A DNA stretch of 64,000 bases from Escherichia phage PJNS034: sequence record PP391266.1, one strand, 5' to 3'. Shown one piece after another: positions 1 to 64,000 of this stretch. A program made the position numbers and the translations under genes. The notes under the pieces are model-generated. The model saw nothing but the letters and a program-made list of their open reading frames with translations. It did not search any database and was not told the origin of the DNA. How positions within the stretch are numbered: the stretch's first letter is position 1; every line of letters begins with the position of its first letter.

Positions 1-54
1 CGTAAAGATGTAAAAGGTAATGGCGGTTACTACGAACACAAAGATGAAATCAGC

Positions 55-267
55 ATGGGTAAATCTACTGCTTATTATCACAGTGACATGCCTTCTCGTG
101 GAGGCCGCTGGAGAATGACCGGCCCTGCTAAGGAGGACGAAAAGGTAACTCGTCGCAACTACATGCACAACGTCAATGCTCGTGATTTGTTGGATGAAGA
201 TGTTGACCTTGTTAATTGTGATAAGGTTTCTCGGAAACAAACCAACAAACACTATGCCCATTACTAA
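55..267 (+). CDS. hypothetical protein (70 aa)
   Basis: ORF-track ORF, co-oriented and tightly spaced with downstream early genes; no recognisable motif. Confidence 0.3.
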   Translation: MGKSTAYYHSDMPSRGGRWRMTGPAKEDEKVTRRNYMHNVNARDLLDEDVDLVNCDKVSRKQTNKHYAHY

Positions 268-313
268 AATCAAGGCTGGCTGAAAAGCTGGCCTTTCTTG
301 TCTCTGAGGTATT

Positions 314-511
314 ATGAAAGTCAGCATTGATTATATTATACGTTCTGCCATTCTTAAACATGGTGAACGGAAGTGGGCTTTGCTAGAAATCCAGCATAGC
401 TTAGGTGTCAGTCGAACTCGTGCAAAAGAACTCTTCTTTGCTTTTACCTATCATGCAAATGAAGAAAACTTACAACGTATTGCTCGTGGTGAAAAGGTAG
501 GTAAAATTTGA
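314..511 (+). CDS. hypothetical protein (65 aa)
   Basis: ORF-track ORF; its end overlaps the next ORF start at 508. Confidence 0.3.
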   Translation: MKVSIDYIIRSAILKHGERKWALLEIQHSLGVSRTRAKELFFAFTYHANEENLQRIARGEKVGKI

Positions 512-759
512 GTATACAACGCATTATCGGTGAACTTGAAGATATCGAAGTTCGCATGGATTCTCTTGAAACAGAGAATGCTGAGTTACGTGATGAACTT
601 AACCGTCTCGCTGAAGAACGTGATGAAGCTATCGAGGAGCGTGATGAAGCATTAGAGCAACTGGAAGTCGTAAACGACGCTCTTGCTCAGGGTGCAGATA
701 TCATTGCTCGTCAAAACGACGTGATTCGTGAATTAGAAAACGAACTCCAAGGAAGTTAA
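508..759 (+). CDS. hypothetical acidic coiled-coil protein (83 aa)
   Basis: ORF-track ORF rich in E/L/R heptad-like sequence (ELRDELNRLAEERDEAIEERDEALEQLE); start codon read as TTG. Confidence 0.3.
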   Translation: MSIQRIIGELEDIEVRMDSLETENAELRDELNRLAEERDEAIEERDEALEQLEVVNDALAQGADIIARQNDVIRELENELQGS

Positions 760-760
760 T

Positions 761-2446
761 TTGGCAAATATTTGGACAACTCCGCTCGCTTTGGAAGCGA
801 AGATAGCAAACATTATCTCCAATCAAGGGAAACATGGTGTTAACTTCAACAAGGCCAAAGCAGCGTTCGGTGTGTTTGTTCTTGCAGAGAAGATTATAAA
901 CATCGACAAAGAGCTTGTCCCTATGCTTCCCATGATGATGCACGTGGGCACTGAATATAAGGCTCCATTCAAAGCGAATGGCGACTTTAAGGTGTTTGTG
1001 CAGAAATATGCGGATAAGGTAGGGTTAAGTCGTTGCGATGTTGGTGGGCCGTTTACAGCGGTTCATTTCACACCATTTGACCCTTCCAAGACTGACCGCA
1101 TGAAGCACGTCATGGCTGACGCTGGATGGGTTCCGGCAGTTTGGAATATCAAGAAGAATCCGATTCAAGAGTTGGATGGTCTTGGTTATATAGAGCGTCA
1201 GAATGCGGAAGCATTGCTTCTTGATAAGTATATCGAGAAGAACATCTTAGGTCATGGTGCTGCATGGACTGAGTTGATGTTGAAAGAGCTTAAATTCCGT
1301 GGACAGCGGAAGATTAGTAAGCTCAAAGAACACATCAGAAAGGCTCGTTATTGGCCTACTTCACCGAAGATTACACCAGATGAAGACAAGTTCGTTGGTG
1401 ATTCAAGAATCGGTGAATTAATTCAATCTCGTATGGTATGGTCACATCGTCGGTCATTACTTGAAGGATTGATTAAACTTGTCAGACCAGATGGGAAGAT
1501 TAGCGCTGATGCAAACAGTTGTGCAACACCCACTGCTCGTATGCGGCATCGTGGTGTGGTCAACATTCCTGCCGCTCGTGCTCCTTTTGGTTATTGGTGC
1601 CGAAGTCTTTTCATGGGAGACTATGACAAGACGGTTAAGAAAGGTTCTGTGTTCTATCCGTTTGGTAAGGAATTGCCAGAAGGATTAAGACGTAAACCGG
1701 GCACAAACATTGTCGAGGAATACGACAAGAAGAAAGATAAATGGAAACACGCTGGTAAATATCGGAAGTTTGTTCCAGCGGGTCAACATATCTTTGTTGG
1801 TTATGATGGTGCAGGTCTTGAACTTCGTATGTTGGCTCACTATGTTGGTGATGAAAACTTTACGAACCAGATTCTTCACGGTGATATTCATAGCCACAAC
1901 CAGTCACTTGCTGGTCTTCCAACTCGTGATAACGCAAAGACGTTTATCTACGCATTCCTGTATGGTGCAGGTGATGCGAAAATCGGTTCTATCATCGGTG
2001 GTACTGCTGATGATGGTGCAGAAATCAAAGCTCGATTCATGAAATCACTTCCGAAACTTGCAGCACTGATTGAGCGTGTTCAACAGATTGCAGGAACTGA
2101 TGGTTATGTCGAAGCGATTGATGGTCGTCGTTTGTATCTTCGTAAAGGTACGAATGGTAAGTATCAGACTCACAAAGCATTGAACGTCTTGTTACAAGGT
2201 GCAGGTGCAATTGTCATGAAGTATGCGATGGCTTGGTTGGATTCTCAGATTAAGAAACAAGGTCTGAGGGCTTACAAGGTTATCGACATGCACGATGAAG
2301 GGCAATTCTCAGTGCATCCTGATGATGTTCCAGCGGTTCGTGAACTGATGGAAAGTTGTGTTAAATGGGCTGGTGAGTTCTTGAAAATGAACTGTCCACT
2401 GGCATCCGATTCAATTGTTGGTCATGACTGGTTTGACACGCATTGA
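761..2446 (+). CDS. DNA polymerase, family A, polymerase domain only (T7 gp5-like C-terminal part)
   Basis: Motif A-like YDGAGLELRMLAHY, motif B-like RDNAKTFIYAFLYGAGDAKIG, motif C-like HDEGQF; strong resemblance by recall to T7 gp5 around these motifs; no 3'-5' exonuclease motifs in this ORF; ORF-track start reads as TTG, first ATG is at codon 55. Confidence 0.85.
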   Translation: MANIWTTPLALEAKIANIISNQGKHGVNFNKAKAAFGVFVLAEKIINIDKELVPMLPMMMHVGTEYKAPFKANGDFKVFVQKYADKVGLSRCDVGGPFTAVHFTPFDPSKTDRMKHVMADAGWVPAVWNIKKNPIQELDGLGYIERQNAEALLLDKYIEKNILGHGAAWTELMLKELKFRGQRKISKLKEHIRKARYWPTSPKITPDEDKFVGDSRIGELIQSRMVWSHRRSLLEGLIKLVRPDGKISADANSCATPTARMRHRGVVNIPAARAPFGYWCRSLFMGDYDKTVKKGSVFYPFGKELPEGLRRKPGTNIVEEYDKKKDKWKHAGKYRKFVPAGQHIFVGYDGAGLELRMLAHYVGDENFTNQILHGDIHSHNQSLAGLPTRDNAKTFIYAFLYGAGDAKIGSIIGGTADDGAEIKARFMKSLPKLAALIERVQQIAGTDGYVEAIDGRRLYLRKGTNGKYQTHKALNVLLQGAGAIVMKYAMAWLDSQIKKQGLRAYKVIDMHDEGQFSVHPDDVPAVRELMESCVKWAGEFLKMNCPLASDSIVGHDWFDTH

Positions 2447-2862
2447 TTCACCCTAATCATTTTAAAGGTGCGGCATCTGAAATGAAGGCTGCTGCACACT
2501 TCCTATCGAAAGGTTACGAAGTATTCTTTCCAGCTATCACACAAAGTGCGGCTGACTTCGTTGTAAAAAGTGAAAGGGGTTATGAAGGTGTTCAAGTCAA
2601 ATCTGCAACACCTTTGAAGTCTGGTGAGGCGAACTACCTCCAAATACGACTACAAGGGAAACCTACTCCATATGCTACCCACAACTATTTAGAAGGTGAT
2701 TTCGAACATCTGGTAGTGGTTTATGGTGATATGATGTGGGACTTTCCGTGGGAATTAGTCAAAGACAAAACATCAATGACCTTCGGACGCCTGAATGAAG
2801 ATGGAACGATATCTACATCAGGGCGAGGTGGTTATAACCCAGAGGATTACAGACTACGATGA
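2443..2862 (+). CDS. hypothetical protein, possible PD-(D/E)xK nuclease fold
   Basis: ORF overlapping the polymerase stop; segment AADFVVKSERGYEGVQVKS resembles a D...E-x-K nuclease core; weak. Confidence 0.3.
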   Translation: MIHPNHFKGAASEMKAAAHFLSKGYEVFFPAITQSAADFVVKSERGYEGVQVKSATPLKSGEANYLQIRLQGKPTPYATHNYLEGDFEHLVVVYGDMMWDFPWELVKDKTSMTFGRLNEDGTISTSGRGGYNPEDYRLR

Positions 2863-3050
2863 TTCGTGTATACTATATGACTCGTGACTGTGGCGACGGT
2901 ACTTCCGTCGTCGATTTCTTCACTGACTTAGCATTTGCTGAGAGCCTTCGTGAAAACGACGAAGAGTTCTTCATGAACGAAAGCATTGATTACTTTGATG
3001 TTCCTGCTCTCGGTACTATCTCTATCTCAACTCCCAAGGATTATGAATAA
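2859..3050 (+). CDS. hypothetical protein (63 aa)
   Basis: ORF-track ORF with start/stop overlap to neighbours. Confidence 0.25.
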   Translation: MIRVYYMTRDCGDGTSVVDFFTDLAFAESLRENDEEFFMNESIDYFDVPALGTISISTPKDYE

Positions 3051-3304
3051 TGTCTCACTTATCTACTCAGAAAACTCTCAAATGGTCTGTAGCCTATCAG
3101 ATTGATACTTCTAAAGCTGTGACACACAGCCTCTTCAATACTCGTGAGGAGGCTCGTGAGCATAAGCGTGGTATGCAGAAGCTGTTAGCTGGTATGCCTA
3201 ACCAGAAGAATCACAAAGTCTGGCTGGAGCGTCATGAGACTGTGTACGACTTCAAAGATGGCAAACGCCACTTCACTATCACCAACGTATCTCGTATTCG
3301 CTAA
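3050..3304 (+). CDS. hypothetical protein (84 aa)
   Basis: ORF-track ORF, operon-like packing. Confidence 0.3.
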   Translation: MSHLSTQKTLKWSVAYQIDTSKAVTHSLFNTREEAREHKRGMQKLLAGMPNQKNHKVWLERHETVYDFKDGKRHFTITNVSRIR

Positions 3305-3597
3305 TGCAAAAGGAAACTACTGTGACGAACCCTATTAAACTGGAAGACGATGCAATCGCTGTTGTGGCATTCTCTGGCAAAGTTATCAAGAAGTCCTTCG
3401 AAGACCTTGACCGACTGATTCCTGACGATGCTGTAGTATCTAACGAGCTTGTGGAGTTCATGAGCACTATGTGGGCAATCATCGAGAAAGGTGTTGAACC
3501 AGTGACACCTGAAATGATTGCTGAAATGGAGGCTGAGGAAGGTGAGATTCAGCCAGACGACCGTTCTGCAATTGAGGGAGAACGTAAAGATGGGTAA
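3304..3597 (+). CDS. hypothetical acidic protein (97 aa)
   Basis: ORF-track ORF, start overlaps previous stop. Confidence 0.3.
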   Translation: MQKETTVTNPIKLEDDAIAVVAFSGKVIKKSFEDLDRLIPDDAVVSNELVEFMSTMWAIIEKGVEPVTPEMIAEMEAEEGEIQPDDRSAIEGERKDG

Positions 3598-3723
3598 ATT
3601 CTTCCTGAAACTGGTTAAGATTTTCAACATGATGGTTGATATCTTTGTCCTGTATGTTCTGCTGTTTGGTCATATGTCAGCGAACATCGGTGGTAAACTT
3701 TACGAATTTAATGGACTGTTCCT

Positions 3724-4047
3724 ATGATTCTATCTGGCACTGTAAATCTTCAAACTGTTAACACTGAGAAGTTAGTAGAAATTGGTGAAGCTGTCTGCAT
3801 CGCTATGGAGCAACGTAAGCAGCTCCTACGCAAGAAGTTCCGAAAGCATGGTAAGGATGCCCTTACTGACTTTGAACTCCGCCTGATTGACGAGGCGCAC
3901 GATTTGGGCACAGACTTCAACGAAGCACTGACTCTTGAATCAAAACGACACGATGAACAACTTGAATCTGACTTCGCTGCTATGAACGCTGCTGATAACG
4001 TCGGTTCAGAAACATTAAAACTGTTAGACATTCCAGCAGAACGATGA
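3724..4047 (+). CDS. hypothetical protein (107 aa)
   Basis: ORF-track ORF. Confidence 0.3.
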   Translation: MILSGTVNLQTVNTEKLVEIGEAVCIAMEQRKQLLRKKFRKHGKDALTDFELRLIDEAHDLGTDFNEALTLESKRHDEQLESDFAAMNAADNVGSETLKLLDIPAER

Positions 4048-4074
4048 TACTCTAGGGCTTCCCGTTAGGGGAGA

Positions 4075-4130
4075 GTAAGAAATAATATAAGGAATATTAG
4101 TAAGATATAATATTCCTTAATATTACTCCT
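4075..4130. repeat. AT-rich palindromic element (aaggaatatta / taatattcctt) with TAAGAAATAATATAAG core
   Basis: 11-bp inverted arms separated by 8 nt, immediately upstream of 4141. Confidence 0.5.
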
Positions 4131-4140
4131 GAGGTGACTC

Positions 4141-4335
4141 ATGCTTGACTCAAAATGTTCACTATGCGGTTGCACTGGTATTCATGCCTGTATGGGCAAG
4201 CCTTTAAGTGATGGTGTTATCTATTCAACTTACGGTAACACCGAAGTTAGAAAGTTAGCCGCGAAAGAGATTCAAGAAATCCAAGAATTATTGGAAAAGA
4301 TTGTTGACACACAACCCAATAACTTGGTATCTTAA
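4141..4335 (+). CDS. hypothetical small Cys-rich protein (64 aa)
   Basis: ATG at 4141 preceded by GAGG; CSLCGC...HAC cluster; sits just upstream of the tRNA array. Confidence 0.3.
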   Translation: MLDSKCSLCGCTGIHACMGKPLSDGVIYSTYGNTEVRKLAAKEIQEIQELLEKIVDTQPNNLVS

Positions 4336-4422
4336 ATACATGGGGTGAGCAATCACCTCTTCCAGAAGTAGTTGGTGTCCACTGTCCCACAAGGGCTGAA
4401 ACGGAACAGAACTTCTGGGTAT

Positions 4423-4500
4423 CTTGATGTAGCTCAGTTTGGTAGCAGCACTTGCTTTGGGAGCAAGGGGTCGAAGGTTCGAATCCTTCCATCAAGACCA
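4423..4500 (+). tRNA. tRNA-Pro (anticodon TGG), CCA encoded
   Basis: Hand-folded cloverleaf: acceptor cttgatg/catcaag, anticodon stem cttgc/gcaag with loop tttggga, T-arm gaagg-ttcgaat-ccttc; D-stem only 3 bp. Confidence 0.7.
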
Positions 4501-4501
4501 A

Positions 4502-4583
4502 GTGGGATTGGCTGAGTGGTCGAAAGCACCTGACTGTAAATCAGGCATATCACGCGGTGGTTCGAATCCATCATCCCACACCA
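4502..4583 (+). tRNA. tRNA-Tyr (anticodon GTA), CCA encoded
   Basis: Acceptor gtgggat/atcccac, anticodon stem cctga/tcagg with loop ctgtaaa, extended variable region, T-arm ggtgg-ttcgaat-ccatc. Confidence 0.65.
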
Positions 4584-4585
4584 AA

Positions 4586-4662
4586 GCGTCACTAACTCAA
4601 TTGGTTAGAGTAGCGGTCTTTTAAACCGCAGGTTCTGAGTTCGAGTCTCAGGTGGCGTACCA
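4586..4662 (+). tRNA. tRNA-Lys (anticodon TTT), CCA encoded
   Basis: Acceptor gcgtcac/gtggcgt (two G-U pairs), D-arm actc...gagt, anticodon stem gcggt/accgc with loop cttttaa, T-arm ctgag-ttcgagt-ctcag. Confidence 0.8.
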
Positions 4663-4664
4663 AA

Positions 4665-4754
4665 GGAAGTTAGGGCTTTGTGGAAAGCAATCGGTCTTGA
4701 AAACCGACCCACTGTAGCGATATGGTGATGGTTCGACTCCATTAGCTTCCTCCA
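4665..4754 (+). tRNA. tRNA-Ser (anticodon TGA), type II, CCA encoded
   Basis: Acceptor ggaagtt/agcttcc, anticodon stem tcggt/accga with loop cttgaaa, long variable arm, T-loop ttcgact. Confidence 0.75.
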
Positions 4755-4756
4755 AT

Positions 4757-4833
4757 TGTTTCGTAGCTCAGTTGGTAAGAGCGTTCGGCTGATAACCGAA
4801 AGGTCACAAGTTCGAGTCTTGTCGAAACAACCA
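4757..4833 (+). tRNA. tRNA-Ile (anticodon GAT), CCA encoded
   Basis: Canonical cloverleaf: acceptor tgtttcg/cgaaaca, D-arm gctc-agttggtaa-gagc, anticodon stem ttcgg/ccgaa with loop ctgataa, T-arm acaag-ttcgagt-cttgt. Confidence 0.85.
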
Positions 4834-4836
4834 AAT

Positions 4837-4925
4837 GACGGGTTGGCAGAGTTGGTTTATTGCAGCAGCTTGCTAAGTTGCCGAGTCGAAAGGCTCCGTG
4901 GGTTCGAATCCCACACCCGACGCCA
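4837..4925 (+). tRNA. tRNA-Ser (anticodon GCT), type II, CCA encoded
   Basis: Anticodon stem gcagc/gttgc with loop ttgctaa, 16-nt variable arm, T-arm gtggg-ttcgaat-cccac; acceptor has one A-A mismatch as read. Confidence 0.6.
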
Positions 4926-4926
4926 A

Positions 4927-5002
4927 GGACGATAAGCACATGTGGATGTGCGGCAGGCTGTTAACCTGATGGCAGTTGGTTCGAATCCAACATCGTCCGC
5001 CA
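4927..5002 (+). tRNA. tRNA-Asn (anticodon GTT), CCA encoded
   Basis: Acceptor ggacgat/atcgtcc, D-arm gcac...gtgc, anticodon loop ctgttaa, T-arm gttgg-ttcgaat-ccaac. Confidence 0.75.
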
Positions 5003-5004
5003 AT

Positions 5005-5079
5005 AGCGAGATAGTTCAGTGGTAGAATATCGGTTTCATACGCCGACCGTCGATGGTTCGATTCCATCTCTCGCTACCA
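5005..5079 (+). tRNA. tRNA with CAT anticodon (elongator Met or Ile2 type), CCA encoded
   Basis: Acceptor agcgaga/tctcgct fully paired at 1:72 (not initiator-like), anticodon stem tcggt/gccga with loop ttcatac, T-arm gatgg-ttcgatt-ccatc. Confidence 0.75.
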
Positions 5080-5095
5080 AACCTCTTTATCCGAT

Positions 5096-5167
5096 GGGAG
5101 TGTCCTTCTGGGAAGGATGTGGATTCCAACCCCACTAAGTAGAGTTCGATTCTTTACACTCCCGCCA
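5096..5167 (+). tRNA. tRNA-like, possibly tRNA-Gly (anticodon TCC), CCA encoded
   Basis: Acceptor gggagtg/cactccc and T-arm tagag-ttcgatt-cttta fold well; D-loop very short and one mismatch in the anticodon stem. Confidence 0.45.
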
Positions 5168-5174
5168 AATCCCT

Positions 5175-5251
5175 AGCCTTGTAGTGTAGTCTGGTTAGCA
5201 CACGTGACTTTGACTCACGGAGCTTAGGTTCGAATCCTGACAGGGCTGCCA
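5175..5251 (+). tRNA. tRNA-Gln (anticodon TTG), CCA encoded
   Basis: Acceptor agccttg/cagggct, D-arm gtgt...gcac, anticodon stem cgtga/tcacg with loop ctttgac, T-arm ttagg-ttcgaat-cctga. Confidence 0.8.
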
Positions 5252-5267
5252 ATAAGAGGTAATATCA

Positions 5268-5558
5268 ATGTCTGTTCGTTGTTGGAATGCCGCTGGAAAG
5301 CTGGTAGCAGATGTTGGTGACTACAATGTCCGATACTTAGGACGTCAGACGATTACTTACCCTGCGAAAGCTGCTTCAGCAAGAGGCAACTTAGCGGGGT
5401 TAACTGCATCTGGCTCCTTTGGAGTCATTGTGGGAGCCAGTCAAGGTGCCTTTAATGATTATGTAGTAAAGGCAGTTAACGGTGGGTATGAAGTTCTGGC
5501 TAACAGGACAATCTACCAAAATACGACACTTACAGTGGATTTATATAGCTTCGTATGA
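5268..5558 (+). CDS. hypothetical protein (96 aa)
   Basis: ATG at 5268 preceded by AAGAGG; no recognisable motif. Confidence 0.35.
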   Translation: MSVRCWNAAGKLVADVGDYNVRYLGRQTITYPAKAASARGNLAGLTASGSFGVIVGASQGAFNDYVVKAVNGGYEVLANRTIYQNTTLTVDLYSFV

Positions 5559-6220
5559 GTACCATTCAACTTCGTAATTCAGCAGGTGCGATAACGGTAG
5601 ACTCAGATAACAAGGCTGCCCACTACCGTGACCACGTAGCCATGACCACTATTACTGACCGAGGGTATTATGTTTTACCCAATAAGTTAGGTGGTACTGG
5701 TGATATGGGTTATCCTGCAAGGAATCAGCAATTTAAAGCTGATGATAACCTTCAATGGTTCCGATTCAATAACAATGCCAAAGCAATGTTCTGCATCAAC
5801 CAATACCTTGGTGGTGGCTTAGTTACACAGAATGCTGGAGTGATGGCTCGTACACACTTCAACCTTCCGGTAGCTAAAGGCTATATCAACATCTGGAATG
5901 CTCAAGGTCAGTTGATTTGGTCAGATGCTCAGGCAGCGAAGATTCCACGTATTGTGGGCTTCTTCACAATTCCTCCAAACTTTGACTTAGACAACAACGT
6001 GTACTCCCAAAACATTGGTCTGGACAAGTTCATTCTTGCCAGTATGTGTCCGGGTGAAATCAGTGATGATGGTACAGTAGCAGGTTGGTCAGGCTTGTTC
6101 TTTCGAATGGTAAATGGAACGCTGCAAGTGCAGTGGCTCAACAAATACCAGAAAACATGGGCGCAAACTTTTAAGGCAACAGGGATGAAAATCCCATATG
6201 CAATTTTTCCAAACTTATAG
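5555..6220 (+). CDS. hypothetical protein (221 aa)
   Basis: ORF-track ORF whose start overlaps the previous stop. Confidence 0.35.
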   Translation: MSTIQLRNSAGAITVDSDNKAAHYRDHVAMTTITDRGYYVLPNKLGGTGDMGYPARNQQFKADDNLQWFRFNNNAKAMFCINQYLGGGLVTQNAGVMARTHFNLPVAKGYINIWNAQGQLIWSDAQAAKIPRIVGFFTIPPNFDLDNNVYSQNIGLDKFILASMCPGEISDDGTVAGWSGLFFRMVNGTLQVQWLNKYQKTWAQTFKATGMKIPYAIFPNL

Positions 6221-6421
6221 TTGACGCCAAAGGTTCAATTTAGTATATTGAACTTAACAGAGATGTGTTCCCTGTTACGGCATTGCGTTCGTCATCACAG
6301 CACATCCTTCAACAAATTACCTTGGGACTTAGCCTCTACGCTTCTTCGGAACTAGAGGCTTTTCTTCCCTCATGAGGTTGTCCAAGCGACAACAAAACAA
6401 TCGACAAAGTGAGTATACATA

Positions 6422-7201
6422 ATGGCTAAGATTCCTTCTTCTCGTTCCGCTAAAGTTTCCAAAGTTCAGTACGAAGCAACCAAACCGGGTCTGTACCCTG
6501 CACGTCTGGTTCGTTTCACCGGTCTGGGCACTCAGCCTCAGCCAGAGTTCCAAGGTCAGGCTAAAGACCCTGCACCGAAAGTAGCTGTAATGTTTGAGTT
6601 GTATGACCCGCAGACAGCGAAACCTCTGGATGTTATCGGTGTGAACATCGAAACGGAAGAGAAGGTGGCACGTCCTTCTTGTGTGTTCCAAGACTACTTC
6701 CTGTTCCCAGGCGCTACTCGTGGTAAAGTCTTCGAGTTGACTCAGGCTCTGGATGCAAGCATGGAAAAAGTTCCAGATGATTTCGAATGGTTCCTGTCTC
6801 GTCTCGGTGCTCCAGTTCAGGTTCAGGTAGGCAACTACAAGAAGAAAGATGGTTCTGTTGGTGTTAAAGTTGTTTCCGTAACAGGTGTCAACTCTTTCGT
6901 TTCCAACGCAATGGAACCTGCTCGTTCTGAACTGGTTGGCTTTGACCCATACGATGATAACGTTGAGAAGTTCGAACGTGCTTATGCTCAGATGTTCCCA
7001 TTCCAGCGTACCATGCTGAAAGATGCACTGGATGCGAAACACATTCCTCTGGCTGGTACTGAACCAGTTAAGATTGACGATAACCCAGCTAACACTGAAA
7101 ACCGTCAGACTTCCAAGCCGGAAACTACTGTGACGCAAACTGGTTCTGCTCCAAGCGAACCGACTGGTAATTGGGAAGATGACGACGACCGTCCTTTCTA
7201 A
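6422..7201 (+). CDS. putative ssDNA-binding protein (acidic C-terminal tip)
   Basis: C-terminus NWEDDDDRPF resembles the acidic, aromatic-ended tip of bacterial SSB and T7 gp2.5; sits in the replication module and is followed by a strong terminator; body not recognised. Confidence 0.4.
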   Translation: MAKIPSSRSAKVSKVQYEATKPGLYPARLVRFTGLGTQPQPEFQGQAKDPAPKVAVMFELYDPQTAKPLDVIGVNIETEEKVARPSCVFQDYFLFPGATRGKVFELTQALDASMEKVPDDFEWFLSRLGAPVQVQVGNYKKKDGSVGVKVVSVTGVNSFVSNAMEPARSELVGFDPYDDNVEKFERAYAQMFPFQRTMLKDALDAKHIPLAGTEPVKIDDNPANTENRQTSKPETTVTQTGSAPSEPTGNWEDDDDRPF

Positions 7202-7210
7202 TTAAATAAT

Positions 7211-7239
7211 AACCTCGCCTTCGGGCGGGGTTTCTTTGT
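7211..7239 (+). terminator. Rho-independent terminator after 6422..7201
   Basis: Stem cctcgcc/ggcgggg with ttcg loop, followed by tttcttt. Confidence 0.6.
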
Positions 7240-7259
7240 CCCTAAATTCGAGGTAATAC

Positions 7260-7457
7260 ATGGCTGCTAAGCTGACAATTAAACGTACTGAAAAAGATAA
7301 CTTCCACATTCGCTTTGGTAACTTCGAAACTTACCTGACCTTTGTTGAACTGAGCGAAATCAGTGAACAAATTCGTGAAGTGGTAAGTGATGAAGAGTCT
7401 CGTCTGCTACAGGCAGAACTGAGCGGTTCTCTGGTTTGTGATGGTTGCACTATTTAA
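7260..7457 (+). CDS. hypothetical protein (65 aa)
   Basis: ORF-track ORF downstream of terminator, preceded by GAGG. Confidence 0.3.
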   Translation: MAAKLTIKRTEKDNFHIRFGNFETYLTFVELSEISEQIREVVSDEESRLLQAELSGSLVCDGCTI

Positions 7458-7460
7458 GGA

Positions 7461-7760
7461 ATGAAGATGGAAAAGTTAAAGATTGCAGGTTGTGGTAAAG
7501 TTCATCGTGAAGGTCGTTTCATTCACTTCGAAGTAAAACAGAAATCTCCCGGTTCTGCTTACCTGAAGGTAGTAGGCCAGATTCTGAATATCGTTGATGC
7601 TACTGGTCAGCGTGAGAACATCATCATTGACGTGAACAGTGACCACCCTGAGTTACATGCAATGCGAGCTAACTTGCATCGTATGCACCGTCATACTGGC
7701 ATCAAGGTAATGATTCGTCGTCATGGCGTACATGGCACTGTAACTGAGTTCGGGTGGTAA
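7461..7760 (+). CDS. hypothetical protein (99 aa)
   Basis: ORF-track ORF. Confidence 0.3.
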   Translation: MKMEKLKIAGCGKVHREGRFIHFEVKQKSPGSAYLKVVGQILNIVDATGQRENIIIDVNSDHPELHAMRANLHRMHRHTGIKVMIRRHGVHGTVTEFGW

Positions 7761-7761
7761 T

Positions 7762-7983
7762 ATGGAATTAGAGGTTGGTCGTCGCTATAAAGTGCTTTAC
7801 CGTAATTACAAAGGTGAATGGGCTTGGCGTAAGATTGAAGTCATTGGCTTCAACTTCAAGGTCAACACATTCCATAGCCCACAGGAGGCTCTATACTTAA
7901 CTGTGCTGGACGTAGAGCGTGAAGTAGTACGAGACTTCAAACCGTCTGACATTCGTGCTGTAACTCGCAAGGGAGCGAAATGA
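7762..7983 (+). CDS. hypothetical protein (73 aa)
   Basis: ORF-track ORF. Confidence 0.3.
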   Translation: MELEVGRRYKVLYRNYKGEWAWRKIEVIGFNFKVNTFHSPQEALYLTVLDVEREVVRDFKPSDIRAVTRKGAK

Positions 7984-8131
7984 CAGTATATGTCTTAATG
8001 GTTGAGAACCAAGTTGAAAGTGAGTGGGTGTTTGAGATGGACTCTATCTACTCCACTCACGAGAAAGCAACTGCGGCAGGGAAAGCCTTGCCAAGTGATT
8101 TTAATTTCTATGTCGAACCGATGGAGGTCGA

Positions 8132-8404
8132 ATGAGCGCATTAAATACTATGGTTGGTGGTTCACACTATCAGGCAGAAGGTGGCATTCAGCCGATTCAG
8201 TTCTACCACGCAAATCCACAGTTGAACTTTCAACAGTGTAATATGATTAAGTATGCTTTCCGTCACAAAGATAAGAACGGTTTGCAGGACTTACTCAAGG
8301 TTGTGCATTATGCCATGCTGGAGGCAGAGTTCCATTATCCGAAAGAAGATGTTGAGAAGTGGAAGTTACAGGTAGCGAATCTGATTGACCCACCTGCTTT
8401 TTGA
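8132..8404 (+). CDS. hypothetical protein (90 aa)
   Basis: ORF-track ORF. Confidence 0.3.
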   Translation: MSALNTMVGGSHYQAEGGIQPIQFYHANPQLNFQQCNMIKYAFRHKDKNGLQDLLKVVHYAMLEAEFHYPKEDVEKWKLQVANLIDPPAF

Positions 8405-8463
8405 TGTTACATTGGCTTTATTGATTCAGAACAATTTTAATTTCCATTCCAAGGTGGCAATAC

Positions 8464-8772
8464 ATGAACATGATTTACTCTAACGCACATTACGCAATCT
8501 ACTTCGTACCGAACGGTACTCCTGAGAAAGAACACGACTTTACCAAGCAGTTCACCATCGTGAATATGCACCTCGGTACTGTCGAAGCTCAGGTTGGTTC
8601 TTTCCCACATGCTGTACAGTATTGCGATGTGTTTGCTGCTGATTGGGAAGCACTGGTAATGAATGCAAAAGGCCAGTTCAATCCTGAGATTCAGGGCAAC
8701 GATAATGGTGCTGATAAAGCCGAAGCAAAAGCTGGTCTGAAACTGGCAACTGTGGATGGTGAAAACGTATAA
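8464..8772 (+). CDS. hypothetical protein (102 aa)
   Basis: ORF-track ORF; stop overlaps start of exonuclease gene. Confidence 0.3.
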   Translation: MNMIYSNAHYAIYFVPNGTPEKEHDFTKQFTIVNMHLGTVEAQVGSFPHAVQYCDVFAADWEALVMNAKGQFNPEIQGNDNGADKAEAKAGLKLATVDGENV

Positions 8773-9797
8773 TGAGCAAAATCCCCGTATGTAAGACAAC
8801 ACGACCTACGGTGGATTTAGCACTCATTGACGCAGACGTACTGCGTTACGAATTAGGGGCTGTGCAACTAGACCATCCTTATATCAAGGGTGAGAAGGTT
8901 CCAGCCCCTTCCTCGTTTGTTGAGGGCTTAGTTCAAGACCGTATTGAAACTATTCTGGACAGAACTGGTGCGAAAGACTTCTTATTGTTCCTCACAGGGC
9001 CGGGAAACTTCCGGTTTGATATTGCCAAACAGCAACCATATAAAGGCAACCGAGAAGATTTTGAAAAGCCTTTCCATTGGAAGACTGTTGACCGTTACCT
9101 CCGAACCGTTTATCCCTCCAAAATCCGTGAAGCATTCGGTAACGAGGCAGATGATGAATTGGGCATTACTCAATTACGTTCTGTCCTCGCAGGGGATAAG
9201 GATAACACCTGCATCGCTTCTCGTGACAAAGACCTGAGAACAGTGGAAGGATGGCATTACTCTTGGGCATGTGGTGAAGACCAGCCTGAGAAACCACTAC
9301 GTTACATCACTCAGCTTGAAGGTTATCGCTTCTTCTTCCAACAGATGCTTACTGGTGATAACACTGATAACATCATTGGTTGTGGTAAAAAGAAAGAAGT
9401 GATGTGGGGTGGTAAGCTCATGATGCGGCGTAAAGGCGTGGGCAAGAAAACTGCTGAGAAGTTACTTGCAGAGCTTGAGAACCAACAACAAATGTACGAT
9501 GTTGTTCGTGAACAGTATGTCGAAGTGTTTGAGGATGAAGCTGATACAGTGATGCTCGAACAAGCTCGGTTATTGTTTATTGGACAGACTGAGAAACAAC
9601 AATTTAAATGGCACTGGATTGAGGTGGTTGAATATGGAATTGGCTCCGAAGAAAGCGAAGTTGTGGAAGGAAAAGAACCTGAAGGGACGTTGGATGTTCC
9701 TGAGGAAAATCGACGGAGTGAGAGCACTTCGGAACCTAGACCCAACGATTCCAGCGAAGTATGTGAGCCGGAATGCGAAACCTCTGTACAATCTTGA
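8772..9797 (+). CDS. 5'-3' exonuclease (T7 gp6-like, FEN/RNase H-like)
   Basis: Segments ASRDKDLRTV and GDNTDNIIGCGKK match the CDKDF and GDITDGYSGIAGWG regions of T7 gene 6 exonuclease as recalled; last ~55 codons are low-complexity and overlap the ligase ORF. Confidence 0.7.
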   Translation: MSKIPVCKTTRPTVDLALIDADVLRYELGAVQLDHPYIKGEKVPAPSSFVEGLVQDRIETILDRTGAKDFLLFLTGPGNFRFDIAKQQPYKGNREDFEKPFHWKTVDRYLRTVYPSKIREAFGNEADDELGITQLRSVLAGDKDNTCIASRDKDLRTVEGWHYSWACGEDQPEKPLRYITQLEGYRFFFQQMLTGDNTDNIIGCGKKKEVMWGGKLMMRRKGVGKKTAEKLLAELENQQQMYDVVREQYVEVFEDEADTVMLEQARLLFIGQTEKQQFKWHWIEVVEYGIGSEESEVVEGKEPEGTLDVPEENRRSESTSEPRPNDSSEVCEPECETSVQS

Positions 9798-10332
9798 CCA
9801 CTTGGAGTTTGATGATGCTGAAATCTTTAATCAAAATTGGGAAACTTCCGTTTCAATGGTGCGTACTCATTGTGCGGCTCCTGTTCCTGCTGATTGCGTT
9901 TATCGTCTTGGTGATGGTCAGACCGATTCACGATTATACTTGTTCACGGTGCAAGACCCAACCGAAGAGTTCATTCGGAAGCATCTGGAAGAAGCTCTGG
10001 CGAAAGGTGATGAAGGCTTAATATTAAGGGAGGCCGATGTTGACGACCCGAAATGGCTCAAAGTCAAAAATAAAGAAACTCATGACGTGGTGGTTACGGG
10101 TTATCAGCCGGGCACCGGTAAGCATGAAGGACGGATGGGTGCTCTACTTACGACGAGAGGCAAAGTTGGTACAGGCTTCACAGACAGTGAACGAGACTAC
10201 TGGCAGCAACGCTGGGAAGAGGGTACTGTCGTAGGTGTTACGATTGAGGTGGAATGTATGGAGTTAACTTCCACTGGTAAATTCAGACACCCACGCTTTA
10301 TCCGTGAACGCCTTGATAAAGATGGCGAATAG
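9634..10332 (+). CDS. ATP-dependent DNA ligase (compact, T7 gp1.3-like)
   Basis: Adenylation motif I KIDGVR, EGLIL, WLKVK and C-terminal RHPRF-like motif; start placed at ATG 9634 (GAGG 10 nt upstream) rather than the TTG at 9580 given by the ORF track. Confidence 0.7.
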   Translation: MELAPKKAKLWKEKNLKGRWMFLRKIDGVRALRNLDPTIPAKYVSRNAKPLYNLDHLEFDDAEIFNQNWETSVSMVRTHCAAPVPADCVYRLGDGQTDSRLYLFTVQDPTEEFIRKHLEEALAKGDEGLILREADVDDPKWLKVKNKETHDVVVTGYQPGTGKHEGRMGALLTTRGKVGTGFTDSERDYWQQRWEEGTVVGVTIEVECMELTSTGKFRHPRFIRERLDKDGE

Positions 10333-10345
10333 CAGTATATTAACT

Positions 10346-10371
10346 AAGGTCACTTCGGTGGCCTTTTCTTT
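10346..10371 (+). terminator. Rho-independent terminator after ligase
   Basis: Stem aggtcac/gtggcct with ttcg loop, followed by tttcttt. Confidence 0.55.
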
Positions 10372-10450
10372 CATCTAACTATAGGCAAAACAATGAAACA
10401 GGCTGTATTTGATTTCGCTTCTCGCATGGTCGATAAGCTGACTGCTGATT

Positions 10451-11092
10451 ATGACAAAGCAGAAACCTCTGACGTTGCAGAACGCATCATGTCAGAACTC
10501 AAAAACTACATCAAAATGCGTGATGATGCACAACGTTCTCTGGAGAAAGCTAATGCGTAAGGTTTATATTGCAGGTCATATGTTAACTCGTGGTGCTCAG
10601 ATGCAACGTGCTGAGGAACGTGAGCTGGTATCTTCTTTGGGTCATCAACTCTACAACCCAATGGACAACAAGGAAATTAACGACAAGAAGCTCCACAAGG
10701 ACGATACAGGGCTGGCTGAACGAATCGTTAAGCAAGACACCGACGCTATTTTCTGGGCTGATACAGTGCTGATTGAGCCGCTTGCTGAGGCAAATGGCAC
10801 TCTGGTTGAGTTAGGACAGATTAAAGGTATGAAAGACCTCGCCAAGAAGCTGATGGAGTTACCTGCAACAAATGAGATTGAGTTCGCTGACCAAGCAATT
10901 GAATTGCTCAAACGAATCCTAGACCAGAAGGTTGTTGCTCACTTCGAAGATATCCGACGTGTCGAAGGTATCACCGAAACAGGCGACCGTCGCTCTCTTG
11001 GCATTAACCAGTATGTATATGGTACTGTCCTTGACCTGACAGATGGCAAAGGCTTCACTGAGTTTAAAGACTTGCCGGAGGCTCTTGCTTGA
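10451..11092 (+). CDS. nucleoside 2-deoxyribosyltransferase / Rcl(DNPH1)-like N-glycosidase family protein
   Basis: VYIAGHM near N-terminus and DTDAIFWADTVLIEPLAEANGTLVELGQ match the Rossmann-like core and Glu-containing active-site stretch of this family as recalled; true start probably the internal Met (codon 35). Confidence 0.55.
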   Translation: MTKQKPLTLQNASCQNSKTTSKCVMMHNVLWRKLMRKVYIAGHMLTRGAQMQRAEERELVSSLGHQLYNPMDNKEINDKKLHKDDTGLAERIVKQDTDAIFWADTVLIEPLAEANGTLVELGQIKGMKDLAKKLMELPATNEIEFADQAIELLKRILDQKVVAHFEDIRRVEGITETGDRRSLGINQYVYGTVLDLTDGKGFTEFKDLPEALA

Positions 11093-11751
11093 ACTGGAGA
11101 TTAATATGGTCAGTCTTTGCCGTGCTATCCATTCTGTTTGGGTGCGTTGTTTCAAAAGCAAGTTACGAAGTAATGGCGACGTCCCTAGTGGGCGTCATGT
11201 TCGTGATAGGGGTAGCCTTCAAGAAAGCAAGTGCGAATCTTTTGGGGGCTATACTGTGCGCTATGCTTGGGTTGATGAGCTGGCAAGCTGGATACTACAT
11301 GAACGCGATTATCAACATCTTCTTATTGCTACCACTCCAGTTATTAGCTTACGCCAATTGGACGACAGGGGTGTCGAAGCGAGAGCATCACAGGTACTTG
11401 GTGGAAACGGTCTGTCGCAAACGATTCTTGATTTACACATGTTGGCTAATTCCTCTCTTGGTAGCCGCATACTTCTCAGGCAGCCGTTTGTGGGTACACG
11501 ATGCTGTGACAGCCTCACTTGTGATTGTCGCAACACTTCTCCTCATGTTCAATACCAAAGAGCAATGGCAATTCTGGATTCCATACAATCTGGTAGAAGT
11601 CTTCATGTGGTTCATCGCAGCGAGTACAGCCCCTGAAATGCTTGCAATTATGTTCATGCGTATTGTATTCTTCATTAACAGTCTGATTGGCTATTACGAA
11701 TGGAGGAACGATGGCAATCCACGGACGCTACTTTCGACAGAAACCCGCTGA
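11089..11751 (+). CDS. PnuC-like nicotinamide riboside transporter (putative)
   Basis: 220-aa polytopic membrane protein; C-terminal LIGYYEWRN resembles the PnuC IYGWYEW signature; start overlaps stop of upstream Rcl-like gene. Confidence 0.45.
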   Translation: MNWRLIWSVFAVLSILFGCVVSKASYEVMATSLVGVMFVIGVAFKKASANLLGAILCAMLGLMSWQAGYYMNAIINIFLLLPLQLLAYANWTTGVSKREHHRYLVETVCRKRFLIYTCWLIPLLVAAYFSGSRLWVHDAVTASLVIVATLLLMFNTKEQWQFWIPYNLVEVFMWFIAASTAPEMLAIMFMRIVFFINSLIGYYEWRNDGNPRTLLSTETR

Positions 11752-12172
11752 GTTAAAAGGTACTGACTATGACTCACGTCTTGAGAAAAGGCTGCATGAG
11801 GCGCTTCCCGTCCTCAACCACCATCCAGCGAAAAGGCCGTATGTTCGACACCATACCTACGAGCCAGATTTCGAAGTACAAGGAAACAAGACATATCTTG
11901 TTGAAGCCAAAGGTTACTTCCAAGACCGTAACGAACTTGGCAAGTACCTCCCCATTGCGGAGTCTCTGGGCGATAGTGCTGAGTTGGTATTTGTGTTTGA
12001 GAATGCCGACAAACCAATCCACTTCCAAGCCAAACGTAAGGATGGAAGCAAAATGACACATCGTGAGTGGTGTGTTAAGAATGGATTTCAAGTCTTTGAC
12101 GAGGATGAGTTCCGAGTATGGATTCCAAGTGTTACTACTGTGACGGAATCGGGAGACACAGAGCTTTCGTAA
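11687..12172 (+). CDS. endonuclease I-like Holliday-junction resolvase (T7 gp3-like)
   Basis: HTYEPDFEVQGNKTYLVEAKGYF matches the T7 endonuclease I core HTYTPDFLLPNGIFVETKGLW (PD...E-x-K). Confidence 0.75.
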   Translation: MAITNGGTMAIHGRYFRQKPAELKGTDYDSRLEKRLHEALPVLNHHPAKRPYVRHHTYEPDFEVQGNKTYLVEAKGYFQDRNELGKYLPIAESLGDSAELVFVFENADKPIHFQAKRKDGSKMTHREWCVKNGFQVFDEDEFRVWIPSVTTVTESGDTELS

Positions 12173-12264
12173 TGAAAGTTCTTCTCTGCGAGAAATGTCA
12201 TGCCGCTGAATTAGCCAGTGTTCGTAAAGAGTACATGCCGATTCGCAAATACCGCCCCTATTGA
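12172..12264 (+). CDS. possible small protein (30 aa, CxxC-H)
   Basis: ATG overlapping the resolvase stop (TAATGA); read by eye, below ORF-track length cut-off. Confidence 0.2.
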   Translation: MKVLLCEKCHAAELASVRKEYMPIRKYRPY

Positions 12265-12271
12265 TACAACA

Positions 12272-12308
12272 AAGCCCCAAGGGATTTCTCCCAAGGGGCT
12301 TTTCTTTT
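12272..12308. terminator. bidirectional terminator between convergent gene blocks
   Basis: Palindromic agcccc-aaggga-tttc-tccc-aa-ggggct with T-runs on both strands, exactly where plus- and minus-strand gene blocks meet. Confidence 0.55.
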
Positions 12309-15300
12309 ACGCCATTCCTGCCACAGAACCACCGAGATTCATGTACTCTGCAAGGTTAGTGCCGTAAGCATCAGTTGCTCGTAAGTTACGAGACTGGAGA
12401 GCTTTCTTAACAGCACCATGACCAAGCAAGTGAGCAGAAGCTCGGATGCCTTCCATAGTTACCGGAACACCATCAATAGTCTGACCGATGTACTGGTCAA
12501 GACCCATGTTTTTGGTACGACGGTCTAACATCTTATTCCAATCTTCAAAAGCCTTTTCCTGTGCTTCTGGAGAGTTCAGGAACTCCTCTTTCGAGTTAAC
12601 CCCATACTTACCAGTCCAGTTAGACTTCTCGTTCAGAATAGATTTCTGACCACGACCAACACGACCTTGTGACTTGATAATACCTAAGTCAACAAGAGCA
12701 GGCCATCCAAATTGGTACTTACCGACATAACCGAGAGTGTTCTCGATATCGTACTTACCACCGGATTCACGCTGGCCTAACACGTCACCATATGCACTCA
12801 TCATACCTCCTGCATAAGCGCTACCAGCAAACATAGAAGTCAGACCAATTGCACTCAAACCTAATTTCTTAGCCAGTGCATTAGCTGATTTCTCGTTACG
12901 GGCATAACGAACGATAGTTTCTTTATCAGGGTCAACCATCGCATACTCATAGCCTTTATCAAAGGCTACCTCTGGTGAATCAACACCTTCTGCCAGTTCG
13001 TATGGGTTTACCACTTTGATTTCTGGGTCAGATTCCAGTGCTTTACCATCCAGAGCTTCTGCTGCGGTGTCTACAACTTGCTTAACCTGTTCGGTTGGCA
13101 TGTCTTGCATAGCATCGAGCATATTCTCTACTGGTGCTTCTGGAGTAGGAGTCGGTTCAGGTTGTGGTTCAGTTACCACTGGTTCTTCACGTACTGGAGC
13201 AGCAAAGTCTTCCTCAGCCATAACTACTGGCTTCTGTACTGGTTCATCCATCATCGCCTTAGCAATTGGGGATTCATCAGCACGTAAGGCTTGTTTGTAG
13301 TCTTCCAGACTGTTGTAAACCTTCGGAGCACGTTCTGGGTCATACAGGCCGTAAGCAGATGCGATTGCTCGCTGGTTAGCTGGCCCCATATAGTTGGTAG
13401 TCTCACCTTTCCCGAACACTGCTTTAATCTGGTTACGCATGTCCATAGTGTACAGGCCGTTAGCCCCATTCACCATTTTATCGTAGCCTTTAGAGCGACG
13501 GTATTCGATAGCACCAAGTACATCACCCATCGTCTTCGCCTGAGTCATTACGTCAGTAACAGATTCAGAAGCCTTACCTGCGTTGATTGCTTTCTTACCG
13601 AAGTTCTGAATTTGTTTCAGCATCGCATTGGATGCAGTAGCAATGTCAGCTTTCAGGGAATCAGCAATTGCAGCCACTTCTTCTGGAGTGTTACGGGCAA
13701 TGATTTCATCCAACGATGCACGAGTCTGTGCAGCCGTTTCTTCCAGTGACTTAACTTGCTCTTTCAGTGCCTTGATTGGAGCATCCAGTTGAGTTGCTTT
13801 CTTCTCAAGAATTTCCAGCTTACGTTCGTGTGCTTCTTTGCGTTTCTGCTCAGCAGCTTGTTCACGTTTCTGTTTGTCTTGGAGAGCCTTCTCTTCCTTC
13901 GCCTGTTTATCACGGAGAGCTTTGTCAGCAGCTTCTTGCTTATCGTGCATCTTCTGATATTCAGCAGCCAGTTTACGTTGTTCACGTTCCCAAGCCATAT
14001 CAGCTTTCTCACGAGCAGCTTCGTCTTTCGCTTGAGCTTTCGCTTCATCACGTTTAACACGAGCAGCATCTAACAGTTCTTTCTCACGGGCTTTGAAAGC
14101 AGCAATTTCCTCAGCATGTGAATCACGCTGTAAACGTTCTTCTGCACGTTGAGTTTCTTTCAGACGTTTCTGTTCAGCACTTGCTTGTTCTTTCTTCAGA
14201 CGGTCGCCACGTTGTAACAGCTTGTTAGCAGTTGCACGAAGTTCTTTCTGAGTCAGTGGAGCAGTAGAGCCGAAGGTCTGTGCTTCAACAACTTGTAATG
14301 CTTGTTCTTTCGGAATGCCAAGTGAATCAGCAAAGTCCATCAGGTTTTCATGCTGAGCATAAATCTGATTAACTGCATCATCTTCAGCTTTACGGGCTAC
14401 AGTCTCTTCTGGAGTCTCAGCACCTTTAGCCAGAGCATCACGCTCACGTTGCATTGCCTTAATCAGTGAAGCCTTCTCACTATTCGTAAGCTGACGCATA
14501 GAGCCAGTTACAGGGTCAATGTAAGGTGAAGTCAGGTCGTCCATTACGAACTGGTCAAGGCCGTACTTACTTGCCAAACCGGAAATATGTTCGTTCTGGG
14601 TTGTGATGTTTTTAGCTGCTTCATCACGGATACCTGCTTTAACTTCCTCTGCCTCTGTCTTAGCTTTCTCAGCCTGTGCATTACGAGCTTCCTCACGAGC
14701 ACGTTGAGCCAATTCAGTAATCTCACCAGCATCACGGATGTTAGCGATTTGGTCTTCCGGTACACCTGCACGACGAGCACGTTCTTCCAATGCTTGACGT
14801 TCAACTTGTGCTGCACGGTTACGAATGGTTTCAGTTTCACGAATAGCTGCACCCAATACTGCATCCAGACCACGAGGTGCTGGAGCATTTGGAGCAGGAG
14901 CCGCTGGAGTAGGTTCACCAGTTGCCAGTGCTTGCAGGTCAGATGGGTCACGAACTACAGGGGCAGGTTCTGGAACAACAGTAGGCTCTACAACCGTTGG
15001 TTCAGGAGTACGAGCGTATTCCATTGAAGCCAGAGATTGTAATGCTGCTTGTTCTTCTGCACGACTAATGAATCGAGCAGCCTGTTCAGAGTTAACTTCC
15101 GCAATCTGAGCATCAGACCAACCTTTGTTACGAAGCACTTCTGCCTGTACAGGAGAAACACCACCATCAGGTGCTGGCTGAGTCATTTCTGGAGTAACAA
15201 CTGGTTCAGGAGTTACAGTCTGTTCTGGAGCTACAGGTGGTACATCTGGAGTCGGCTCTGGAGCAACATCTGCTGGTGGCGGAGTTGGTTCTTCTGGAGC

Positions 15301-17139
15301 ACGAGCAGCCATAACACGGTTCTGAGCATCTGAGTCACGAGCGATTGCACGTAAGCCTTCGAAGTCCTGAGCCATACGAGCACGAGCTTTACCTTCACGA
15401 GAACGAGCGATGATACCCGGTAATTCAGTTGCACCGAAGGTTTTCAGAGCTACTACTGGCTTAGCCACTTTACCGATTGTCGCTGGTTGTGAAGCATAAT
15501 CTTCAATACCGTAACGATAAGCAGGGTCTTGGTTTGCCAACATCTTATCTTTGTAGATAAAGGATGCAGCATTCATTGCTGGGTTAAAACCTTTGTCACC
15601 AACAGTGAAACCATAGGTATCAAGTTGACGAGAGAGGTTTTCAGCACGTTGACCAATTGCATCGTAAATCAGTGAACGGTCAGAAGCGGTATCACGCATT
15701 GCTTTCACAATAGCGTTTGCATCGTTCATCATGTTACGCAGATTACGTTGCTGAGATATAGAAGCAGCAGGGTCAATCTCACCCATATCTTGACGCAGTT
15801 TCAGTTCCTGAATTGAATCATTCAACTGGTTAACTACATCTTCGAAAGCTGATACGTCTTGTGCTTGTGCTTTCTTACCATTACGACGGGCAGTAGCCAA
15901 TTCTTCTGGAGAGAACACGCGAGAACCGAAGTCCAAGTCACCAAGTGCTGATGCACCTGAAATCTTACGACGACGAGCAGCAGAGCGAATGTCACCTTCA
16001 GTCAGACCCATCATAGCTGCGGCAGAGCCGTAATCATCAGACAGTTCAGACAAGCCACGTTTCACACCAATGTCACGCATTGCTTCTGGAGAAATATCAA
16101 CACCAGCATCTTTCAAATCACCAAACGCTTTATAGAAAGCAGATGGGCCGATGTTTTCATTTACCTGAGCACGTTCCGTTACCAGTGCTTCACGCTGTTC
16201 TGGAGTAAGGTCTTTACCTACGAGGCTATTCAGTTCTTCATCACGGTGAAGGTTACGCATAGCTTCAACTTGGTCACGTTCAGTCAGGGCTGGATTACCA
16301 CCTGCTTCACGGATGTTACGGTCATTACGACCTGCAAAGCTACGAACTGCTGGAGCAATTTCCATTGGGGCACGAATACCACCAGAAACCAGACCACCAG
16401 TTACTGCATAATCCAACAGGTTTTGTGGGTCAACAGCAAGTTCCTGACGACGACCCATTTCGTATGCTGCACCAGAAGCGCCTGCACCGATTGCACCAGT
16501 TGCTACGGTTTCCGCCATTCGTCCAAGAGCAGTTTTACCGACAGTTGCAAAAGGCTTCCCATAGGGAATAAGCCCTAGAGCGGCTGCGGCAGTACCAGCA
16601 GTACGAGCGATATCCGTGTTACCAGCACCCTCTTGTTCAGCGTAGATAGAACCAGTGGTAGGGCCATATGAAGTAGCACCGAATGCTAAGTCACCAGCCA
16701 TTGTTGGTAAGCCAGATGCAGTTTGTTCTGCAACAAACGTACCCAAGTCACCTAAACCACGAATGTCACGCCAGTTTTCCACGGCATAACGTTGGTTCTT
16801 CTCACCATGCTCACGTAACTTACGGGCAAGTTCACGGTCATGATAAGACTGTTTAGTAACTTCACCTTCTTGCGTCTGACCAGCTTTCTGAGCCAAATCA
16901 GCCTGACGTGCTGCTGCTGCACCAAACAAACCTGATGCCAGTTCAGTACGTCCACGAGTAAACGCATTAGAGATGTTACCGAAGAATCCACGGTCTTCTG
17001 TTGGAGCTTCTTGTACAGGCAGGGGAGCCTGAGAGATGTTTTGTTCCTGAGCCATTGGGACATTGCCCGTAGGTTGTGGAGAGCCACCGCTTCCACTTTC
17101 CAATTGACGCAGTAATTCTGGGTCTGTAATTGGAGTCAT
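12307..17139 (-). CDS. large virion protein (1610 aa) with C-terminal lytic transglycosylase-like domain; internal ejection protein or tape-measure-like
   Basis: Gly/Ala-rich N-terminal third, Pro-rich linker (PEPTPDVPPVAPEQTVTPEP), long K/E/A coiled-coil, C-terminal QRESGGKY...GKYQFG resembling an SLT catalytic Glu-Ser segment. Confidence 0.55.
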   Translation of the reverse strand: MTPITDPELLRQLESGSGGSPQPTGNVPMAQEQNISQAPLPVQEAPTEDRGFFGNISNAFTRGRTELASGLFGAAAARQADLAQKAGQTQEGEVTKQSYHDRELARKLREHGEKNQRYAVENWRDIRGLGDLGTFVAEQTASGLPTMAGDLAFGATSYGPTTGSIYAEQEGAGNTDIARTAGTAAAALGLIPYGKPFATVGKTALGRMAETVATGAIGAGASGAAYEMGRRQELAVDPQNLLDYAVTGGLVSGGIRAPMEIAPAVRSFAGRNDRNIREAGGNPALTERDQVEAMRNLHRDEELNSLVGKDLTPEQREALVTERAQVNENIGPSAFYKAFGDLKDAGVDISPEAMRDIGVKRGLSELSDDYGSAAAMMGLTEGDIRSAARRRKISGASALGDLDFGSRVFSPEELATARRNGKKAQAQDVSAFEDVVNQLNDSIQELKLRQDMGEIDPAASISQQRNLRNMMNDANAIVKAMRDTASDRSLIYDAIGQRAENLSRQLDTYGFTVGDKGFNPAMNAASFIYKDKMLANQDPAYRYGIEDYASQPATIGKVAKPVVALKTFGATELPGIIARSREGKARARMAQDFEGLRAIARDSDAQNRVMAARAPEEPTPPPADVAPEPTPDVPPVAPEQTVTPEPVVTPEMTQPAPDGGVSPVQAEVLRNKGWSDAQIAEVNSEQAARFISRAEEQAALQSLASMEYARTPEPTVVEPTVVPEPAPVVRDPSDLQALATGEPTPAAPAPNAPAPRGLDAVLGAAIRETETIRNRAAQVERQALEERARRAGVPEDQIANIRDAGEITELAQRAREEARNAQAEKAKTEAEEVKAGIRDEAAKNITTQNEHISGLASKYGLDQFVMDDLTSPYIDPVTGSMRQLTNSEKASLIKAMQRERDALAKGAETPEETVARKAEDDAVNQIYAQHENLMDFADSLGIPKEQALQVVEAQTFGSTAPLTQKELRATANKLLQRGDRLKKEQASAEQKRLKETQRAEERLQRDSHAEEIAAFKAREKELLDAARVKRDEAKAQAKDEAAREKADMAWEREQRKLAAEYQKMHDKQEAADKALRDKQAKEEKALQDKQKREQAAEQKRKEAHERKLEILEKKATQLDAPIKALKEQVKSLEETAAQTRASLDEIIARNTPEEVAAIADSLKADIATASNAMLKQIQNFGKKAINAGKASESVTDVMTQAKTMGDVLGAIEYRRSKGYDKMVNGANGLYTMDMRNQIKAVFGKGETTNYMGPANQRAIASAYGLYDPERAPKVYNSLEDYKQALRADESPIAKAMMDEPVQKPVVMAEEDFAAPVREEPVVTEPQPEPTPTPEAPVENMLDAMQDMPTEQVKQVVDTAAEALDGKALESDPEIKVVNPYELAEGVDSPEVAFDKGYEYAMVDPDKETIVRYARNEKSANALAKKLGLSAIGLTSMFAGSAYAGGMMSAYGDVLGQRESGGKYDIENTLGYVGKYQFGWPALVDLGIIKSQGRVGRGQKSILNEKSNWTGKYGVNSKEEFLNSPEAQEKAFEDWNKMLDRRTKNMGLDQYIGQTIDGVPVTMEGIRASAHLLGHGAVKKALQSRNLRATDAYGTNLAEYMNLGGSVAGMA

Positions 17140-17200
17140 TTAAAGTCCTCACTCGTTAGGTCGTTTTAGAGAGTTTATTGGGTAATTATACACCGTACTC

Positions 17201-17229
17201 TACAAATAAGAAAGCCCTCCGAAGAGGGC
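17201..17229 (-). terminator. Rho-independent terminator (minus strand) after 17236..18729
   Basis: Stem gccctc/gagggc, UUCG loop on the minus-sense RNA, followed by U-rich tract. Confidence 0.5.
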
Positions 17230-17235
17230 AGTATA

Positions 17236-18729
17236 TTATTTACGATGCGTTGGGTCGCCACCAACAAGGTCAGAAACTTTGTACCAGTTTCCATCTTCCA
17301 GTTTAACAGCACCTGCACCACGGTTGTAATCACGCACTTTACCAGCGTAACCAGCCATTTCCTGAACGACTTTCTCACCTTGGTTATCAGACATGTTACC
17401 AGACTGAGCAAGGTTATACAGACTCTGAACAGTCATGTCACGTAACCACTGTTTCTGTCGGATAGATTGCTGAGTATCACCACGACGAGGGAAGTAGATG
17501 TGACCGTAGTTCTTCCATTCAGCCAAGCCGATAGCAGAACCAGATTCAGGACGCAGAACACCAGCCAGATAACCCATTTCGTTATCACGAGCTTTGATGA
17601 TTTCTGGATACACCGCTTTGAGAGCCGCAGGAATCATTCCCGGTTTCCAGTCAGAGACTTCATCCATGTACATCGCTGGAAGCGTTGCAAGTGGGTAGTC
17701 TTTAACATCCTGAGCAACATCACCATAGCTTTCCATCCAACGGTTCTGAGAAGCCAGAGCACGGTCAGCACCGAACTGAGCTTTCGCTTGTTGTTCAGTT
17801 AAACCTTTCGCACCTTTAGCCTGAGCAGCAGCCAGCTTGTCTTGAGCCATTTGCAGCTTAGTAGCTGATGGAATTTCAGGAAGAACACCTTCGTGAACGT
17901 AGTTATTAATCTCCGCAGAGTTATAACCTTTGCCATAAAGTTCTTTGGCATCTTGTTCACGTTGACGCATACCTTCTGTACCAGCCCAAGCAGCACCAGC
18001 GGCAGCAAGAGCAAATGGAATACCTGCACCAGTAGCAATGAACCCACCAAAGGTTGCCAGAGTAGCAAGGCTAGATACCAGTTTGGCACCGAAACTTTCA
18101 CGCTGTACATCGGCATCTTTCCCGGTCAGTACACCCTCTTTTCCCGGAGCTTGTTGAGCCTTTTGTGCTTCTGCCATCTTAGCGTTAGCTAAATCTTTAG
18201 CAAATGCAGTTGAGTCTGCAACAGTCTGAGCAGCAGGGTCGTCTACAGCGGCACGTTCAGCATTAGCCTGAGCGGTACGAGTAGGGTCAGTCGGGGTCAG
18301 AGGCTTAGCACCAATTGGTGATGGAGTACCAACCTCAGCTTCTGCTGCTTCGAGAACACCTTTAGGTGCAATTCGAGTTGCAACACCACGCTGTAAATCA
18401 GTCAACCAGTCACCTGAGCCACTCTCACCATACTGCTTATTCAGATAGGCTTGTTCATCCGCTGGCATACCACCTTGTGCCTTGACAGCCATTTGCCCTT
18501 CTGGAGTAGCCAGTTGAGCTTGAGCAGCAGGAGATAACTTCCCACCACCAGTAGCAATCATCAATTTACGTTGACGTGCTTCTTCATCCTCACGAGCTTT
18601 CTTCTGCTTCTGCATTTCGAGGACAGTAGGGTCAGTAGAACGCTTCTCGTACTTCAATCCCGTTTCAGGGTCAGTTGGACTCCAATCAGGCATCCAACCT
18701 TTAATTGTATCGAGTACACCGCCAGCCAT
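17236..18729 (-). CDS. virion-module protein (497 aa), function unknown
   Basis: Ala/Gln-rich protein with hydrophobic Gly-rich segment (LATLATFGGFIATGAGIPFALAAAGAAWAG), between the 1610-aa protein and tail fibre genes. Confidence 0.4.
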   Translation of the reverse strand: MAGGVLDTIKGWMPDWSPTDPETGLKYEKRSTDPTVLEMQKQKKAREDEEARQRKLMIATGGGKLSPAAQAQLATPEGQMAVKAQGGMPADEQAYLNKQYGESGSGDWLTDLQRGVATRIAPKGVLEAAEAEVGTPSPIGAKPLTPTDPTRTAQANAERAAVDDPAAQTVADSTAFAKDLANAKMAEAQKAQQAPGKEGVLTGKDADVQRESFGAKLVSSLATLATFGGFIATGAGIPFALAAAGAAWAGTEGMRQREQDAKELYGKGYNSAEINNYVHEGVLPEIPSATKLQMAQDKLAAAQAKGAKGLTEQQAKAQFGADRALASQNRWMESYGDVAQDVKDYPLATLPAMYMDEVSDWKPGMIPAALKAVYPEIIKARDNEMGYLAGVLRPESGSAIGLAEWKNYGHIYFPRRGDTQQSIRQKQWLRDMTVQSLYNLAQSGNMSDNQGEKVVQEMAGYAGKVRDYNRGAGAVKLEDGNWYKVSDLVGGDPTHRK

Positions 18730-19055
18730 TACTGTAACTCCCGTGCAATGAACAACTGAACTTGACGTTTGGCTTCGTCAGGAGAAATGTTCGGGTTAGT
18801 CTCACGAAGACCTTCTGCGAATTGCTGAACCTTCTGCATAGCGTTCTGTAAATCAGGGTCGCTATTCATATAGTTCTCAAACTGAGAAGCCTTCTCTTGG
18901 GTATCAACGTGTCGGGATAAGGCACTTGGAGGTTCCATCATCCCTTCCATACCAGATACATTGGGACGGGAAGTTTGATAACCTGCGTTGCCTGAAGTGA
19001 TTTGTTGTTGACGAACACTTGCATTACCACGAATGCGGTCATAAATATCTGGCAT
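18729..19055 (-). CDS. hypothetical protein (108 aa)
   Basis: ORF-track ORF in virion module; stop overlaps next start. Confidence 0.3.
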   Translation of the reverse strand: MPDIYDRIRGNASVRQQQITSGNAGYQTSRPNVSGMEGMMEPPSALSRHVDTQEKASQFENYMNSDPDLQNAMQKVQQFAEGLRETNPNISPDEAKRQVQLFIARELQ

Positions 19056-19116
19056 GTTGCCTCCTTCTTTTTAGTTATTATATCCCAACGGATTTACAAA
19101 CTCAAAATTATATGGT

Positions 19117-19152
19117 ATTTTAAGCTTCTAGCGTCCGAAGGGAAATAATAGG
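19117..19152. repeat. conserved ~36-bp intergenic element, copy 1 (tattttaagcttctagcgtccgaagggaaataatagg)
   Basis: Near-identical to 33004..33039; lies between minus-strand genes, preceded in transcript sense by a hairpin. Confidence 0.6.
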
Positions 19153-19196
19153 TAATAATATAGAAGGGAGAGATGTTACTCCCTCCCAACATACTA

Positions 19197-20213
19197 TTAC
19201 TTAAATGAACCTGTAGCACCCATAGAGGTATTCGAGGTAGAGCCAGAGGTTTTGCCAGAGCCAGTGGTGGTTTTGTCCATCAGTGGGTTCATCTTATTCA
19301 GAATATCCATGATAGTGTTAATATCCGTCACACCTGCATCTTTCAACTGCTGACCGACTTGGTTCATGTAGCCAGTGTCCAGTTCCTTCTGACCTTGTTG
19401 CTGCTGGAGATTACCAGACAGTAACTGGTTGAGGATAGACTGCTGACCTGCACCACTGATACGGTCAAGCTGGCCTAACGCCGAAGTACCACCTGAGATG
19501 GAGCCTAACAGACCTTGCAGACGGTTTTGAACGTTCTGCTGGTTCATGTTCTGAGAGATACCAAGACCTTGCTGATACATCTGAGAAGTCAAGTCAGCTT
19601 TCTGCTGGTTCGCTTGGTTCAAGATGTTTTGAGCAACATTGGAACTCTGCTCCATAGCTCCACGAGCAGCCACACCTTGAGCGATAGCAGAACGACTAGA
19701 GCCAACGTTGCCTTCGCCAACACCCTGACGGTAGATTGAGGGCATTGTGTTTTCTTGGAGGTTACGCTGGATAAGGCGGTTTGCTTGCTCAACTGAGCTT
19801 TGTGCAGACTGGTCGATTGCATCAGTTTGGTTCTTGAGAAAGTCACTGTTGACCATATCAAGAGCGCCCTGAGTCAGCTTACCAGTGGTCTGGTCAAAAG
19901 CACCTTCACCCATTTGGTTCAGGCTATCAACTGTACCCCACAGCTTATCAATACCGCCCTGAGTTTGGTCAAGAACAGATTGTAAGTGACCTGACTGATT
20001 GAGACGTTGAAGCGCAGCAAGCTGTTCTTCATTCATGCTCTCAATCTGTTTCTCAGTATAGCCTTGTTCTTTTAGCTTGTTATAGACACCATTGGCATCA
20101 CCTTTAATGGCATCAATGACGTCTTTTGGCAAGCCGGTTTGAGAAGTAGAAGTCGAAGACGACTTGCTGCTGCTCTTACCTTTACTCTTACCGAAACTTA
20201 ATCCGAAACCCAT
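19197..20213 (-). CDS. virion-module protein (338 aa), Ser/Gln/Asn-rich
   Basis: ORF-track ORF; start overlaps tail fibre stop; low-complexity S/T-rich C-terminus. Confidence 0.35.
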   Translation of the reverse strand: MGFGLSFGKSKGKSSSKSSSTSTSQTGLPKDVIDAIKGDANGVYNKLKEQGYTEKQIESMNEEQLAALQRLNQSGHLQSVLDQTQGGIDKLWGTVDSLNQMGEGAFDQTTGKLTQGALDMVNSDFLKNQTDAIDQSAQSSVEQANRLIQRNLQENTMPSIYRQGVGEGNVGSSRSAIAQGVAARGAMEQSSNVAQNILNQANQQKADLTSQMYQQGLGISQNMNQQNVQNRLQGLLGSISGGTSALGQLDRISGAGQQSILNQLLSGNLQQQQGQKELDTGYMNQVGQQLKDAGVTDINTIMDILNKMNPLMDKTTTGSGKTSGSTSNTSMGATGSFK

Positions 20214-22483
20214 TATGGAGTCTCCTCGTTGTTGATAGGAGGAGCCTCCGTAGAGACTCCATTCATCTTGTCATTATACAACGCATCCAGCTTCATCTCA
20301 AGCACTTGGACTCGTTCGTCAATCAGCCCCTTCACATTACTCTGTAACAGCTCTAAGGTCGTCCTGAGTGTCTCATTGTCGGCTTTGAGTTGTCGGTTCT
20401 GAGCAGAAAGTTCCTTGATAGCCTCGATGTGCAAAGCATGTAGCTGGTTGTAATCTACAGTGTAATAGTCCTCTTCATCCTCTTCGTCATTTGGATTGTT
20501 CCCAACGAAGACGGCATTGTCATATACTCCAAGCAATTCCTGAGCAATAACGCCTGCACTTGGTACATCGGAACCGTTATACATGAACGTATAACCATTC
20601 AGCTTCTCTACAGTTTCCAAGGCATTATCAACCTTTGTAACACTGTGTTTGAGACGTTCATCCGAGGCATTAACAACCTGACCAGTAATCTGACCATTCA
20701 CAGATAACTTAGATTGGTTATTTGCCAGACCTGTATTACGCTCCAGATACATGCCGTAGGGAAGACCTTCCCAACCCCATTCCAGAACAGTCTCACGAGC
20801 ACCAGAGCCCCACAAACGAAGGTTAGCCTCACGACCAGCACCATTAATACGTTTCCAGTATTGAGTAGAGTTGTAGTAAGTTGCACCATTCAAATGCGTA
20901 GGACAACCAAAAGAGGTAGCACCGTCGGTCATATTGATAGTGATAGGACGATGCCCTGTCCAGCCTCCCCAGCCGCCATCTGTATGAGATAACAGGAAGT
21001 ACATGTTTGCACCATCCTGACGGAATATGAAACCTTTGTTACCGTAGACAGCTCGGAATGAGTCAGCATGGGTCGAAGCTACACCGTAATACACAAACTT
21101 GTTAGGGTCGAAGTAACCTTTAACTGCACTGTTTGACCAGAGGTTTACTGCACCATCTGCTCGGAAGCCAAAACCTGAGTCATTATCGCCAATAGCTAAC
21201 TGTAAGGTGTTGTTAGCTTTGCTCTCAAGTTGGATTCGATTCCCAACATTCACAATGTCCTTGATGTTTGCATTACCTGAAGATGTAATGCTACGGTTGC
21301 AGATGTAACTATCTGTAGAAGTCTTCAGGTCAACTAACAAGTTGGCATTGGTTGGAGTTGTTACAGGGCCGACAGGAAATACAGCAGCATTAGGGGCAGT
21401 TCCCAACGATACTTGAGCTTTATGCAGAATTGGTGGAGTCTGAGACTCAATGTGGTATACATTATCTCCACGGACATAAACTACAAAACCGTAAAAATCC
21501 CTGCTACCAGCGAAAATGCCACCAAGTGTACGTTCATTATAATCGTAGACTGACAAAACACCGGAAACTACTTGAGGTGTATCAGACCAACCAGATGCTT
21601 GTACAAAACCAATAAATGAGTTCTGGTTGAAGGGGTCAGTACCGCCACGAGCTGTAGATTTGATACTCAGTCGAGTAGAGTTCCAAGTTTGGTCAAGGTT
21701 AAACTGGATTGGATAGAACCAGTCTTTATTCAATCCACGGGTATCAATTACATACCGTTTACCAATGTCCTGAGAAGCAGCATTCAATTCATCAAGAGAA
21801 GGTTTACGGCCTGTATGGTACACATCTTGGTCACTGTAAGTAAGGCGCCCATCATCTTTTAGTTGAAGGTACTTATTGGTTGCACCATTCTTCAGATAAA
21901 TGTCACCAGAACCAACGCCAAGGTCAAGAACTTTATTACCAGTTAGTTGTAGGTTCCCACCCTTCGGGATGTACTTACTGTCAGATTCACCTTTGGTATA
22001 AACACTAATCTTAGCCGCATATCCATTATCTGACTGAGCTTTAGTGTAGTATCGACCATCAGCTTCTGCTTTTGAATAGTATTGTTTGAGAGCTACCTGT
22101 ACTCGTGATTCTAGGTCTTGAATCCCTTCCGCTTGCTTGTTGAAATATGCAATAGCTGCTGAGATACGTTTAGCAAAGTCAGCAATTGTTTCATTCAGTG
22201 TGTTGATAATTGCATACTCCGTATCAGTCACACTGTCTTTGTTGAAAGCGGTACGAAGTTCAATCTCTGTGTTGGAGTTGACAGTCTTAATCTCTGCCAT
22301 CATGACATTATCGTCAGCAATAGAAATCAACACCAAGTCACCCGGAGTGATTCCCATCTTATCATCAGCCCACAAGGTATTTTTACCAGTGATTAAGGCT
22401 GAACCTGCCTTGTACGTTACCGTACCAGTTTTATACCACATACTACCTCCGAGGGAAGAAAGGCTCCAGAAGGAGCCAGTCAA
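20213..22483 (-). CDS. tail fibre/spike with C-terminal intramolecular chaperone (peptidase S74-like) domain
   Basis: C-terminal segment SDERLK...LNGYTFMYNG...GVIAQEL matches the self-cleaving chaperone module of endosialidase and T5 L-shaped fibre as recalled. Confidence 0.7.
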   Translation of the reverse strand: MTGSFWSLSSLGGSMWYKTGTVTYKAGSALITGKNTLWADDKMGITPGDLVLISIADDNVMMAEIKTVNSNTEIELRTAFNKDSVTDTEYAIINTLNETIADFAKRISAAIAYFNKQAEGIQDLESRVQVALKQYYSKAEADGRYYTKAQSDNGYAAKISVYTKGESDSKYIPKGGNLQLTGNKVLDLGVGSGDIYLKNGATNKYLQLKDDGRLTYSDQDVYHTGRKPSLDELNAASQDIGKRYVIDTRGLNKDWFYPIQFNLDQTWNSTRLSIKSTARGGTDPFNQNSFIGFVQASGWSDTPQVVSGVLSVYDYNERTLGGIFAGSRDFYGFVVYVRGDNVYHIESQTPPILHKAQVSLGTAPNAAVFPVGPVTTPTNANLLVDLKTSTDSYICNRSITSSGNANIKDIVNVGNRIQLESKANNTLQLAIGDNDSGFGFRADGAVNLWSNSAVKGYFDPNKFVYYGVASTHADSFRAVYGNKGFIFRQDGANMYFLLSHTDGGWGGWTGHRPITINMTDGATSFGCPTHLNGATYYNSTQYWKRINGAGREANLRLWGSGARETVLEWGWEGLPYGMYLERNTGLANNQSKLSVNGQITGQVVNASDERLKHSVTKVDNALETVEKLNGYTFMYNGSDVPSAGVIAQELLGVYDNAVFVGNNPNDEEDEEDYYTVDYNQLHALHIEAIKELSAQNRQLKADNETLRTTLELLQSNVKGLIDERVQVLEMKLDALYNDKMNGVSTEAPPINNEETP

Positions 22484-22735
22484 TTACTGCAACTTGCTGG
22501 CTAAGTCGCCATACAGATTATTCAATTCCATCATCTGATTAGTCAGGTCGAAAATTTGATTAGAGGTTTCAATTTTAAATGAAACCAACTGAGAGTTAAG
22601 TTCATCCACTTCTTTCTGAAGCTTACGGTTATTCTCAGCATTACTCTCAATCAAATCACGAAGTTCTTGAAGACGGCTATCGTGAGAAGACAGGGAATTT
22701 TCGATACCTGACAAGCGAAGTTCTAGTTCAGTCAT
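22484..22735 (-). CDS. hypothetical coiled-coil protein (83 aa)
   Basis: ORF-track ORF; heptad-rich. Confidence 0.3.
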   Translation of the reverse strand: MTELELRLSGIENSLSSHDSRLQELRDLIESNAENNRKLQKEVDELNSQLVSFKIETSNQIFDLTNQMMELNNLYGDLASKLQ

Positions 22736-22764
22736 TATTCACCTCAATGTTGTTGATAAATTAA

Positions 22765-25647
22765 TTATAACGAAATTTGTACACGCAGTACACCGGCATT
22801 GTCGTAGAGTCGGATTGCATTATTAGAAATCTTCAGACCACGGTTTGCGGCAGTGTTATCTTGAATCAAGATATTACCATTTGACTCCACCTTCATTCGG
22901 TTTGAAATATTCAAAGTACCACCTGTGATGTTAGTACCATTGATATTACCTCCATTAATGTTAGAGCCAGTGATGGTTGCACCATTCAAGTTCTTAACAT
23001 TAATCTGCTGTGCTGCAAGGTTCACAATAGCAGCAGTATCGATGTAGGCAGTCTTGATTCGGACTGTACCATTGATAATCTCAAATGGATTGATGGAGTT
23101 CTTTGAGTCTCGGTTACGAACAATGAATCGGTCAGCATCAACCACAAATGCAGAGTTAGCACCACCGTTAATCAAGCCAAAACCAGCAGGTACACCAGCC
23201 ACATTTGAACGAACAGCCCAAAGAGCTTCGTGCTTGTTGTTAGCACTAGATGCAACACTTGAGACTTGCTGTAAGGTAGTTTTAGTACCATTCAGGTCAG
23301 TCTGTAAAGTGTTTGCCTGAGAGGTAAGTGCATTCGTCTTATCAGTCAGAGTTTTTACCTCGTTCGTGATTCGAGAAGTGTTTGCATTCACCTTAGCATC
23401 AACGGAAGATACACGAGATGCCATTGCGGTATCTTTGGCAGTCACCACCTTTTCCAGTGCGGCAATCTGAGCCTTAACAGAAGTGTTCACTGTTGACTCA
23501 AGGCTGTTCAGTCGAGAGGTTACGTTACCATCGAGAGTAGAAACAGATTTCTTCACATCGTTGATAGAACCTTCGGCTGTACCTAAACGAGTGCTCAGTC
23601 CAGATACCTGAGTAGCGGTTGCGTTGGCTTTATCTGCTGTTGCCTTAACATCAGTTGTCACTTGTGCAATAGTTTTGCTCTGTGAATCTAAATTAAGAGC
23701 ATTATTAACTCCCGCTTTAGAAGCAGAATCAACACTAGCAACAAGATTGTCAACCCGCTGTGCAAGAGAAGAAGTGGAATCAGCAACTGTCTTCTTGAGT
23801 GCTTGTACCGATGCGTCATTGTCATTTACCGTTGATTGCATCGCTTCTACTTGCTTTGAAATAGCCAAGATAGCAGTAGAACGAGCTTCGCTTTCCGCCT
23901 GAATCTTAGATTCGTTACCGGCAACACGAGAATCCATGCTGTCTACTTTCTTAACTGCTGCATCCATTTTGGTGGTTACAGTGCTTTCCAGTTCGGTAAC
24001 TTTAGCGATAGTCTCGCCAATACGAGATTCAGCCCCAGATACTTTCTCAGTCACAGCTTTCAGTGCATCAGCCTGAGTCTGAGTTTGTTCTTTGATTGCA
24101 GCCTCATTGTGGTTAGCTTTTGCCTCGACACCACTTAACTGAGTAGCCAGAGAACCCATAGCATCTGAGCGAGCTTTGCTTTCATCAGTAATTCGAGTAT
24201 TAGCTAACTGCACTTCTTTCTCAAAGCGTTCAGCCTGAGAGTTGATACGGTCTTCAATCTCTTGGAATTGAGTAGCGGTAAAGCCATCTAAACCAGTCAA
24301 TTGGTCACGATACATAGAAGTGGTAACGTTGATTTTACCATCCATTTCAGGACGACCCACATGCTCCATACCTTGACCAGCGGGGATAGTGTCATATCCC
24401 ATCAGGGCATAAGAACCACCTTCTGCAACTGAGTCGATGCCAATTTCCGTACCACCAAGAGCAATCAGAGATTCTTTCAGTTTTGGAAGGAACTCACCAG
24501 CATACTGATAAGTATAAACCATCTGTAAGTAATCACGATTGAAGGATGCTACACGGTCTTTGAAATCTTGAACCCATTTAGCATCATCACCATCATTGAA
24601 CGACCAGTTGTAAGCACCAGTACGTTCCTGAGTCTTACGATTGATAACGACTAAGTTAATACCGGGTTTTGCAGTTGACAGGACAGTTTCTTCACGCAGT
24701 TCACGTACACCAAAGAACTCAGGGGCAGCCGCTTCACGTGAGGATGAAGCCACTTCTTCGTGAGGAGCACCGGCAGTAGACATATTATATGTCTTCATGA
24801 ACTCAGTGCTGTTCATTGCCATCTCTCCAGCTTTCTTCGCCTCGACAAAGGCTTGGTTCGCTGTATCGTTGACGTTGGTGTACTTGGTTTCTAGATTATC
24901 AATCTTCTGAGCAGTTGATTCCTTGTCAGTAGTGATAGTCTGCTTCATCTGCTCAATGTCAGCTTTGTTGGTGTTGGACTGTGACTTAACACCTTCAATC
25001 TGAGTAGCTGTAGCTTTGTCCTGTTCAGTTACAACCTGTTGGAATGCAGCCAATTGAGCCAGAACCAAATCATCACCAGCTTTCACCTTCTCAGCGATAT
25101 CAGATGATAGCGCATCCTTAATCCCCTGAAGGGCTTCCCCATCTGCACCAATGTTATCCCATTTCTCTTGAGCCTCTGTTGCTGACTTATTCAGATTCGA
25201 AATCTGTTCAGACAGTTTGGTTTGAGACTCTTTAAGAGCTTCACGAGCTTCATTGGTTTCTTTCAGGAGTTGGTTAACGACTTCATCCTGAGCGTGGGAG
25301 ATATCTTCACGGAGAAACTCACTCAACTTCTTGGTAAGGGCATCTTCATCAGTAGAGATTGCATCAAGTTGCTTTTTAACTTCATCAACTTGCTTTCCAA
25401 TGTCACCAAGTTCTGTCCCATTCAGTTTGTTGATAGCCTCCCAAAGTTTCTTGATTTCTTCCTTGAGAGCTTCAATAGCAGCGGGGTCGCCTCCCGAAGA
25501 AGAGAGGCGCATCAGTTCATCAATAGCGATTTCGAGTTTGTCGAACTCAGCCATTACGTCTGCCACCGACTGAGTTAAGTCGTTAGCGGTAATAAAACCA
25601 CGACGATATGGTAACGCTACTTCTAAACGCTTATTAGTGGCAGCCAT
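22765..25647 (-). CDS. fibrous virion protein (960 aa), tail fibre/needle-like
   Basis: Long coiled-coil/low-complexity T/S/A-rich central region and C-terminal NINGGNINGTNITGG repeats. Confidence 0.45.
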   Translation of the reverse strand: MAATNKRLEVALPYRRGFITANDLTQSVADVMAEFDKLEIAIDELMRLSSSGGDPAAIEALKEEIKKLWEAINKLNGTELGDIGKQVDEVKKQLDAISTDEDALTKKLSEFLREDISHAQDEVVNQLLKETNEAREALKESQTKLSEQISNLNKSATEAQEKWDNIGADGEALQGIKDALSSDIAEKVKAGDDLVLAQLAAFQQVVTEQDKATATQIEGVKSQSNTNKADIEQMKQTITTDKESTAQKIDNLETKYTNVNDTANQAFVEAKKAGEMAMNSTEFMKTYNMSTAGAPHEEVASSSREAAAPEFFGVRELREETVLSTAKPGINLVVINRKTQERTGAYNWSFNDGDDAKWVQDFKDRVASFNRDYLQMVYTYQYAGEFLPKLKESLIALGGTEIGIDSVAEGGSYALMGYDTIPAGQGMEHVGRPEMDGKINVTTSMYRDQLTGLDGFTATQFQEIEDRINSQAERFEKEVQLANTRITDESKARSDAMGSLATQLSGVEAKANHNEAAIKEQTQTQADALKAVTEKVSGAESRIGETIAKVTELESTVTTKMDAAVKKVDSMDSRVAGNESKIQAESEARSTAILAISKQVEAMQSTVNDNDASVQALKKTVADSTSSLAQRVDNLVASVDSASKAGVNNALNLDSQSKTIAQVTTDVKATADKANATATQVSGLSTRLGTAEGSINDVKKSVSTLDGNVTSRLNSLESTVNTSVKAQIAALEKVVTAKDTAMASRVSSVDAKVNANTSRITNEVKTLTDKTNALTSQANTLQTDLNGTKTTLQQVSSVASSANNKHEALWAVRSNVAGVPAGFGLINGGANSAFVVDADRFIVRNRDSKNSINPFEIINGTVRIKTAYIDTAAIVNLAAQQINVKNLNGATITGSNINGGNINGTNITGGTLNISNRMKVESNGNILIQDNTAANRGLKISNNAIRLYDNAGVLRVQISL

Positions 25648-25650
25648 AAT

Positions 25651-27375
25651 TTATCGAACTCCTCCTGCGACAATATCTAAGTCGTAGCCTGTAAATGCCC
25701 AACGACCGATATTATCATCTGTGAATCGCATAGCGATGTATTTATTGTTGGTTCGGAATGAAGTTTGGTACTGCTGACCAATGGTAAACATTTGCTGTTC
25801 TTTCCAATTTGGTGCCGAGTTAGAGTCATTAACACCACCAACTTCGATACGAACTGAACCCTCACCAGTGAATTGAGGGTAGCATTTACGAACCTTCACA
25901 TTCCCCCAAGTCTGTAGGCCAACCTCGTCAAAGTCCAACTGACGACGTTCCATTCGTGCCAGAAGAGGCTTCTGAACACTTTGATAAACATCCTGAGTAA
26001 TTGGGATAATAGCACCTGAGTCGGGCTTGTTATATGCCTCTGTGAACTCGTCGTTATAGAATCGCTCACCAGTATCAATCTGGAATACTGTACCGAACTT
26101 GCCCATAGCAACAAAGTGTTGAGATGCAAAGTTCTGAGAAGTGATTTCCCACTGTTCAAGAGGGTCAACATTTGCCCAAGAGTGTTTCGGGTCGTTAACA
26201 TCCTGACCATCATAGTCTTCCCATTTACGGGTATCAACTGCCAGAGGTGCTACGAGGTTTACGTCTGTGTTATCTGGAAGGTCATAGAAAGTCCAAGTAT
26301 CGAACTCCCAATTCCATACAGCAGCACGGTTCGTAGTCCAGTCACCTTCGTTACGTAAGTCAGTACCGGGACGTGCATAACACACCCAAATCTCTTTCTT
26401 TGGATAAATGGTGAATACACGAGTTGCCAGTGGGTTAACAGAGGTAATCTCACGCATCAATCGTTCACGAATACGACCAGCAACAATAGACTTACGAGAA
26501 GAACCGTCATGAACGTATACGTCGTTGTTAGAGATTACGAAGTGCTTACCATCGAACTCTGCAACACATTGACGTCCAAGAATACCGGAACCAGAGAACA
26601 GCTTGGTGAAACGGAAGATAGAGTTACCACCGATGAACTGCATCTGGAAGGTATCTTCTGTAGTGTAGATGATGAATGAGTCACGCATAGGCAGACCATC
26701 AATAATCTCACCAGTTGCATCAGTCAGGTCGTTAAAACCAGCACTGTTAGTTGTAGAGCGGTCATCCCAATCTTGTGGAAGGTCGTTTACATCGGCAATG
26801 TCACTCCAGCGAATACGCTGTGGATACTCTTTACCATCCTCGAAGGTGTTCAGAGCAATCAGGAAGTTTTTGTATGAACGCATCAGATAGGTACGCCATT
26901 CCAACTTCACCTTCTTACCATCTGCACCAGTAACCATACCCCACTCAGGTAATGGCTGGAACTTCTCTTCTGTTGGACGAATGCCTTGAGGTTCATCACC
27001 AAGGTTGTTCATTACCAAGCAGTTTGACAAGGTTGTATAGTACCAAGTCTGAGAAGGACGAGCATTGTATCCATCGAGAGTAGAAGAAGCAATAATTACA
27101 TCTGTTGGAGATTTAATTTTGTAGAGATTCTTGGTTGTACCGATAATCCATGAAGAGTCTGTACGGGTATCACGAAGCCCTGCAATTGCCAGAGTTACTT
27201 CACCATCCTTAACCTTACGCTCCATTGCACGGGAGTTACCACCAAACTTCTCAACCTTAGAACCTTCAAAGCGAACGTTCTGAGCATCATTCCACGCATT
27301 AGGTGGAAGGTCATATGGAGGGATATCTGAGATAACTCCCACCTGACCAACATTTCGAACTTTATACGTTGGCAT
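25651..27375 (-). CDS. virion structural protein (574 aa), function unknown
   Basis: ORF-track ORF in structural block; no motif recognised. Confidence 0.35.
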   Translation of the reverse strand: MPTYKVRNVGQVGVISDIPPYDLPPNAWNDAQNVRFEGSKVEKFGGNSRAMERKVKDGEVTLAIAGLRDTRTDSSWIIGTTKNLYKIKSPTDVIIASSTLDGYNARPSQTWYYTTLSNCLVMNNLGDEPQGIRPTEEKFQPLPEWGMVTGADGKKVKLEWRTYLMRSYKNFLIALNTFEDGKEYPQRIRWSDIADVNDLPQDWDDRSTTNSAGFNDLTDATGEIIDGLPMRDSFIIYTTEDTFQMQFIGGNSIFRFTKLFSGSGILGRQCVAEFDGKHFVISNNDVYVHDGSSRKSIVAGRIRERLMREITSVNPLATRVFTIYPKKEIWVCYARPGTDLRNEGDWTTNRAAVWNWEFDTWTFYDLPDNTDVNLVAPLAVDTRKWEDYDGQDVNDPKHSWANVDPLEQWEITSQNFASQHFVAMGKFGTVFQIDTGERFYNDEFTEAYNKPDSGAIIPITQDVYQSVQKPLLARMERRQLDFDEVGLQTWGNVKVRKCYPQFTGEGSVRIEVGGVNDSNSAPNWKEQQMFTIGQQYQTSFRTNNKYIAMRFTDDNIGRWAFTGYDLDIVAGGVR

Positions 27376-27430
27376 CTAATAAATCCTTTGGGTTTGTGTC
27401 AAGTTTTATTTTAGCACATTTGCTGTCGTT

Positions 27431-27458
27431 GTATACAAGAAAACCCTCCGAAGAGGGT
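27431..27458 (-). terminator. Rho-independent terminator (minus strand) after 27466..28350
   Basis: Stem aaccctc/gagggtt, UUCG loop on minus-sense RNA, then uuuucuugu. Confidence 0.5.
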
Positions 27459-27465
27459 TAACTTA

Positions 27466-28350
27466 TTAGGCAGTACGTTGCCAGATGAACATCGCAAAGC
27501 CTGGGTCATATGTATCGAAACGAGCGTTACCACCAGTGTTCTGAGAACGGAAGTCGATTCGGTGTGAGTGATTACCAGCCGCAGAGGTGTTGGTATCAAT
27601 ATACAGGAATCGGTCGTTATCGTTATCTGAACCTTTGGAACCGAGGTTACGGTTATAGCCACCCGGAGTTGGTTCGATAAAAGGCAGTGACCATACAGTC
27701 GTGTTTGCTTCGATGTAGTAACGGTCACGGTATGGGTGGGTGTGGTTCCCAGCATCCTGGGTCTGACCTACAACTTGGTGGCTGTGAGCAGGTAAGTTAC
27801 CTTCAACCAACTGAGTTTTATAGAAGCCCGGAGTCTTACCAACGTTAGGGAAGTTGATAGAATCACGACCATCTGAGTCAGAGCCTTGACCTACAATATA
27901 ACGACCAGCAGCAATACGAACCCAAGTACCTACGCCAAGTAACTGAGCAGGGTTTTGGTTTACCATAGTGAAGTACACAGAGCCTACAGGCCATGCTTGT
28001 CCACGAGCTGCTGCTGAGTTGAAGTAAGCAAGAGTTACTGCATCCTGAGGAGCAGCAGGGTTGGATACGTTCTGAAGACGGTTGCCACCACAGTTCATGG
28101 TCTTATTAGCTGCCATCGTTACAGAACCATTGATAGTCACATCACCATTCGTGTTAGTAGCTGAGAACGTCTTATCAAGGTTATTCAACTTGTCAGCACT
28201 CATTGTGACAACTTTGTTGATATTCGGGAAGGTAGTTTTCAGTACCTGCTTAATCAAACGGAGGTGGTCATCACCTTCTTTAATCAAGTCAACGTTACGC
28301 GGGAATGATGGATTGAGTTGGTCAATAGTGTTAGCTACTTCTACACTCAT
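27466..28350 (-). CDS. tail fibre-like protein (294 aa)
   Basis: Segment CGGNRLQNVSNPAAPQDAVTLAYF resembles the conserved attachment motif of many phage tail fibre proteins; followed by a terminator. Confidence 0.45.
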   Translation of the reverse strand: MSVEVANTIDQLNPSFPRNVDLIKEGDDHLRLIKQVLKTTFPNINKVVTMSADKLNNLDKTFSATNTNGDVTINGSVTMAANKTMNCGGNRLQNVSNPAAPQDAVTLAYFNSAAARGQAWPVGSVYFTMVNQNPAQLLGVGTWVRIAAGRYIVGQGSDSDGRDSINFPNVGKTPGFYKTQLVEGNLPAHSHQVVGQTQDAGNHTHPYRDRYYIEANTTVWSLPFIEPTPGGYNRNLGSKGSDNDNDRFLYIDTNTSAAGNHSHRIDFRSQNTGGNARFDTYDPGFAMFIWQRTA

Positions 28351-28595
28351 TTGCGTTTGTCCTCTTTCAGTTCTCGAAGTGCATCTTTCACTGCATCAAG
28401 AGCTTGGTTATTCAGGGCGACTTGCTTTTCCAGAGAAGCTACAACAGTAGACAAACTTGATTGCTGCTCTTGCTTCGCTTTCAGGATTTGCACGTCAGTA
28501 TAGAGAGTTAAGGCTAATCCAAGAGTAATAACAGATAGGGATGTTGCCACCCCTACCAACCACTCTTTCATAACCCCTTGTGGTTTGTTGTCCAT
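28347..28595 (-). CDS. membrane-anchored coiled-coil protein (82 aa); possible spanin- or holin-like
   Basis: N-terminal hydrophobic helix (WLVGVATSLSVITLGLALTLY) then coiled-coil; assignment speculative. Confidence 0.3.
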   Translation of the reverse strand: MDNKPQGVMKEWLVGVATSLSVITLGLALTLYTDVQILKAKQEQQSSLSTVVASLEKQVALNNQALDAVKDALRELKEDKRK

Positions 28596-28599
28596 TCGA

Positions 28600-31467
28600 T
28601 TACTTGTTCGTTTTGTCAGGTTTGATAGTCAGGTCGTACATGTCGTCGCCGACGTTCATCTGTTTCGTCAACAGATACAAGGCCATTCCTCGGAGAATCT
28701 CACCAGACCAGAAACCGAAGAACATACCGTTGTCAGTGCCCAGACGTACTGCTGGACTCCAAGAACCATTCATGATTTGGTCAGGTACACCAGTGTTAAT
28801 GAAGTTGTTTTCCAACTCAGTCACACAAGTTTCAATGAGGAAATCAAGACCTTCAACCTTACTACCAGCCAGCTTAGCGAAACAAGAACCTGCTAACCAC
28901 AGACCACACATGTGACCAGTGAAGTCATTCGGGTCAGGCTTAGGAAGGCTTTCTGGTGGGAAGTCAGTTGGAGTGATACCACCACTGTCCTTCACGAACT
29001 GTACAAGCCATTTAATCCAGTTCTCGGAATAATCTTTGAGCTTCTGAGGGATGGGCTTGCCTTGCAGCATAAGCTCATACCAAGCTCGACATGCACCCAT
29101 CATAGCACGAGGTTGGTATCCAGACCAAGCAGTTCCATCACCCCAATGGTACATTGTCCACGTATCAGGTTTACCATATTTCAGGTTATCCCAACGGTTC
29201 CAGATGTAAGCACTCATGCCCGGCCCAACGACACCAAATTTCTTCGTGTATGCAACCTGAGAGTCCCACAACATGTTAACCATCTGTGTCATGTGTCCCG
29301 CCCACTCGTTTGGAGTCTGGTCAATGGTGTAGATGAATGGATACTGATATCCCGGATAAGGCATACCACGCCAACCATCGAACTGAGCAGTATCAGGAAC
29401 AGAGATGTTCGAGAATGGAATAGTTCCCGGTGTGTACGCCAAGTTATTCTCTTTGAAGTCAACAATCGTACAGTCACCAACCTTAGCTACGAAGTCTTTC
29501 TGACCACTAATAGTTAAGGAGAATAGGAGAGTGTAAGTATCATTGGTAGTGAATCGACGAGGCAGTTCGTTTACAGAGTACCACTGGAAATAGCAATCCT
29601 TCTCGGTGTCCAGAATCACAGCAACAACTTGTTTCAGCTTGGTGTAATTAGGACGAGAAGGACGAGGAGGTGGAACCCAACCCGGAGGCTTGCCTTCTGG
29701 GTCTTCATTTGGCTGATACTCATTCAGAATCAAAGAAGAGCGAGGTAATGATTTATTTACCCACTTATCTTTTGTATCCTGCATCACCCAATGCCAACGC
29801 CAACCATCATCATCGACAACACGAAGCTCGAATGAGTTGTTAGTCTTGAACGACATTGCTGTTACATCCAGCGCTTCATCATCTAGAAGCCAGAAGCCGA
29901 TAATCAAGCCATCACTGAATTTAGACATATCCACTCGGTTAGTCAAGGCAGAGCGAGTATCAACAACATTGTTCTCATACACCATGTCTGATTTGGCATC
30001 ACCATAGACTACCACAGAACGAGAATCTGACAGGACGAATGATGAACCATCTGCTTTAGTTGCTTCAACCAAGCCAGAGAACGGAATATCAAAAGTATTA
30101 ACTGCACTCGTCTTTGAAACAGGGAAAGGGGCAGCCCAACGAGTTGAACCCGGAGCATCTGAATCTTTAACTGAGTTTAAGCGTAATACAGCACGAGCCT
30201 CTAATGCACTACCATCTGATGCAACACCACCGTATTGAACACGCAGTTTGGAGTTCTGACCAGCACGGAACCAAATAGCCTGTTGCTCAATCGTAACCTG
30301 AGCACCAGTTGGCTCTTTAATTTGGATGTTGATATAACCTTCTTCATCACGAGTGTAGATGGGTTCTACTTCAGATGGGTAGGTGTAATCGTAGGAGATG
30401 CCATCAGTGAATGGGGTATTATCGTTGACTGACTTACGGAAGAATTTATCTTTGCTGTCAATCTCTGAATAAGCACGACATGTTTCAAGGGCACATTGCC
30501 AACCCATCCAATACTTATCTTCGCCAGTAACACGCCACATCAGGTAACAAGCATCCGCCCACCATAACTCAGCATCCGCAGCATTACCAAGATAGTCAGG
30601 AGGTACAGGAACGTTCAAGGGGCGGTTGTGCCAAGGTTGGTTACGTTCGATATACTCACCACCAAACTCGATAGGTTGACGGTTAGCGAAGTTAGTTTTG
30701 TGTTCACCATTCACAGTGGTGTCTTGAAGTTTAATCAGACCTTTCTGGTCTTCAGGTAAACCTTCCTCAATTACATCACCATCCCAATTGATTTTCTTCC
30801 CTTCCCAATTGACAATCCAATCCACTGGATAAACAACACCGTCGTGATTCCAGTCAGTTGAACCATCTTCATTGATAGCCTGTACACTTGCGTTGATTGC
30901 ATCCCAAGCAAGAGCACCATCAAATGCGAAGGTAGCTTTATCAAGGAACTGACCGAAGTATTTATCATCGTGTGGAATCTGAGTGATACCATTATTGTAG
31001 AACATCATCTCACCCTTAAAACCTGAGTGAGTTGGAGCCTTACGGTCAATAGGCCAGTTAGCAAGGATAGGCTCCTTACCATTCACAATCCAGTTACAAA
31101 TGAACGGTTGTGGTGAGGTCGGCATCTTCTGACCCCAATAGAAGAAGTTGAAGTAAGCATCCCAACACCACTTCGCTTTCTCCAACCAAACTTCATCACG
31201 AGTTGCAATGTACATGTACACATAACCCATCACCTGAAGAGACTGACCTTCCGTGGTCGCGTCTCCATTAGGCTGTGCTTCCATCTGTGATGCAGCAATG
31301 AAGTGACGGTTGTTTGCAAGTACGCCATCAGGGTTAAACACAAAGTGGTCTACCTGAGCGTCATTAGTCAGGCCAGTGTTACGGTCGAGAAAGTATTGGT
31401 GGCCTTTAGCCATTTGCAATACACCTGCCGTATCACTAATGTTCTCGAAGCACAGCGATTTAATCAT
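28600..31467 (-). CDS. large virion protein (955 aa), tail/tailspike-like
   Basis: ORF-track ORF in structural block, aromatic-rich; no motif recognised. Confidence 0.4.
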   Translation of the reverse strand: MIKSLCFENISDTAGVLQMAKGHQYFLDRNTGLTNDAQVDHFVFNPDGVLANNRHFIAASQMEAQPNGDATTEGQSLQVMGYVYMYIATRDEVWLEKAKWCWDAYFNFFYWGQKMPTSPQPFICNWIVNGKEPILANWPIDRKAPTHSGFKGEMMFYNNGITQIPHDDKYFGQFLDKATFAFDGALAWDAINASVQAINEDGSTDWNHDGVVYPVDWIVNWEGKKINWDGDVIEEGLPEDQKGLIKLQDTTVNGEHKTNFANRQPIEFGGEYIERNQPWHNRPLNVPVPPDYLGNAADAELWWADACYLMWRVTGEDKYWMGWQCALETCRAYSEIDSKDKFFRKSVNDNTPFTDGISYDYTYPSEVEPIYTRDEEGYINIQIKEPTGAQVTIEQQAIWFRAGQNSKLRVQYGGVASDGSALEARAVLRLNSVKDSDAPGSTRWAAPFPVSKTSAVNTFDIPFSGLVEATKADGSSFVLSDSRSVVVYGDAKSDMVYENNVVDTRSALTNRVDMSKFSDGLIIGFWLLDDEALDVTAMSFKTNNSFELRVVDDDGWRWHWVMQDTKDKWVNKSLPRSSLILNEYQPNEDPEGKPPGWVPPPRPSRPNYTKLKQVVAVILDTEKDCYFQWYSVNELPRRFTTNDTYTLLFSLTISGQKDFVAKVGDCTIVDFKENNLAYTPGTIPFSNISVPDTAQFDGWRGMPYPGYQYPFIYTIDQTPNEWAGHMTQMVNMLWDSQVAYTKKFGVVGPGMSAYIWNRWDNLKYGKPDTWTMYHWGDGTAWSGYQPRAMMGACRAWYELMLQGKPIPQKLKDYSENWIKWLVQFVKDSGGITPTDFPPESLPKPDPNDFTGHMCGLWLAGSCFAKLAGSKVEGLDFLIETCVTELENNFINTGVPDQIMNGSWSPAVRLGTDNGMFFGFWSGEILRGMALYLLTKQMNVGDDMYDLTIKPDKTNK

Positions 31468-32282
31468 TTAAACCAACCTCCATTGAAGAATCCTAACCAA
31501 GTTTTACCTTCGTCATAAGTCAGGAGCGTAACAACATCCTTACGTCCCATTTCCAATGATAACACAGGTTTACGGTCTTGACTCCACTTAATCTTGCTGT
31601 CCCAATTTGGAATCTTGTTCGCACCAGTACCTTGTTCCAGAATAACAGTCAACTGACGTGCTACTGTAGGCTCTGTCTTGAACTCAGCAAAACTGACAGA
31701 GGTTTCTGCTTCCATGAGTACATGGTGAGATACAGAACCCTTAGTTGGGTCTAGTACGATGAAGTTGGATGCGTCTTCTTCCCAGAAAGAGTAAGCAGAA
31801 GCAAGGGCGTAAGACTTAATCAAAGCTAAGGTTTCATTTACTTCTTTTCGGAAGTTAGCCATCTGAACTTCAAGGGCATTCATCTCACCCTTCAGTTCTT
31901 CTGACATTTGACGAATCACAACAACTTGAGCATCAATGTAAGGCTTCTGAACATTAACAATGTCGTCGTACACTTCCATGATGTTATCCAGAACACCGAG
32001 CTTATCAATGATTTCTTCCAGACGAGGATAGTAATCATCAATCAGCTTCATATAGTCCTGCATCTTTTCATCAATCTGACGAACCTCTTTAAGCGTATCC
32101 TCAATCAACTGAGTCTTATACAGCAGAGAAATGATATCCATAATCTCTGCTGTGTTATTCCCGAACTGACCAACGTTTGCCTCATAACGTTCGATGATTG
32201 CACGTTGCTCAGCATCGAGAGCTTCAGCGGGCATGATTGAGTTGGGAGCATAAGATTCGACAGTACGTGAATATAAGCCCAT
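31464..32282 (-). CDS. virion-module protein (272 aa)
   Basis: ORF-track ORF; stop overlaps next start. Confidence 0.35.
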   Translation of the reverse strand: MGLYSRTVESYAPNSIMPAEALDAEQRAIIERYEANVGQFGNNTAEIMDIISLLYKTQLIEDTLKEVRQIDEKMQDYMKLIDDYYPRLEEIIDKLGVLDNIMEVYDDIVNVQKPYIDAQVVVIRQMSEELKGEMNALEVQMANFRKEVNETLALIKSYALASAYSFWEEDASNFIVLDPTKGSVSHHVLMEAETSVSFAEFKTEPTVARQLTVILEQGTGANKIPNWDSKIKWSQDRKPVLSLEMGRKDVVTLLTYDEGKTWLGFFNGGWFK

Positions 32283-32291
32283 CTCTAGTCC

Positions 32292-32957
32292 TTACCAGTA
32301 AACGCGAGAACGAGTCTCACTATAGAATTGAGTATTCTTCTCAACCACCTGAGGAGAACCTGACATGTCATCGTCTTCGAGTTGTTGCTTAACTTCACCC
32401 ATGACGTTATCTGCACGTTGTTCCCAAATCGCAGCCTTCTCCATGTCTTCCGCGTAAACAGAACCATGACGTAACGCTGTGAACAAAAGCAGGTCAGGGG
32501 ATAGAGTCAGGAGGGGAGTTACTTGGTTGTTATAGCTCAACTCTTCTGGGTCACAGAAATAGTGACAATATACTTCCAACTTCCCTTCATCACCCGGAGC
32601 ACTATCCATGTCCTTGAAGAAGTGGTACTCGTTACCAACACGAGAGAAATAGAACTGCTCATGCAGAACATCATCTGATTGGTGACGAATCAATTCTCGG
32701 TGTGAGGTATGACGACCGACACGTTTGTCGTTTGTATAAATCTCGATAAGCTGGACGAGGTTAAATGGAACCTCTGCACGACCATTCTTAATAGTCAGTT
32801 GCACTACCGATTCATAAACAGGAAGTTTCAGAACACGATAGATTTCCTTCTCAGCGAAGTTGATGAACGTTGGGATTCGGTTGATTGTGTCAGGGTCATC
32901 TCGGTTGAGCCAAGCCTTAACTTCTTCAACCAGTTCCGCATAGTTAGTTGCTGCCAT
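32292..32957 (-). CDS. virion-module protein (221 aa)
   Basis: ORF-track ORF; the conserved 36-bp element lies ~46 nt upstream. Confidence 0.35.
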   Translation of the reverse strand: MAATNYAELVEEVKAWLNRDDPDTINRIPTFINFAEKEIYRVLKLPVYESVVQLTIKNGRAEVPFNLVQLIEIYTNDKRVGRHTSHRELIRHQSDDVLHEQFYFSRVGNEYHFFKDMDSAPGDEGKLEVYCHYFCDPEELSYNNQVTPLLTLSPDLLLFTALRHGSVYAEDMEKAAIWEQRADNVMGEVKQQLEDDDMSGSPQVVEKNTQFYSETRSRVYW

Positions 32958-33003
32958 GTTTCACCTCGTTGAAATAACACTTCCCTTCTTCAACTTTTCA
33001 TGC

Positions 33004-33039
33004 TATTTTAAGCTTCTAGCGTCCGAAGGGAATAATAGG
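33004..33039. repeat. conserved ~36-bp intergenic element, copy 2
   Basis: tattttaagcttctagcgtccgaagggaataatagg; differs from copy 1 by one A. Confidence 0.6.
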
Positions 33040-33214
33040 GTATGTATTACCAACCCATAGTTTTCTTCACCTTCTCCCACACTTCATCATCGTATGGGGT
33101 CTTGGTGTTCTTCACTAACACATCAATTGATGCTTTAGCGATAGCTTGAGTCAGTTGCAAACCAAGAGCCTTCATAGCCCAAGTCAGAACGATTGGCATA
33201 ATGCCTCCTACAAT

Positions 33215-33478
33215 TTAGATTTCATCCCACCAGTTTACACCCATCTCACTAAAAGGTACACCCGACATTGAGGGATTGTTGACGTACTGTTTGTACGCTT
33301 TCAAAGCTCGCTTACGCCATTTCAGTTTGTAACCGTAACGTTGCAAGTTGTCTGCTGCATTACTCTCATCCAGTGAGAATGCGATGATTGCTTTCACTTG
33401 GTTAAGGATATGAGGTGATGCCCAGAATTTCTGAGCTTCGGGAGTTTCAATTGGAAAGTTGAGAATGGTCTTTGCCAT
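33215..33478 (-). CDS. hypothetical protein (87 aa)
   Basis: ORF-track ORF in structural block. Confidence 0.3.
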   Translation of the reverse strand: MAKTILNFPIETPEAQKFWASPHILNQVKAIIAFSLDESNAADNLQRYGYKLKWRKRALKAYKQYVNNPSMSGVPFSEMGVNWWDEI

Positions 33479-33816
33479 ACAAACCTCATAAACGAAAAAA
33501 GGGAGGCGGAGAGATTAACCCTCCAACCTCCCATTCAGGTTGTTACTCCTATTAACTCCATAGAGTTATTTAAGAGCTTCTTAGTGTGAAACCACACACT
33601 TACTTGACTCTACCGACCCATGCAGAGGTGCGGAGGCTACGAAATGAACCGTACCTACGCGGTTGTCGATAAGAGTATCCTGTAGTGTCTCTAATGACTC
33701 GTCTCGAATAAGACTCCCATCAAGGAACCACTGGAAAGTAGAACGCTTATCTACTACTCCTGTTAGCTGCCAGTTCTCCCCTTCCGTTGCTTTCAACGTT
33801 GGAGGAAGGTCGGTTA

Positions 33817-34278
33817 CTACATTACCGCTTCAAGGTCTTCCGCAGGGATTACATTCACTCGGCTACCACCAGTAGGGCCGGTAGTCCACTCGCTACCATC
33901 AACGGTAACTTTAAAACCAATACGACCACCGCCACCCGCTGTAACACCAGTTAGGTCACAAGACTTACCATCAGCAGATTGTTTGAAAGTGAAGCTTCCT
34001 TCTTGCCCAGAGTCATAAGTAGCGAACCACTCATACACAGCAGAATCAGGAAGAGTACCACCAGAAATAACCACTTTGTCAGTTTTAGTCTCACCTACTT
34101 TGAGGTCTTGACCAATACCATCAGTATCAATTGAAATGTCTAACACTTCAACTTCGATTGAATCTTTCTTAGTTGCATCACTCACAGACTCTACAGTAAT
34201 AGTGCTGGTGCCCTTATCGACACCAGTCACTTCAAGAGCCTGAGTAGCGAGAGCAGCTTTAGCTTGACGCTTCGCCAT
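33817..34278 (-). CDS. Ig-like domain protein (153 aa), possible capsid decoration
   Basis: Ig-like beta-rich sequence (GTSTITVESVSD...KVTVDGSEW); own ATG with AAGAGGA upstream. Confidence 0.45.
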   Translation of the reverse strand: MAKRQAKAALATQALEVTGVDKGTSTITVESVSDATKKDSIEVEVLDISIDTDGIGQDLKVGETKTDKVVISGGTLPDSAVYEWFATYDSGQEGSFTFKQSADGKSCDLTGVTAGGGGRIGFKVTVDGSEWTTGPTGGSRVNVIPAEDLEAVM

Positions 34279-34290
34279 TCACGATTCCTC

Positions 34291-34692
34291 TTATGCTACA
34301 GTTGCAGCAGCAGGGTCGCTAGAGGTTGCTTTAATTTCCTGAGGAGCACCATCTGGAGAGACAGTTACTGACAGAGGAAGTTTAGCACCCTTCTTAACGT
34401 ACCGCTTTTTTGCACCGGCTATTGCCACACTTTCTACGGCTGGTTGTTCGTCGTTGACTACCACAGTTGCTGCATTGGTAGGAGTAGTACCAACTTTGTT
34501 AGTAAACTCGGCTACATACGAACCTGCATCTTCTTTCTGAGCATTAGCTTTGGTGAAAGATGGAGAGGTTGCACCTTCGATTGCAGCCCCATCCTTTTTC
34601 CACTGCACGGAGTCAAAGTTCTCCGCAGCAGCAGTTAAGGTAAAACTACCGCCAACAACGACGGTAGCATTACTTGGATGGGTTAGGATTTT
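34291..34692 (-). CDS. Ig-like C-terminal extension of major capsid protein reached by predicted -1 frameshift
   Basis: Frame -1 relative to capsid ORF stays open from the slippery site and encodes [27 protein letters not shown]...VTVSPDGA. Confidence 0.5.
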
Positions 34693-35588
34693 GGGGCAGT
34701 ATCTCCACCCGCTTTAGCAGTAATCATAGCCGCTGCTTTAGGGTTGTTCAGACGCAGACCAACTTCCTGCTCAATCATGAACTTCTCAGCAGAACCAGAT
34801 TTCGCCAGAGCTACTTTCTTAGGAGCACGCAGTACAGCCATACCGAGGTCAGATGGGTTGAAGATGTAGATAACATCTTTCGGCATCCAACGGTTAGGAA
34901 TGCACTTCAGTTCCTGGCCCAGCGGGTCAACGATGTACTCAACCTGCTTAACAAAGCGTTTGTCGTTCTCGAAGATACGCATACGAGTACCAGACTTCTC
35001 TTGCAGTGAAGCGAAGAAGTCAGCTTTGCTTGGGTGGTACATGATGATGCTTGGGTCAGCACCTTCGGTGTACAGCAGAGCAGTAGTTTCGAACAGCAGT
35101 TCTTCTTTCAGCTCGCCAGTTTTCTTCATGGTTGCATCAATCATCGTACCGAAAGAAGCAGTCAGACGAGCAGTACCAGCAGCACCCGGAGTTGCTTTCT
35201 GGTCAGCCAACAGGAAGATACCTTCGTTGTCACGCTTCAGCTCTTTAGCAGCTTTCTTCAGTTGATAGAACAGCTCTTTCTCACGACCATGAGAACTAAC
35301 GGCGTTAGCAGAGTCAGATACGAACACAACTTTACGCATAATCTGAGTGTAGTTCTGAACCACAGTGGTTGGGGTCAGGTCTACGTCTTCAGCATCAGAT
35401 GCTTCAGCGAATGCGTTGCCGGTGTTGATATCACTCAGCTTATCCCACTGCCACTGGAACATAGTGTTGTGAACAGGGAATTTGCGAATCATGGAAATCA
35501 GCGGAGTGTATTCAGGAGAGATGTTGCTGACCCAATCAGCAAAGTCTTCCTTGATGCCAGCCATCTTGTAAGTCTGGTAAGTTGCCAT
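34683..35588 (-). CDS. major capsid protein
   Basis: Follows scaffold in terminase-portal-scaffold-capsid order; [13 protein letters not shown] resembles T7 gp10 LTAGGAGTAREGT as recalled. Confidence 0.65.
34689..34695 (-). other. candidate -1 programmed frameshift slippery heptamer CCCAAAA
   Basis: X_XXY_YYZ heptamer two codons before capsid stop; hairpin ctaccg...cggtag ~21 nt downstream. Confidence 0.5.
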
Positions 35589-35609
35589 GAGTTTGTTTCC
35601 TCAATAGTG

Positions 35610-36629
35610 TTAAATGAATTTCAAGAACTCGGTAAACTCAGAGGCTTCCGAACCTTGTAGGCCAGTAGTATTCACAGGCTTCTTAGAAGCAGTGGATTTC
35701 TTGGCTTGAGCAGAGACTACACGTGATGGAGACTTAACAGCCTTCTTCACTTTCGCCTTAACAACATTCTCGCCCTTAGCTAAACGCATAGAGTCGTAGA
35801 ACGCCTTGAGTACGCTGGCATCAGTACAGGTGGTAATGTATTTTTCATCCACACCTGAGTTCACAGCATATTCTAGGATTTGGTGATACAGACCATTGCT
35901 CCAGCCCGGAATGTTCTTCTGAAGAGAACGAACACACTCTACAGCTTTCGCTTGGTTTTCTGTTTCGGCTTTCTTAGCTTCTTTAGCATTAAGGTCAGCC
36001 ATTGCTTTCTGAATGTCTTGGGAACGCTTCTGATAGCGCTCGACAAACATTTTAGTTTTGCCAAACTCTTCTGGCGATTCTTGCAGGAGTGCATTCCAGT
36101 CGAAGCCTTCAAACTTCTCTAGCACATCATCTGCTTCCAGCTTAGCCAGTTTCAGCTTATCGGACAGGTCAGCATACTGAGAAGCATATTCATCTTCTTT
36201 TGCTTTCAGAGCTTGTTCACGTTCAGCGATAAGGGTGTTATCGGCAAAGCCTTGAGTCAATTCTTCAATAGTACGTTCAGTACCATCGGGCAGAGTAATA
36301 ACGGTATCGAGGTCAACTTCGAGAGGGGAATCATCCTCCTCAGCCTCTTCTTCATCGTTTTCTTCTGCGGGGAGTTCTTCTTCCTCTTCCTCAGTTTCAG
36401 ACTCTTCTTCGTCTTCATCTGCTGGGAGTGGTTCATCGTTTTCTTCATCGACCGCTTCATCAGGGTCAACAGGAATTTCGTTTTCGTCGGACTCAGGTTC
36501 AGCAGTGACGGATTCACCGTTCATCATTGCTAGGAAACCTTCATAGTCGTCTTCGGGGCGAATCACGCTATCGGTGATTACTTCGTTTTCGTCATCCATC
36601 GTTTCAACCTTCGTCGTCTTCAAGTTCAT
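35610..36629 (-). CDS. scaffolding protein (putative)
   Basis: Highly acidic (EEEEELPAEENDEEEAEEDD), between portal and capsid. Confidence 0.5.
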   Translation of the reverse strand: MNLKTTKVETMDDENEVITDSVIRPEDDYEGFLAMMNGESVTAEPESDENEIPVDPDEAVDEENDEPLPADEDEEESETEEEEEELPAEENDEEEAEEDDSPLEVDLDTVITLPDGTERTIEELTQGFADNTLIAEREQALKAKEDEYASQYADLSDKLKLAKLEADDVLEKFEGFDWNALLQESPEEFGKTKMFVERYQKRSQDIQKAMADLNAKEAKKAETENQAKAVECVRSLQKNIPGWSNGLYHQILEYAVNSGVDEKYITTCTDASVLKAFYDSMRLAKGENVVKAKVKKAVKSPSRVVSAQAKKSTASKKPVNTTGLQGSEASEFTEFLKFI

Positions 36630-36822
36630 TCATGACATTTTGGATTTCAGATTCAAGTGCTTTCAACCCACGAATCATATTGATAGTATCGTCTAATGCC
36701 TTCGGATTGTCAATAGTTAATTTGAAGGAATTGTAACATTTTTTATCAATGATTGATGTTAGGGTTGAAAGGGCACCCGACTCTACAAGATTGCGAATAC
36801 ACGCACGTTGGTAGTCGTTCAC
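36604..36822 (-). CDS. hypothetical protein (72 aa)
   Basis: ORF-track ORF between portal and scaffold. Confidence 0.3.
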   Translation of the reverse strand: MNDYQRACIRNLVESGALSTLTSIIDKKCYNSFKLTIDNPKALDDTINMIRGLKALESEIQNVMNELEDDEG

Positions 36823-36835
36823 CCTTTCTTACCTC

Positions 36836-39016
36836 TTATTGTGGAAGTGTGGTTGTTGGTTTGCGAGTTCCCATAGACAGGGCTACAGGTCGCTGTTGAG
36901 CCATTTCAAGTTGAGCTTCAATCTCAATCTGACGAGCCTTGAGGTCTAACTCTTGCTTCATCAGCTCAAGCTCCAGCATCTTGAGTTCCAGCTTACGTTC
37001 TTCAAGTTCCAATCCACGTTCAGCAACAAACGAATCACTAGCCATCTTACTCTGACGAGATTCAGATTCAGCTTGGTCAATGTTCATCTTATCACCTGCA
37101 ACCGCTTCATCCAACTCAGCACGTTTCAGCTTAGCTTGCGCTTCCATCTGCTCAGCCTGCATACGACCAGTTGCAACTTCCATCTCATTCTGAATCTTCT
37201 GGAGTTCAAGTTGAACACGTTGTGATTCGAGTTCGATACGTTGCTGCTCAGCTTGCTGTTCTGGAGTCGGGCCTTGAGGTTGAACTTGTTCCATCGGAGT
37301 GATGAAGTTGTTCACATCATAGAATCCCATTGCCAGTGTAAGTTCACGAGCAAGGTGGTTTGCATTCTCAGCGGTGAAAGTAGTACCAGCCAGTAACGGG
37401 TTCTGGGTCAAGAACTGAGAGAGTTGTACAAGGTTGTTAGCACGTTCACGACGTTCGTTCTGACCAATCGCAACTGCAACAATCACTTTGTCTCGGTCAG
37501 GCCAATTCGCTGGCATGACTTCCTTCATCTCACCATTAACTTCAATACGGAGGGTGTTTGTTTCACTCTCTTTCAGAAGACGGTAGATAGCAAGGAACAG
37601 TTGAGTCATGAAGTTCTGAGCGATGTTACGAGCAACCATACGCATACGGTTCTGTGCAGCACTCATCATCATATCAACAGTAGCGTAGCTGTTGTCGTTC
37701 TTAAACACTTCAGGGGACAAGCCCATGCCGATACGGGTTACACCAGTACGACGTTCTTTAGCTTGTTCGATTTGTTCAAGGATATTATCAACACCTGCTG
37801 GCAGGGGGTGATGTGGGAACAGGTCTACCATCCCTACAGCATTCTCTTCTACTACACCACCCGGACGGTTATCCAGAAGGGAGCGCTTATCATACTGACC
37901 TTTAACAGCACGGAAGCGACCATAGTTAGCAGACATGATGTTATCAATGTAACCACGAACCAGTGCAGTCTTAACGTTCTGAATGTCACGAGTAATATCG
38001 AAGACTGACTCACCAATGATGCTGCCCGGAACAGGGAATGGGGTACAGACGTCGAATGGAATCTCACTCACTTCCTCGTAACTGACAATCTGGTTGTTCA
38101 CTTGGAACACCTGATACAGACGAGTCTTACGTCCTTTCAGATTAGTACGAACATAGACTTCATCTACGATGTACTTCTCAAAGTCACGTGGGTCGCCAAA
38201 GTCCAGACCAGTCATGTCTTGGTCACGAGTCATTTCGATATCTTCTGCCACAAGGTCAGTTGAACCTGCACGAGCACGTTCGATATCTTCTTCATCAAAG
38301 CCAAGGTCTACCAGTTCGTTACGAGTCTTCTGAACACGATGGCGGAAGTATGAACATTCCTGAATATTCTTGGAGAATTGGTCGAAGTCGATTTCCTCAG
38401 CGGGAACAAACTCAACACGTACACCAGAGGTATTCACTGGAATGGAGATAGTAGCAGAAACAGTACCATCGTCATTCTTCTCAATCGTCAACATTGAATC
38501 GTCAACTTCATCATTGTCGTCATATTCAGACAGGATGATTTTCAGTTCGTCTTCAGTGACATGCTCCACCTTACGAACGTCTTGTTCAACAGAATGCTGC
38601 CAGTAACGTTTAACAAACGAAACTTTAGACAGGAGACACTCTTTGAATGCGTCGTGAAGTGTGATGTAACCGGGGTTGTCACGCAGCAGAACTTTGTTAA
38701 CCATTGCAGTAGCAGCACGGGCACCATCTGCATCGTAACTGTTTAGAGGAGCAAATCGAACAGCATCTTCACCTGATGTAAATACATTGAGCAGGTCTTG
38801 AAGAGTACCGTTAACTGATTCCCATACAGTTCGGTCAACATAAGAACTACCACCGCGAGTATAAGCAGCAGGAAGTTCACCATAGTAATACTTGTATGCC
38901 TCCTTGATTGATTCACCCAACTTACCTTCCGTAATCGTCAGACTACGACCAGTAAATTGGGTGATGGCTGACTTGAGTTTAGTTAACTCTTTCGTGTCAC
39001 GTTTAATCGCCATCAC
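36836..39016 (-). CDS. portal protein (putative)
   Basis: 726-aa protein immediately downstream of terminase large subunit; C-terminal coiled-coil; assignment by synteny and size. Confidence 0.6.
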   Translation of the reverse strand: MMAIKRDTKELTKLKSAITQFTGRSLTITEGKLGESIKEAYKYYYGELPAAYTRGGSSYVDRTVWESVNGTLQDLLNVFTSGEDAVRFAPLNSYDADGARAATAMVNKVLLRDNPGYITLHDAFKECLLSKVSFVKRYWQHSVEQDVRKVEHVTEDELKIILSEYDDNDEVDDSMLTIEKNDDGTVSATISIPVNTSGVRVEFVPAEEIDFDQFSKNIQECSYFRHRVQKTRNELVDLGFDEEDIERARAGSTDLVAEDIEMTRDQDMTGLDFGDPRDFEKYIVDEVYVRTNLKGRKTRLYQVFQVNNQIVSYEEVSEIPFDVCTPFPVPGSIIGESVFDITRDIQNVKTALVRGYIDNIMSANYGRFRAVKGQYDKRSLLDNRPGGVVEENAVGMVDLFPHHPLPAGVDNILEQIEQAKERRTGVTRIGMGLSPEVFKNDNSYATVDMMMSAAQNRMRMVARNIAQNFMTQLFLAIYRLLKESETNTLRIEVNGEMKEVMPANWPDRDKVIVAVAIGQNERRERANNLVQLSQFLTQNPLLAGTTFTAENANHLARELTLAMGFYDVNNFITPMEQVQPQGPTPEQQAEQQRIELESQRVQLELQKIQNEMEVATGRMQAEQMEAQAKLKRAELDEAVAGDKMNIDQAESESRQSKMASDSFVAERGLELEERKLELKMLELELMKQELDLKARQIEIEAQLEMAQQRPVALSMGTRKPTTTLPQ

Positions 39017-39025
39017 CGCTCCTAA

Positions 39026-40525
39026 TTAATAAGCGTTATTGAAGTTATTCCAGTTGTCATTATAACTCATTGAGCCATTAAGTCCAGCATGTTCTGAAAT
39101 ACCTCGATGGGTAACAGACAATGCTGCATAACGCATAGCATCCACAGAGTCATCTTCGACCTTTTTAATCTTACCTTCTTTACGTTGGTAAGAGCGCATT
39201 TCTTCGAAGATTTTATGACAAGTGTTGAAGATTTTGAATCGACCGGTTTTCATTCGCTGGAGAATTTCCATGATGCCGGGTTCAACAAAGTTATTTTTCT
39301 TCCCATCAAACCCGATTGGGTTGTAGAAAGTGTCTGGCTGTACGTTCACACCAGCTTCACGATAGTACATAGCAACACTACGTCCAGAACCACGTTCAAC
39401 GTTGTCAGCGTCGTGAGGCAGAACAACAGGAATCCAAGTCCCTCGTTGGTTAATGGCGTGTGCGTGGATGGCTGGGATGCCTTCGGCTGCTGCATAGTGG
39501 TCATAGATGTAAATCGTGTCTGTATCGACGTCATAAGCCGCCCAAGAAGCCGCAGTATCGTGGTTGATACCGATATCAACACCACATACACGAGGCCAAT
39601 GGTCTGGAATTTTGAAGGGTTCCACCTTAATGGATTCTTCACTAACTGGATACACGAGTCCGCTCCCCAAGATTGGTAAACCTTTAGAACGCATGTCATG
39701 TTGCCACTCAGGAATAGACGCCAGAAGCTCTTTCTTCGTCTCTTCACTCAGGTGAGGTGCATCATCCCACGTTGCGTTCTGCCAATACAGTGCTCCAGAC
39801 TCATCATTCATGAACTTCTTAACCAGTTCAGTCAGACCGTTCTCAGGAGTAGCTGTGATAGTTACAAGACCGCCTGTAGTAGCTGTACGAGTAACACATT
39901 GTGCATAAATCTGCATTGAACGATAAGGGTCTTCTTCGTCAATCCAGATAAAATCAACTGTAGCACCCATCAGAACGTGTTCACCCTGCTGGGTAGAACG
40001 AAATTCGATAGTGCTGTAACCATCTTGACGTCCTTTCGCATCAAAATGCTTAATTCGACAGGCCAGAATACGTTGACCGTCTTTTGCCAGCGAATCAAAG
40101 TCGATATATTTCTTCGGAATAGCACCAGTACCAATAGCTTTTGTATCACGCACGTCAGCAGTACCGAACAATTCCTTCTGAAGCACCTTCTGGGTTGATT
40201 CACCAGTAATACCAACACACCAAGCTAGAATCGGCTTCTCAAAACGATGCCCATCCCACCAATCCTTATATACGCCTGTAAGGTGCTGAGACACTTCCTG
40301 TGCCTCTGAAAAGGATTTACCAATACGGTTAGCTGCACAAAGAAAACGTCGCTTAAAACGCTTCCCAGCCGCATAGAAATCGCGTTGGAATTTGTAAGGT
40401 TTGAAGTAATCCAGCGAGTTGTAGCGTTGATACTGCTCTCGCATCTGGATTAGCTCCAGTAACTCAATCTTGTCGTCAGGAGATAAGGCTGACAGGTCGA
40501 GTCCTTGCAGAATTTCATCAATCAT
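39026..40525 (-). CDS. terminase large subunit
   Basis: Walker A-like AANRIGKS in N-terminal ATPase region; typical size and position. Confidence 0.8.
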   Translation of the reverse strand: MIDEILQGLDLSALSPDDKIELLELIQMREQYQRYNSLDYFKPYKFQRDFYAAGKRFKRRFLCAANRIGKSFSEAQEVSQHLTGVYKDWWDGHRFEKPILAWCVGITGESTQKVLQKELFGTADVRDTKAIGTGAIPKKYIDFDSLAKDGQRILACRIKHFDAKGRQDGYSTIEFRSTQQGEHVLMGATVDFIWIDEEDPYRSMQIYAQCVTRTATTGGLVTITATPENGLTELVKKFMNDESGALYWQNATWDDAPHLSEETKKELLASIPEWQHDMRSKGLPILGSGLVYPVSEESIKVEPFKIPDHWPRVCGVDIGINHDTAASWAAYDVDTDTIYIYDHYAAAEGIPAIHAHAINQRGTWIPVVLPHDADNVERGSGRSVAMYYREAGVNVQPDTFYNPIGFDGKKNNFVEPGIMEILQRMKTGRFKIFNTCHKIFEEMRSYQRKEGKIKKVEDDSVDAMRYAALSVTHRGISEHAGLNGSMSYNDNWNNFNNAY

Positions 40526-40745
40526 AGAAGCCTCTCACTTCTGTATCGACGGCTCGACACCGCCAACCTTTAACTTTCACATCACAGTGCATTAAAAGGG
40601 TTAAGTCTTCATCCTTAATCCCTTGTTCCAGAGCAAATTTTCGAGGGTGGCTGACGACGACATGTTCAAATGGGTCAGCATCCTTGTAGAACTCATAGGT
40701 GCGTACAGTCAGAATACCATCATCCGAGTAAATCATCGCCAGCAC
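40518..40745 (-). CDS. hypothetical protein (75 aa)
   Basis: ORF-track ORF between the two terminase genes. Confidence 0.25.
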   Translation of the reverse strand: MLAMIYSDDGILTVRTYEFYKDADPFEHVVVSHPRKFALEQGIKDEDLTLLMHCDVKVKGWRCRAVDTEVRGFYD

Positions 40746-40748
40746 CTC

Positions 40749-41204
40749 TTAGTTACTTTCTGGAACAGCAACAGTCAGCTTAATACCAGCCAACTTGTCT
40801 GCAATCATCTTGTCCAGCTCTTCAGCAGTCAGTTCTTCATCATTCTTAATGTCCACTTCAACAGAAGCAGCTTTAGGATAGACGATATCGACCAGCTTCA
40901 TAGCAGCCATCAGACGCTCTTTAGGAGTAGCTGTGGGGCTTTCCATCACATCAATGAGGTATTCATCAGGGCGAATACGAGCGTTTGCTATAGCGTCTAA
41001 CATTTGCTGTGTGAGCTTGTTACGGGAGCCTTTCTTACGACCGCGACCAAAATTATTGCCGGGTAAGAAGGTGTTTTTGACAAGATTTCGACCTTTCGAG
41101 CAGGGATGGCCTTCTTCACTGAAAAATTCAATGGTTTTGCCTTTATACTCGTCTCCTACGCTGAGATGAGAGTAATCATCCACATAAGTCTTTTCATTAG
41201 ACAT
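40749..41204 (-). CDS. terminase small subunit (putative)
   Basis: First gene of the leftward block, directly upstream of the large subunit; basic GRGRKKGSRNKLTQ segment. Confidence 0.5.
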   Translation of the reverse strand: MSNEKTYVDDYSHLSVGDEYKGKTIEFFSEEGHPCSKGRNLVKNTFLPGNNFGRGRKKGSRNKLTQQMLDAIANARIRPDEYLIDVMESPTATPKERLMAAMKLVDIVYPKAASVEVDIKNDEELTAEELDKMIADKLAGIKLTVAVPESN

Positions 41205-42072
41205 TCATGCCACCTAATAATGGGGTTAGTTGAAAGATACACTGTAAGATGGAACCATTCATGCCAGTTCATCTACATGCCATGTCATAAGTATACACTG
41301 ATAAGAGGCTATCATGCCACCTCATACATGCCAGTCCATACTTCTGTGGGGATATAGGTAAGAGATGCTACATCTTACACTACTTATACCTATTATTTCC
41401 CTTCGGAATATAATGTTTAGGGTACAGGAAGAAGTGCCATATGACAAGACTTATTTACCAATTGAATTACAAATTCAGTGAATTTATAAGTGTGAGATAA
41501 CAAAGTGTGGATATTGCTCACTTTTTAACCAGAAACGTAAATTTCACTTGAGCGGTATGTGGCATATCAGCTTTAGCATAATGTTCAAAAAGGGGGAACG
41601 GGTTCCGCTCATGTTCCGGCGTGTGAATGAGGCGTGTAGACTACCACTAGCCCCTACCCTGAGTCAATACCCTCACTGGTCTGATGAGTGTGACTGCTCA
41701 AGTAGTAACCGTGTGATGCCGTGTGATGAGTACCCATCGTGCATAGTTATTCATGATAATTTATTTTTGGATAGCCTGAATAAATAATAGCCAGTGACCC
41801 GTTAGAATCTGCGTGCGTGTCTGATACTGCCTGAGTTATACCTCCATAACGCCAACGTTTAAACGGTGTATTGATAACGGGTAACAAGCCAGCGACAAGT
41901 GAATAAATATTCCAAGAGATAGCATATCTAATCAATCTATCTTCTCTTTATTCCTTTTACAGTGTAATTCTTATTTGTTTATAAGTAATAATTCTCCTCG
42001 ACCTATTGACAATTACCGTCGAGTAAATTACGCGTGTGTTTCATTACGTCTTAAAGAAATGATTTGTTTGTT

Positions 42073-42100
42073 TTGCTATTGACTTTTTAACTCATTCGTT
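42073..42100 (+). promoter_or_regulatory. sigma70-type promoter (TTGACT-16-TAATAT)
   Basis: Hexamers read directly from sequence. Confidence 0.5.
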
Positions 42101-42161
42101 TAATATAGCTCCCCGTTGAAACGCAGAACATCGCGGAGTAAACAAGTTAATCACTAAGTGG

Positions 42162-42190
42162 TTGACTGAATCGGGTTAGTATGTTTTAAT
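42162..42190 (+). promoter_or_regulatory. sigma70-type promoter (TTGACT-17-TTTAAT)
   Basis: Hexamers read directly; followed by AACGCTCTTTAA leader motif. Confidence 0.4.
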
Positions 42191-42371
42191 GCTTACCGAT
42201 TCAAACGCTCTTTAAAAATGTGGTCTGTCTTTAGGTGGTGTTTAACATCATTACTACAAGGCGCTTAGTTAGTTATCTGGTTTTGATTCCTGTTTCATTA
42301 GTGATTCAGGCGGATTGATAAAGCATCTTCAATAAGTCTTTAACAGTTCGATACTTCGAAGAAATTAACGA

Positions 42372-42399
42372 TTGACAGCGTACTAGATTCCTGTAAGAT
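42372..42399 (+). promoter_or_regulatory. sigma70-type promoter (TTGACA-16-TAAGAT)
   Basis: Consensus -35; followed by AACGCTCTTTAA leader motif. Confidence 0.5.
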
Positions 42400-42517
42400 A
42401 GACCACGTTTTAACGCTCTTTAACAATATGAATCATTAACGCTTAAACGTTAGTTTAATCAGACGTTATCAAGTGAAGCTGAAAAGTAACACGATAACAA
42501 ATGATGAAAATAAACGG

Positions 42518-42545
42518 TTGACAGCGTGAAATGATTCGGTATAAT
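42518..42545 (+). promoter_or_regulatory. strong sigma70-type promoter (TTGACA-16-TATAAT)
   Basis: Both hexamers perfect consensus. Confidence 0.65.
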
Positions 42546-43026
42546 GAGCGCCATCGAATGACAGAACGTTGTCAGACGATAGCCGGATAAGTGGATAACT
42601 TATAACGGCAGTTCGATAAAGTAGTGTGGTAGCGGGTAGCGGTATGTAACACGGATAATCTACGGATTAACGGCTTATTTGTTGCTTGCTTAAAGCATAA
42701 AACGTCGGGCGGCACGATGGGAGAAGTGCATAAAATCAATTAGGCTCCCTGACTCTTTAACAATTAGGAAACTACGCACCACAATTAACGTTGGATAACG
42801 TAAAGAGTGGGTTAATTTAGGGTGATTCCCTGCGTAGGCTTGTCGAGCTGATAACAGCGGTATGTGATGGACGCTTATATACTCCCTCCATGATAGTGTA
42901 TGACTGATTCCACCTAGGCCAAAGTGAAAGGGCGATAACGAATAGCAAGTAACAATCTCGTTTGATATGGGCATTTAATAGTGAGTGTCCAGATTAAACG
43001 ATAAAACTGAATTGAGGATTAAACCT

Positions 43027-43608
43027 ATGTCTATCTTAATTGCTGACCTGATTCGTAACGCTGACGGTGTTAACTCTCTGGCTGACTCTATCCAGTCCGA
43101 AGGTAAAAAGCTGGATAACATGATTCATCTGGCGCTGGCTTCTGCTACTGTTCTGGTGCATGAGCATGGCGATGTTACCGTGTTAAACCGTGTCATTAAC
43201 AAGCTGTCTTCTGGTGTCCGTACCAATGCGGCTCGTGCTTTCGCTGAAACTTTCGCTCCGGTAACTTTCGATAAGAAAGCAAAAGAGTTCCGCTTCAACA
43301 AACACAAACGCAATGAAGCATTCATTGACAGTGAAGCGGCGAAAGAAATGTGTGAAACTGTCTGGACTAAATTCCGTCCTGAGCCTGAGTATAAGCCAAT
43401 GAATCTGGCTGACTCTTTCACTAAGCTGATTGACCGTGCCGCTAACGATATGGATAAGAACGACACCATTTCCGAAGCACAAATCGCTCTGCTGCGCTCT
43501 TTCCAAGAGCAATTGGTAACACTCCAGACCAAAGAAGCGGCTGAACGTGATGCGGCAAAGGCACAAGCTGCAATCGCTGACGCTCCGGCTGAGGAAGTAG
43601 CGGCATAA
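43027..43608 (+). CDS. first early protein (193 aa), function unknown
   Basis: First ORF downstream of the promoter cluster; ATG 43027 with GAGG upstream (ORF track starts at GTG 42985); followed by a hairpin. Confidence 0.5.
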   Translation: MSILIADLIRNADGVNSLADSIQSEGKKLDNMIHLALASATVLVHEHGDVTVLNRVINKLSSGVRTNAARAFAETFAPVTFDKKAKEFRFNKHKRNEAFIDSEAAKEMCETVWTKFRPEPEYKPMNLADSFTKLIDRAANDMDKNDTISEAQIALLRSFQEQLVTLQTKEAAERDAAKAQAAIADAPAEEVAA

Positions 43609-43632
43609 GATAGGCGATAGTCTATAAACATC

Positions 43633-43670
43633 TAGCCCCTTGCATTGAATAAATGTGAGGGGCTTTTTGT
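43633..43670 (+). terminator. terminator-like hairpin after first early gene
   Basis: agcccct...aggggct stem with large loop, then tttttgttt. Confidence 0.4.
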
Positions 43671-43681
43671 TTATGTACTGA

Positions 43682-44002
43682 ATGGAATTAATCCGCATGA
43701 CTCCTTTACAGATTAGACGTAACGCCAAACGTAAGGCGGCAGCAATGAAACAAGTTGTAACTCTCAAGTCTAAGCGTGAGAAAACTTTACTCATTACTCC
43801 ACCTGACGATGTTAAAAAGATTGTGGATAACTTTAAGTTCCCATCTGGTAAAACGTTTCGGGCTGTTCCCACTCGCAACAAAGGCACTGATGCGAAAGGT
43901 GCTAGCAGTGCTGATAAGATTGCTTGCCGTGGTAAACAGAAGTGTAAAGGGTCTAGCGTTAGGCCGTCTGGTTGGTATAGCAAGTCACAATTAGCGGGGT
44001 AA
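43682..44002 (+). CDS. basic protein (106 aa), possible nucleic-acid binding
   Basis: Lys/Arg-rich ORF. Confidence 0.35.
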   Translation: MELIRMTPLQIRRNAKRKAAAMKQVVTLKSKREKTLLITPPDDVKKIVDNFKFPSGKTFRAVPTRNKGTDAKGASSADKIACRGKQKCKGSSVRPSGWYSKSQLAG

Positions 44003-44003
44003 C

Positions 44004-44264
44004 ATGGCTGCGGGATATTTAGGCGGTGATTGTGTACACGGTGAGATTCAAGCCGTTGTAGATAACGCCGTTGACTTTGCCCGTTCTCAATTGAATTGTG
44101 GCGAGTCAGAAATGTTTTGTCTTGAATGTGATGAAGAAATCCCACAAGCAAGGCGTGAGGTTGCGAAAGGCTGCAAGTATTGTATTACCTGCCAGTCTAA
44201 GCACGATAGAAAACAAGCCAGCCAATTCAACAGGCGAGGCAGTAAAGATAGTCAATTGAGGTAA
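44004..44264 (+). CDS. DksA/TraR-family C4 zinc-finger protein
   Basis: FCLECDEEIPQARREVAKGCKYCITC matches the C-x2-C...C-x2-C TraR/DksA zinc finger as recalled. Confidence 0.7.
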   Translation: MAAGYLGGDCVHGEIQAVVDNAVDFARSQLNCGESEMFCLECDEEIPQARREVAKGCKYCITCQSKHDRKQASQFNRRGSKDSQLR

Positions 44265-44268
44265 TAGA

Positions 44269-44850
44269 ATGAGTCAGTGGTCTGAGTTTTACAAAGGGCG
44301 TCTAGGTGGACGCTATCAAGCCCACGTTTTAAAGCAGTATGCCCCATTCATCAATCGAATCATTCAGGCTGGGCGTGGTATCAGTTCGCCAGTGGTTAAC
44401 TTCCGTGAGGAGGGCGCTGGTATTGGTACGGTTACGGCTATCCTGCAACAATATGCTGAGTCTCGCTTTGACTTAGACAACTGGAAGTTTGAAATGGTTG
44501 ACCGTTGCCCTGAAATGGCTGAGTTAGCTTTTCAAAATACCGGTGTACGCTGTGAGATATTCGATATCCTTAAACGGCGTGAAATGCTGGATTCTTTACG
44601 GCCTCACATTATCCATTCTCATGGTGTACTTGAACACTTCGAGGACGATGATATACGGGCAATCATTGACAATCAGCGTACACTTGCAAAGTCTTGTGTA
44701 ATTGCATACGTTCCCACTAACGGCTATGAAAAGCCTAGCTTCGGTGATGAACGGCTCTTAGATGTGAAACATTGGGTCAAAGAGTTTAGACCTACAGATG
44801 TTCACGCTTTCAACAATGGCTGCGACCTGATGCTTTACTGGCGGGCGTAG
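44269..44850 (+). CDS. hypothetical protein (193 aa)
   Basis: ORF-track ORF; weak Gly-rich loop EEGAGIG. Confidence 0.35.
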   Translation: MSQWSEFYKGRLGGRYQAHVLKQYAPFINRIIQAGRGISSPVVNFREEGAGIGTVTAILQQYAESRFDLDNWKFEMVDRCPEMAELAFQNTGVRCEIFDILKRREMLDSLRPHIIHSHGVLEHFEDDDIRAIIDNQRTLAKSCVIAYVPTNGYEKPSFGDERLLDVKHWVKEFRPTDVHAFNNGCDLMLYWRA

Positions 44851-44928
44851 TTTACTACTGTGACGGGTGGCTCTTATGGTCGAGTATGGTGAAGAAGATT
44901 TTGTTAAGGCGGCTAATCGCTTCTGGCT

Positions 44929-45171
44929 TTGGGTCGCTATCGTTGGGACTGTAATTATCTGGGCGGTGTGCTGATGGAAGTATTAACAATGTTCGCTGTG
45001 TTCGTCATAGAGCTTCTCTGGGTGCATCCTATGGCATTCTTCGCAGACTTAGGTGCTGCGGGTCACTTTGGCTGGTCTTTGGCCTTCCTGATGGTGTACG
45101 GGCTGTTTATCGCTACGTTGCCATACAATATCCTCAAGCTATTCATTAAACGTAAGGAAATCCCTGCATGA
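44929..45171 (+). CDS. small membrane protein (80 aa)
   Basis: Two hydrophobic helices. Confidence 0.3.
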   Translation: MGRYRWDCNYLGGVLMEVLTMFAVFVIELLWVHPMAFFADLGAAGHFGWSLAFLMVYGLFIATLPYNILKLFIKRKEIPA

Positions 45172-45494
45172 TTACTATCGGAGACCGTGTACTGTATCGT
45201 TATTCACCTGCTGGCTTACCTGTGTATGGTGTGGTAGCTGATGTGTTTCAAGGTGTTGCGGCTGTAAGGGTTAACATTGAGAACCCAAACCAGACAAGAA
45301 GCGGCACTAAGGCGCTAGTCATGTATCGTAAGGTGGAAAGCTGGGAGCCTTTGAGTGAGAAGTCGCCTCTTCACGATGATTTTGTGTTGCTTGTACTGCC
45401 TCATAACGTTCGTATTTGGATTGTTAAGCAGTTGAAACGACACTCCGTAACACCCGTCATGCTTGAAAAGCTGATGGATATGAGCCGAGTTTAA
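45168..45494 (+). CDS. hypothetical protein (108 aa)
   Basis: ORF-track ORF; start overlaps previous stop. Confidence 0.3.
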   Translation: MITIGDRVLYRYSPAGLPVYGVVADVFQGVAAVRVNIENPNQTRSGTKALVMYRKVESWEPLSEKSPLHDDFVLLVLPHNVRIWIVKQLKRHSVTPVMLEKLMDMSRV

Positions 45495-45527
45495 TCCGGC
45501 TATTGACAACCTTCGGATGTGACGGTA

Positions 45528-45615
45528 AGCTAAGCCCAAGCGTCCGAAGGGAATATTACTAAGAAATAATATAAGAAAGATTATATCTAACTATATTACT
45601 TCTTATTAATATTCC
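45528..45615. repeat. AT-rich palindromic element sharing TAAGAAATAATATAAG core with 4075..4130
   Basis: Inverted arms gggaatattactaagaa / ttcttattaatattccc; same 16-mer as upstream of 4141. Confidence 0.5.
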
Positions 45616-45717
45616 CTTACTTATTGGAGGAGTTATGTTATCTCTTATCAAACTTCATCAAGATAAACTAATCATTGCACTGGTTGTGATTCTGTCCTGC
45701 TTGAACATGGATGGTGT

Positions 45718-46077
45718 GTGATGCAGGGTGTTTATCTTAAACCTCGCATTCAAGACCACATTAAAGCGACTCTGGACTTTCACTCTGCGGGTGGCAAGAT
45801 TAACGAGGTGATGGTGTTGGAGTTGTGTGATGTGATGCTGACCTTCGGCATATGTCTGCGAAATCATCCACCAGAAGCTCAAGGACAGGCTCTAAAGGGT
45901 TGCGCTAGGGAAATGCTCAAGCGGATTAAATATCCTGCCCTGCGTATTCTGGTGCGTAAAATGCTAGTGCCTTTCGCTTTACCTAAAGGTGTGTTTAACG
46001 AGTTGGAACACATCATGGAATCCTGCATCAACGGGATGAATGAAACAACTCACCAAACGATTGAACAAAAGGATTAA
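45718..46077 (+). CDS. hypothetical protein (119 aa)
   Basis: ORF-track ORF. Confidence 0.3.
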   Translation: MMQGVYLKPRIQDHIKATLDFHSAGGKINEVMVLELCDVMLTFGICLRNHPPEAQGQALKGCAREMLKRIKYPALRILVRKMLVPFALPKGVFNELEHIMESCINGMNETTHQTIEQKD

Positions 46078-46336
46078 TAACATGGCTAAGATTGCAACTG
46101 TGTGGTTTAACAAAACTGGTACTAACACTGTGTACCTCAAGCTGAATGGTAAGCTGCACAAGACTGAGGTGACTATCCCTCGTACTCACCTTATCAGCGG
46201 TCACATGCTAAATGATGCTGTTAAGAAGAAGCTGGTCGAAGAAGCGATTCGTGCTGACCTCGGCTGTGGCGTAGTTATCGCTGACAACCTCAAGAACTAT
46301 CAACACAATGGGGTACGCTTCCAGTATGGAAAATAA
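46040..46336 (+). CDS. hypothetical protein (start probably at internal Met, MAKIATVW)
   Basis: ORF-track ORF. Confidence 0.3.
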   Translation: MKQLTKRLNKRINNMAKIATVWFNKTGTNTVYLKLNGKLHKTEVTIPRTHLISGHMLNDAVKKKLVEEAIRADLGCGVVIADNLKNYQHNGVRFQYGK

Positions 46337-46754
46337 AATGAAGCGTGTGCTTAACCTGTCTGCCGATAAGGTGAACGGGTATGTGTTTAAAGATAGCCCG
46401 TCTATCTACTGGTCATGGTGGCATGTATTGCTCACCGTGGCCTTTGTTGTATTGGTGGTGTTCGCTTTGTGTGCTCCATTCAGTAAGGCACACGCTGCAT
46501 CATTCCCTGCTGGTGAGCATTTACAATGCCGCATTGAATTAGAAAGTGTTGGTGGTGGTCGTAAGCTGACGTTTAAATCTTACGATGATTCACACATCAA
46601 ACTTGCTAATAGTAATACTCTGGTGCTTCGCGGTGATGCTCAAGTGCCTGAGTCAACTGTTAACCTGAACAATGGTGAGTTGTTCGCAACAAGGGGTAGC
46701 TGGACTTATCGCGGCCTCTGTAAAAACGTAGATAATATCAGGATAAACCCATGA
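46308..46754 (+). CDS. membrane-anchored protein (148 aa)
   Basis: One hydrophobic helix followed by soluble domain. Confidence 0.35.
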   Translation: MGYASSMENKMKRVLNLSADKVNGYVFKDSPSIYWSWWHVLLTVAFVVLVVFALCAPFSKAHAASFPAGEHLQCRIELESVGGGRKLTFKSYDDSHIKLANSNTLVLRGDAQVPESTVNLNNGELFATRGSWTYRGLCKNVDNIRINP

Positions 46755-47074
46755 AAAAGATTTTTACTACTGTGACGATTCTGGCTGGCCTGTTTGCTTC
46801 ATCGGCTAACGCCTTTGTTTGCACTGGTACTGCTACCCATAAAGACGGTGGCACGGCTGACATTATCGTTAACACCAACGATATGGTGTTTGATGATGCT
46901 GTCGGTCTGTATCGTGCTGAAACTCAGTGGCATCCTAAGCTGGCCTCTACGCTGTATGTAGACCAGTCTGAAAAGACAATCGAAGGTGTTGGCTTCCGTG
47001 GCATGTACACCGCCGTAGCAGTCGATAGCAAAGACGTTATCATGATTGCTGACGACCTTGTTTGCTATGAGTAA
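46751..47074 (+). CDS. secreted protein with signal peptide (107 aa)
   Basis: N-terminal MKKIFTTVTILAGLFASSANA signal-like sequence. Confidence 0.4.
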   Translation: MKKIFTTVTILAGLFASSANAFVCTGTATHKDGGTADIIVNTNDMVFDDAVGLYRAETQWHPKLASTLYVDQSEKTIEGVGFRGMYTAVAVDSKDVIMIADDLVCYE

Positions 47075-47459
47075 ACTTGAGTGGGCTTGGTATATCTTTG
47101 CAATTACTGCCATAGTTGCATGGGGTGTATGGCTCAATAGTCTGCTGTAAGCTGCCTAATGCCTGCCTCATTGGTGGGCATTGTGAAGCATACCGCTTCA
47201 AACAACATTCTCATTAATTCCCTTTAGGGACTATCGCTATGTCTGAATGGCAATCCGATAGCCAACTTGGAACCTGTCCGTGAGTTGAAAAGAATCCTCT
47301 ATATGAGGGGTTTTGGGATAAGTAACGCAATATGGTAATCAACCTCAGGGGTGGGGTTGGTTATCTAAGTGTGTTTACGGAAATCATTGGTCATTGAGCT
47401 AAAGTACCAGTGGTAACTGATAAGCATACTTAGACAACCAACTAAATAAGGAATCCCCA

Positions 47460-47738
47460 ATGAAAAGAATTGCAATGCTGTTAAGTGCTGTAATGCTGAC
47501 TGGCTGTGTATCACTGACTGAGCAGACTGATAAAGAGTTGTGCTTTGGTTATGGTCGTGCTGAGTCAGAAGCGATGCGTGATGCTATCTTGCAAGAGATG
47601 CAAGAGCGTCAGGATGCTGGTATGTTCCCGATTGCTATCGAGGAATGTAAGAAGCAAGTGTTTCGTGGTATTCAATCACGGAATGAATCAAACCTTCTAT
47701 CTGCGAGCATGATTGGTGCTCGTTACCAACAACAATAA
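47460..47738 (+). CDS. lipoprotein (92 aa)
   Basis: Lipobox-like MKRIAMLLSAVMLTGC. Confidence 0.45.
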   Translation: MKRIAMLLSAVMLTGCVSLTEQTDKELCFGYGRAESEAMRDAILQEMQERQDAGMFPIAIEECKKQVFRGIQSRNESNLLSASMIGARYQQQ

Positions 47739-48198
47739 GGATGTAACAATGTCTCAAGTTCTGAATGATGTAAACCGCAGCTTTGGTTATGAGTTCTACG
47801 AAGAATCAAAAGCTCTGTCTGGTGTTCAAGGCTATCTGGCTGACCAGCCTAAGTTTCGTGTGTTCCTCAAGCTGCGTCGTCGCATGATTGAAGGTGAACT
47901 GCGTCAACTGAAAGTGATGCTGAAAACTGCCTCTGGTCTGGATGCTGCCGCTATCTACAAGCTGCGCTCTGCACTGAAAGATGATTTGCGTCGTATCGGT
48001 CAGCAACTGAAAGACCTGCGACTGCATACGCTGGGTGCTAAGAAAGCAGAAGCACAGCGTTACCTGAACGTAATGGCAATGCACGACCAGTGTGAGAAGG
48101 TCGGTGTTGATGGTACAAAACTCCTGAATGAAGTACATGCTGAAATTCAGGCTCGTAAGGCTTTGGATAATGAGTCTCGCAAACTGGTTTCTGAATAA
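47713..48198 (+). CDS. hypothetical protein (161 aa)
   Basis: ORF-track ORF. Confidence 0.3.
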   Translation: MVLVTNNNKDVTMSQVLNDVNRSFGYEFYEESKALSGVQGYLADQPKFRVFLKLRRRMIEGELRQLKVMLKTASGLDAAAIYKLRSALKDDLRRIGQQLKDLRLHTLGAKKAEAQRYLNVMAMHDQCEKVGVDGTKLLNEVHAEIQARKALDNESRKLVSE

Positions 48199-48339
48199 GA
48201 TGGAAGCAGGGGTTGATTTGACCCCTGTTAAAAATGTAGGGCTGGTTAAGGCCAGCACCTCACACAATGGCGGCGTTAACTTATCTGAGAAAGAACGTTA
48301 TCGTCGTCGTGAATTATCTGGAGGGATTGCTGAGCATCA

Positions 48340-49059
48340 TTGCACACATCCCGGTTATCAAATCTTCCCTTCATAAGAGAGTACAAAGTGAAACGTCCTG
48401 AAACTGCAATCCGACCGTTTATGAAGTCCAGCATTGAGAAGCTGGAAGCTGGTCAACTGTTCTATGTTCGCAATGAGAAAGGTAGTGGTTATCGTCCTCG
48501 TTGCTTTGTTGGTGTGTTGCCTGATGGTAAGACGTATCAGTATCAGTCTTACATGAACAACGATATCTTTGATTCGGTTTATGAAGAACCGCATCTTGAC
48601 GACCAGCCTGTGTTTGTCCCGAAACCATTTGCAATGAAAATCATGCAACGTGGTAAGGCACTGGCTGAGGAAGTTGCTGAGGTATTCAGCGAGATTCCAG
48701 CGAACGAAATTCAACGTTCGAATCTGGATGAACTGTTCGACCGTCTGCCTGATGAAGTTATCGACTACGACGCTTATGAAGCGATTCGTCAGGCTGTACG
48801 TCGTTTGGGTTGGCAGGACGCATCAATTGTTCGTCGTCAGAATGGCGGCTGGATGGTTGATGATGAAGCGTTTGAATATATGTACAACGCTGTGACTGGC
48901 AAGGCTGAGCGTGAAGCAGCGGATACTACTGTGACGATTGCTCCGGTGGTTGATGTGGTTGATAGCTCGATTAGCCGACCAAAAGCTAATTCATTCGTTA
49001 AGAAGCTGAGCGGTTTCTTGTTTGGTAATTCTAAGCAAGGGGATAGCTGCGGCATCTAA
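48340..49059 (+). CDS. hypothetical protein (239 aa)
   Basis: ORF-track ORF. Confidence 0.3.
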   Translation: MHTSRLSNLPFIREYKVKRPETAIRPFMKSSIEKLEAGQLFYVRNEKGSGYRPRCFVGVLPDGKTYQYQSYMNNDIFDSVYEEPHLDDQPVFVPKPFAMKIMQRGKALAEEVAEVFSEIPANEIQRSNLDELFDRLPDEVIDYDAYEAIRQAVRRLGWQDASIVRRQNGGWMVDDEAFEYMYNAVTGKAEREAADTTVTIAPVVDVVDSSISRPKANSFVKKLSGFLFGNSKQGDSCGI

Positions 49060-49070
49060 ACGGTGATTGT

Positions 49071-49520
49071 ATGAGTGTTGCAGCAACAGCAGCATTTCTG
49101 TGTATGACGTTAGTTATTCACGAAGAAGCACGAGGCGAGCCTATCGCTGTGAAATACGAGGTAGGCCACGTGGTGAAGAATCGGATGGATTCACGCCAGT
49201 ATCCAGATACATGCGAGGCGGTTGTACTGCAACCCAAACAGTTCTCGTGGACAAAAACAAAAGGTGTACAAGATGAGTACGATTTGCGACAACGTTATTA
49301 TCGCGTCCTTGACTCGCTCGACACTCCCCAAAAGCGACTTTCGTTTGCTGCTTCTCAAAGAGCGGCAGATGAAGTGCTCAGTGGTAAGCATAAATCTCGA
49401 ATCGGAGCTGCGCTCCACTTCGTTACTCGCGGTCACTCAACTCATTGGGCGTCCAAATTTAAACGCCATACTATAGCAGGTATGGATTTCCTACTCCCAA
49501 GGAAGAAGAAAAATGCTTAA
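49071..49520 (+). CDS. SleB-like cell-wall hydrolase (endolysin candidate)
   Basis: HEEARGEP matches the conserved EARGE segment of the SleB/Hydrolase_2 family as recalled. Confidence 0.55.
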   Translation: MSVAATAAFLCMTLVIHEEARGEPIAVKYEVGHVVKNRMDSRQYPDTCEAVVLQPKQFSWTKTKGVQDEYDLRQRYYRVLDSLDTPQKRLSFAASQRAADEVLSGKHKSRIGAALHFVTRGHSTHWASKFKRHTIAGMDFLLPRKKKNA

Positions 49521-49716
49521 ATGGCTGTTCCGTCAGGGAAAAGACCTGAACTCTATTCTGGCTCCGCTTCGTAAGATGAAGCTGGAACTGGAAGAACGCC
49601 TCCACAAGAATGCTGATGATATTGTGGAAGCACAAAAGACCATCACCGAAAAGACCAAAGAAAATGGTTCTATTGGTGAAGCCCTGCAAACTGACCTGTT
49701 CAAATCTATCAAGTGA
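49513..49716 (+). CDS. hypothetical protein (67 aa)
   Basis: ORF-track ORF overlapping neighbours at both ends. Confidence 0.3.
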   Translation: MLKWLFRQGKDLNSILAPLRKMKLELEERLHKNADDIVEAQKTITEKTKENGSIGEALQTDLFKSIK

Positions 49717-50645
49717 GACAAACGACTATGATTCGCACCCCATTCGGTAACTTCTCTGGTAAGACTATCGGTATCACTGCTGGCGTGATTGTGTTCCTCT
49801 TCATCCTGCTGCTGTTGAAGCCGTTCAAAGTTATCTCTGACACCGAGGAGGGTGTGCAGAAGTCGTGGTCAGGCCAGATTTACAGTCAACCAATGACTGC
49901 TGGCTTCCACTGGATGAACCCGTTCAACAGCGTCACAACGTTCCCAATGACGTATAAGAACGTTCAACTGACAAATATCGGCGTTCCTGCTCAGGACGGT
50001 TTCAAAACCACGATGGATATCAGCGTAACTGGTAAATTTATTCCGGGCATGACCCCTGCTGTCCTGAAGTCTACCGGTAATTCTGAACAGTTTGCAGCAG
50101 TGCATATCTCTAAACGTATCACAGCTAAGCTGATTGATGCTGGTAAGAAGCACGCTGTAATCAGTCAGAACTTCTACGATGAAAGCACTCTGAACAAAGT
50201 TCGTGAAGAAATCATCGTAACGGCTAACCAAGAGCTTGAGCCTCTGGGTTGGAAAGTGACTGCGGTTGAAATCAGCAACATCGACCTGCCGGACGTTATC
50301 AAGAACGCTATCAGCGAGTCCAAGGTTCGTGCTGAACAGGTTAAGCGTCAGAAAGAATCCTTAGCAATTGCTGCTCTGAAAGCACAAGAGATTGAGAAAG
50401 TTGCAGAGTCTAACTCTAAAGCAACTATCCTCGATGCTGATGCTAACGAGTACAAAGCTAAGAAAGAAGCTGATGCTAAAGTGTATGCTGCTGCTCAGGA
50501 AGCAAAAGGTAACAAAGAAGTTGCTGCCTCTGTAACTCCTGCTCTGGTTGAATACATGAATGCTCAAGCTAAGATGAAGTGGGATGGTCAGATGCCAACA
50601 ACGAATGTTGGTTCTAACACTCCTGTCATCATGAGCATGAAGTAA
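49713..50645 (+). CDS. SPFH/band-7 (stomatin/prohibitin-like) membrane protein
   Basis: N-terminal hydrophobic anchor, then band-7-like core and Ala/Lys/Glu-rich coiled-coil tail. Confidence 0.55.
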   Translation: MRQTTMIRTPFGNFSGKTIGITAGVIVFLFILLLLKPFKVISDTEEGVQKSWSGQIYSQPMTAGFHWMNPFNSVTTFPMTYKNVQLTNIGVPAQDGFKTTMDISVTGKFIPGMTPAVLKSTGNSEQFAAVHISKRITAKLIDAGKKHAVISQNFYDESTLNKVREEIIVTANQELEPLGWKVTAVEISNIDLPDVIKNAISESKVRAEQVKRQKESLAIAALKAQEIEKVAESNSKATILDADANEYKAKKEADAKVYAAAQEAKGNKEVAASVTPALVEYMNAQAKMKWDGQMPTTNVGSNTPVIMSMK

Positions 50646-50653
50646 TATACTCA

Positions 50654-50677
50654 AGCCCATCTATATGGTGGGCTTTA
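50654..50677 (+). terminator. intergenic hairpin with conserved flanks (cassette copy 1)
   Basis: agcccatc...gatgggct stem, flanked by ATACTCAAG and CTTTATGAAT. Confidence 0.4.
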
Positions 50678-50706
50678 TGAATGTTACTTAAACGAGGAAC
50701 TAAAAG

Positions 50707-50844
50707 ATGTTTGAATTTATCGGTGATTGTATTGCAACAACACTCAAGGCTGGATTGGGTGTGGTATTCATTGTGCTTATCTGGGTTGGCTTCCAGATGG
50801 CATGGAACTGGACGCTTGACCGTATTCGCTGGGGATTCAAATGA
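50707..50844 (+). CDS. small membrane protein (45 aa), holin-like size
   Basis: Read by eye: MFEFIGDCIATTLKAGLGVVFIVLIWVGFQMAWNW; preceded by conserved leader. Confidence 0.3.
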   Translation: MFEFIGDCIATTLKAGLGVVFIVLIWVGFQMAWNWTLDRIRWGFK

Positions 50845-51014
50845 AAATTGAGTTCACTGGAATGAAAGGTGGTCAGCATTGCTTCAAGAAAGGGGCATTG
50901 ACTTACCGCTTTAGCGAGGACGAACTCGCACAAATCGTTGGCTATGCTGTACGTATGGCAAAGGCTAACAACAACAAAACCCTGAAACAAACTAACTCCA
51001 AAAAGGACAAATGA
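50841..51014 (+). CDS. hypothetical small protein (57 aa)
   Basis: Read by eye; ATGA overlap with previous ORF. Confidence 0.25.
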   Translation: MKIEFTGMKGGQHCFKKGALTYRFSEDELAQIVGYAVRMAKANNNKTLKQTNSKKDK

Positions 51015-51015
51015 A

Positions 51016-52413
51016 ATGCCAATCGTAACTATCGTAACTAACCGTAATAACTCTGAAACTAAGCGTGTTGAAGCTCAGTCAGGCGGTTGCTTCGGCTTTA
51101 TGGCATCAACCTCTTTCTTCCGTGACCATCGCCGCGATGTTGAGTACGTTGGTTATCATATGGAGTCATCCAATCAGGCTAAGCATTGTAGCGAAGTCTT
51201 TGATGGTAAGAATAAGTTATTCCCGTATCACAAATTCATGACCAACAATGAGTTCCATGCTATGTTCGGTGAGAACTTTGTGGATACTCGCCACGGTACT
51301 GTTAGTCACCACGGTTATGTGGTTGTTGAAATGCAGCCAGAAGGTTTTGAAGGTGTTGGTATTCCACAGGACATGTTCATCTCTGGTCTGTTCACTGCTC
51401 GTCAGTTGAGCTATGGCCTGTATCCGAACATGCGTGACACCATTAAGAAAGGTGTTCACCCAATGATGGCTTACGTTATCAGTGAGCTGATTCAGTGGGA
51501 AGATACAAGCACTGCTCTTGCTGCACAGCTTCGCTGGAAACGTCAGCGTGTTAGTTCTTCCAACATCGACAGCACAGCGTTCGGTAAGAAGAACCTGATT
51601 AACATGTTCAACTGCCTGAAAGGTAAGAAGCATGTGCCTTACTTCGGTCACGAAGGTGGCATCATTCAGCGTGGTGGTTACAAGCGTGACCATAACTTCA
51701 ACACCTCTGCTGATAATCGTCCGGGTATTTATCAGACAATCACGGCGAACATGAACACTTCATCTGCACCGATTGAAGCTGATGAACCAATCATCAACCC
51801 GTTCCACTTCTCTCCAGCTTACCTCGGTCATGTACTGAATGAACTGCTGGGTTGTGAAGTATTTGATATGTCGAAGATGCTTGACCGTCAGGGTATGAAA
51901 GTTAACCCAAAATCTTCGGTGTACAAGTTCTACCAGATGCGTGATGTGAAGTTCCGTAAGTCATATCGAAAAGGTGATATGGTTGAAGTTCGTGCTGATA
52001 TGTTCGGTGCTGACCAGTACATCAACCGTCACAACACTCCGCTGAGCAATCTGGTTTCTTATCGTCATGGTGAGAACAACACCACTAACCGTGTTGGTTT
52101 CGTACCGGTTAAGACTCATGTTGAGAAGGTCAGCGTGAAGAACGGTGTGGAAAGCGTTAAGCTGGAAAACGGTTGCTGGGTATCTCCACGTTACATCAAA
52201 ACTGCTGGTACTCATGCGGTTGAAGGTGTGAAGATTCAGGCAGGTACTGACACTCCGGTAAATGCACTGTATACAGTTCGTAATTCAAAAGAAGTGTATG
52301 CTGCACGTACCTTTGACTTGTTCGAAGCATCTGTTCGACTGATTCAGGTTACTGGTAACAGTATCGGTCAAGAGATTATCAAGCGTCCACGTGACCTGAT
52401 TCCAGCGCTCTAA
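51016..52413 (+). CDS. hypothetical protein (465 aa), first large gene of the ligase cluster
   Basis: Long ORF with no motif I can assign; contiguous with the amide-ligase genes. Confidence 0.5.
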   Translation: MPIVTIVTNRNNSETKRVEAQSGGCFGFMASTSFFRDHRRDVEYVGYHMESSNQAKHCSEVFDGKNKLFPYHKFMTNNEFHAMFGENFVDTRHGTVSHHGYVVVEMQPEGFEGVGIPQDMFISGLFTARQLSYGLYPNMRDTIKKGVHPMMAYVISELIQWEDTSTALAAQLRWKRQRVSSSNIDSTAFGKKNLINMFNCLKGKKHVPYFGHEGGIIQRGGYKRDHNFNTSADNRPGIYQTITANMNTSSAPIEADEPIINPFHFSPAYLGHVLNELLGCEVFDMSKMLDRQGMKVNPKSSVYKFYQMRDVKFRKSYRKGDMVEVRADMFGADQYINRHNTPLSNLVSYRHGENNTTNRVGFVPVKTHVEKVSVKNGVESVKLENGCWVSPRYIKTAGTHAVEGVKIQAGTDTPVNALYTVRNSKEVYAARTFDLFEASVRLIQVTGNSIGQEIIKRPRDLIPAL

Positions 52414-52567
52414 TGGGTATTAATAAGACCATGACTACAGCGTTCTTTATCCTCGCTGTAGCATCGCCAATACTTGCCTGTTTCAATACAACAGCAGCAG
52501 CATTTAGTGCTGGCATGGCTGTCTTCGCAATGCTTTGTTATGTTGTAGCGAACGGTTGATATACTCA

Positions 52568-52595
52568 AGGTCATTCACAAAGTGAGTGGCCTTTA
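52568..52595 (+). terminator. intergenic hairpin with conserved flanks (cassette copy 2)
   Basis: aggtcattcac / gtgagtggcct stem, flanked by ATACTCAAG and CTTTATGAAT. Confidence 0.4.
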
Positions 52596-52645
52596 TGAAT
52601 ATCATCTGCCAATAACGGCAACTTAAACTGAACGAGGAAACTACT

Positions 52646-53455
52646 ATGACGATTCGCCTGATTACTCTTGGTGCTGACCCTGAAACTATTGTTGCTCGCA
52701 ACGGTGTTCCAACTCACGCTATTGGTCTTATCGGCGGTACTAAGGAAGAACCACGTAAGATTATCCGTGGTGGTCGTGAAGTTGGTGCGGTGCAGGAAGA
52801 TAATGTCCTGTATGAGTTCAACATCATGCCACACGATACTCGTCAGGGATTCATTGACAACATTCAGCAGATGTTGGAAGTGGGTCGTGAGATTCTGGGT
52901 GATGGTTACGAAATCACTAATAAGACTTCTCACATCTTCTCTGATGAAGACATGGCTCATTTCCCTGACTCAGCGTTTATCTTCGGTTGTGAACCGGATT
53001 TCTTCGCTGGTAATGGTGAGATGAATCCGAAGCCTGCTGCACCGTGGCCGGGTCTGCGTACCGCAGGTGGTCATGTTCACTTCGGGTTCGATGAGCGTGT
53101 AGTTCGTGATGATGAGAATGTTCGTTCTCTGATTCAACTGTGCGATATGTATATGGCGTTGCCGTCAATGCTTCTGGACACTGACGACCTGCGTAAAGAA
53201 CTGTATGGTAAGGCCGGTGCATTCCGTCCGAAAGCATATGGTGCTGAATATCGTACACTGTCAGGTTTCTGGATTCATAATCCTGAAAATACTGGCTTCG
53301 TGTTTGACCAAGCGCAGAAAGCGTATGATGCGTTGGCAACTGGTCTGGGTCGTGAGATGTTGGCACGTTTCCCATACGAACTGGTTGTCGATATCATCAA
53401 CAGCAATGACCGTGGACGTGCTGAACGTGCCCTGAAAGTTATGCAGGTTGCATAA
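52646..53455 (+). CDS. amidoligase-like protein, divergent (269 aa)
   Basis: GADPETIV and TAGGHVHFGF parallel the GLELELE and STHVHLD segments of the downstream amidoligase-like ORF; preceded by conserved leader. Confidence 0.4.
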   Translation: MTIRLITLGADPETIVARNGVPTHAIGLIGGTKEEPRKIIRGGREVGAVQEDNVLYEFNIMPHDTRQGFIDNIQQMLEVGREILGDGYEITNKTSHIFSDEDMAHFPDSAFIFGCEPDFFAGNGEMNPKPAAPWPGLRTAGGHVHFGFDERVVRDDENVRSLIQLCDMYMALPSMLLDTDDLRKELYGKAGAFRPKAYGAEYRTLSGFWIHNPENTGFVFDQAQKAYDALATGLGREMLARFPYELVVDIINSNDRGRAERALKVMQVA

Positions 53456-53637
53456 TGGAAGAAGGTCTGCTGATTAGCTGGGTTGAATCTCCAGCGAACC
53501 GTAAGACCAAGACTCATACCCTCTTCTTCGAAAGCCTGGACGAGGGTTATGAGTTCATGGCCTCTAAAAGTTGTGTAATTCAAGTACAACGCATTCCACT
53601 GGTGAGAAAGAATGGCGAAACTGGTAACGGTAAATAA
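53455..53637 (+). CDS. hypothetical protein (60 aa)
   Basis: ORF-track ORF, start overlaps previous stop. Confidence 0.25.
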   Translation: MEEGLLISWVESPANRKTKTHTLFFESLDEGYEFMASKSCVIQVQRIPLVRKNGETGNGK

Positions 53638-53803
53638 CGCAGATAAAACTGTAACTCGTCGTGTCTTTATGGACAACGAAGAGGGTATCATGTGGGCAGT
53701 TGACCAAGCCCGCACAGCACTGTCAGTCGTGACTGATGATGTGGAAGTGGTCGAGGCTTCCAGCCGTAAAGGTTGGGAAGGTCATATCGCATGTGATTGC
53801 TAA
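53612..53803 (+). CDS. hypothetical protein (63 aa)
   Basis: ORF-track ORF. Confidence 0.25.
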   Translation: MAKLVTVNNADKTVTRRVFMDNEEGIMWAVDQARTALSVVTDDVEVVEASSRKGWEGHIACDC

Positions 53804-53827
53804 TTTAAACTGAACGAGAGAACTAAA

Positions 53828-54436
53828 ATGTCAATCAATATGTCAAGTGGTGATTTACGTCTGTATTGGGGTGGGTGTTATGCACCTGTTGCATGGGATG
53901 CAGCAGATAGTGGCGTAGCAACACTGGTAATTCACGACGTTCGTGTGATAAATCCAATGTCACGTGACTACACCGAAGCACGAGTTCAAGGTGAACTATT
54001 CTTCATTCGTAATGGAGAAGAGGCTCGTGGTAATTTTGAAGGTCGTATGTCTGACCTCCTCGGTGATGGGTTCACCACTCCTCAACGCAATATCGGTTAT
54101 ATCCGTGTTCACGGTCAACCGTATTGGATTACCTTCAAACGTCGTCGTACAAATCGTAAAGGCATCACCAATGACCGTCTGGCTGTGTATGTAGCTGGGC
54201 ATCGTGGTGAAGCAGGTTTGAACTTCGGTAGTGATGTGTTGTGTCGTCTGTATGCAACCTTTGATGGTCGTATCTCTGATGATTTCTGTATTCATCAGAA
54301 CATGATTCATTATAAAGGTGTGGTTGTCGGACGTTATGAGCGTCACAATCGTATTGTATTAGCTGAACGTTTTGCGTATCTTAGCTGGTCGCTGGAACGT
54401 ATCGGTGGTTACGACGTAACGGTGGAGGTTGAGTAA
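53828..54436 (+). CDS. hypothetical protein (202 aa) inside ligase cluster
   Basis: Preceded by conserved TTAAACTGAACGAG leader; stop overlaps amidoligase start. Confidence 0.4.
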   Translation: MSINMSSGDLRLYWGGCYAPVAWDAADSGVATLVIHDVRVINPMSRDYTEARVQGELFFIRNGEEARGNFEGRMSDLLGDGFTTPQRNIGYIRVHGQPYWITFKRRRTNRKGITNDRLAVYVAGHRGEAGLNFGSDVLCRLYATFDGRISDDFCIHQNMIHYKGVVVGRYERHNRIVLAERFAYLSWSLERIGGYDVTVEVE

Positions 54437-55260
54437 TGATTATTGCTGACATTTTAGGGCATGGTCGTGGGTCGGATGTTGTTGATACGCATCCGTTGAT
54501 TGTTGGTCGAGGCCGTGTAGGACTCGAATTAGAACTGGAGAATATGCCAAATGCTCGACAAGCTGCTGGTTGGACAGTTACTGGTGACGGTTCTCTGCGT
54601 AATAGCGGCGTGGAATATGTACTCCGTGGTGCTCAGGGAGGTATGGAGTTATTTAATTCGATACTTTCTCTGGAAGAAGCACTCATGGCACATCAATGTG
54701 ATGCTAACCTTCGCTGCTCTACTCACGTTCACCTTGATATACGTCGGCTCACTGTGGCTCAACTCAAGCGTTTACTTCTGGCTTATACAGTCTTTGAGCC
54801 ATTAATCTTTGAGTTGTCCGGTGCGCATCGTCGTACTAACAACTTCTGTCCGTCGTTTAGTTTCGCTCAGCAACAAATTCGTAAGCTGAGTAACAACTGG
54901 CATCATGATGGTGAACGATTCCTTGCTCGTATTGTGGAAGGTCGTGACCGCCAATCCAGTGATAAGTATTCAGCACTGAATCTGGTTCCAATCTTCACTC
55001 AGGGTTCTGTAGAGTTCCGTGGTGCAGAAGCGAAGCCAAGTGCAGGTAAGATGATTCGTCTGGCTAACCGTATTCTAAGTCTGTATGACTTAGCGGTTAA
55101 CTCTGATATGAATCAGTCTGATGCTGAGTTCATTAACTCACTGGCGAACCTTGATGTTCAACAGGCATTGATGGGTACGATTCCTCGTGACTTCGAACTC
55201 AGCGAAGAACTGGTGAATGAAGGACGTGTCTTAGCGTTCGATATTATCTCTCTGGGGTGA
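54436..55260 (+). CDS. amidoligase (Amidoligase_2 / carboxylate-amine ligase-like) protein
   Basis: VGLELELE...DGSLRNSGVEYV...STHVHLD resembles the putative amidoligase family (glutamine-synthetase-like fold) as recalled. Confidence 0.5.
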   Translation: MIIADILGHGRGSDVVDTHPLIVGRGRVGLELELENMPNARQAAGWTVTGDGSLRNSGVEYVLRGAQGGMELFNSILSLEEALMAHQCDANLRCSTHVHLDIRRLTVAQLKRLLLAYTVFEPLIFELSGAHRRTNNFCPSFSFAQQQIRKLSNNWHHDGERFLARIVEGRDRQSSDKYSALNLVPIFTQGSVEFRGAEAKPSAGKMIRLANRILSLYDLAVNSDMNQSDAEFINSLANLDVQQALMGTIPRDFELSEELVNEGRVLAFDIISLG

Positions 55261-55261
55261 C

Positions 55262-55477
55262 ATGAGCTGGAACGAACGAGAGTATCGTAAACCAAAGTTG
55301 GGCACTGTATGTGTCCACTTCGAACCTTCGTATAAGTCAACCTTTGGAAGTACGAAGAAGTTCCCTAACGCATCGTTCTACTTGAGTACGAACGGTGTAA
55401 TCATCATCCGTGATATGGATGGTGACAACATCTGTGCATACCCTGAAGGTGTGTGGCTGAATGTTGAAATGAAGTGA
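55262..55477 (+). CDS. hypothetical protein (71 aa)
   Basis: ORF-track ORF; followed by a clean terminator hairpin. Confidence 0.3.
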   Translation: MSWNEREYRKPKLGTVCVHFEPSYKSTFGSTKKFPNASFYLSTNGVIIIRDMDGDNICAYPEGVWLNVEMK

Positions 55478-55485
55478 TTAACTCA

Positions 55486-55508
55486 AGCCCTTCTTCGGGA
55501 GGGTTTTA
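55486..55508 (+). terminator. Rho-independent terminator (cassette copy 3)
   Basis: 8-bp stem agcccttc/ggagggtt with ttcg loop, then tttta; preceded by AACTCAAG. Confidence 0.55.
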
Positions 55509-55563
55509 TGGTAATCATTACCACAAACTATTGAAACTAACTATTGAACTTGAGGAAAGTATT

Positions 55564-57156
55564 ATGTGCGGAATCGTTGGAATTATGCGTGGCGTTATGA
55601 CTGAAGGTATGGTGGACATGTTTGAACAACTGCTGTATGCAGATGTGTTCCGTGGCCCGCACTCCACTGGCGTCTATCGTGTTAATAAAGATGGTCAATC
55701 AGGGTTGTATAAGGATGCAGTACCTGCGTCTTTATATCTTGGCTCGAAAGGCTGGGATGATTTACGTGGGAATCTGAATGGAACTGCTGGTCATCAGGCA
55801 CTGTCTCAAGTTTATGTTGGTCATAACCGTTGGGCAACTGTAGGTGCAGTTAACGCTGTGAACTCACATCCATTCAAGTGCGGTAACATCACGATGGTAC
55901 ACAATGGTACTGTTGCGAAGTGGCGTTTGAATGACCACCTGAAGTATGACGTTGATAGTCATGCGGTGTGTGCGATGTTGGATTCACATGGTCTGGCTGA
56001 AACTCTGAAAGTTCTGGATGGTAAGTTTACTCTGGTGTGGCATGACGCATCTGATAACACCATGAACTTTATCCGTAATGCAGAACGTCCTCTGCACATG
56101 GTTGAGTTCACTGATGGTGGTTGGGCGTTTGCATCAGAAGGTGAGATGTTAACGTGGATTAATGGTCGTCGTAAGACCCCGTTTGGTATTAAACGTGCTT
56201 TCGAACTGCCAGTTGGCTTCCATCATAAATTCCAGTTATCCGCGAGCAAAGTAGAGCTTGCGGAGGTCGTTAAGTACGAACTCCCAAAGTTCACCAGCTA
56301 CGCCAGCAACAGCACGTATTATCCAAACCGAAGCTCAGTCGCAAGCAGCAGCGCAAGCTCAACAAACTCAGAAAGCGCAACCGCTAGACGTGTGCGTCTG
56401 ATGAAAGAGTGGGGCATTGACGTTGGAGACCGCAAAGATGTAGAGAACATGATTGTGTCTCTGGATAACATCGCGTTCACAGCGTACTCAACCAATGCAG
56501 CATCAGGTCGTATTGATGCAGACGCATGGGGTTACGATGAAGCTGTTGATGCCTGTGATGCTGGTCATATGGAAATTGACTGTAAGCGTGGTGGTAAAAC
56601 TGAAGATGTTCAGGTAACAGTTTACGGTGTTGATACTGTTAAGTGGAAAGACAACTACTCTCAGGGCGACCGTCTGTACGGTAAGATTGACAGTGTGTTT
56701 GAATCCACTGAGCATGGCAAGACTCGTCTTCGTATCACTTTGAAACCACTGACTCTGTGTACTGAGTTGGCTGATGGCGTTGAAGCCTTTAATGAGAAAG
56801 TGTTCCCGCTCCTCATTAAGAAAGAGGCCGAAAAGGTTGATGCCGACAAAAGTAAATCAGATGTTGCAGGAAGCACTGGAAGCGCAGGAACTGCAACTGG
56901 TCAGGGAACTCAGTTATCGGTTGTAGTGGATAACACTGCAAAAAAGCCGGAAGGTACGGACTCATCAAGCGGCTCGCCGAACTTGTTCAACATGTCCGCA
57001 ATTCCAATGAGTCTTAAAGACTTGCGTGAAGACAAGCTGAGTTGTGCTTGGTGCGGAAATGCAATCCACGAACATAACTACGAAATGTCTGATATGTTCT
57101 TTAAATCTCACATCTGCCCAGATTGTGCCAAGGAGTTACCGGGTTATGGCGACTGA
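55564..57156 (+). CDS. class II (Ntn-type) glutamine amidotransferase-like protein with C-terminal zinc ribbon
   Basis: Begins MCGIVGI (Cys directly after Met, hallmark of N-terminal nucleophile amidotransferases); Ser-rich linker; C-terminal CAWCG...CPDC; start moved to internal ATG with GAGG upstream. Confidence 0.7.
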   Translation: MCGIVGIMRGVMTEGMVDMFEQLLYADVFRGPHSTGVYRVNKDGQSGLYKDAVPASLYLGSKGWDDLRGNLNGTAGHQALSQVYVGHNRWATVGAVNAVNSHPFKCGNITMVHNGTVAKWRLNDHLKYDVDSHAVCAMLDSHGLAETLKVLDGKFTLVWHDASDNTMNFIRNAERPLHMVEFTDGGWAFASEGEMLTWINGRRKTPFGIKRAFELPVGFHHKFQLSASKVELAEVVKYELPKFTSYASNSTYYPNRSSVASSSASSTNSESATARRVRLMKEWGIDVGDRKDVENMIVSLDNIAFTAYSTNAASGRIDADAWGYDEAVDACDAGHMEIDCKRGGKTEDVQVTVYGVDTVKWKDNYSQGDRLYGKIDSVFESTEHGKTRLRITLKPLTLCTELADGVEAFNEKVFPLLIKKEAEKVDADKSKSDVAGSTGSAGTATGQGTQLSVVVDNTAKKPEGTDSSSGSPNLFNMSAIPMSLKDLREDKLSCAWCGNAIHEHNYEMSDMFFKSHICPDCAKELPGYGD

Positions 57157-57439
57157 TAAAATTGTAATTCGTATGCCGAAAGACGACATTGAATGTGAGC
57201 GGAAATATCCGTTCACTTACTTCATGAATGCAGCGCTGCGTGGTATGCAGCGTCGCTACTCTGAACAAGCGTCGGCAAAGTTTGGTAGTGAAGTTGAGAT
57301 TCTATTCCCAACTGCATTATCAAAAATGATTCATGACCACATGGTCACTCTGTATCAACAGGAAGGATTCGAACTCGCTGAAGAAGATTTCGAAGACTCC
57401 GAACAATACCGCAAATATCTGAAACTAATTAAGGGCTAA
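57146..57439 (+). CDS. hypothetical protein (97 aa)
   Basis: ATG overlapping the amidotransferase stop; ORF-track frame. Confidence 0.35.
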   Translation: MATDKIVIRMPKDDIECERKYPFTYFMNAALRGMQRRYSEQASAKFGSEVEILFPTALSKMIHDHMVTLYQQEGFELAEEDFEDSEQYRKYLKLIKG

Positions 57440-57444
57440 AACAA

Positions 57445-58938
57445 ATGCTGCGTATCTTCAACTACAACAACGGTTCTCAAGGTCTGGGTGCTCTGCGTGA
57501 ACATGTAGAGCCATTGATTCGTGAGATGAATACTCATCGTGGTTTCCGTAACATTCGTCCGGTTATGGGTAGCGAGAATGGTTCTGCTCGTCTGTTTCAG
57601 GCGACTAACCGCTTCATTATGAACTGGGGTTCTTCGCAACCCCTGAACACTGATGAAAGCAACTTCGTTCTCAACAAACCGGAAGCTGTTGGTTTAGCAA
57701 CTCATAAACTCCGCTTCTTCCAACATGTTCACCAGTGGAACCAAGAGAAGATTGCTCAGGGTGTGAATGGCCTGACTGTTCCGATTCCTGAGTGGACAAC
57801 TTCTCGTGATGAAGCTCAGACTTGGGCAGGGCATGACCATCTGGTTTATGCCCGTCAACGTCTGCAAGGTCATAGCGGTGAAGGTATCGAAGTATACGGT
57901 ATCAATCAGGTTGTTGAACGTGCTCCACTGTACACCAAAGGCATCATCGGTGCTCGTCGTGAGTATCGTGTTCATGTCATTGCTGGTCAGGTGGCACTGG
58001 TTCAGTTGAAGAAACGCCGCAATGGTGGTGAGGCTGTGGGCAATGGTAATGACCATGTTCGTAACCTCGGCTCTGGTTGGGTGTATGCAGTAAGTGATGC
58101 TCGTCCATCACCAGTCGTATTGAGTGCAGCACAGAATGCAGTTCGTGCTCTGGGTCTGGACTTTGGTGCGGTAGACATTATCGCTAAAGGTCGTAAAGGT
58201 CAGGAGCGTGAGTGCTGGGTGTTGGAAGTTAACACTGCACCGGGTCAGCGTGGTGATACTACTGTGACGCTGTATGCTCGTGCTGTTGCATCGGCATATG
58301 CAATCTGGATGAATCGTGATAGCGTTGACGTCCGTGATTTAGGAGGTGTCAAAGCTGCATGGGAAACACTTCCTTGGCTGAACGATGAAACCTTCCTTGC
58401 TCTGATGCGTGATGAAGGTGCAGATGGTTCGGTACTTCTGCGTTCTCAGCGTGAAACTCAGGCAGCAGAGGCAGAAATGCCTAACACTGACGATGATGTG
58501 GCGGCAGATGAAAACTTTGCCCTTCCTGCTGATGAACTGACACCTGCTCGTGCAACCTCTGGTGCTCATGTAGTTCACACTGGTACTCGTTGGGTTGATG
58601 TAGAAGCAGCACCTCAAGTTCGTGCTGAGCCTGTACGTCGTCGTGACGGTGAGCCAATGCCGTTCAATGGTAATCCATTCGATGCACGTATTCGTCGTGA
58701 ACCTGCACCACGTCCTGCACCTGAACCGGTTGTAATGCCAGAACGTCGTGTCATGTTGTCTCGTCTGGGACAGAATGACCCACAGAACGAACAGTTCGTG
58801 GTATTCACATGGAACGGTCGTCGTGAAGTCGGTGTAGTCAATACTCGTCTGGGTGTTGTTTACATGGCTGGTAGCGAAGTTCAACTTCCACTGGCTCAGG
58901 TTGATTTGATTGCGGTAGTTGATACCGAAATTCGTTAA
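57445..58938 (+). CDS. ATP-grasp ligase (RimK-like) with ~200-aa C-terminal extension
   Basis: YRVHVIAG and GLDFGAVDII...VLEVNTAPG match the RimK/GshB-type ATP-grasp C-terminal motifs as recalled; C-terminal half Pro/Arg-rich, unassigned. Confidence 0.7.
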   Translation: MLRIFNYNNGSQGLGALREHVEPLIREMNTHRGFRNIRPVMGSENGSARLFQATNRFIMNWGSSQPLNTDESNFVLNKPEAVGLATHKLRFFQHVHQWNQEKIAQGVNGLTVPIPEWTTSRDEAQTWAGHDHLVYARQRLQGHSGEGIEVYGINQVVERAPLYTKGIIGARREYRVHVIAGQVALVQLKKRRNGGEAVGNGNDHVRNLGSGWVYAVSDARPSPVVLSAAQNAVRALGLDFGAVDIIAKGRKGQERECWVLEVNTAPGQRGDTTVTLYARAVASAYAIWMNRDSVDVRDLGGVKAAWETLPWLNDETFLALMRDEGADGSVLLRSQRETQAAEAEMPNTDDDVAADENFALPADELTPARATSGAHVVHTGTRWVDVEAAPQVRAEPVRRRDGEPMPFNGNPFDARIRREPAPRPAPEPVVMPERRVMLSRLGQNDPQNEQFVVFTWNGRREVGVVNTRLGVVYMAGSEVQLPLAQVDLIAVVDTEIR

Positions 58939-58967
58939 TTGCTTTAGGGTATTCTTCGGAGTACCCT

Positions 58968-59189
58968 ATGTCGATTGAACCGAACGAGGAATATATGAAA
59001 GTATGGGTAGTTATGTTCCAAGAGTATGACCTAGCCGAAGTGCTGGAAATCTACTCGAAGGAAGAAGATGCTATAGCACATCGTCAGGCTGAAATTGATA
59101 AGAGCTTGTCATACGCTAAGAAGTGGAATGTCAAACCACACCCTGCGCTCGAACAGTTTTATACAATTCACGAAAAAGAGGTAAAGTAA
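58968..59189 (+). CDS. hypothetical protein (73 aa)
   Basis: ATG lies at the 3' edge of a hairpin whose loop carries GGAG. Confidence 0.3.
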   Translation: MSIEPNEEYMKVWVVMFQEYDLAEVLEIYSKEEDAIAHRQAEIDKSLSYAKKWNVKPHPALEQFYTIHEKEVK

Positions 59190-59596
59190 TGAGCAATTTA
59201 GTCGCTGTATATGGTTCCCTTCTGTCTGGTCTGCATAACCACGGTGTTATGGAACGTGCAAAGGGTAAGTTGATTGGTGCTGGTGAATCGGTGCAGAACA
59301 TCAACATGTATTCTCTGGGTGGTTTCCCTTCCATCTCTCTGGAACACTCCAGCCACGGTAATACAATTCGTGTTGAAGTATATGAAGTACCGGATGAAGG
59401 TATGCGTCCTCTGAATGCACTGGAAGGTTATCGTGGTGAAGATGGCCCGAACTTCTACAACCGCACTCCAATCAAAATTAAGATGGACAACGGTGATATG
59501 CTGGAAGCGTTCATCTATCACATCGACGAAACTCAATCCCATCCGGTTATTGATGGTGACTGGCGTAAATATCTGGAACAGCGAGGTCGTGCATAG
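59189..59596 (+). CDS. gamma-glutamyl cyclotransferase-like (AIG2/GGCT fold) protein
   Basis: N-terminal VAVYGSLL matches the YGS(L/N) signature; conserved Glu in LEGYRGE; start moved to internal ATG with AGAGG upstream. Confidence 0.6.
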   Translation: MSNLVAVYGSLLSGLHNHGVMERAKGKLIGAGESVQNINMYSLGGFPSISLEHSSHGNTIRVEVYEVPDEGMRPLNALEGYRGEDGPNFYNRTPIKIKMDNGDMLEAFIYHIDETQSHPVIDGDWRKYLEQRGRA

Positions 59597-59808
59597 TGGA
59601 ATATGATGCAATCCTTGAAGACCCAAGACTCTCACCAATTAGTAAGAGCAAGAAGGTCGCCGTAGGTTATATCTACGAAGATAAGAAAGGCCGCTGGCCT
59701 GATGGAACTTTCATTCGTACCTCTCTGATTGAAAAGGAAATCAAAGAAGGGAATGATGTTTACATCAAAACAATGAACACTGTGTATAAGGTGCGTGAGA
59801 ATGCCTAA
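59596..59808 (+). CDS. hypothetical protein (70 aa)
   Basis: ORF-track ORF. Confidence 0.3.
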   Translation: MEYDAILEDPRLSPISKSKKVAVGYIYEDKKGRWPDGTFIRTSLIEKEIKEGNDVYIKTMNTVYKVRENA

Positions 59809-60220
59809 TGTTGTAATTTTCCAGAAGCGTAATGGTCTGTATGTTCAATTCAATGAACGTGGTGAGCGTATTGCAACACCGTACATTCATCTGGCTAAAC
59901 GTTACGAAGCTGGTGAGGAAACTCGTCGTGTCATTACGCAGTTGAATGCGAATGGTCATGAGTTCTCCGCTGTAGTGGTAACTAATCCGCCGTATTACAG
60001 TGAACGTGGTGGCTGGCACCTGACGTCAGTGAAGGAAGCTAAGAAATTAGCTGAAGCTCTGGGAATTAAGAATGTATCCCGTTTCATTAACCAAATCCCA
60101 CACATGCGAGCATTAGCCGATGCTGGGAAGATTGAGGAGTTAAACGAGTATGTCTTATCCATCAAATCTAGTCGGGTCGCAATCGGTTATCCTAACTCGT
60201 ATACCTACTACAACGGTTGA
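59795..60220 (+). CDS. hypothetical protein (141 aa)
   Basis: ORF-track ORF; contains VVTNPPYY but lacks other methyltransferase motifs. Confidence 0.3.
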   Translation: MRMPNVVIFQKRNGLYVQFNERGERIATPYIHLAKRYEAGEETRRVITQLNANGHEFSAVVVTNPPYYSERGGWHLTSVKEAKKLAEALGIKNVSRFINQIPHMRALADAGKIEELNEYVLSIKSSRVAIGYPNSYTYYNG

Positions 60221-60396
60221 GTTTCTCAGAGACTTAGCTGATGTATGTAACAAACATGGGATGGGCATTCACCCGTCCCACGAACCACTTGAAGTGTACA
60301 AATTTGACCGGATGGATTTTCACTTTGACTTCCGGTTCTCTAACTCCAGTGAATTGGTAGATAAATTTCTACCGTCCCTTTTCCCAATCCAAGGTA

Positions 60397-60855
60397 ATGA
60401 TAATGAATCTGTCTAAAATCGAAAACAAAGCTGACTTCCTGCGTCGTGTCTCTGCTGGTAAGTTCATTGTTCGTAAGCGTGGTGTGAGTGTTCTGGGCTT
60501 CTATAAGGTTCGCTCTGTCACTGAGCGTCATATCATCACTGATACCCGTACCTTTACCTATCAGGAGCTGTTCAACTTCGCTAAGGTGTTCCTGCTGACT
60601 GGCGAGATTGCACCGAAGGAAGAGACAGCACCTCAATTCAAGAAAGATGCGAAGTTCATCCTGTGGGCACCGAAGTCAAACAAGCCACCTCGTGTAGTGC
60701 TGGAAGATGGTATCGACGCTGCCCTGCATGTAGCGAATGATATGGCTCGTCGTCACGGTGGCAAGTTCTACGTTGCCCATCTGGTCGCTGAGGCTGAGAA
60801 GAAAGTAACTCGTCGTGTTATCGAAGATGTTACTCAAACCTCTCGTATGCTGTAA
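60397..60855 (+). CDS. hypothetical protein (152 aa)
   Basis: ORF-track ORF. Confidence 0.35.
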   Translation: MIMNLSKIENKADFLRRVSAGKFIVRKRGVSVLGFYKVRSVTERHIITDTRTFTYQELFNFAKVFLLTGEIAPKEETAPQFKKDAKFILWAPKSNKPPRVVLEDGIDAALHVANDMARRHGGKFYVAHLVAEAEKKVTRRVIEDVTQTSRML

Positions 60856-61022
60856 GGAGCCATCATGCTACCATTATCTTGCCTCCTAATTGGAGGCTTG
60901 ATTGGCTTCTTTATCAGCGGTATGATTGTCTCCTCTGTCTACAAGCGTCAGATTCGTGATGGCTATGTGGAAATCAAAGGTGTGGTCTACCGTACCTATA
61001 AAGCAAGCAAGTGAGGTAAACA

Positions 61023-62765
61023 TTGTCCCAAGAGTATCAAGGTGGTAAACGATTAACGCACGACGGCCCATGTCCAACATGTCGTTCTCATGGACGTGAC
61101 AGAACTGGCAACCACTTACAGTTCTGGGAGAATGATAAAGGCGAGCATTGGGCTTTCTGTAACCGATGCGGTCACTACGAAGACGATGGAAACAAACTCG
61201 GCTCGTATGAAAAGAAAGAACGTCGTGAGTTAAGCGATGAAGAAGTAGCGGAGGTGTTGTCAGAGATTGCCGAACTTCCGTATCAAGCGTTGGGTAGTCG
61301 TGGTATCACATTAGCAGTTGCCGAACGTTATGGTGTTCGTGTTGGATTAAGTCCACAGGACGGACAAACTCAAGTCTCTCACTTCTATCCGAAGATGAAG
61401 GGCAAGGATATCACTGGTTACAAAGTACGTCAGTTGAATCCGAAGTTCTTTTATCATCAAGGTCGTGGTGGTGGATGTGACTTGTTTGGTATGCAGCAAG
61501 CGTTGTTGAAGGATGTGTTTAAACATTCGTTGTATATCTTCGAAGATGAGTTGTCGGCAATGTCTGGTTTTCAGGTATTGAAACAATTCGCAAAAGAGGG
61601 TTACAAGAACTACTCACCAGCGGTTGTTTCATTGCCAGATGGAACGAAATCAGCAGCACGAGTGTGTGGTCAGAACCGTGAGTTCATCCAGAGTTTCAAA
61701 GAAGTTGTTGTCTGTATGGATAACGACAAAGCTGGTGATGATGCGGTTGAAGTGATTCGTTCACTTTATCCTGACAAAGTAAAAGTGGTACGACTTCCGC
61801 TGAAAGATGCGAACGATATGCTTATGGCAGGTCGTGAAATGGAGTTGTATCAGCACTTACGATTCAATGCCAAGACTGAGACGCCAGACGGTGCAGTATC
61901 CATTATGGATTGCATTGAAGATGCGTTGAAGAAACCGGAATGGGGTTTATCATTCCCGTGGCAGGGTCTTACGAACTTAACTTATGGCATTCAGTACGGT
62001 GAGATTATCGCTGTTGGTGGTGGTGTAGGTTTGGGTAAGACCTTGATTGGTCATGAGTTGTGTGCTCACTTGATTAATGTCGAGAAACAACGAATCGGCA
62101 TGTTCATGCTGGAGGAAACTGTTGGCAATACCATCAAGAACATTTCTGGTAAGGTTGCTAATATTCCTTTCCATCGCCCAGATGTTGAGTATGACCCTCA
62201 AACCCTTCGTGACGTAGCAATGTCGTTTGGCGACAATGTAGCGTTGTGGCAGAACAAAGGTCAGAACTCATGGGAGAACATTAAGGCATGTATGCGGTTC
62301 TGGGCTGTAGTTGAGGGTCGTAAGATTATGATTCTCGATAACATCACAGCGTTAACTGCTCACTTAACTCCAAGTGAAATCAACACGGAAATCAGTAAGA
62401 TTGCATCTGAACTTGCTGGCCTGTGTGACGAGTTAGGTATTGCATGTTTTGTATTCTCTCACTTAAATCCACCGTCAGGTGGTAAGCCACACGAAGAAGG
62501 TGGTGAAGTTAAAGAGGTTCAGTTCACTGGTTCACGAGCGTTGATGCGTTGGTGTCAGGTGATTCTTGGCTTCGAACGTAACAAATATGCAGAAGGGGAT
62601 GCAAAGAACATCTCACGCATTAAGTTACTGAAAGACCGTAAGTATGGTCAGTCTGGTTATATTCATACACGGTTCTATCCTGAAACTGGTCGTTTACTCG
62701 AAGTGACTGAACAAGAAGCTGGCGAGTACGAACAGACAGAGGAAGATAAAGACCGTTCATTCTAA
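61023..62765 (+). CDS. primase-helicase (T7 gp4-like)
   Basis: N-terminal zinc-binding CPTC...CNRC, central primase-like region, helicase Walker A GGGVGLGKT and Walker B-like MILDNIT; start read as TTG. Confidence 0.85.
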   Translation: MSQEYQGGKRLTHDGPCPTCRSHGRDRTGNHLQFWENDKGEHWAFCNRCGHYEDDGNKLGSYEKKERRELSDEEVAEVLSEIAELPYQALGSRGITLAVAERYGVRVGLSPQDGQTQVSHFYPKMKGKDITGYKVRQLNPKFFYHQGRGGGCDLFGMQQALLKDVFKHSLYIFEDELSAMSGFQVLKQFAKEGYKNYSPAVVSLPDGTKSAARVCGQNREFIQSFKEVVVCMDNDKAGDDAVEVIRSLYPDKVKVVRLPLKDANDMLMAGREMELYQHLRFNAKTETPDGAVSIMDCIEDALKKPEWGLSFPWQGLTNLTYGIQYGEIIAVGGGVGLGKTLIGHELCAHLINVEKQRIGMFMLEETVGNTIKNISGKVANIPFHRPDVEYDPQTLRDVAMSFGDNVALWQNKGQNSWENIKACMRFWAVVEGRKIMILDNITALTAHLTPSEINTEISKIASELAGLCDELGIACFVFSHLNPPSGGKPHEEGGEVKEVQFTGSRALMRWCQVILGFERNKYAEGDAKNISRIKLLKDRKYGQSGYIHTRFYPETGRLLEVTEQEAGEYEQTEEDKDRSF

Positions 62766-62777
62766 GAGGTAAGTTAT

Positions 62778-63080
62778 ATGTCCAATGGTATTACATTAGA
62801 AGTTCATGACTGGCACAAAGATGGTACTCGTCGTCCATTCTTCGGAAATAATGATAAGGGTTACTTCTGGCTTCACCTGTATTATGCTTCTGGTGTGCAA
62901 GCATCTTTGGGTGGCTCGATTGAACACTACTTCATGAAAGAAGATGAAACTACCAAAGCAACCTCGAAGATGAATGTTGCTATCCGTGGTAATGATGGTA
63001 AGTTTATCTCTTACCGTAAACTTCAGAACACTGACCATGAACATGTGTTTGAGGGGATTGATGCACTACCAAACATTTGA
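62778..63080 (+). CDS. hypothetical protein (100 aa)
   Basis: ORF-track ORF between primase-helicase and exonuclease-domain gene. Confidence 0.3.
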   Translation: MSNGITLEVHDWHKDGTRRPFFGNNDKGYFWLHLYYASGVQASLGGSIEHYFMKEDETTKATSKMNVAIRGNDGKFISYRKLQNTDHEHVFEGIDALPNI

Positions 63081-63609
63081 TGCGTTCGATATTGAGACGG
63101 ATAACTTATATCATGGAGTTACCCGTCTTTGGTGCAGCAGTCACATCGACGTTGATAGCGGTTGTGTTACTGAGTATCGTCCTGAATGTTATCAAAGCGT
63201 TGGTGAGCACTTATTACGGTGTAAACGAGACAACGTTGTTGTGGTCGGTCATAACATCGTAGACTTCGACTTACCAGCGATTGAGAAAGTGTTGGGTGTG
63301 GATTTGGATGGTATTGCATTCATTGATACACTCGTCATTTCTCGTGCTCTGGAACCTGACCTCGAAGGAGGTCATTCCTTGAAGATGTGGGGTAAACGTC
63401 TTGGTATCTTAAAAGGTACTTATGGGGAAGATGAAGGGGAAGCAGCATGGGACAAGTTCTCAGAAGACATGATGGAATACTGTACACAGGACGTTAAGGT
63501 CACTGTTGCACTGGTTAAACATCTGCTTGAGGATTTAGCAGGTATCCCACGGAACGAATGGTACAAGGTTGTACAAGTTTATAATTCACCACTTAAAGGT
63601 AAACGTTAA
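63061..63609 (+). CDS. DNA polymerase 3'-5' proofreading exonuclease domain, separately encoded
   Basis: Exo I-like FDIETD and Exo II-like VVGHNIVDFD; ends in a stop overlapping the dUTPase start; start taken at internal ATG with GAGG upstream. Confidence 0.75.
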   Translation: MHYQTFDAFDIETDNLYHGVTRLWCSSHIDVDSGCVTEYRPECYQSVGEHLLRCKRDNVVVVGHNIVDFDLPAIEKVLGVDLDGIAFIDTLVISRALEPDLEGGHSLKMWGKRLGILKGTYGEDEGEAAWDKFSEDMMEYCTQDVKVTVALVKHLLEDLAGIPRNEWYKVVQVYNSPLKGKR

Positions 63610-64000
63610 TGTCTGCAAAAATTAAAGTTGAAGTAATCGGTAATGCACCTGTAGCAATGTCTCCGGGTGCGAATGGCATGGACGTTAAGGCAGCGAAGAC
63701 TGTCGTAATCCCGGCAGGTGGTATTGCTCTGGTTCCAACTGGAACTCGTATTCAAATCATTGACGAGGATGTGAATGACCCAACTAACGACGTTACAATC
63801 GCTACGCTGTCTCTTCCACGTTCCTCGCTTGCCAAGTCTGGTCTTATGCTGGCTAACAGTGTTGGCCTTATCGACACCGACTATCAAGGCGATATCGGAT
63901 TCATGTTCTTCAACCGAACTAGTGAAGATATTACAGTCGAGAAAGACACTCGGTTAGGTCAGCTTCTGTTTACTCTTGCAGTCAAGCCAAGTATGTTTGA
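63609..64000 (+). CDS. dut: dUTPase (partial, runs off window end)
   Basis: Read by eye: motif III-like GLIDTDYQGD and motif IV-like RLGQLLF; no stop before window end. Confidence 0.7.
   Translation, partial: MSAKIKVEVIGNAPVAMSPGANGMDVKAAKTVVIPAGGIALVPTGTRIQIIDEDVNDPTNDVTIATLSLPRSSLAKSGLMLANSVGLIDTDYQGDIGFMFFNRTSEDITVEKDTRLGQLLFTLAVKPSMF

What the first reader, a model, noticed from the sequence alone, without database searches (positions are those of the whole stretch)
63061..63609. Family A DNA polymerase split into separate exonuclease-domain and polymerase-domain genes
The 3'-5' exonuclease motifs (FDIETD, HNIVDFD) are in a 182-aa ORF at 63061..63609, while polymerase motifs A, B and C are in a 561-aa ORF at 761..2446 with no exonuclease motifs. 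Each part is bounded by stop codons, and at least the dUTPase gene and three small ORFs lie between them whichever way the window is joined. The two parts together approximate one T7 gp5-sized enzyme, so the phage apparently makes its replicase from two polypeptides.
Basis: partly seen in the sequence, partly recalled or inferred. Interest (0 to 1): 0.6.

Follow-up and report, generated by a model that had tools for sequence, protein, structure and literature searches.

The report
Known two-gene phage DNA polymerase
This phage encodes its T7-type DNA polymerase as two separate genes, a small proofreading exonuclease and a larger polymerase.

Summary
ORF 63061..63609 (182 aa) is a complete 3'-5' exonuclease domain with Exo I, II and III motifs. 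ORF 761..2446 (561 aa) is a family A polymerase domain with motifs A, B and C and no exonuclease part.

The two ORFs match adjoining parts of one phage PolA profile. The break falls at T7 gp5 residue ~200-207, in the linker between the two domains. The window holds no other PolA.

The window is a circularly permuted copy of a ~65.7 kb phage genome, with ~1.7 kb missing at the junction. On a contiguous relative contig, exo and pol lie 2.6 kb apart with nine small genes between them.

Both genes have their own ribosome-binding site, start and stop. Both are under purifying selection (dN/dS ~0.1). I found no intron or intein signature.

The order primase/helicase, exo, variable cassette, pol recurs in Pantoea phage TacPo2, LUZ24-like phages, Salmonella phage 7-11, Cronobacter phage A24 and phiEco32-like phages. 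There the genes are annotated "DNA polymerase part I/II" or "exonuclease subunit". Papers from 2012 and 2023 state the split explicitly.

Verdict: a real feature, correctly interpreted, and an unannotated member of a known kind. Physical association of the two products is inferred, not shown.

The parts
63061..63609 (+). Gene for the stand-alone 3'-5' proofreading exonuclease (182 aa), equivalent to the N-terminal domain of T7 gp5. Sometimes annotated 'DNA polymerase part I' or 'exonuclease subunit'.
   Evidence: ORF. Pfam PF01612 and PHROG 17 positions 674-828. Aligns to T7 gp5 4-193. GAGG Shine-Dalgarno 8 nt upstream, and dN/dS 0.12 against TacPo2.
63088..63096 (+). Exo I motif, D10-I-E12
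   Evidence: Aligned to T7 gp5 D5/E7. D10 and E12 are at least 90% conserved in the 131-sequence alignment A1.
63253..63270 (+). Exo II motif, N65-IVDF-D70
63478..63492 (+). Exo III motif, Y140-CTQ-D144
761..2446 (+). Gene for the polymerase subunit (561 aa, TTG start), covering the thumb, palm and fingers of a T7-like PolA. Sometimes annotated 'DNA polymerase part II'.
   Evidence: ORF. Pfam PF00476 124.7 bits and PHROG 17 positions 836-1233. T7 gp5 is the best solved relative. AAGGAAG Shine-Dalgarno, and dN/dS 0.10.
1805..1828 (+). Polymerase motif A, DGAGLELR
   Evidence: Aligned to the T7 gp5 motif A region.
1925..1966 (+). Polymerase motif B, RDNAKTFIYAFLYG. It has the T7-type Tyr at the FIY position.
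2291..2299 (+). Polymerase motif C, HDE
63609..64000 (+). dUTPase gene (5' part, cut by the window end). It is the first gene of the cassette between exo and pol. Its ATG overlaps the exo stop as TAATG.
   Evidence: Full-length homologues are TacPo2_25 (Pfam dUTPase) and L009 6549-7028.
1..267 (+). Small cassette ORF. The mechanical ORF is 55..267, but the L009 homologue is 94 aa and starts about 18 nt before window position 1.
314..511 (+). Small cassette ORF (65 aa, PHROG 9565, function unknown). It is absent from L009 at this spot.
508..759 (+). Small coiled-coil ORF (83 aa) ending 1 nt before the pol start. Conserved in TacPo2 and L009.
61023..62765 (+). T7 gp4-type primase/helicase, conserved immediately upstream of the exo gene. 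It ends in an acidic tail with a terminal Phe (EEDKDRSF).
   Evidence: The same order is seen.
62778..63080 (+). Small ORF (100 aa) between the primase/helicase and exo genes, overlapping the exo start by 20 nt
   Evidence: 45% aa identity to the TacPo2 counterpart
8772..9797 (+). Separately encoded 5'-3' exonuclease (FEN-like). This is the third classical Pol I activity, also on its own gene.
   Evidence: The Pfam hits to 5_3_exonuc_N and 5_3_exonuc are weak and below cut-off. An annotated exonuclease sits at the syntenic position in A24 and 7-11. Literature.

Best explanation
The phage replicase is a T7 gp5-type family A DNA polymerase whose gene underwent fission at the linker between the exonuclease and polymerase domains in an ancestor of the LUZ24-like, phiEco32-like, 7-11-like and TacPo2-like phages.

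Shown:
- Two independent genes exist, exo at 63061..63609 and pol at 761..2446.
- Each is translated from its own start.
- Each keeps a full catalytic motif set.
- About 2.6 kb of unrelated small genes (dUTPase, MazG-like, thioredoxin-like and others) separates them across the junction of the window ends.

Inferred:
- The 20-kDa exonuclease and the 63-kDa polymerase reassemble without a covalent link into a gp5-like heterodimer.
- The primer end shuttles between the polymerase and exonuclease sites for proofreading.
- The complex works with the gp4-like primase/helicase encoded just upstream.
For: 1. The pieces are complementary. Both match one PHROG 17 profile at adjoining positions. In a MAFFT alignment the last exo residues fall at gp5 ~200-206 and pol Met1 at ~207.
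2. All Exo I/II/III and A/B/C motifs are intact.
3. dN/dS against TacPo2 is 0.12 for exo and 0.10 for pol.
4. Each gene has its own Shine-Dalgarno sequence and start. No Rfam intron is found in the window or in the complete interval of L009. No intein domain is found, and there are no extra residues at the junction.
5. Both genes are retained, in the same order after the primase/helicase, in every relative examined, despite complete turnover of the cassette:
   - TacPo2: 2.4 kb, 7 genes
   - L009: 2.6 kb, 9 genes
   - phiIBB-PAA2: 1.9 kb, 7 genes
   - A24: 7.7 kb, 14 genes
   - 7-11: 6.7 kb, 18 genes
   - ECBP2: about 9 kb
6. All 11 exo homologues from the word-index protein search (search for homologous proteins, a sensitivity-limited search) are stand-alone proteins of 166-254 aa.
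7. The pol subunit falls in a clade of 13 tips that all lack an exo domain, with NJ bootstrap 78/100, nested among fused PolAs.
8. AlphaFold2 on the head-to-tail concatenation gives pLDDT 94 and pTM 0.90. Only residues ~171-190, the junction, are of low confidence. T7 gp5 is the best full-length structural match, TM 0.65-0.79.
9. Literature: separate exo and pol genes are reported in all LUZ24-group phages and in phiEco32 (PMC3517423) and in all Kuravirus-like phages and relatives (PMC9965538). An AlphaFold2 complex of the independently split S-SBP1 exo and pol products superposes on an intact PolA (PMC10201439).
Against: - I found no experiment, here or in the papers searched, showing that the two polypeptides bind each other.
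- My AlphaFold2 run used an artificial fusion and an alignment dominated by fused homologues. It therefore leans towards the gp5 arrangement. I could not inspect interface contacts.
- The exo subunit is less conserved than pol (85.7% against 94% aa identity to TacPo2).
- A terminator-like hairpin lies between the genes at window 272-295. They may not be co-transcribed or made in equal amounts.
- About 1.7 kb of the interval is not in the window. I inferred its content from a 94-97% identical contig.
Confidence: 0.8

Rival explanations
1. The exonuclease gene now codes for an independent nuclease, for example in recombination, repair, host DNA breakdown or anti-defence. It does not bind the polymerase, and the polymerase subunit replicates without intrinsic proofreading.
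For: - The genes are separated by 2-9 kb of unrelated genes.
- A terminator-like hairpin lies between them.
- Exo evolves somewhat faster than pol.
- Several other PolA lineages without an exo domain exist in metagenomes.
- PolA-related stand-alone DEDD nucleases exist: the query matched the PDB entry 'ancestor of diDNase' at E 1.4e-5.
Against: - Both genes are strictly retained, in the same relative order next to the primase/helicase, across very divergent phages.
- The cut lies exactly at the linker, with nothing lost on either side.
- The closest solved relative of the exo protein is the gp5 exonuclease domain itself.
- According to PMC10201439, PolAs structurally need the exo domain for stability.
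- The concatenated AlphaFold2 model is confident.
Confidence: 0.14
2. The two ORFs are exons or exteins of one gene and are joined after transcription or translation, by an intron, a split intein or ribosomal bypass, to give one full-length polymerase. One paper on LUZ24-like phages called them 'two exons' (PMC3890496).
For: - The UFV-P2 paper uses the word 'exons'.
- An intron was reported in the LUZ24 pol gene (PMC3517423).
- Homing-type endonucleases occur near pol: PD-(D/E)XK at 2443..2862, and an HNH endonuclease splitting the ECBP2 pol gene.
Against: - The interval is 2.6 kb of tightly packed, independently conserved protein genes, including dUTPase, MazG-like and thioredoxin-like genes.
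- No group I or II intron model matches in the window or in the complete interval of L009.
- No Hint or intein domain is found. The exo ORF ends and the pol ORF begins at adjoining gp5 positions, leaving no room for the roughly 100 + 35 aa of a split intein.
- Both ORFs have a Shine-Dalgarno sequence and a start codon.
Confidence: 0.03
3. Assembly or sequencing artefact, or a decaying pseudogene. On this view the polymerase is really one gene, and the apparent split comes from an error or from where the window was cut.
For: The two parts sit at opposite ends of the window, and the junction itself is not in the window.
Against: - Independent genomes and contigs show the same arrangement: TacPo2, a Logan contig, phiIBB-PAA2, A24, 7-11 and ECBP2.
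- L009 is contiguous across the junction.
- dN/dS is ~0.1 for both parts.
Confidence: 0.01

Closest known systems
Split PolA of LUZ24-like (Bruynoghevirus), phiEco32-like (Gordonclarkvirinae) and 7-11/A24-like (Grimontviridae) phages, annotated 'DNA polymerase part I / part II' or 'DNA polymerase exonuclease subunit'
   Same: - Homologous proteins: exo 42-50% and pol ~48-50% aa identity.
- The same break point.
- The same gene order: primase/helicase, exo, variable cassette, pol.
- The same NJ clade.
- A separately encoded 5'-3' exonuclease.
- The split is stated in print in PMC3517423 (2012) and PMC9965538 (2023).
   Different: - A different phage lineage, TacPo2-like, with a ~65 kb genome and a probable Pantoea host. 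The only deposited relative is annotated entirely as 'hypothetical protein'.
- The cassette content differs and varies even between 94-97% identical genomes.
- Here pol is not further interrupted, unlike ECBP2, where an HNH endonuclease splits it.
S-SBP1-like T7-like cyanophages with exo/pol gene fission (Czernecki et al. 2023, PMC10201439)
   Same: [quoted passage not shown]
- Motif B carries the T7-type Tyr.
- The thumb/TBD region is shorter than in T7.
- The association of the two products is inferred from AlphaFold2.
   Different: - In S-SBP1 the two genes are adjacent and overlapping, created by a recent +1 frameshift.
- Here they are 2.6 kb apart with about nine genes between them, and the split is old.
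- My rough tree suggests several independent origins of exo-less PolAs.
T7 gp5 (with host thioredoxin and the gp4 primase-helicase)
   Same: - It is the best sequence and structure match for both parts.
- All catalytic motifs are shared.
- A gp4-type primase/helicase with an acidic, Phe-terminated C-terminal tail is encoded upstream (the comparison of the tail with gp4 is from memory).
   Different: - T7 gp5 is a single 704-aa chain.
- The T7 thioredoxin-binding loop aligns only in part.
- The pol subunit carries an extra insertion of about 90 aa after gp5 ~377.
Multi-subunit replicases with a separate proofreading subunit: E. coli Pol III alpha/epsilon and archaeal PolD DP2/DP1
   Same: Functional analogy: polymerase and 3'-5' exonuclease on different polypeptides that act as one enzyme. 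This is general knowledge, and Czernecki et al. draw the same analogy.
   Different: The polymerase families are unrelated (C and D). Those subunits did not arise by fission of a PolA.
Other split phage polymerases: MEP401-type OM43 phages (PMC10580990), and a split DNA polymerase reported in an uncultured marine cyanophage lineage and a Synechococcus WH8016 genomic island (bioRxiv 10.1101/325100; the passages I read do not say where it is split)
   Same: A phage DNA polymerase encoded by two ORFs.
   Different: - In MEP401 the break lies inside the polymerase domain. ORF13 holds exo plus the N-terminal pol part, and a single small ORF lies between, which suggests an intron or homing element.
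- For the cyanophage case the break point is not stated in what I read, so it cannot be compared.
- Here the break is at the domain boundary, with a multi-gene cassette between the parts.

Membership tests
Family A DNA polymerase, T7-like cluster | Pfam DNA_pol_A (PF00476) above the gathering score | tested here: met
   124.7 bits against a cut-off of 34.3 for ORF 761..2446
Family A DNA polymerase, T7-like cluster | Catalytic motifs A (D..LE.R), B (R...K...[FY]...YG, Tyr in T7-like enzymes) and C (HDE) | tested here: met
   DGAGLELR at 349, RDNAKTFIYAFLYG at 389, HDE at 511. Aligned to T7 gp5 470-702.
Family A DNA polymerase, T7-like cluster | Overall fold of exo domain plus thumb, palm and fingers, as in T7 gp5 | tested here: met
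   AlphaFold2 on the concatenated ORFs gives pLDDT 94 and pTM 0.90. The top Foldseek PDB hits are all T7 gp5, E ~1e-38, TM 0.65-0.79. Caveat: the construct is an artificial fusion and the alignment is rich in fused homologues.
Family A DNA polymerase, T7-like cluster | Thioredoxin-binding domain used for processivity (T7 proper) | tested here: inconclusive
   Only the C-terminal part of the T7 loop aligns, gp5 ~316-369 to pol 94-144. The region is shorter than in T7. Binding is not testable here.
DEDDy 3'-5' exonuclease domain of PolA (PF01612) | Pfam hit above the gathering score, and Exo I (DxE), Exo II (Nx2-3[FY]D) and Exo III (Yx3D) motifs | tested here: met
   35 bits against a cut-off of 23.6. 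D10/E12, N65/D70 and Y140/D144. These positions are at least 90% conserved in alignment A1.
Split exo/pol PolA of LUZ24-, phiEco32- and 7-11-like phages | Exo and pol are separate ORFs, each with its own start and stop, cut at the inter-domain linker | tested here: met
Split exo/pol PolA of LUZ24-, phiEco32- and 7-11-like phages | Gene order primase/helicase, exo, multi-gene cassette, pol | tested here: met
   Window 61023..62765, then 63061..63609, then cassette, then 761..2446. The order is contiguous in L009. The same order is seen.
Split exo/pol PolA of LUZ24-, phiEco32- and 7-11-like phages | The pol subunit groups phylogenetically with the pol subunits of those phages | tested here: met
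   NJ clade of 13 tips without exo domains, including PAA2, A24, 7-11 and TacPo2, with bootstrap 78/100. This is a rough distance tree.
Split exo/pol PolA of LUZ24-, phiEco32- and 7-11-like phages | The two polypeptides form one functional enzyme | not testable with these tools
   Only indirect support is available. I found no biochemical report in the searches.
Intron- or intein-interrupted polymerase gene | A group I/II intron RNA, or Hint/intein blocks, at the junction | tested here: not met
   Rfam finds only tRNAs in the window and nothing credible in the complete interval of L009. Pfam shows no intein domain. No surplus residues flank the break.
S-SBP1-type recent gene fission (adjacent, overlapping exo and pol) | The exo stop and the pol start lie within a few tens of bases of each other | tested here: not met
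   The genes are ~2.6 kb apart with about nine genes between them. Compare.

The most novel reading that the evidence does not exclude
The cassette that separates exo from pol is not random filler. In TacPo2, in the 94-97% identical contig L009, and in 7-11, A24 and phiEco32-like phages, it carries a small phage-encoded thioredoxin. In L009 this is 78 aa with a classical CGPC site.

That protein could be the phage's own processivity factor, playing the role host thioredoxin plays for T7 gp5. The replicase would then be a three-polypeptide enzyme encoded entirely by the phage: exo, pol and thioredoxin.

In this phage the gene would lie in the ~1.7 kb that the window lacks.
Probability: 0.12. 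Interest if true: 0.5.

Novelty: new member of a known kind. Interest (0 to 1): 0.15.

Why it matters
It matters little beyond annotation.
- The two genes here, and their counterparts TacPo2_24 and TacPo2_32 (now 'hypothetical protein'), can be named as the PolA exonuclease and polymerase subunits.
- The case adds a further lineage to a clade that has kept a naturally split family A polymerase for a long time, with an ever-changing block of genes between the halves.
- The open general question is whether such split PolAs truly reassemble, and whether separate genes allow separate control of proofreading. That question is known and is not specific to this window.

Tried and rejected
- **Second, intact PolA in the window.** T7 gp5 by tblastn and an exonuclease HMM on all six frames found only the two ORFs. 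Pfam on the other large early ORFs showed GATase, amidoligase, SPFH, GGACT and similar families, and no polymerase.
- **Intron.** Rfam at gathering threshold on the window gave tRNAs only. Rfam at E<=1 on the complete exo-pol interval of L009 gave one chance-level sRNA hit.
- **Intein.** There is no Pfam intein domain and no extra residues at the break.
- **Near-identical deposited phage.** Megablast found only TacPo2, at 84%. No paper mentions TacPo2.
- **ECBP2 'nucleotidyltransferase' next to exo (482 aa).** I suspected it was the pol part. It has no Pfam hit, and the real pol lies 9 kb away.
- **Biochemical studies of exo-pol association in these phages.** Six literature searches found genomic statements only.
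- **Testing the thioredoxin idea with the second AlphaFold2 job.** I considered it and dropped it. The tool folds single chains only and returns no coordinates or inter-chain error, so an interface could not be judged.
- **Promoter scan of the interval.** It found fewer sigma-70-like sites than in shuffled sequence, so it is uninformative.
Full report
**Observation**

ORF 63061..63609 (182 aa):
- It passes Pfam's 3'-5' exonuclease model PF01612, at 35 bits against a cut-off of 23.6.
- It carries Exo I (D10-I-E12 within FDIETD), Exo II (N65...D70 within HNIVDFD) and Exo III (Y140-CTQ-D144).
- Its best solved relative is the N-terminal domain of T7 gp5, residues 4-193.

ORF 761..2446 (561 aa, TTG start):
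- It passes Pfam DNA_pol_A, at 124.7 bits against a cut-off of 34.3.
- It has motif A (DGAGLELR), motif B (RDNAKTFIYAFLYG) and motif C (HDE).
- It aligns to T7 gp5 from about residue 293/322 to 702.
- It gives no signal with an exonuclease HMM that I built from 18 exo sequences (E 0.17, negative score).

The clearest single result is that both ORFs match the same PHROG 17 "DNA polymerase" profile at adjoining positions, 674-828 and 836-1233. The window holds no other PolA-like or exo-like sequence in any frame.

**Where the cut is**

I aligned exo+pol concatenations from four phages with T7 gp5. The exo proteins end at gp5 ~200-206. The pol proteins begin at gp5 ~207, with a conserved W-x2-[SP]-[LF]-x2-E-x2-[IV]-A motif. 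Nothing is lost, and nothing is added that could be an intein.

AlphaFold2 on the head-to-tail concatenation used a 131-sequence alignment. It gives mean pLDDT 94 and pTM 0.90. The only weak stretch is residues ~171-190, which is the junction. Foldseek returns T7 gp5 as the top match in all its crystal forms (E ~1e-38, TM 0.65-0.79), followed by Klenow and Bst. The break is therefore at the flexible linker between the domains.

Caveat: the model is an artificial fusion, and most alignment rows are fused homologues. It shows compatibility with the gp5 architecture. It does not prove that the two chains associate.

**Geometry of the window**

The window is a nearly complete, circularly permuted phage genome.
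- The + strand carries early and replication genes and ten tRNAs.
- The - strand carries portal, terminase, scaffold and tail genes.

The nearest deposited phage is Pantoea phage TacPo2 (65,025 bp, 84% nt identity over the region). All its genes are annotated "hypothetical protein".

A Logan metagenome contig, L009, is 94-97% identical to the window. It runs without a break from the primase/helicase through exo (6001-6552) and nine small genes into pol (from 9174). Window position 64000 corresponds to about L009 6937, and window position 1 to L009 8608. About 1.67 kb is therefore missing from the window.

Exo and pol are thus about 2.6 kb apart across the junction. The cassette is larger than the "dUTPase plus three small ORFs" visible in the window.

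In L009 and TacPo2 the cassette holds dUTPase, a MazG-like protein, a 78-aa thioredoxin-like protein with a CGPC site, and several small unknown proteins. The cassette varies even among close relatives. Window ORF 314..511 has no counterpart at that position in L009.

**Real genes, not debris, exons or exteins**

- Exo has a GAGG 8 nt before its ATG. It overlaps the upstream ORF by 20 nt, and its stop overlaps the dUTPase start as TAATG.
- Pol has AAGGAAG before its TTG and starts 1 nt after the upstream ORF's stop.
- Against TacPo2, dN/dS is 0.12 for exo, 0.10 for pol and 0.05 for the primase/helicase. The poorly conserved small ORF upstream of exo gives 0.42.
- Rfam finds no intron family in the window or in the whole exo-pol interval of L009.
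- Pfam finds no intein domain.

The "two exons" wording in one LUZ24-like genome paper (PMC3890496) is not supported for this locus.

**Relatives**

The order primase/helicase, exo, cassette, pol is conserved while the cassette turns over completely.

| Phage or contig | Distance exo to pol | Genes between |
|---|---|---|
| TacPo2 | 2.4 kb | 7 |
| L009 | 2.6 kb | 9 |
| phiIBB-PAA2 (LUZ24-like), annotated "DNA polymerase part I" and "part II" | 1.9 kb | 7 |
| Cronobacter phage A24 | 7.7 kb | 14 |
| Salmonella phage 7-11, annotated "DNA polymerase exonuclease subunit" and "DNA polymerase I" | 6.7 kb | 18 |
| Escherichia phage ECBP2 | ~9 kb | ~21 |

In ECBP2 the pol gene is additionally interrupted by an HNH endonuclease.

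tblastn places the window's exo at 42-50% identity to these stand-alone exo genes, and its pol at ~48-50% identity to their pol genes. PHROGs holds several "DNA polymerase exonuclease subunit" families. All 11 exo homologues found in the word-index protein search (search for homologous proteins, which is sensitivity-limited) are stand-alone proteins of 166-254 aa.

**How widespread, and how often**

I ran an exhaustive HMMER search of 1.84 billion cluster representatives with the concatenated query. It gave 11,201 hits. Among the best 150:
- 114 have an N-terminal exo domain, so they are fused;
- 36 do not;
- 21 of those 36 are full-length proteins, and nearly all begin within a few residues of the same boundary motif.

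I then built a rough NJ tree of the pol domain with 141 tips and 562 columns. It places the window in a 13-tip clade with TacPo2, PAA2, A24, 7-11 and eight metagenomic clusters. None of these tips has an exo domain. Bootstrap support is 78/100.

Other exo-less PolAs fall in at least seven further places on the tree. Fitch parsimony needs at least 8 state changes and puts a fused state at the root. I infer one old fission for this clade and probably independent fissions elsewhere. The tree is too crude to count them.

**Literature**

- Glukhov et al. 2012 (PMC3517423) state that polymerase and proofreading 3'-exonuclease are separate genes in all LUZ24-group phages. They note that the same was reported for phiEco32 in 2008.
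- PMC9965538 (2023) says the separation of the polymerase from its 3'-5' and 5'-3' exonucleases is common to all Kuravirus-like phages and to 7-11, Privateer, Vp_R1 and BUCT695.
- Czernecki et al. 2023 (PMC10201439) describe an independent, recent fission in S-SBP1-like cyanophages. Those genes are adjacent and arose by a +1 frameshift. An AlphaFold2 complex of the two products superposes on an intact PolA. The authors compare the arrangement to PolD DP1/DP2.
- I found no biochemical test of association for any of these enzymes.

**Mechanism**

Shown: there are two genes, two translation units, intact active sites on both, and purifying selection on both.

Inferred:
- The 20-kDa exonuclease docks on the 63-kDa polymerase as the exo domain does in T7 gp5.
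- The heterodimer proofreads by shuttling the primer end between the two sites.
- The heterodimer works with the gp4-type primase/helicase encoded just upstream. That protein's acidic, Phe-terminated tail (EEDKDRSF) resembles the gp4 tail that binds gp5. This comparison is from memory.

I put about 0.97 on "two separate polypeptides" and about 0.8 on the full heterodimer model. The main rival is an exonuclease that has become functionally independent, at about 0.14. Splicing and artefact explanations are close to excluded.

**Verdict**

However, it is a shared trait of a large phage clade that is already annotated and published. What is new is only that this TacPo2-like lineage, currently annotated as hypothetical proteins, belongs to that clade. 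Interest is low.

Noticed in passing
window 2443..2862 (+): A 139-aa PD-(D/E)XK endonuclease (Pfam PF11645) starts inside the pol stop region. TacPo2 lacks it at this exact spot, a 420-bp presence/absence difference. A 37%-identical homologue sits directly after pol part II in the LUZ24-like phage phiIBB-PAA2. It looks like a free-standing, possibly mobile, endonuclease associated with the pol gene.
   Followed up: partly
L009 7324-7560; TacPo2_27 (L001 11386-11622); probably in the ~1.7 kb missing between window 64000 and 1: A 78-aa thioredoxin-like protein with a CGPC motif lies in the exo-pol cassette. Pfam Thioredoxin scores 23.0-23.5 bits, at the cut-off. Thioredoxin genes also lie between exo and pol in 7-11 and A24. 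T7 gp5 uses host thioredoxin for processivity, so this may be relevant.
   Followed up: partly
window 272..295 (+): A terminator-like hairpin, AAGGCTGGCTGAAAAGCTGGCCTT followed by a T-rich tail, lies between the cassette ORFs. It is conserved in L009 and TacPo2. It could separate exo and pol into different transcription units.
   Followed up: no
window 314..511 (+): A 65-aa ORF (PHROG 9565, function unknown) is an insertion of about 190 bp relative to the 94-97% identical contig L009. The exo-pol cassette is a hot spot for gain and loss of small genes.
   Followed up: partly
window 52646..59596 (+): A cluster of phiEco32-type COOH-NH2 ligase, amidoligase, glutamine amidotransferase and gamma-glutamyl cyclotransferase genes. 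It matches the peptide-modification gene set known from phiEco32- and LUZ24-like phages.
   Followed up: no
window 4423..5251 (+): An array of ten tRNA genes (Pro, Tyr, Lys, Ser x2, Ile, Asn, Met, Trp, Gln). TacPo2 has eleven, with a partly different set: it has Glu and Phe and lacks Pro.
   Followed up: no
window 61023..62765 (+), C-terminus: The primase/helicase ends in an acidic tail with a terminal phenylalanine (...EQTEEDKDRSF). This resembles the T7 gp4 tail that contacts the polymerase. The comparison is from memory.
   Followed up: no
window 8772..12172 (+): The order 5'-3' exonuclease (weak Pfam), DNA ligase OB domain, nucleoside 2-deoxyribosyltransferase, PnuC-like NMN transporter and T7-type endonuclease I matches the gene order of Cronobacter phage A24. 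ORFs 8772..9797 and 9580..10332 overlap by about 220 nt, so the ligase start needs checking.
   Followed up: no
L008 7255-9706 (Escherichia phage ECBP2): In ECBP2 the pol subunit gene is itself interrupted. An HNH endonuclease gene separates a 570-aa 'DNA polymerase' from a 51-aa C-terminal 'DNA polymerase' fragment, so the enzyme is in three pieces there.
   Followed up: no
window 761..2446, pol residues ~145-235: The pol subunits of this clade carry an insertion of about 90 aa, mostly helical and of high pLDDT, after the position of T7 gp5 ~377. T7 lacks it, and its role is unknown.
   Followed up: no
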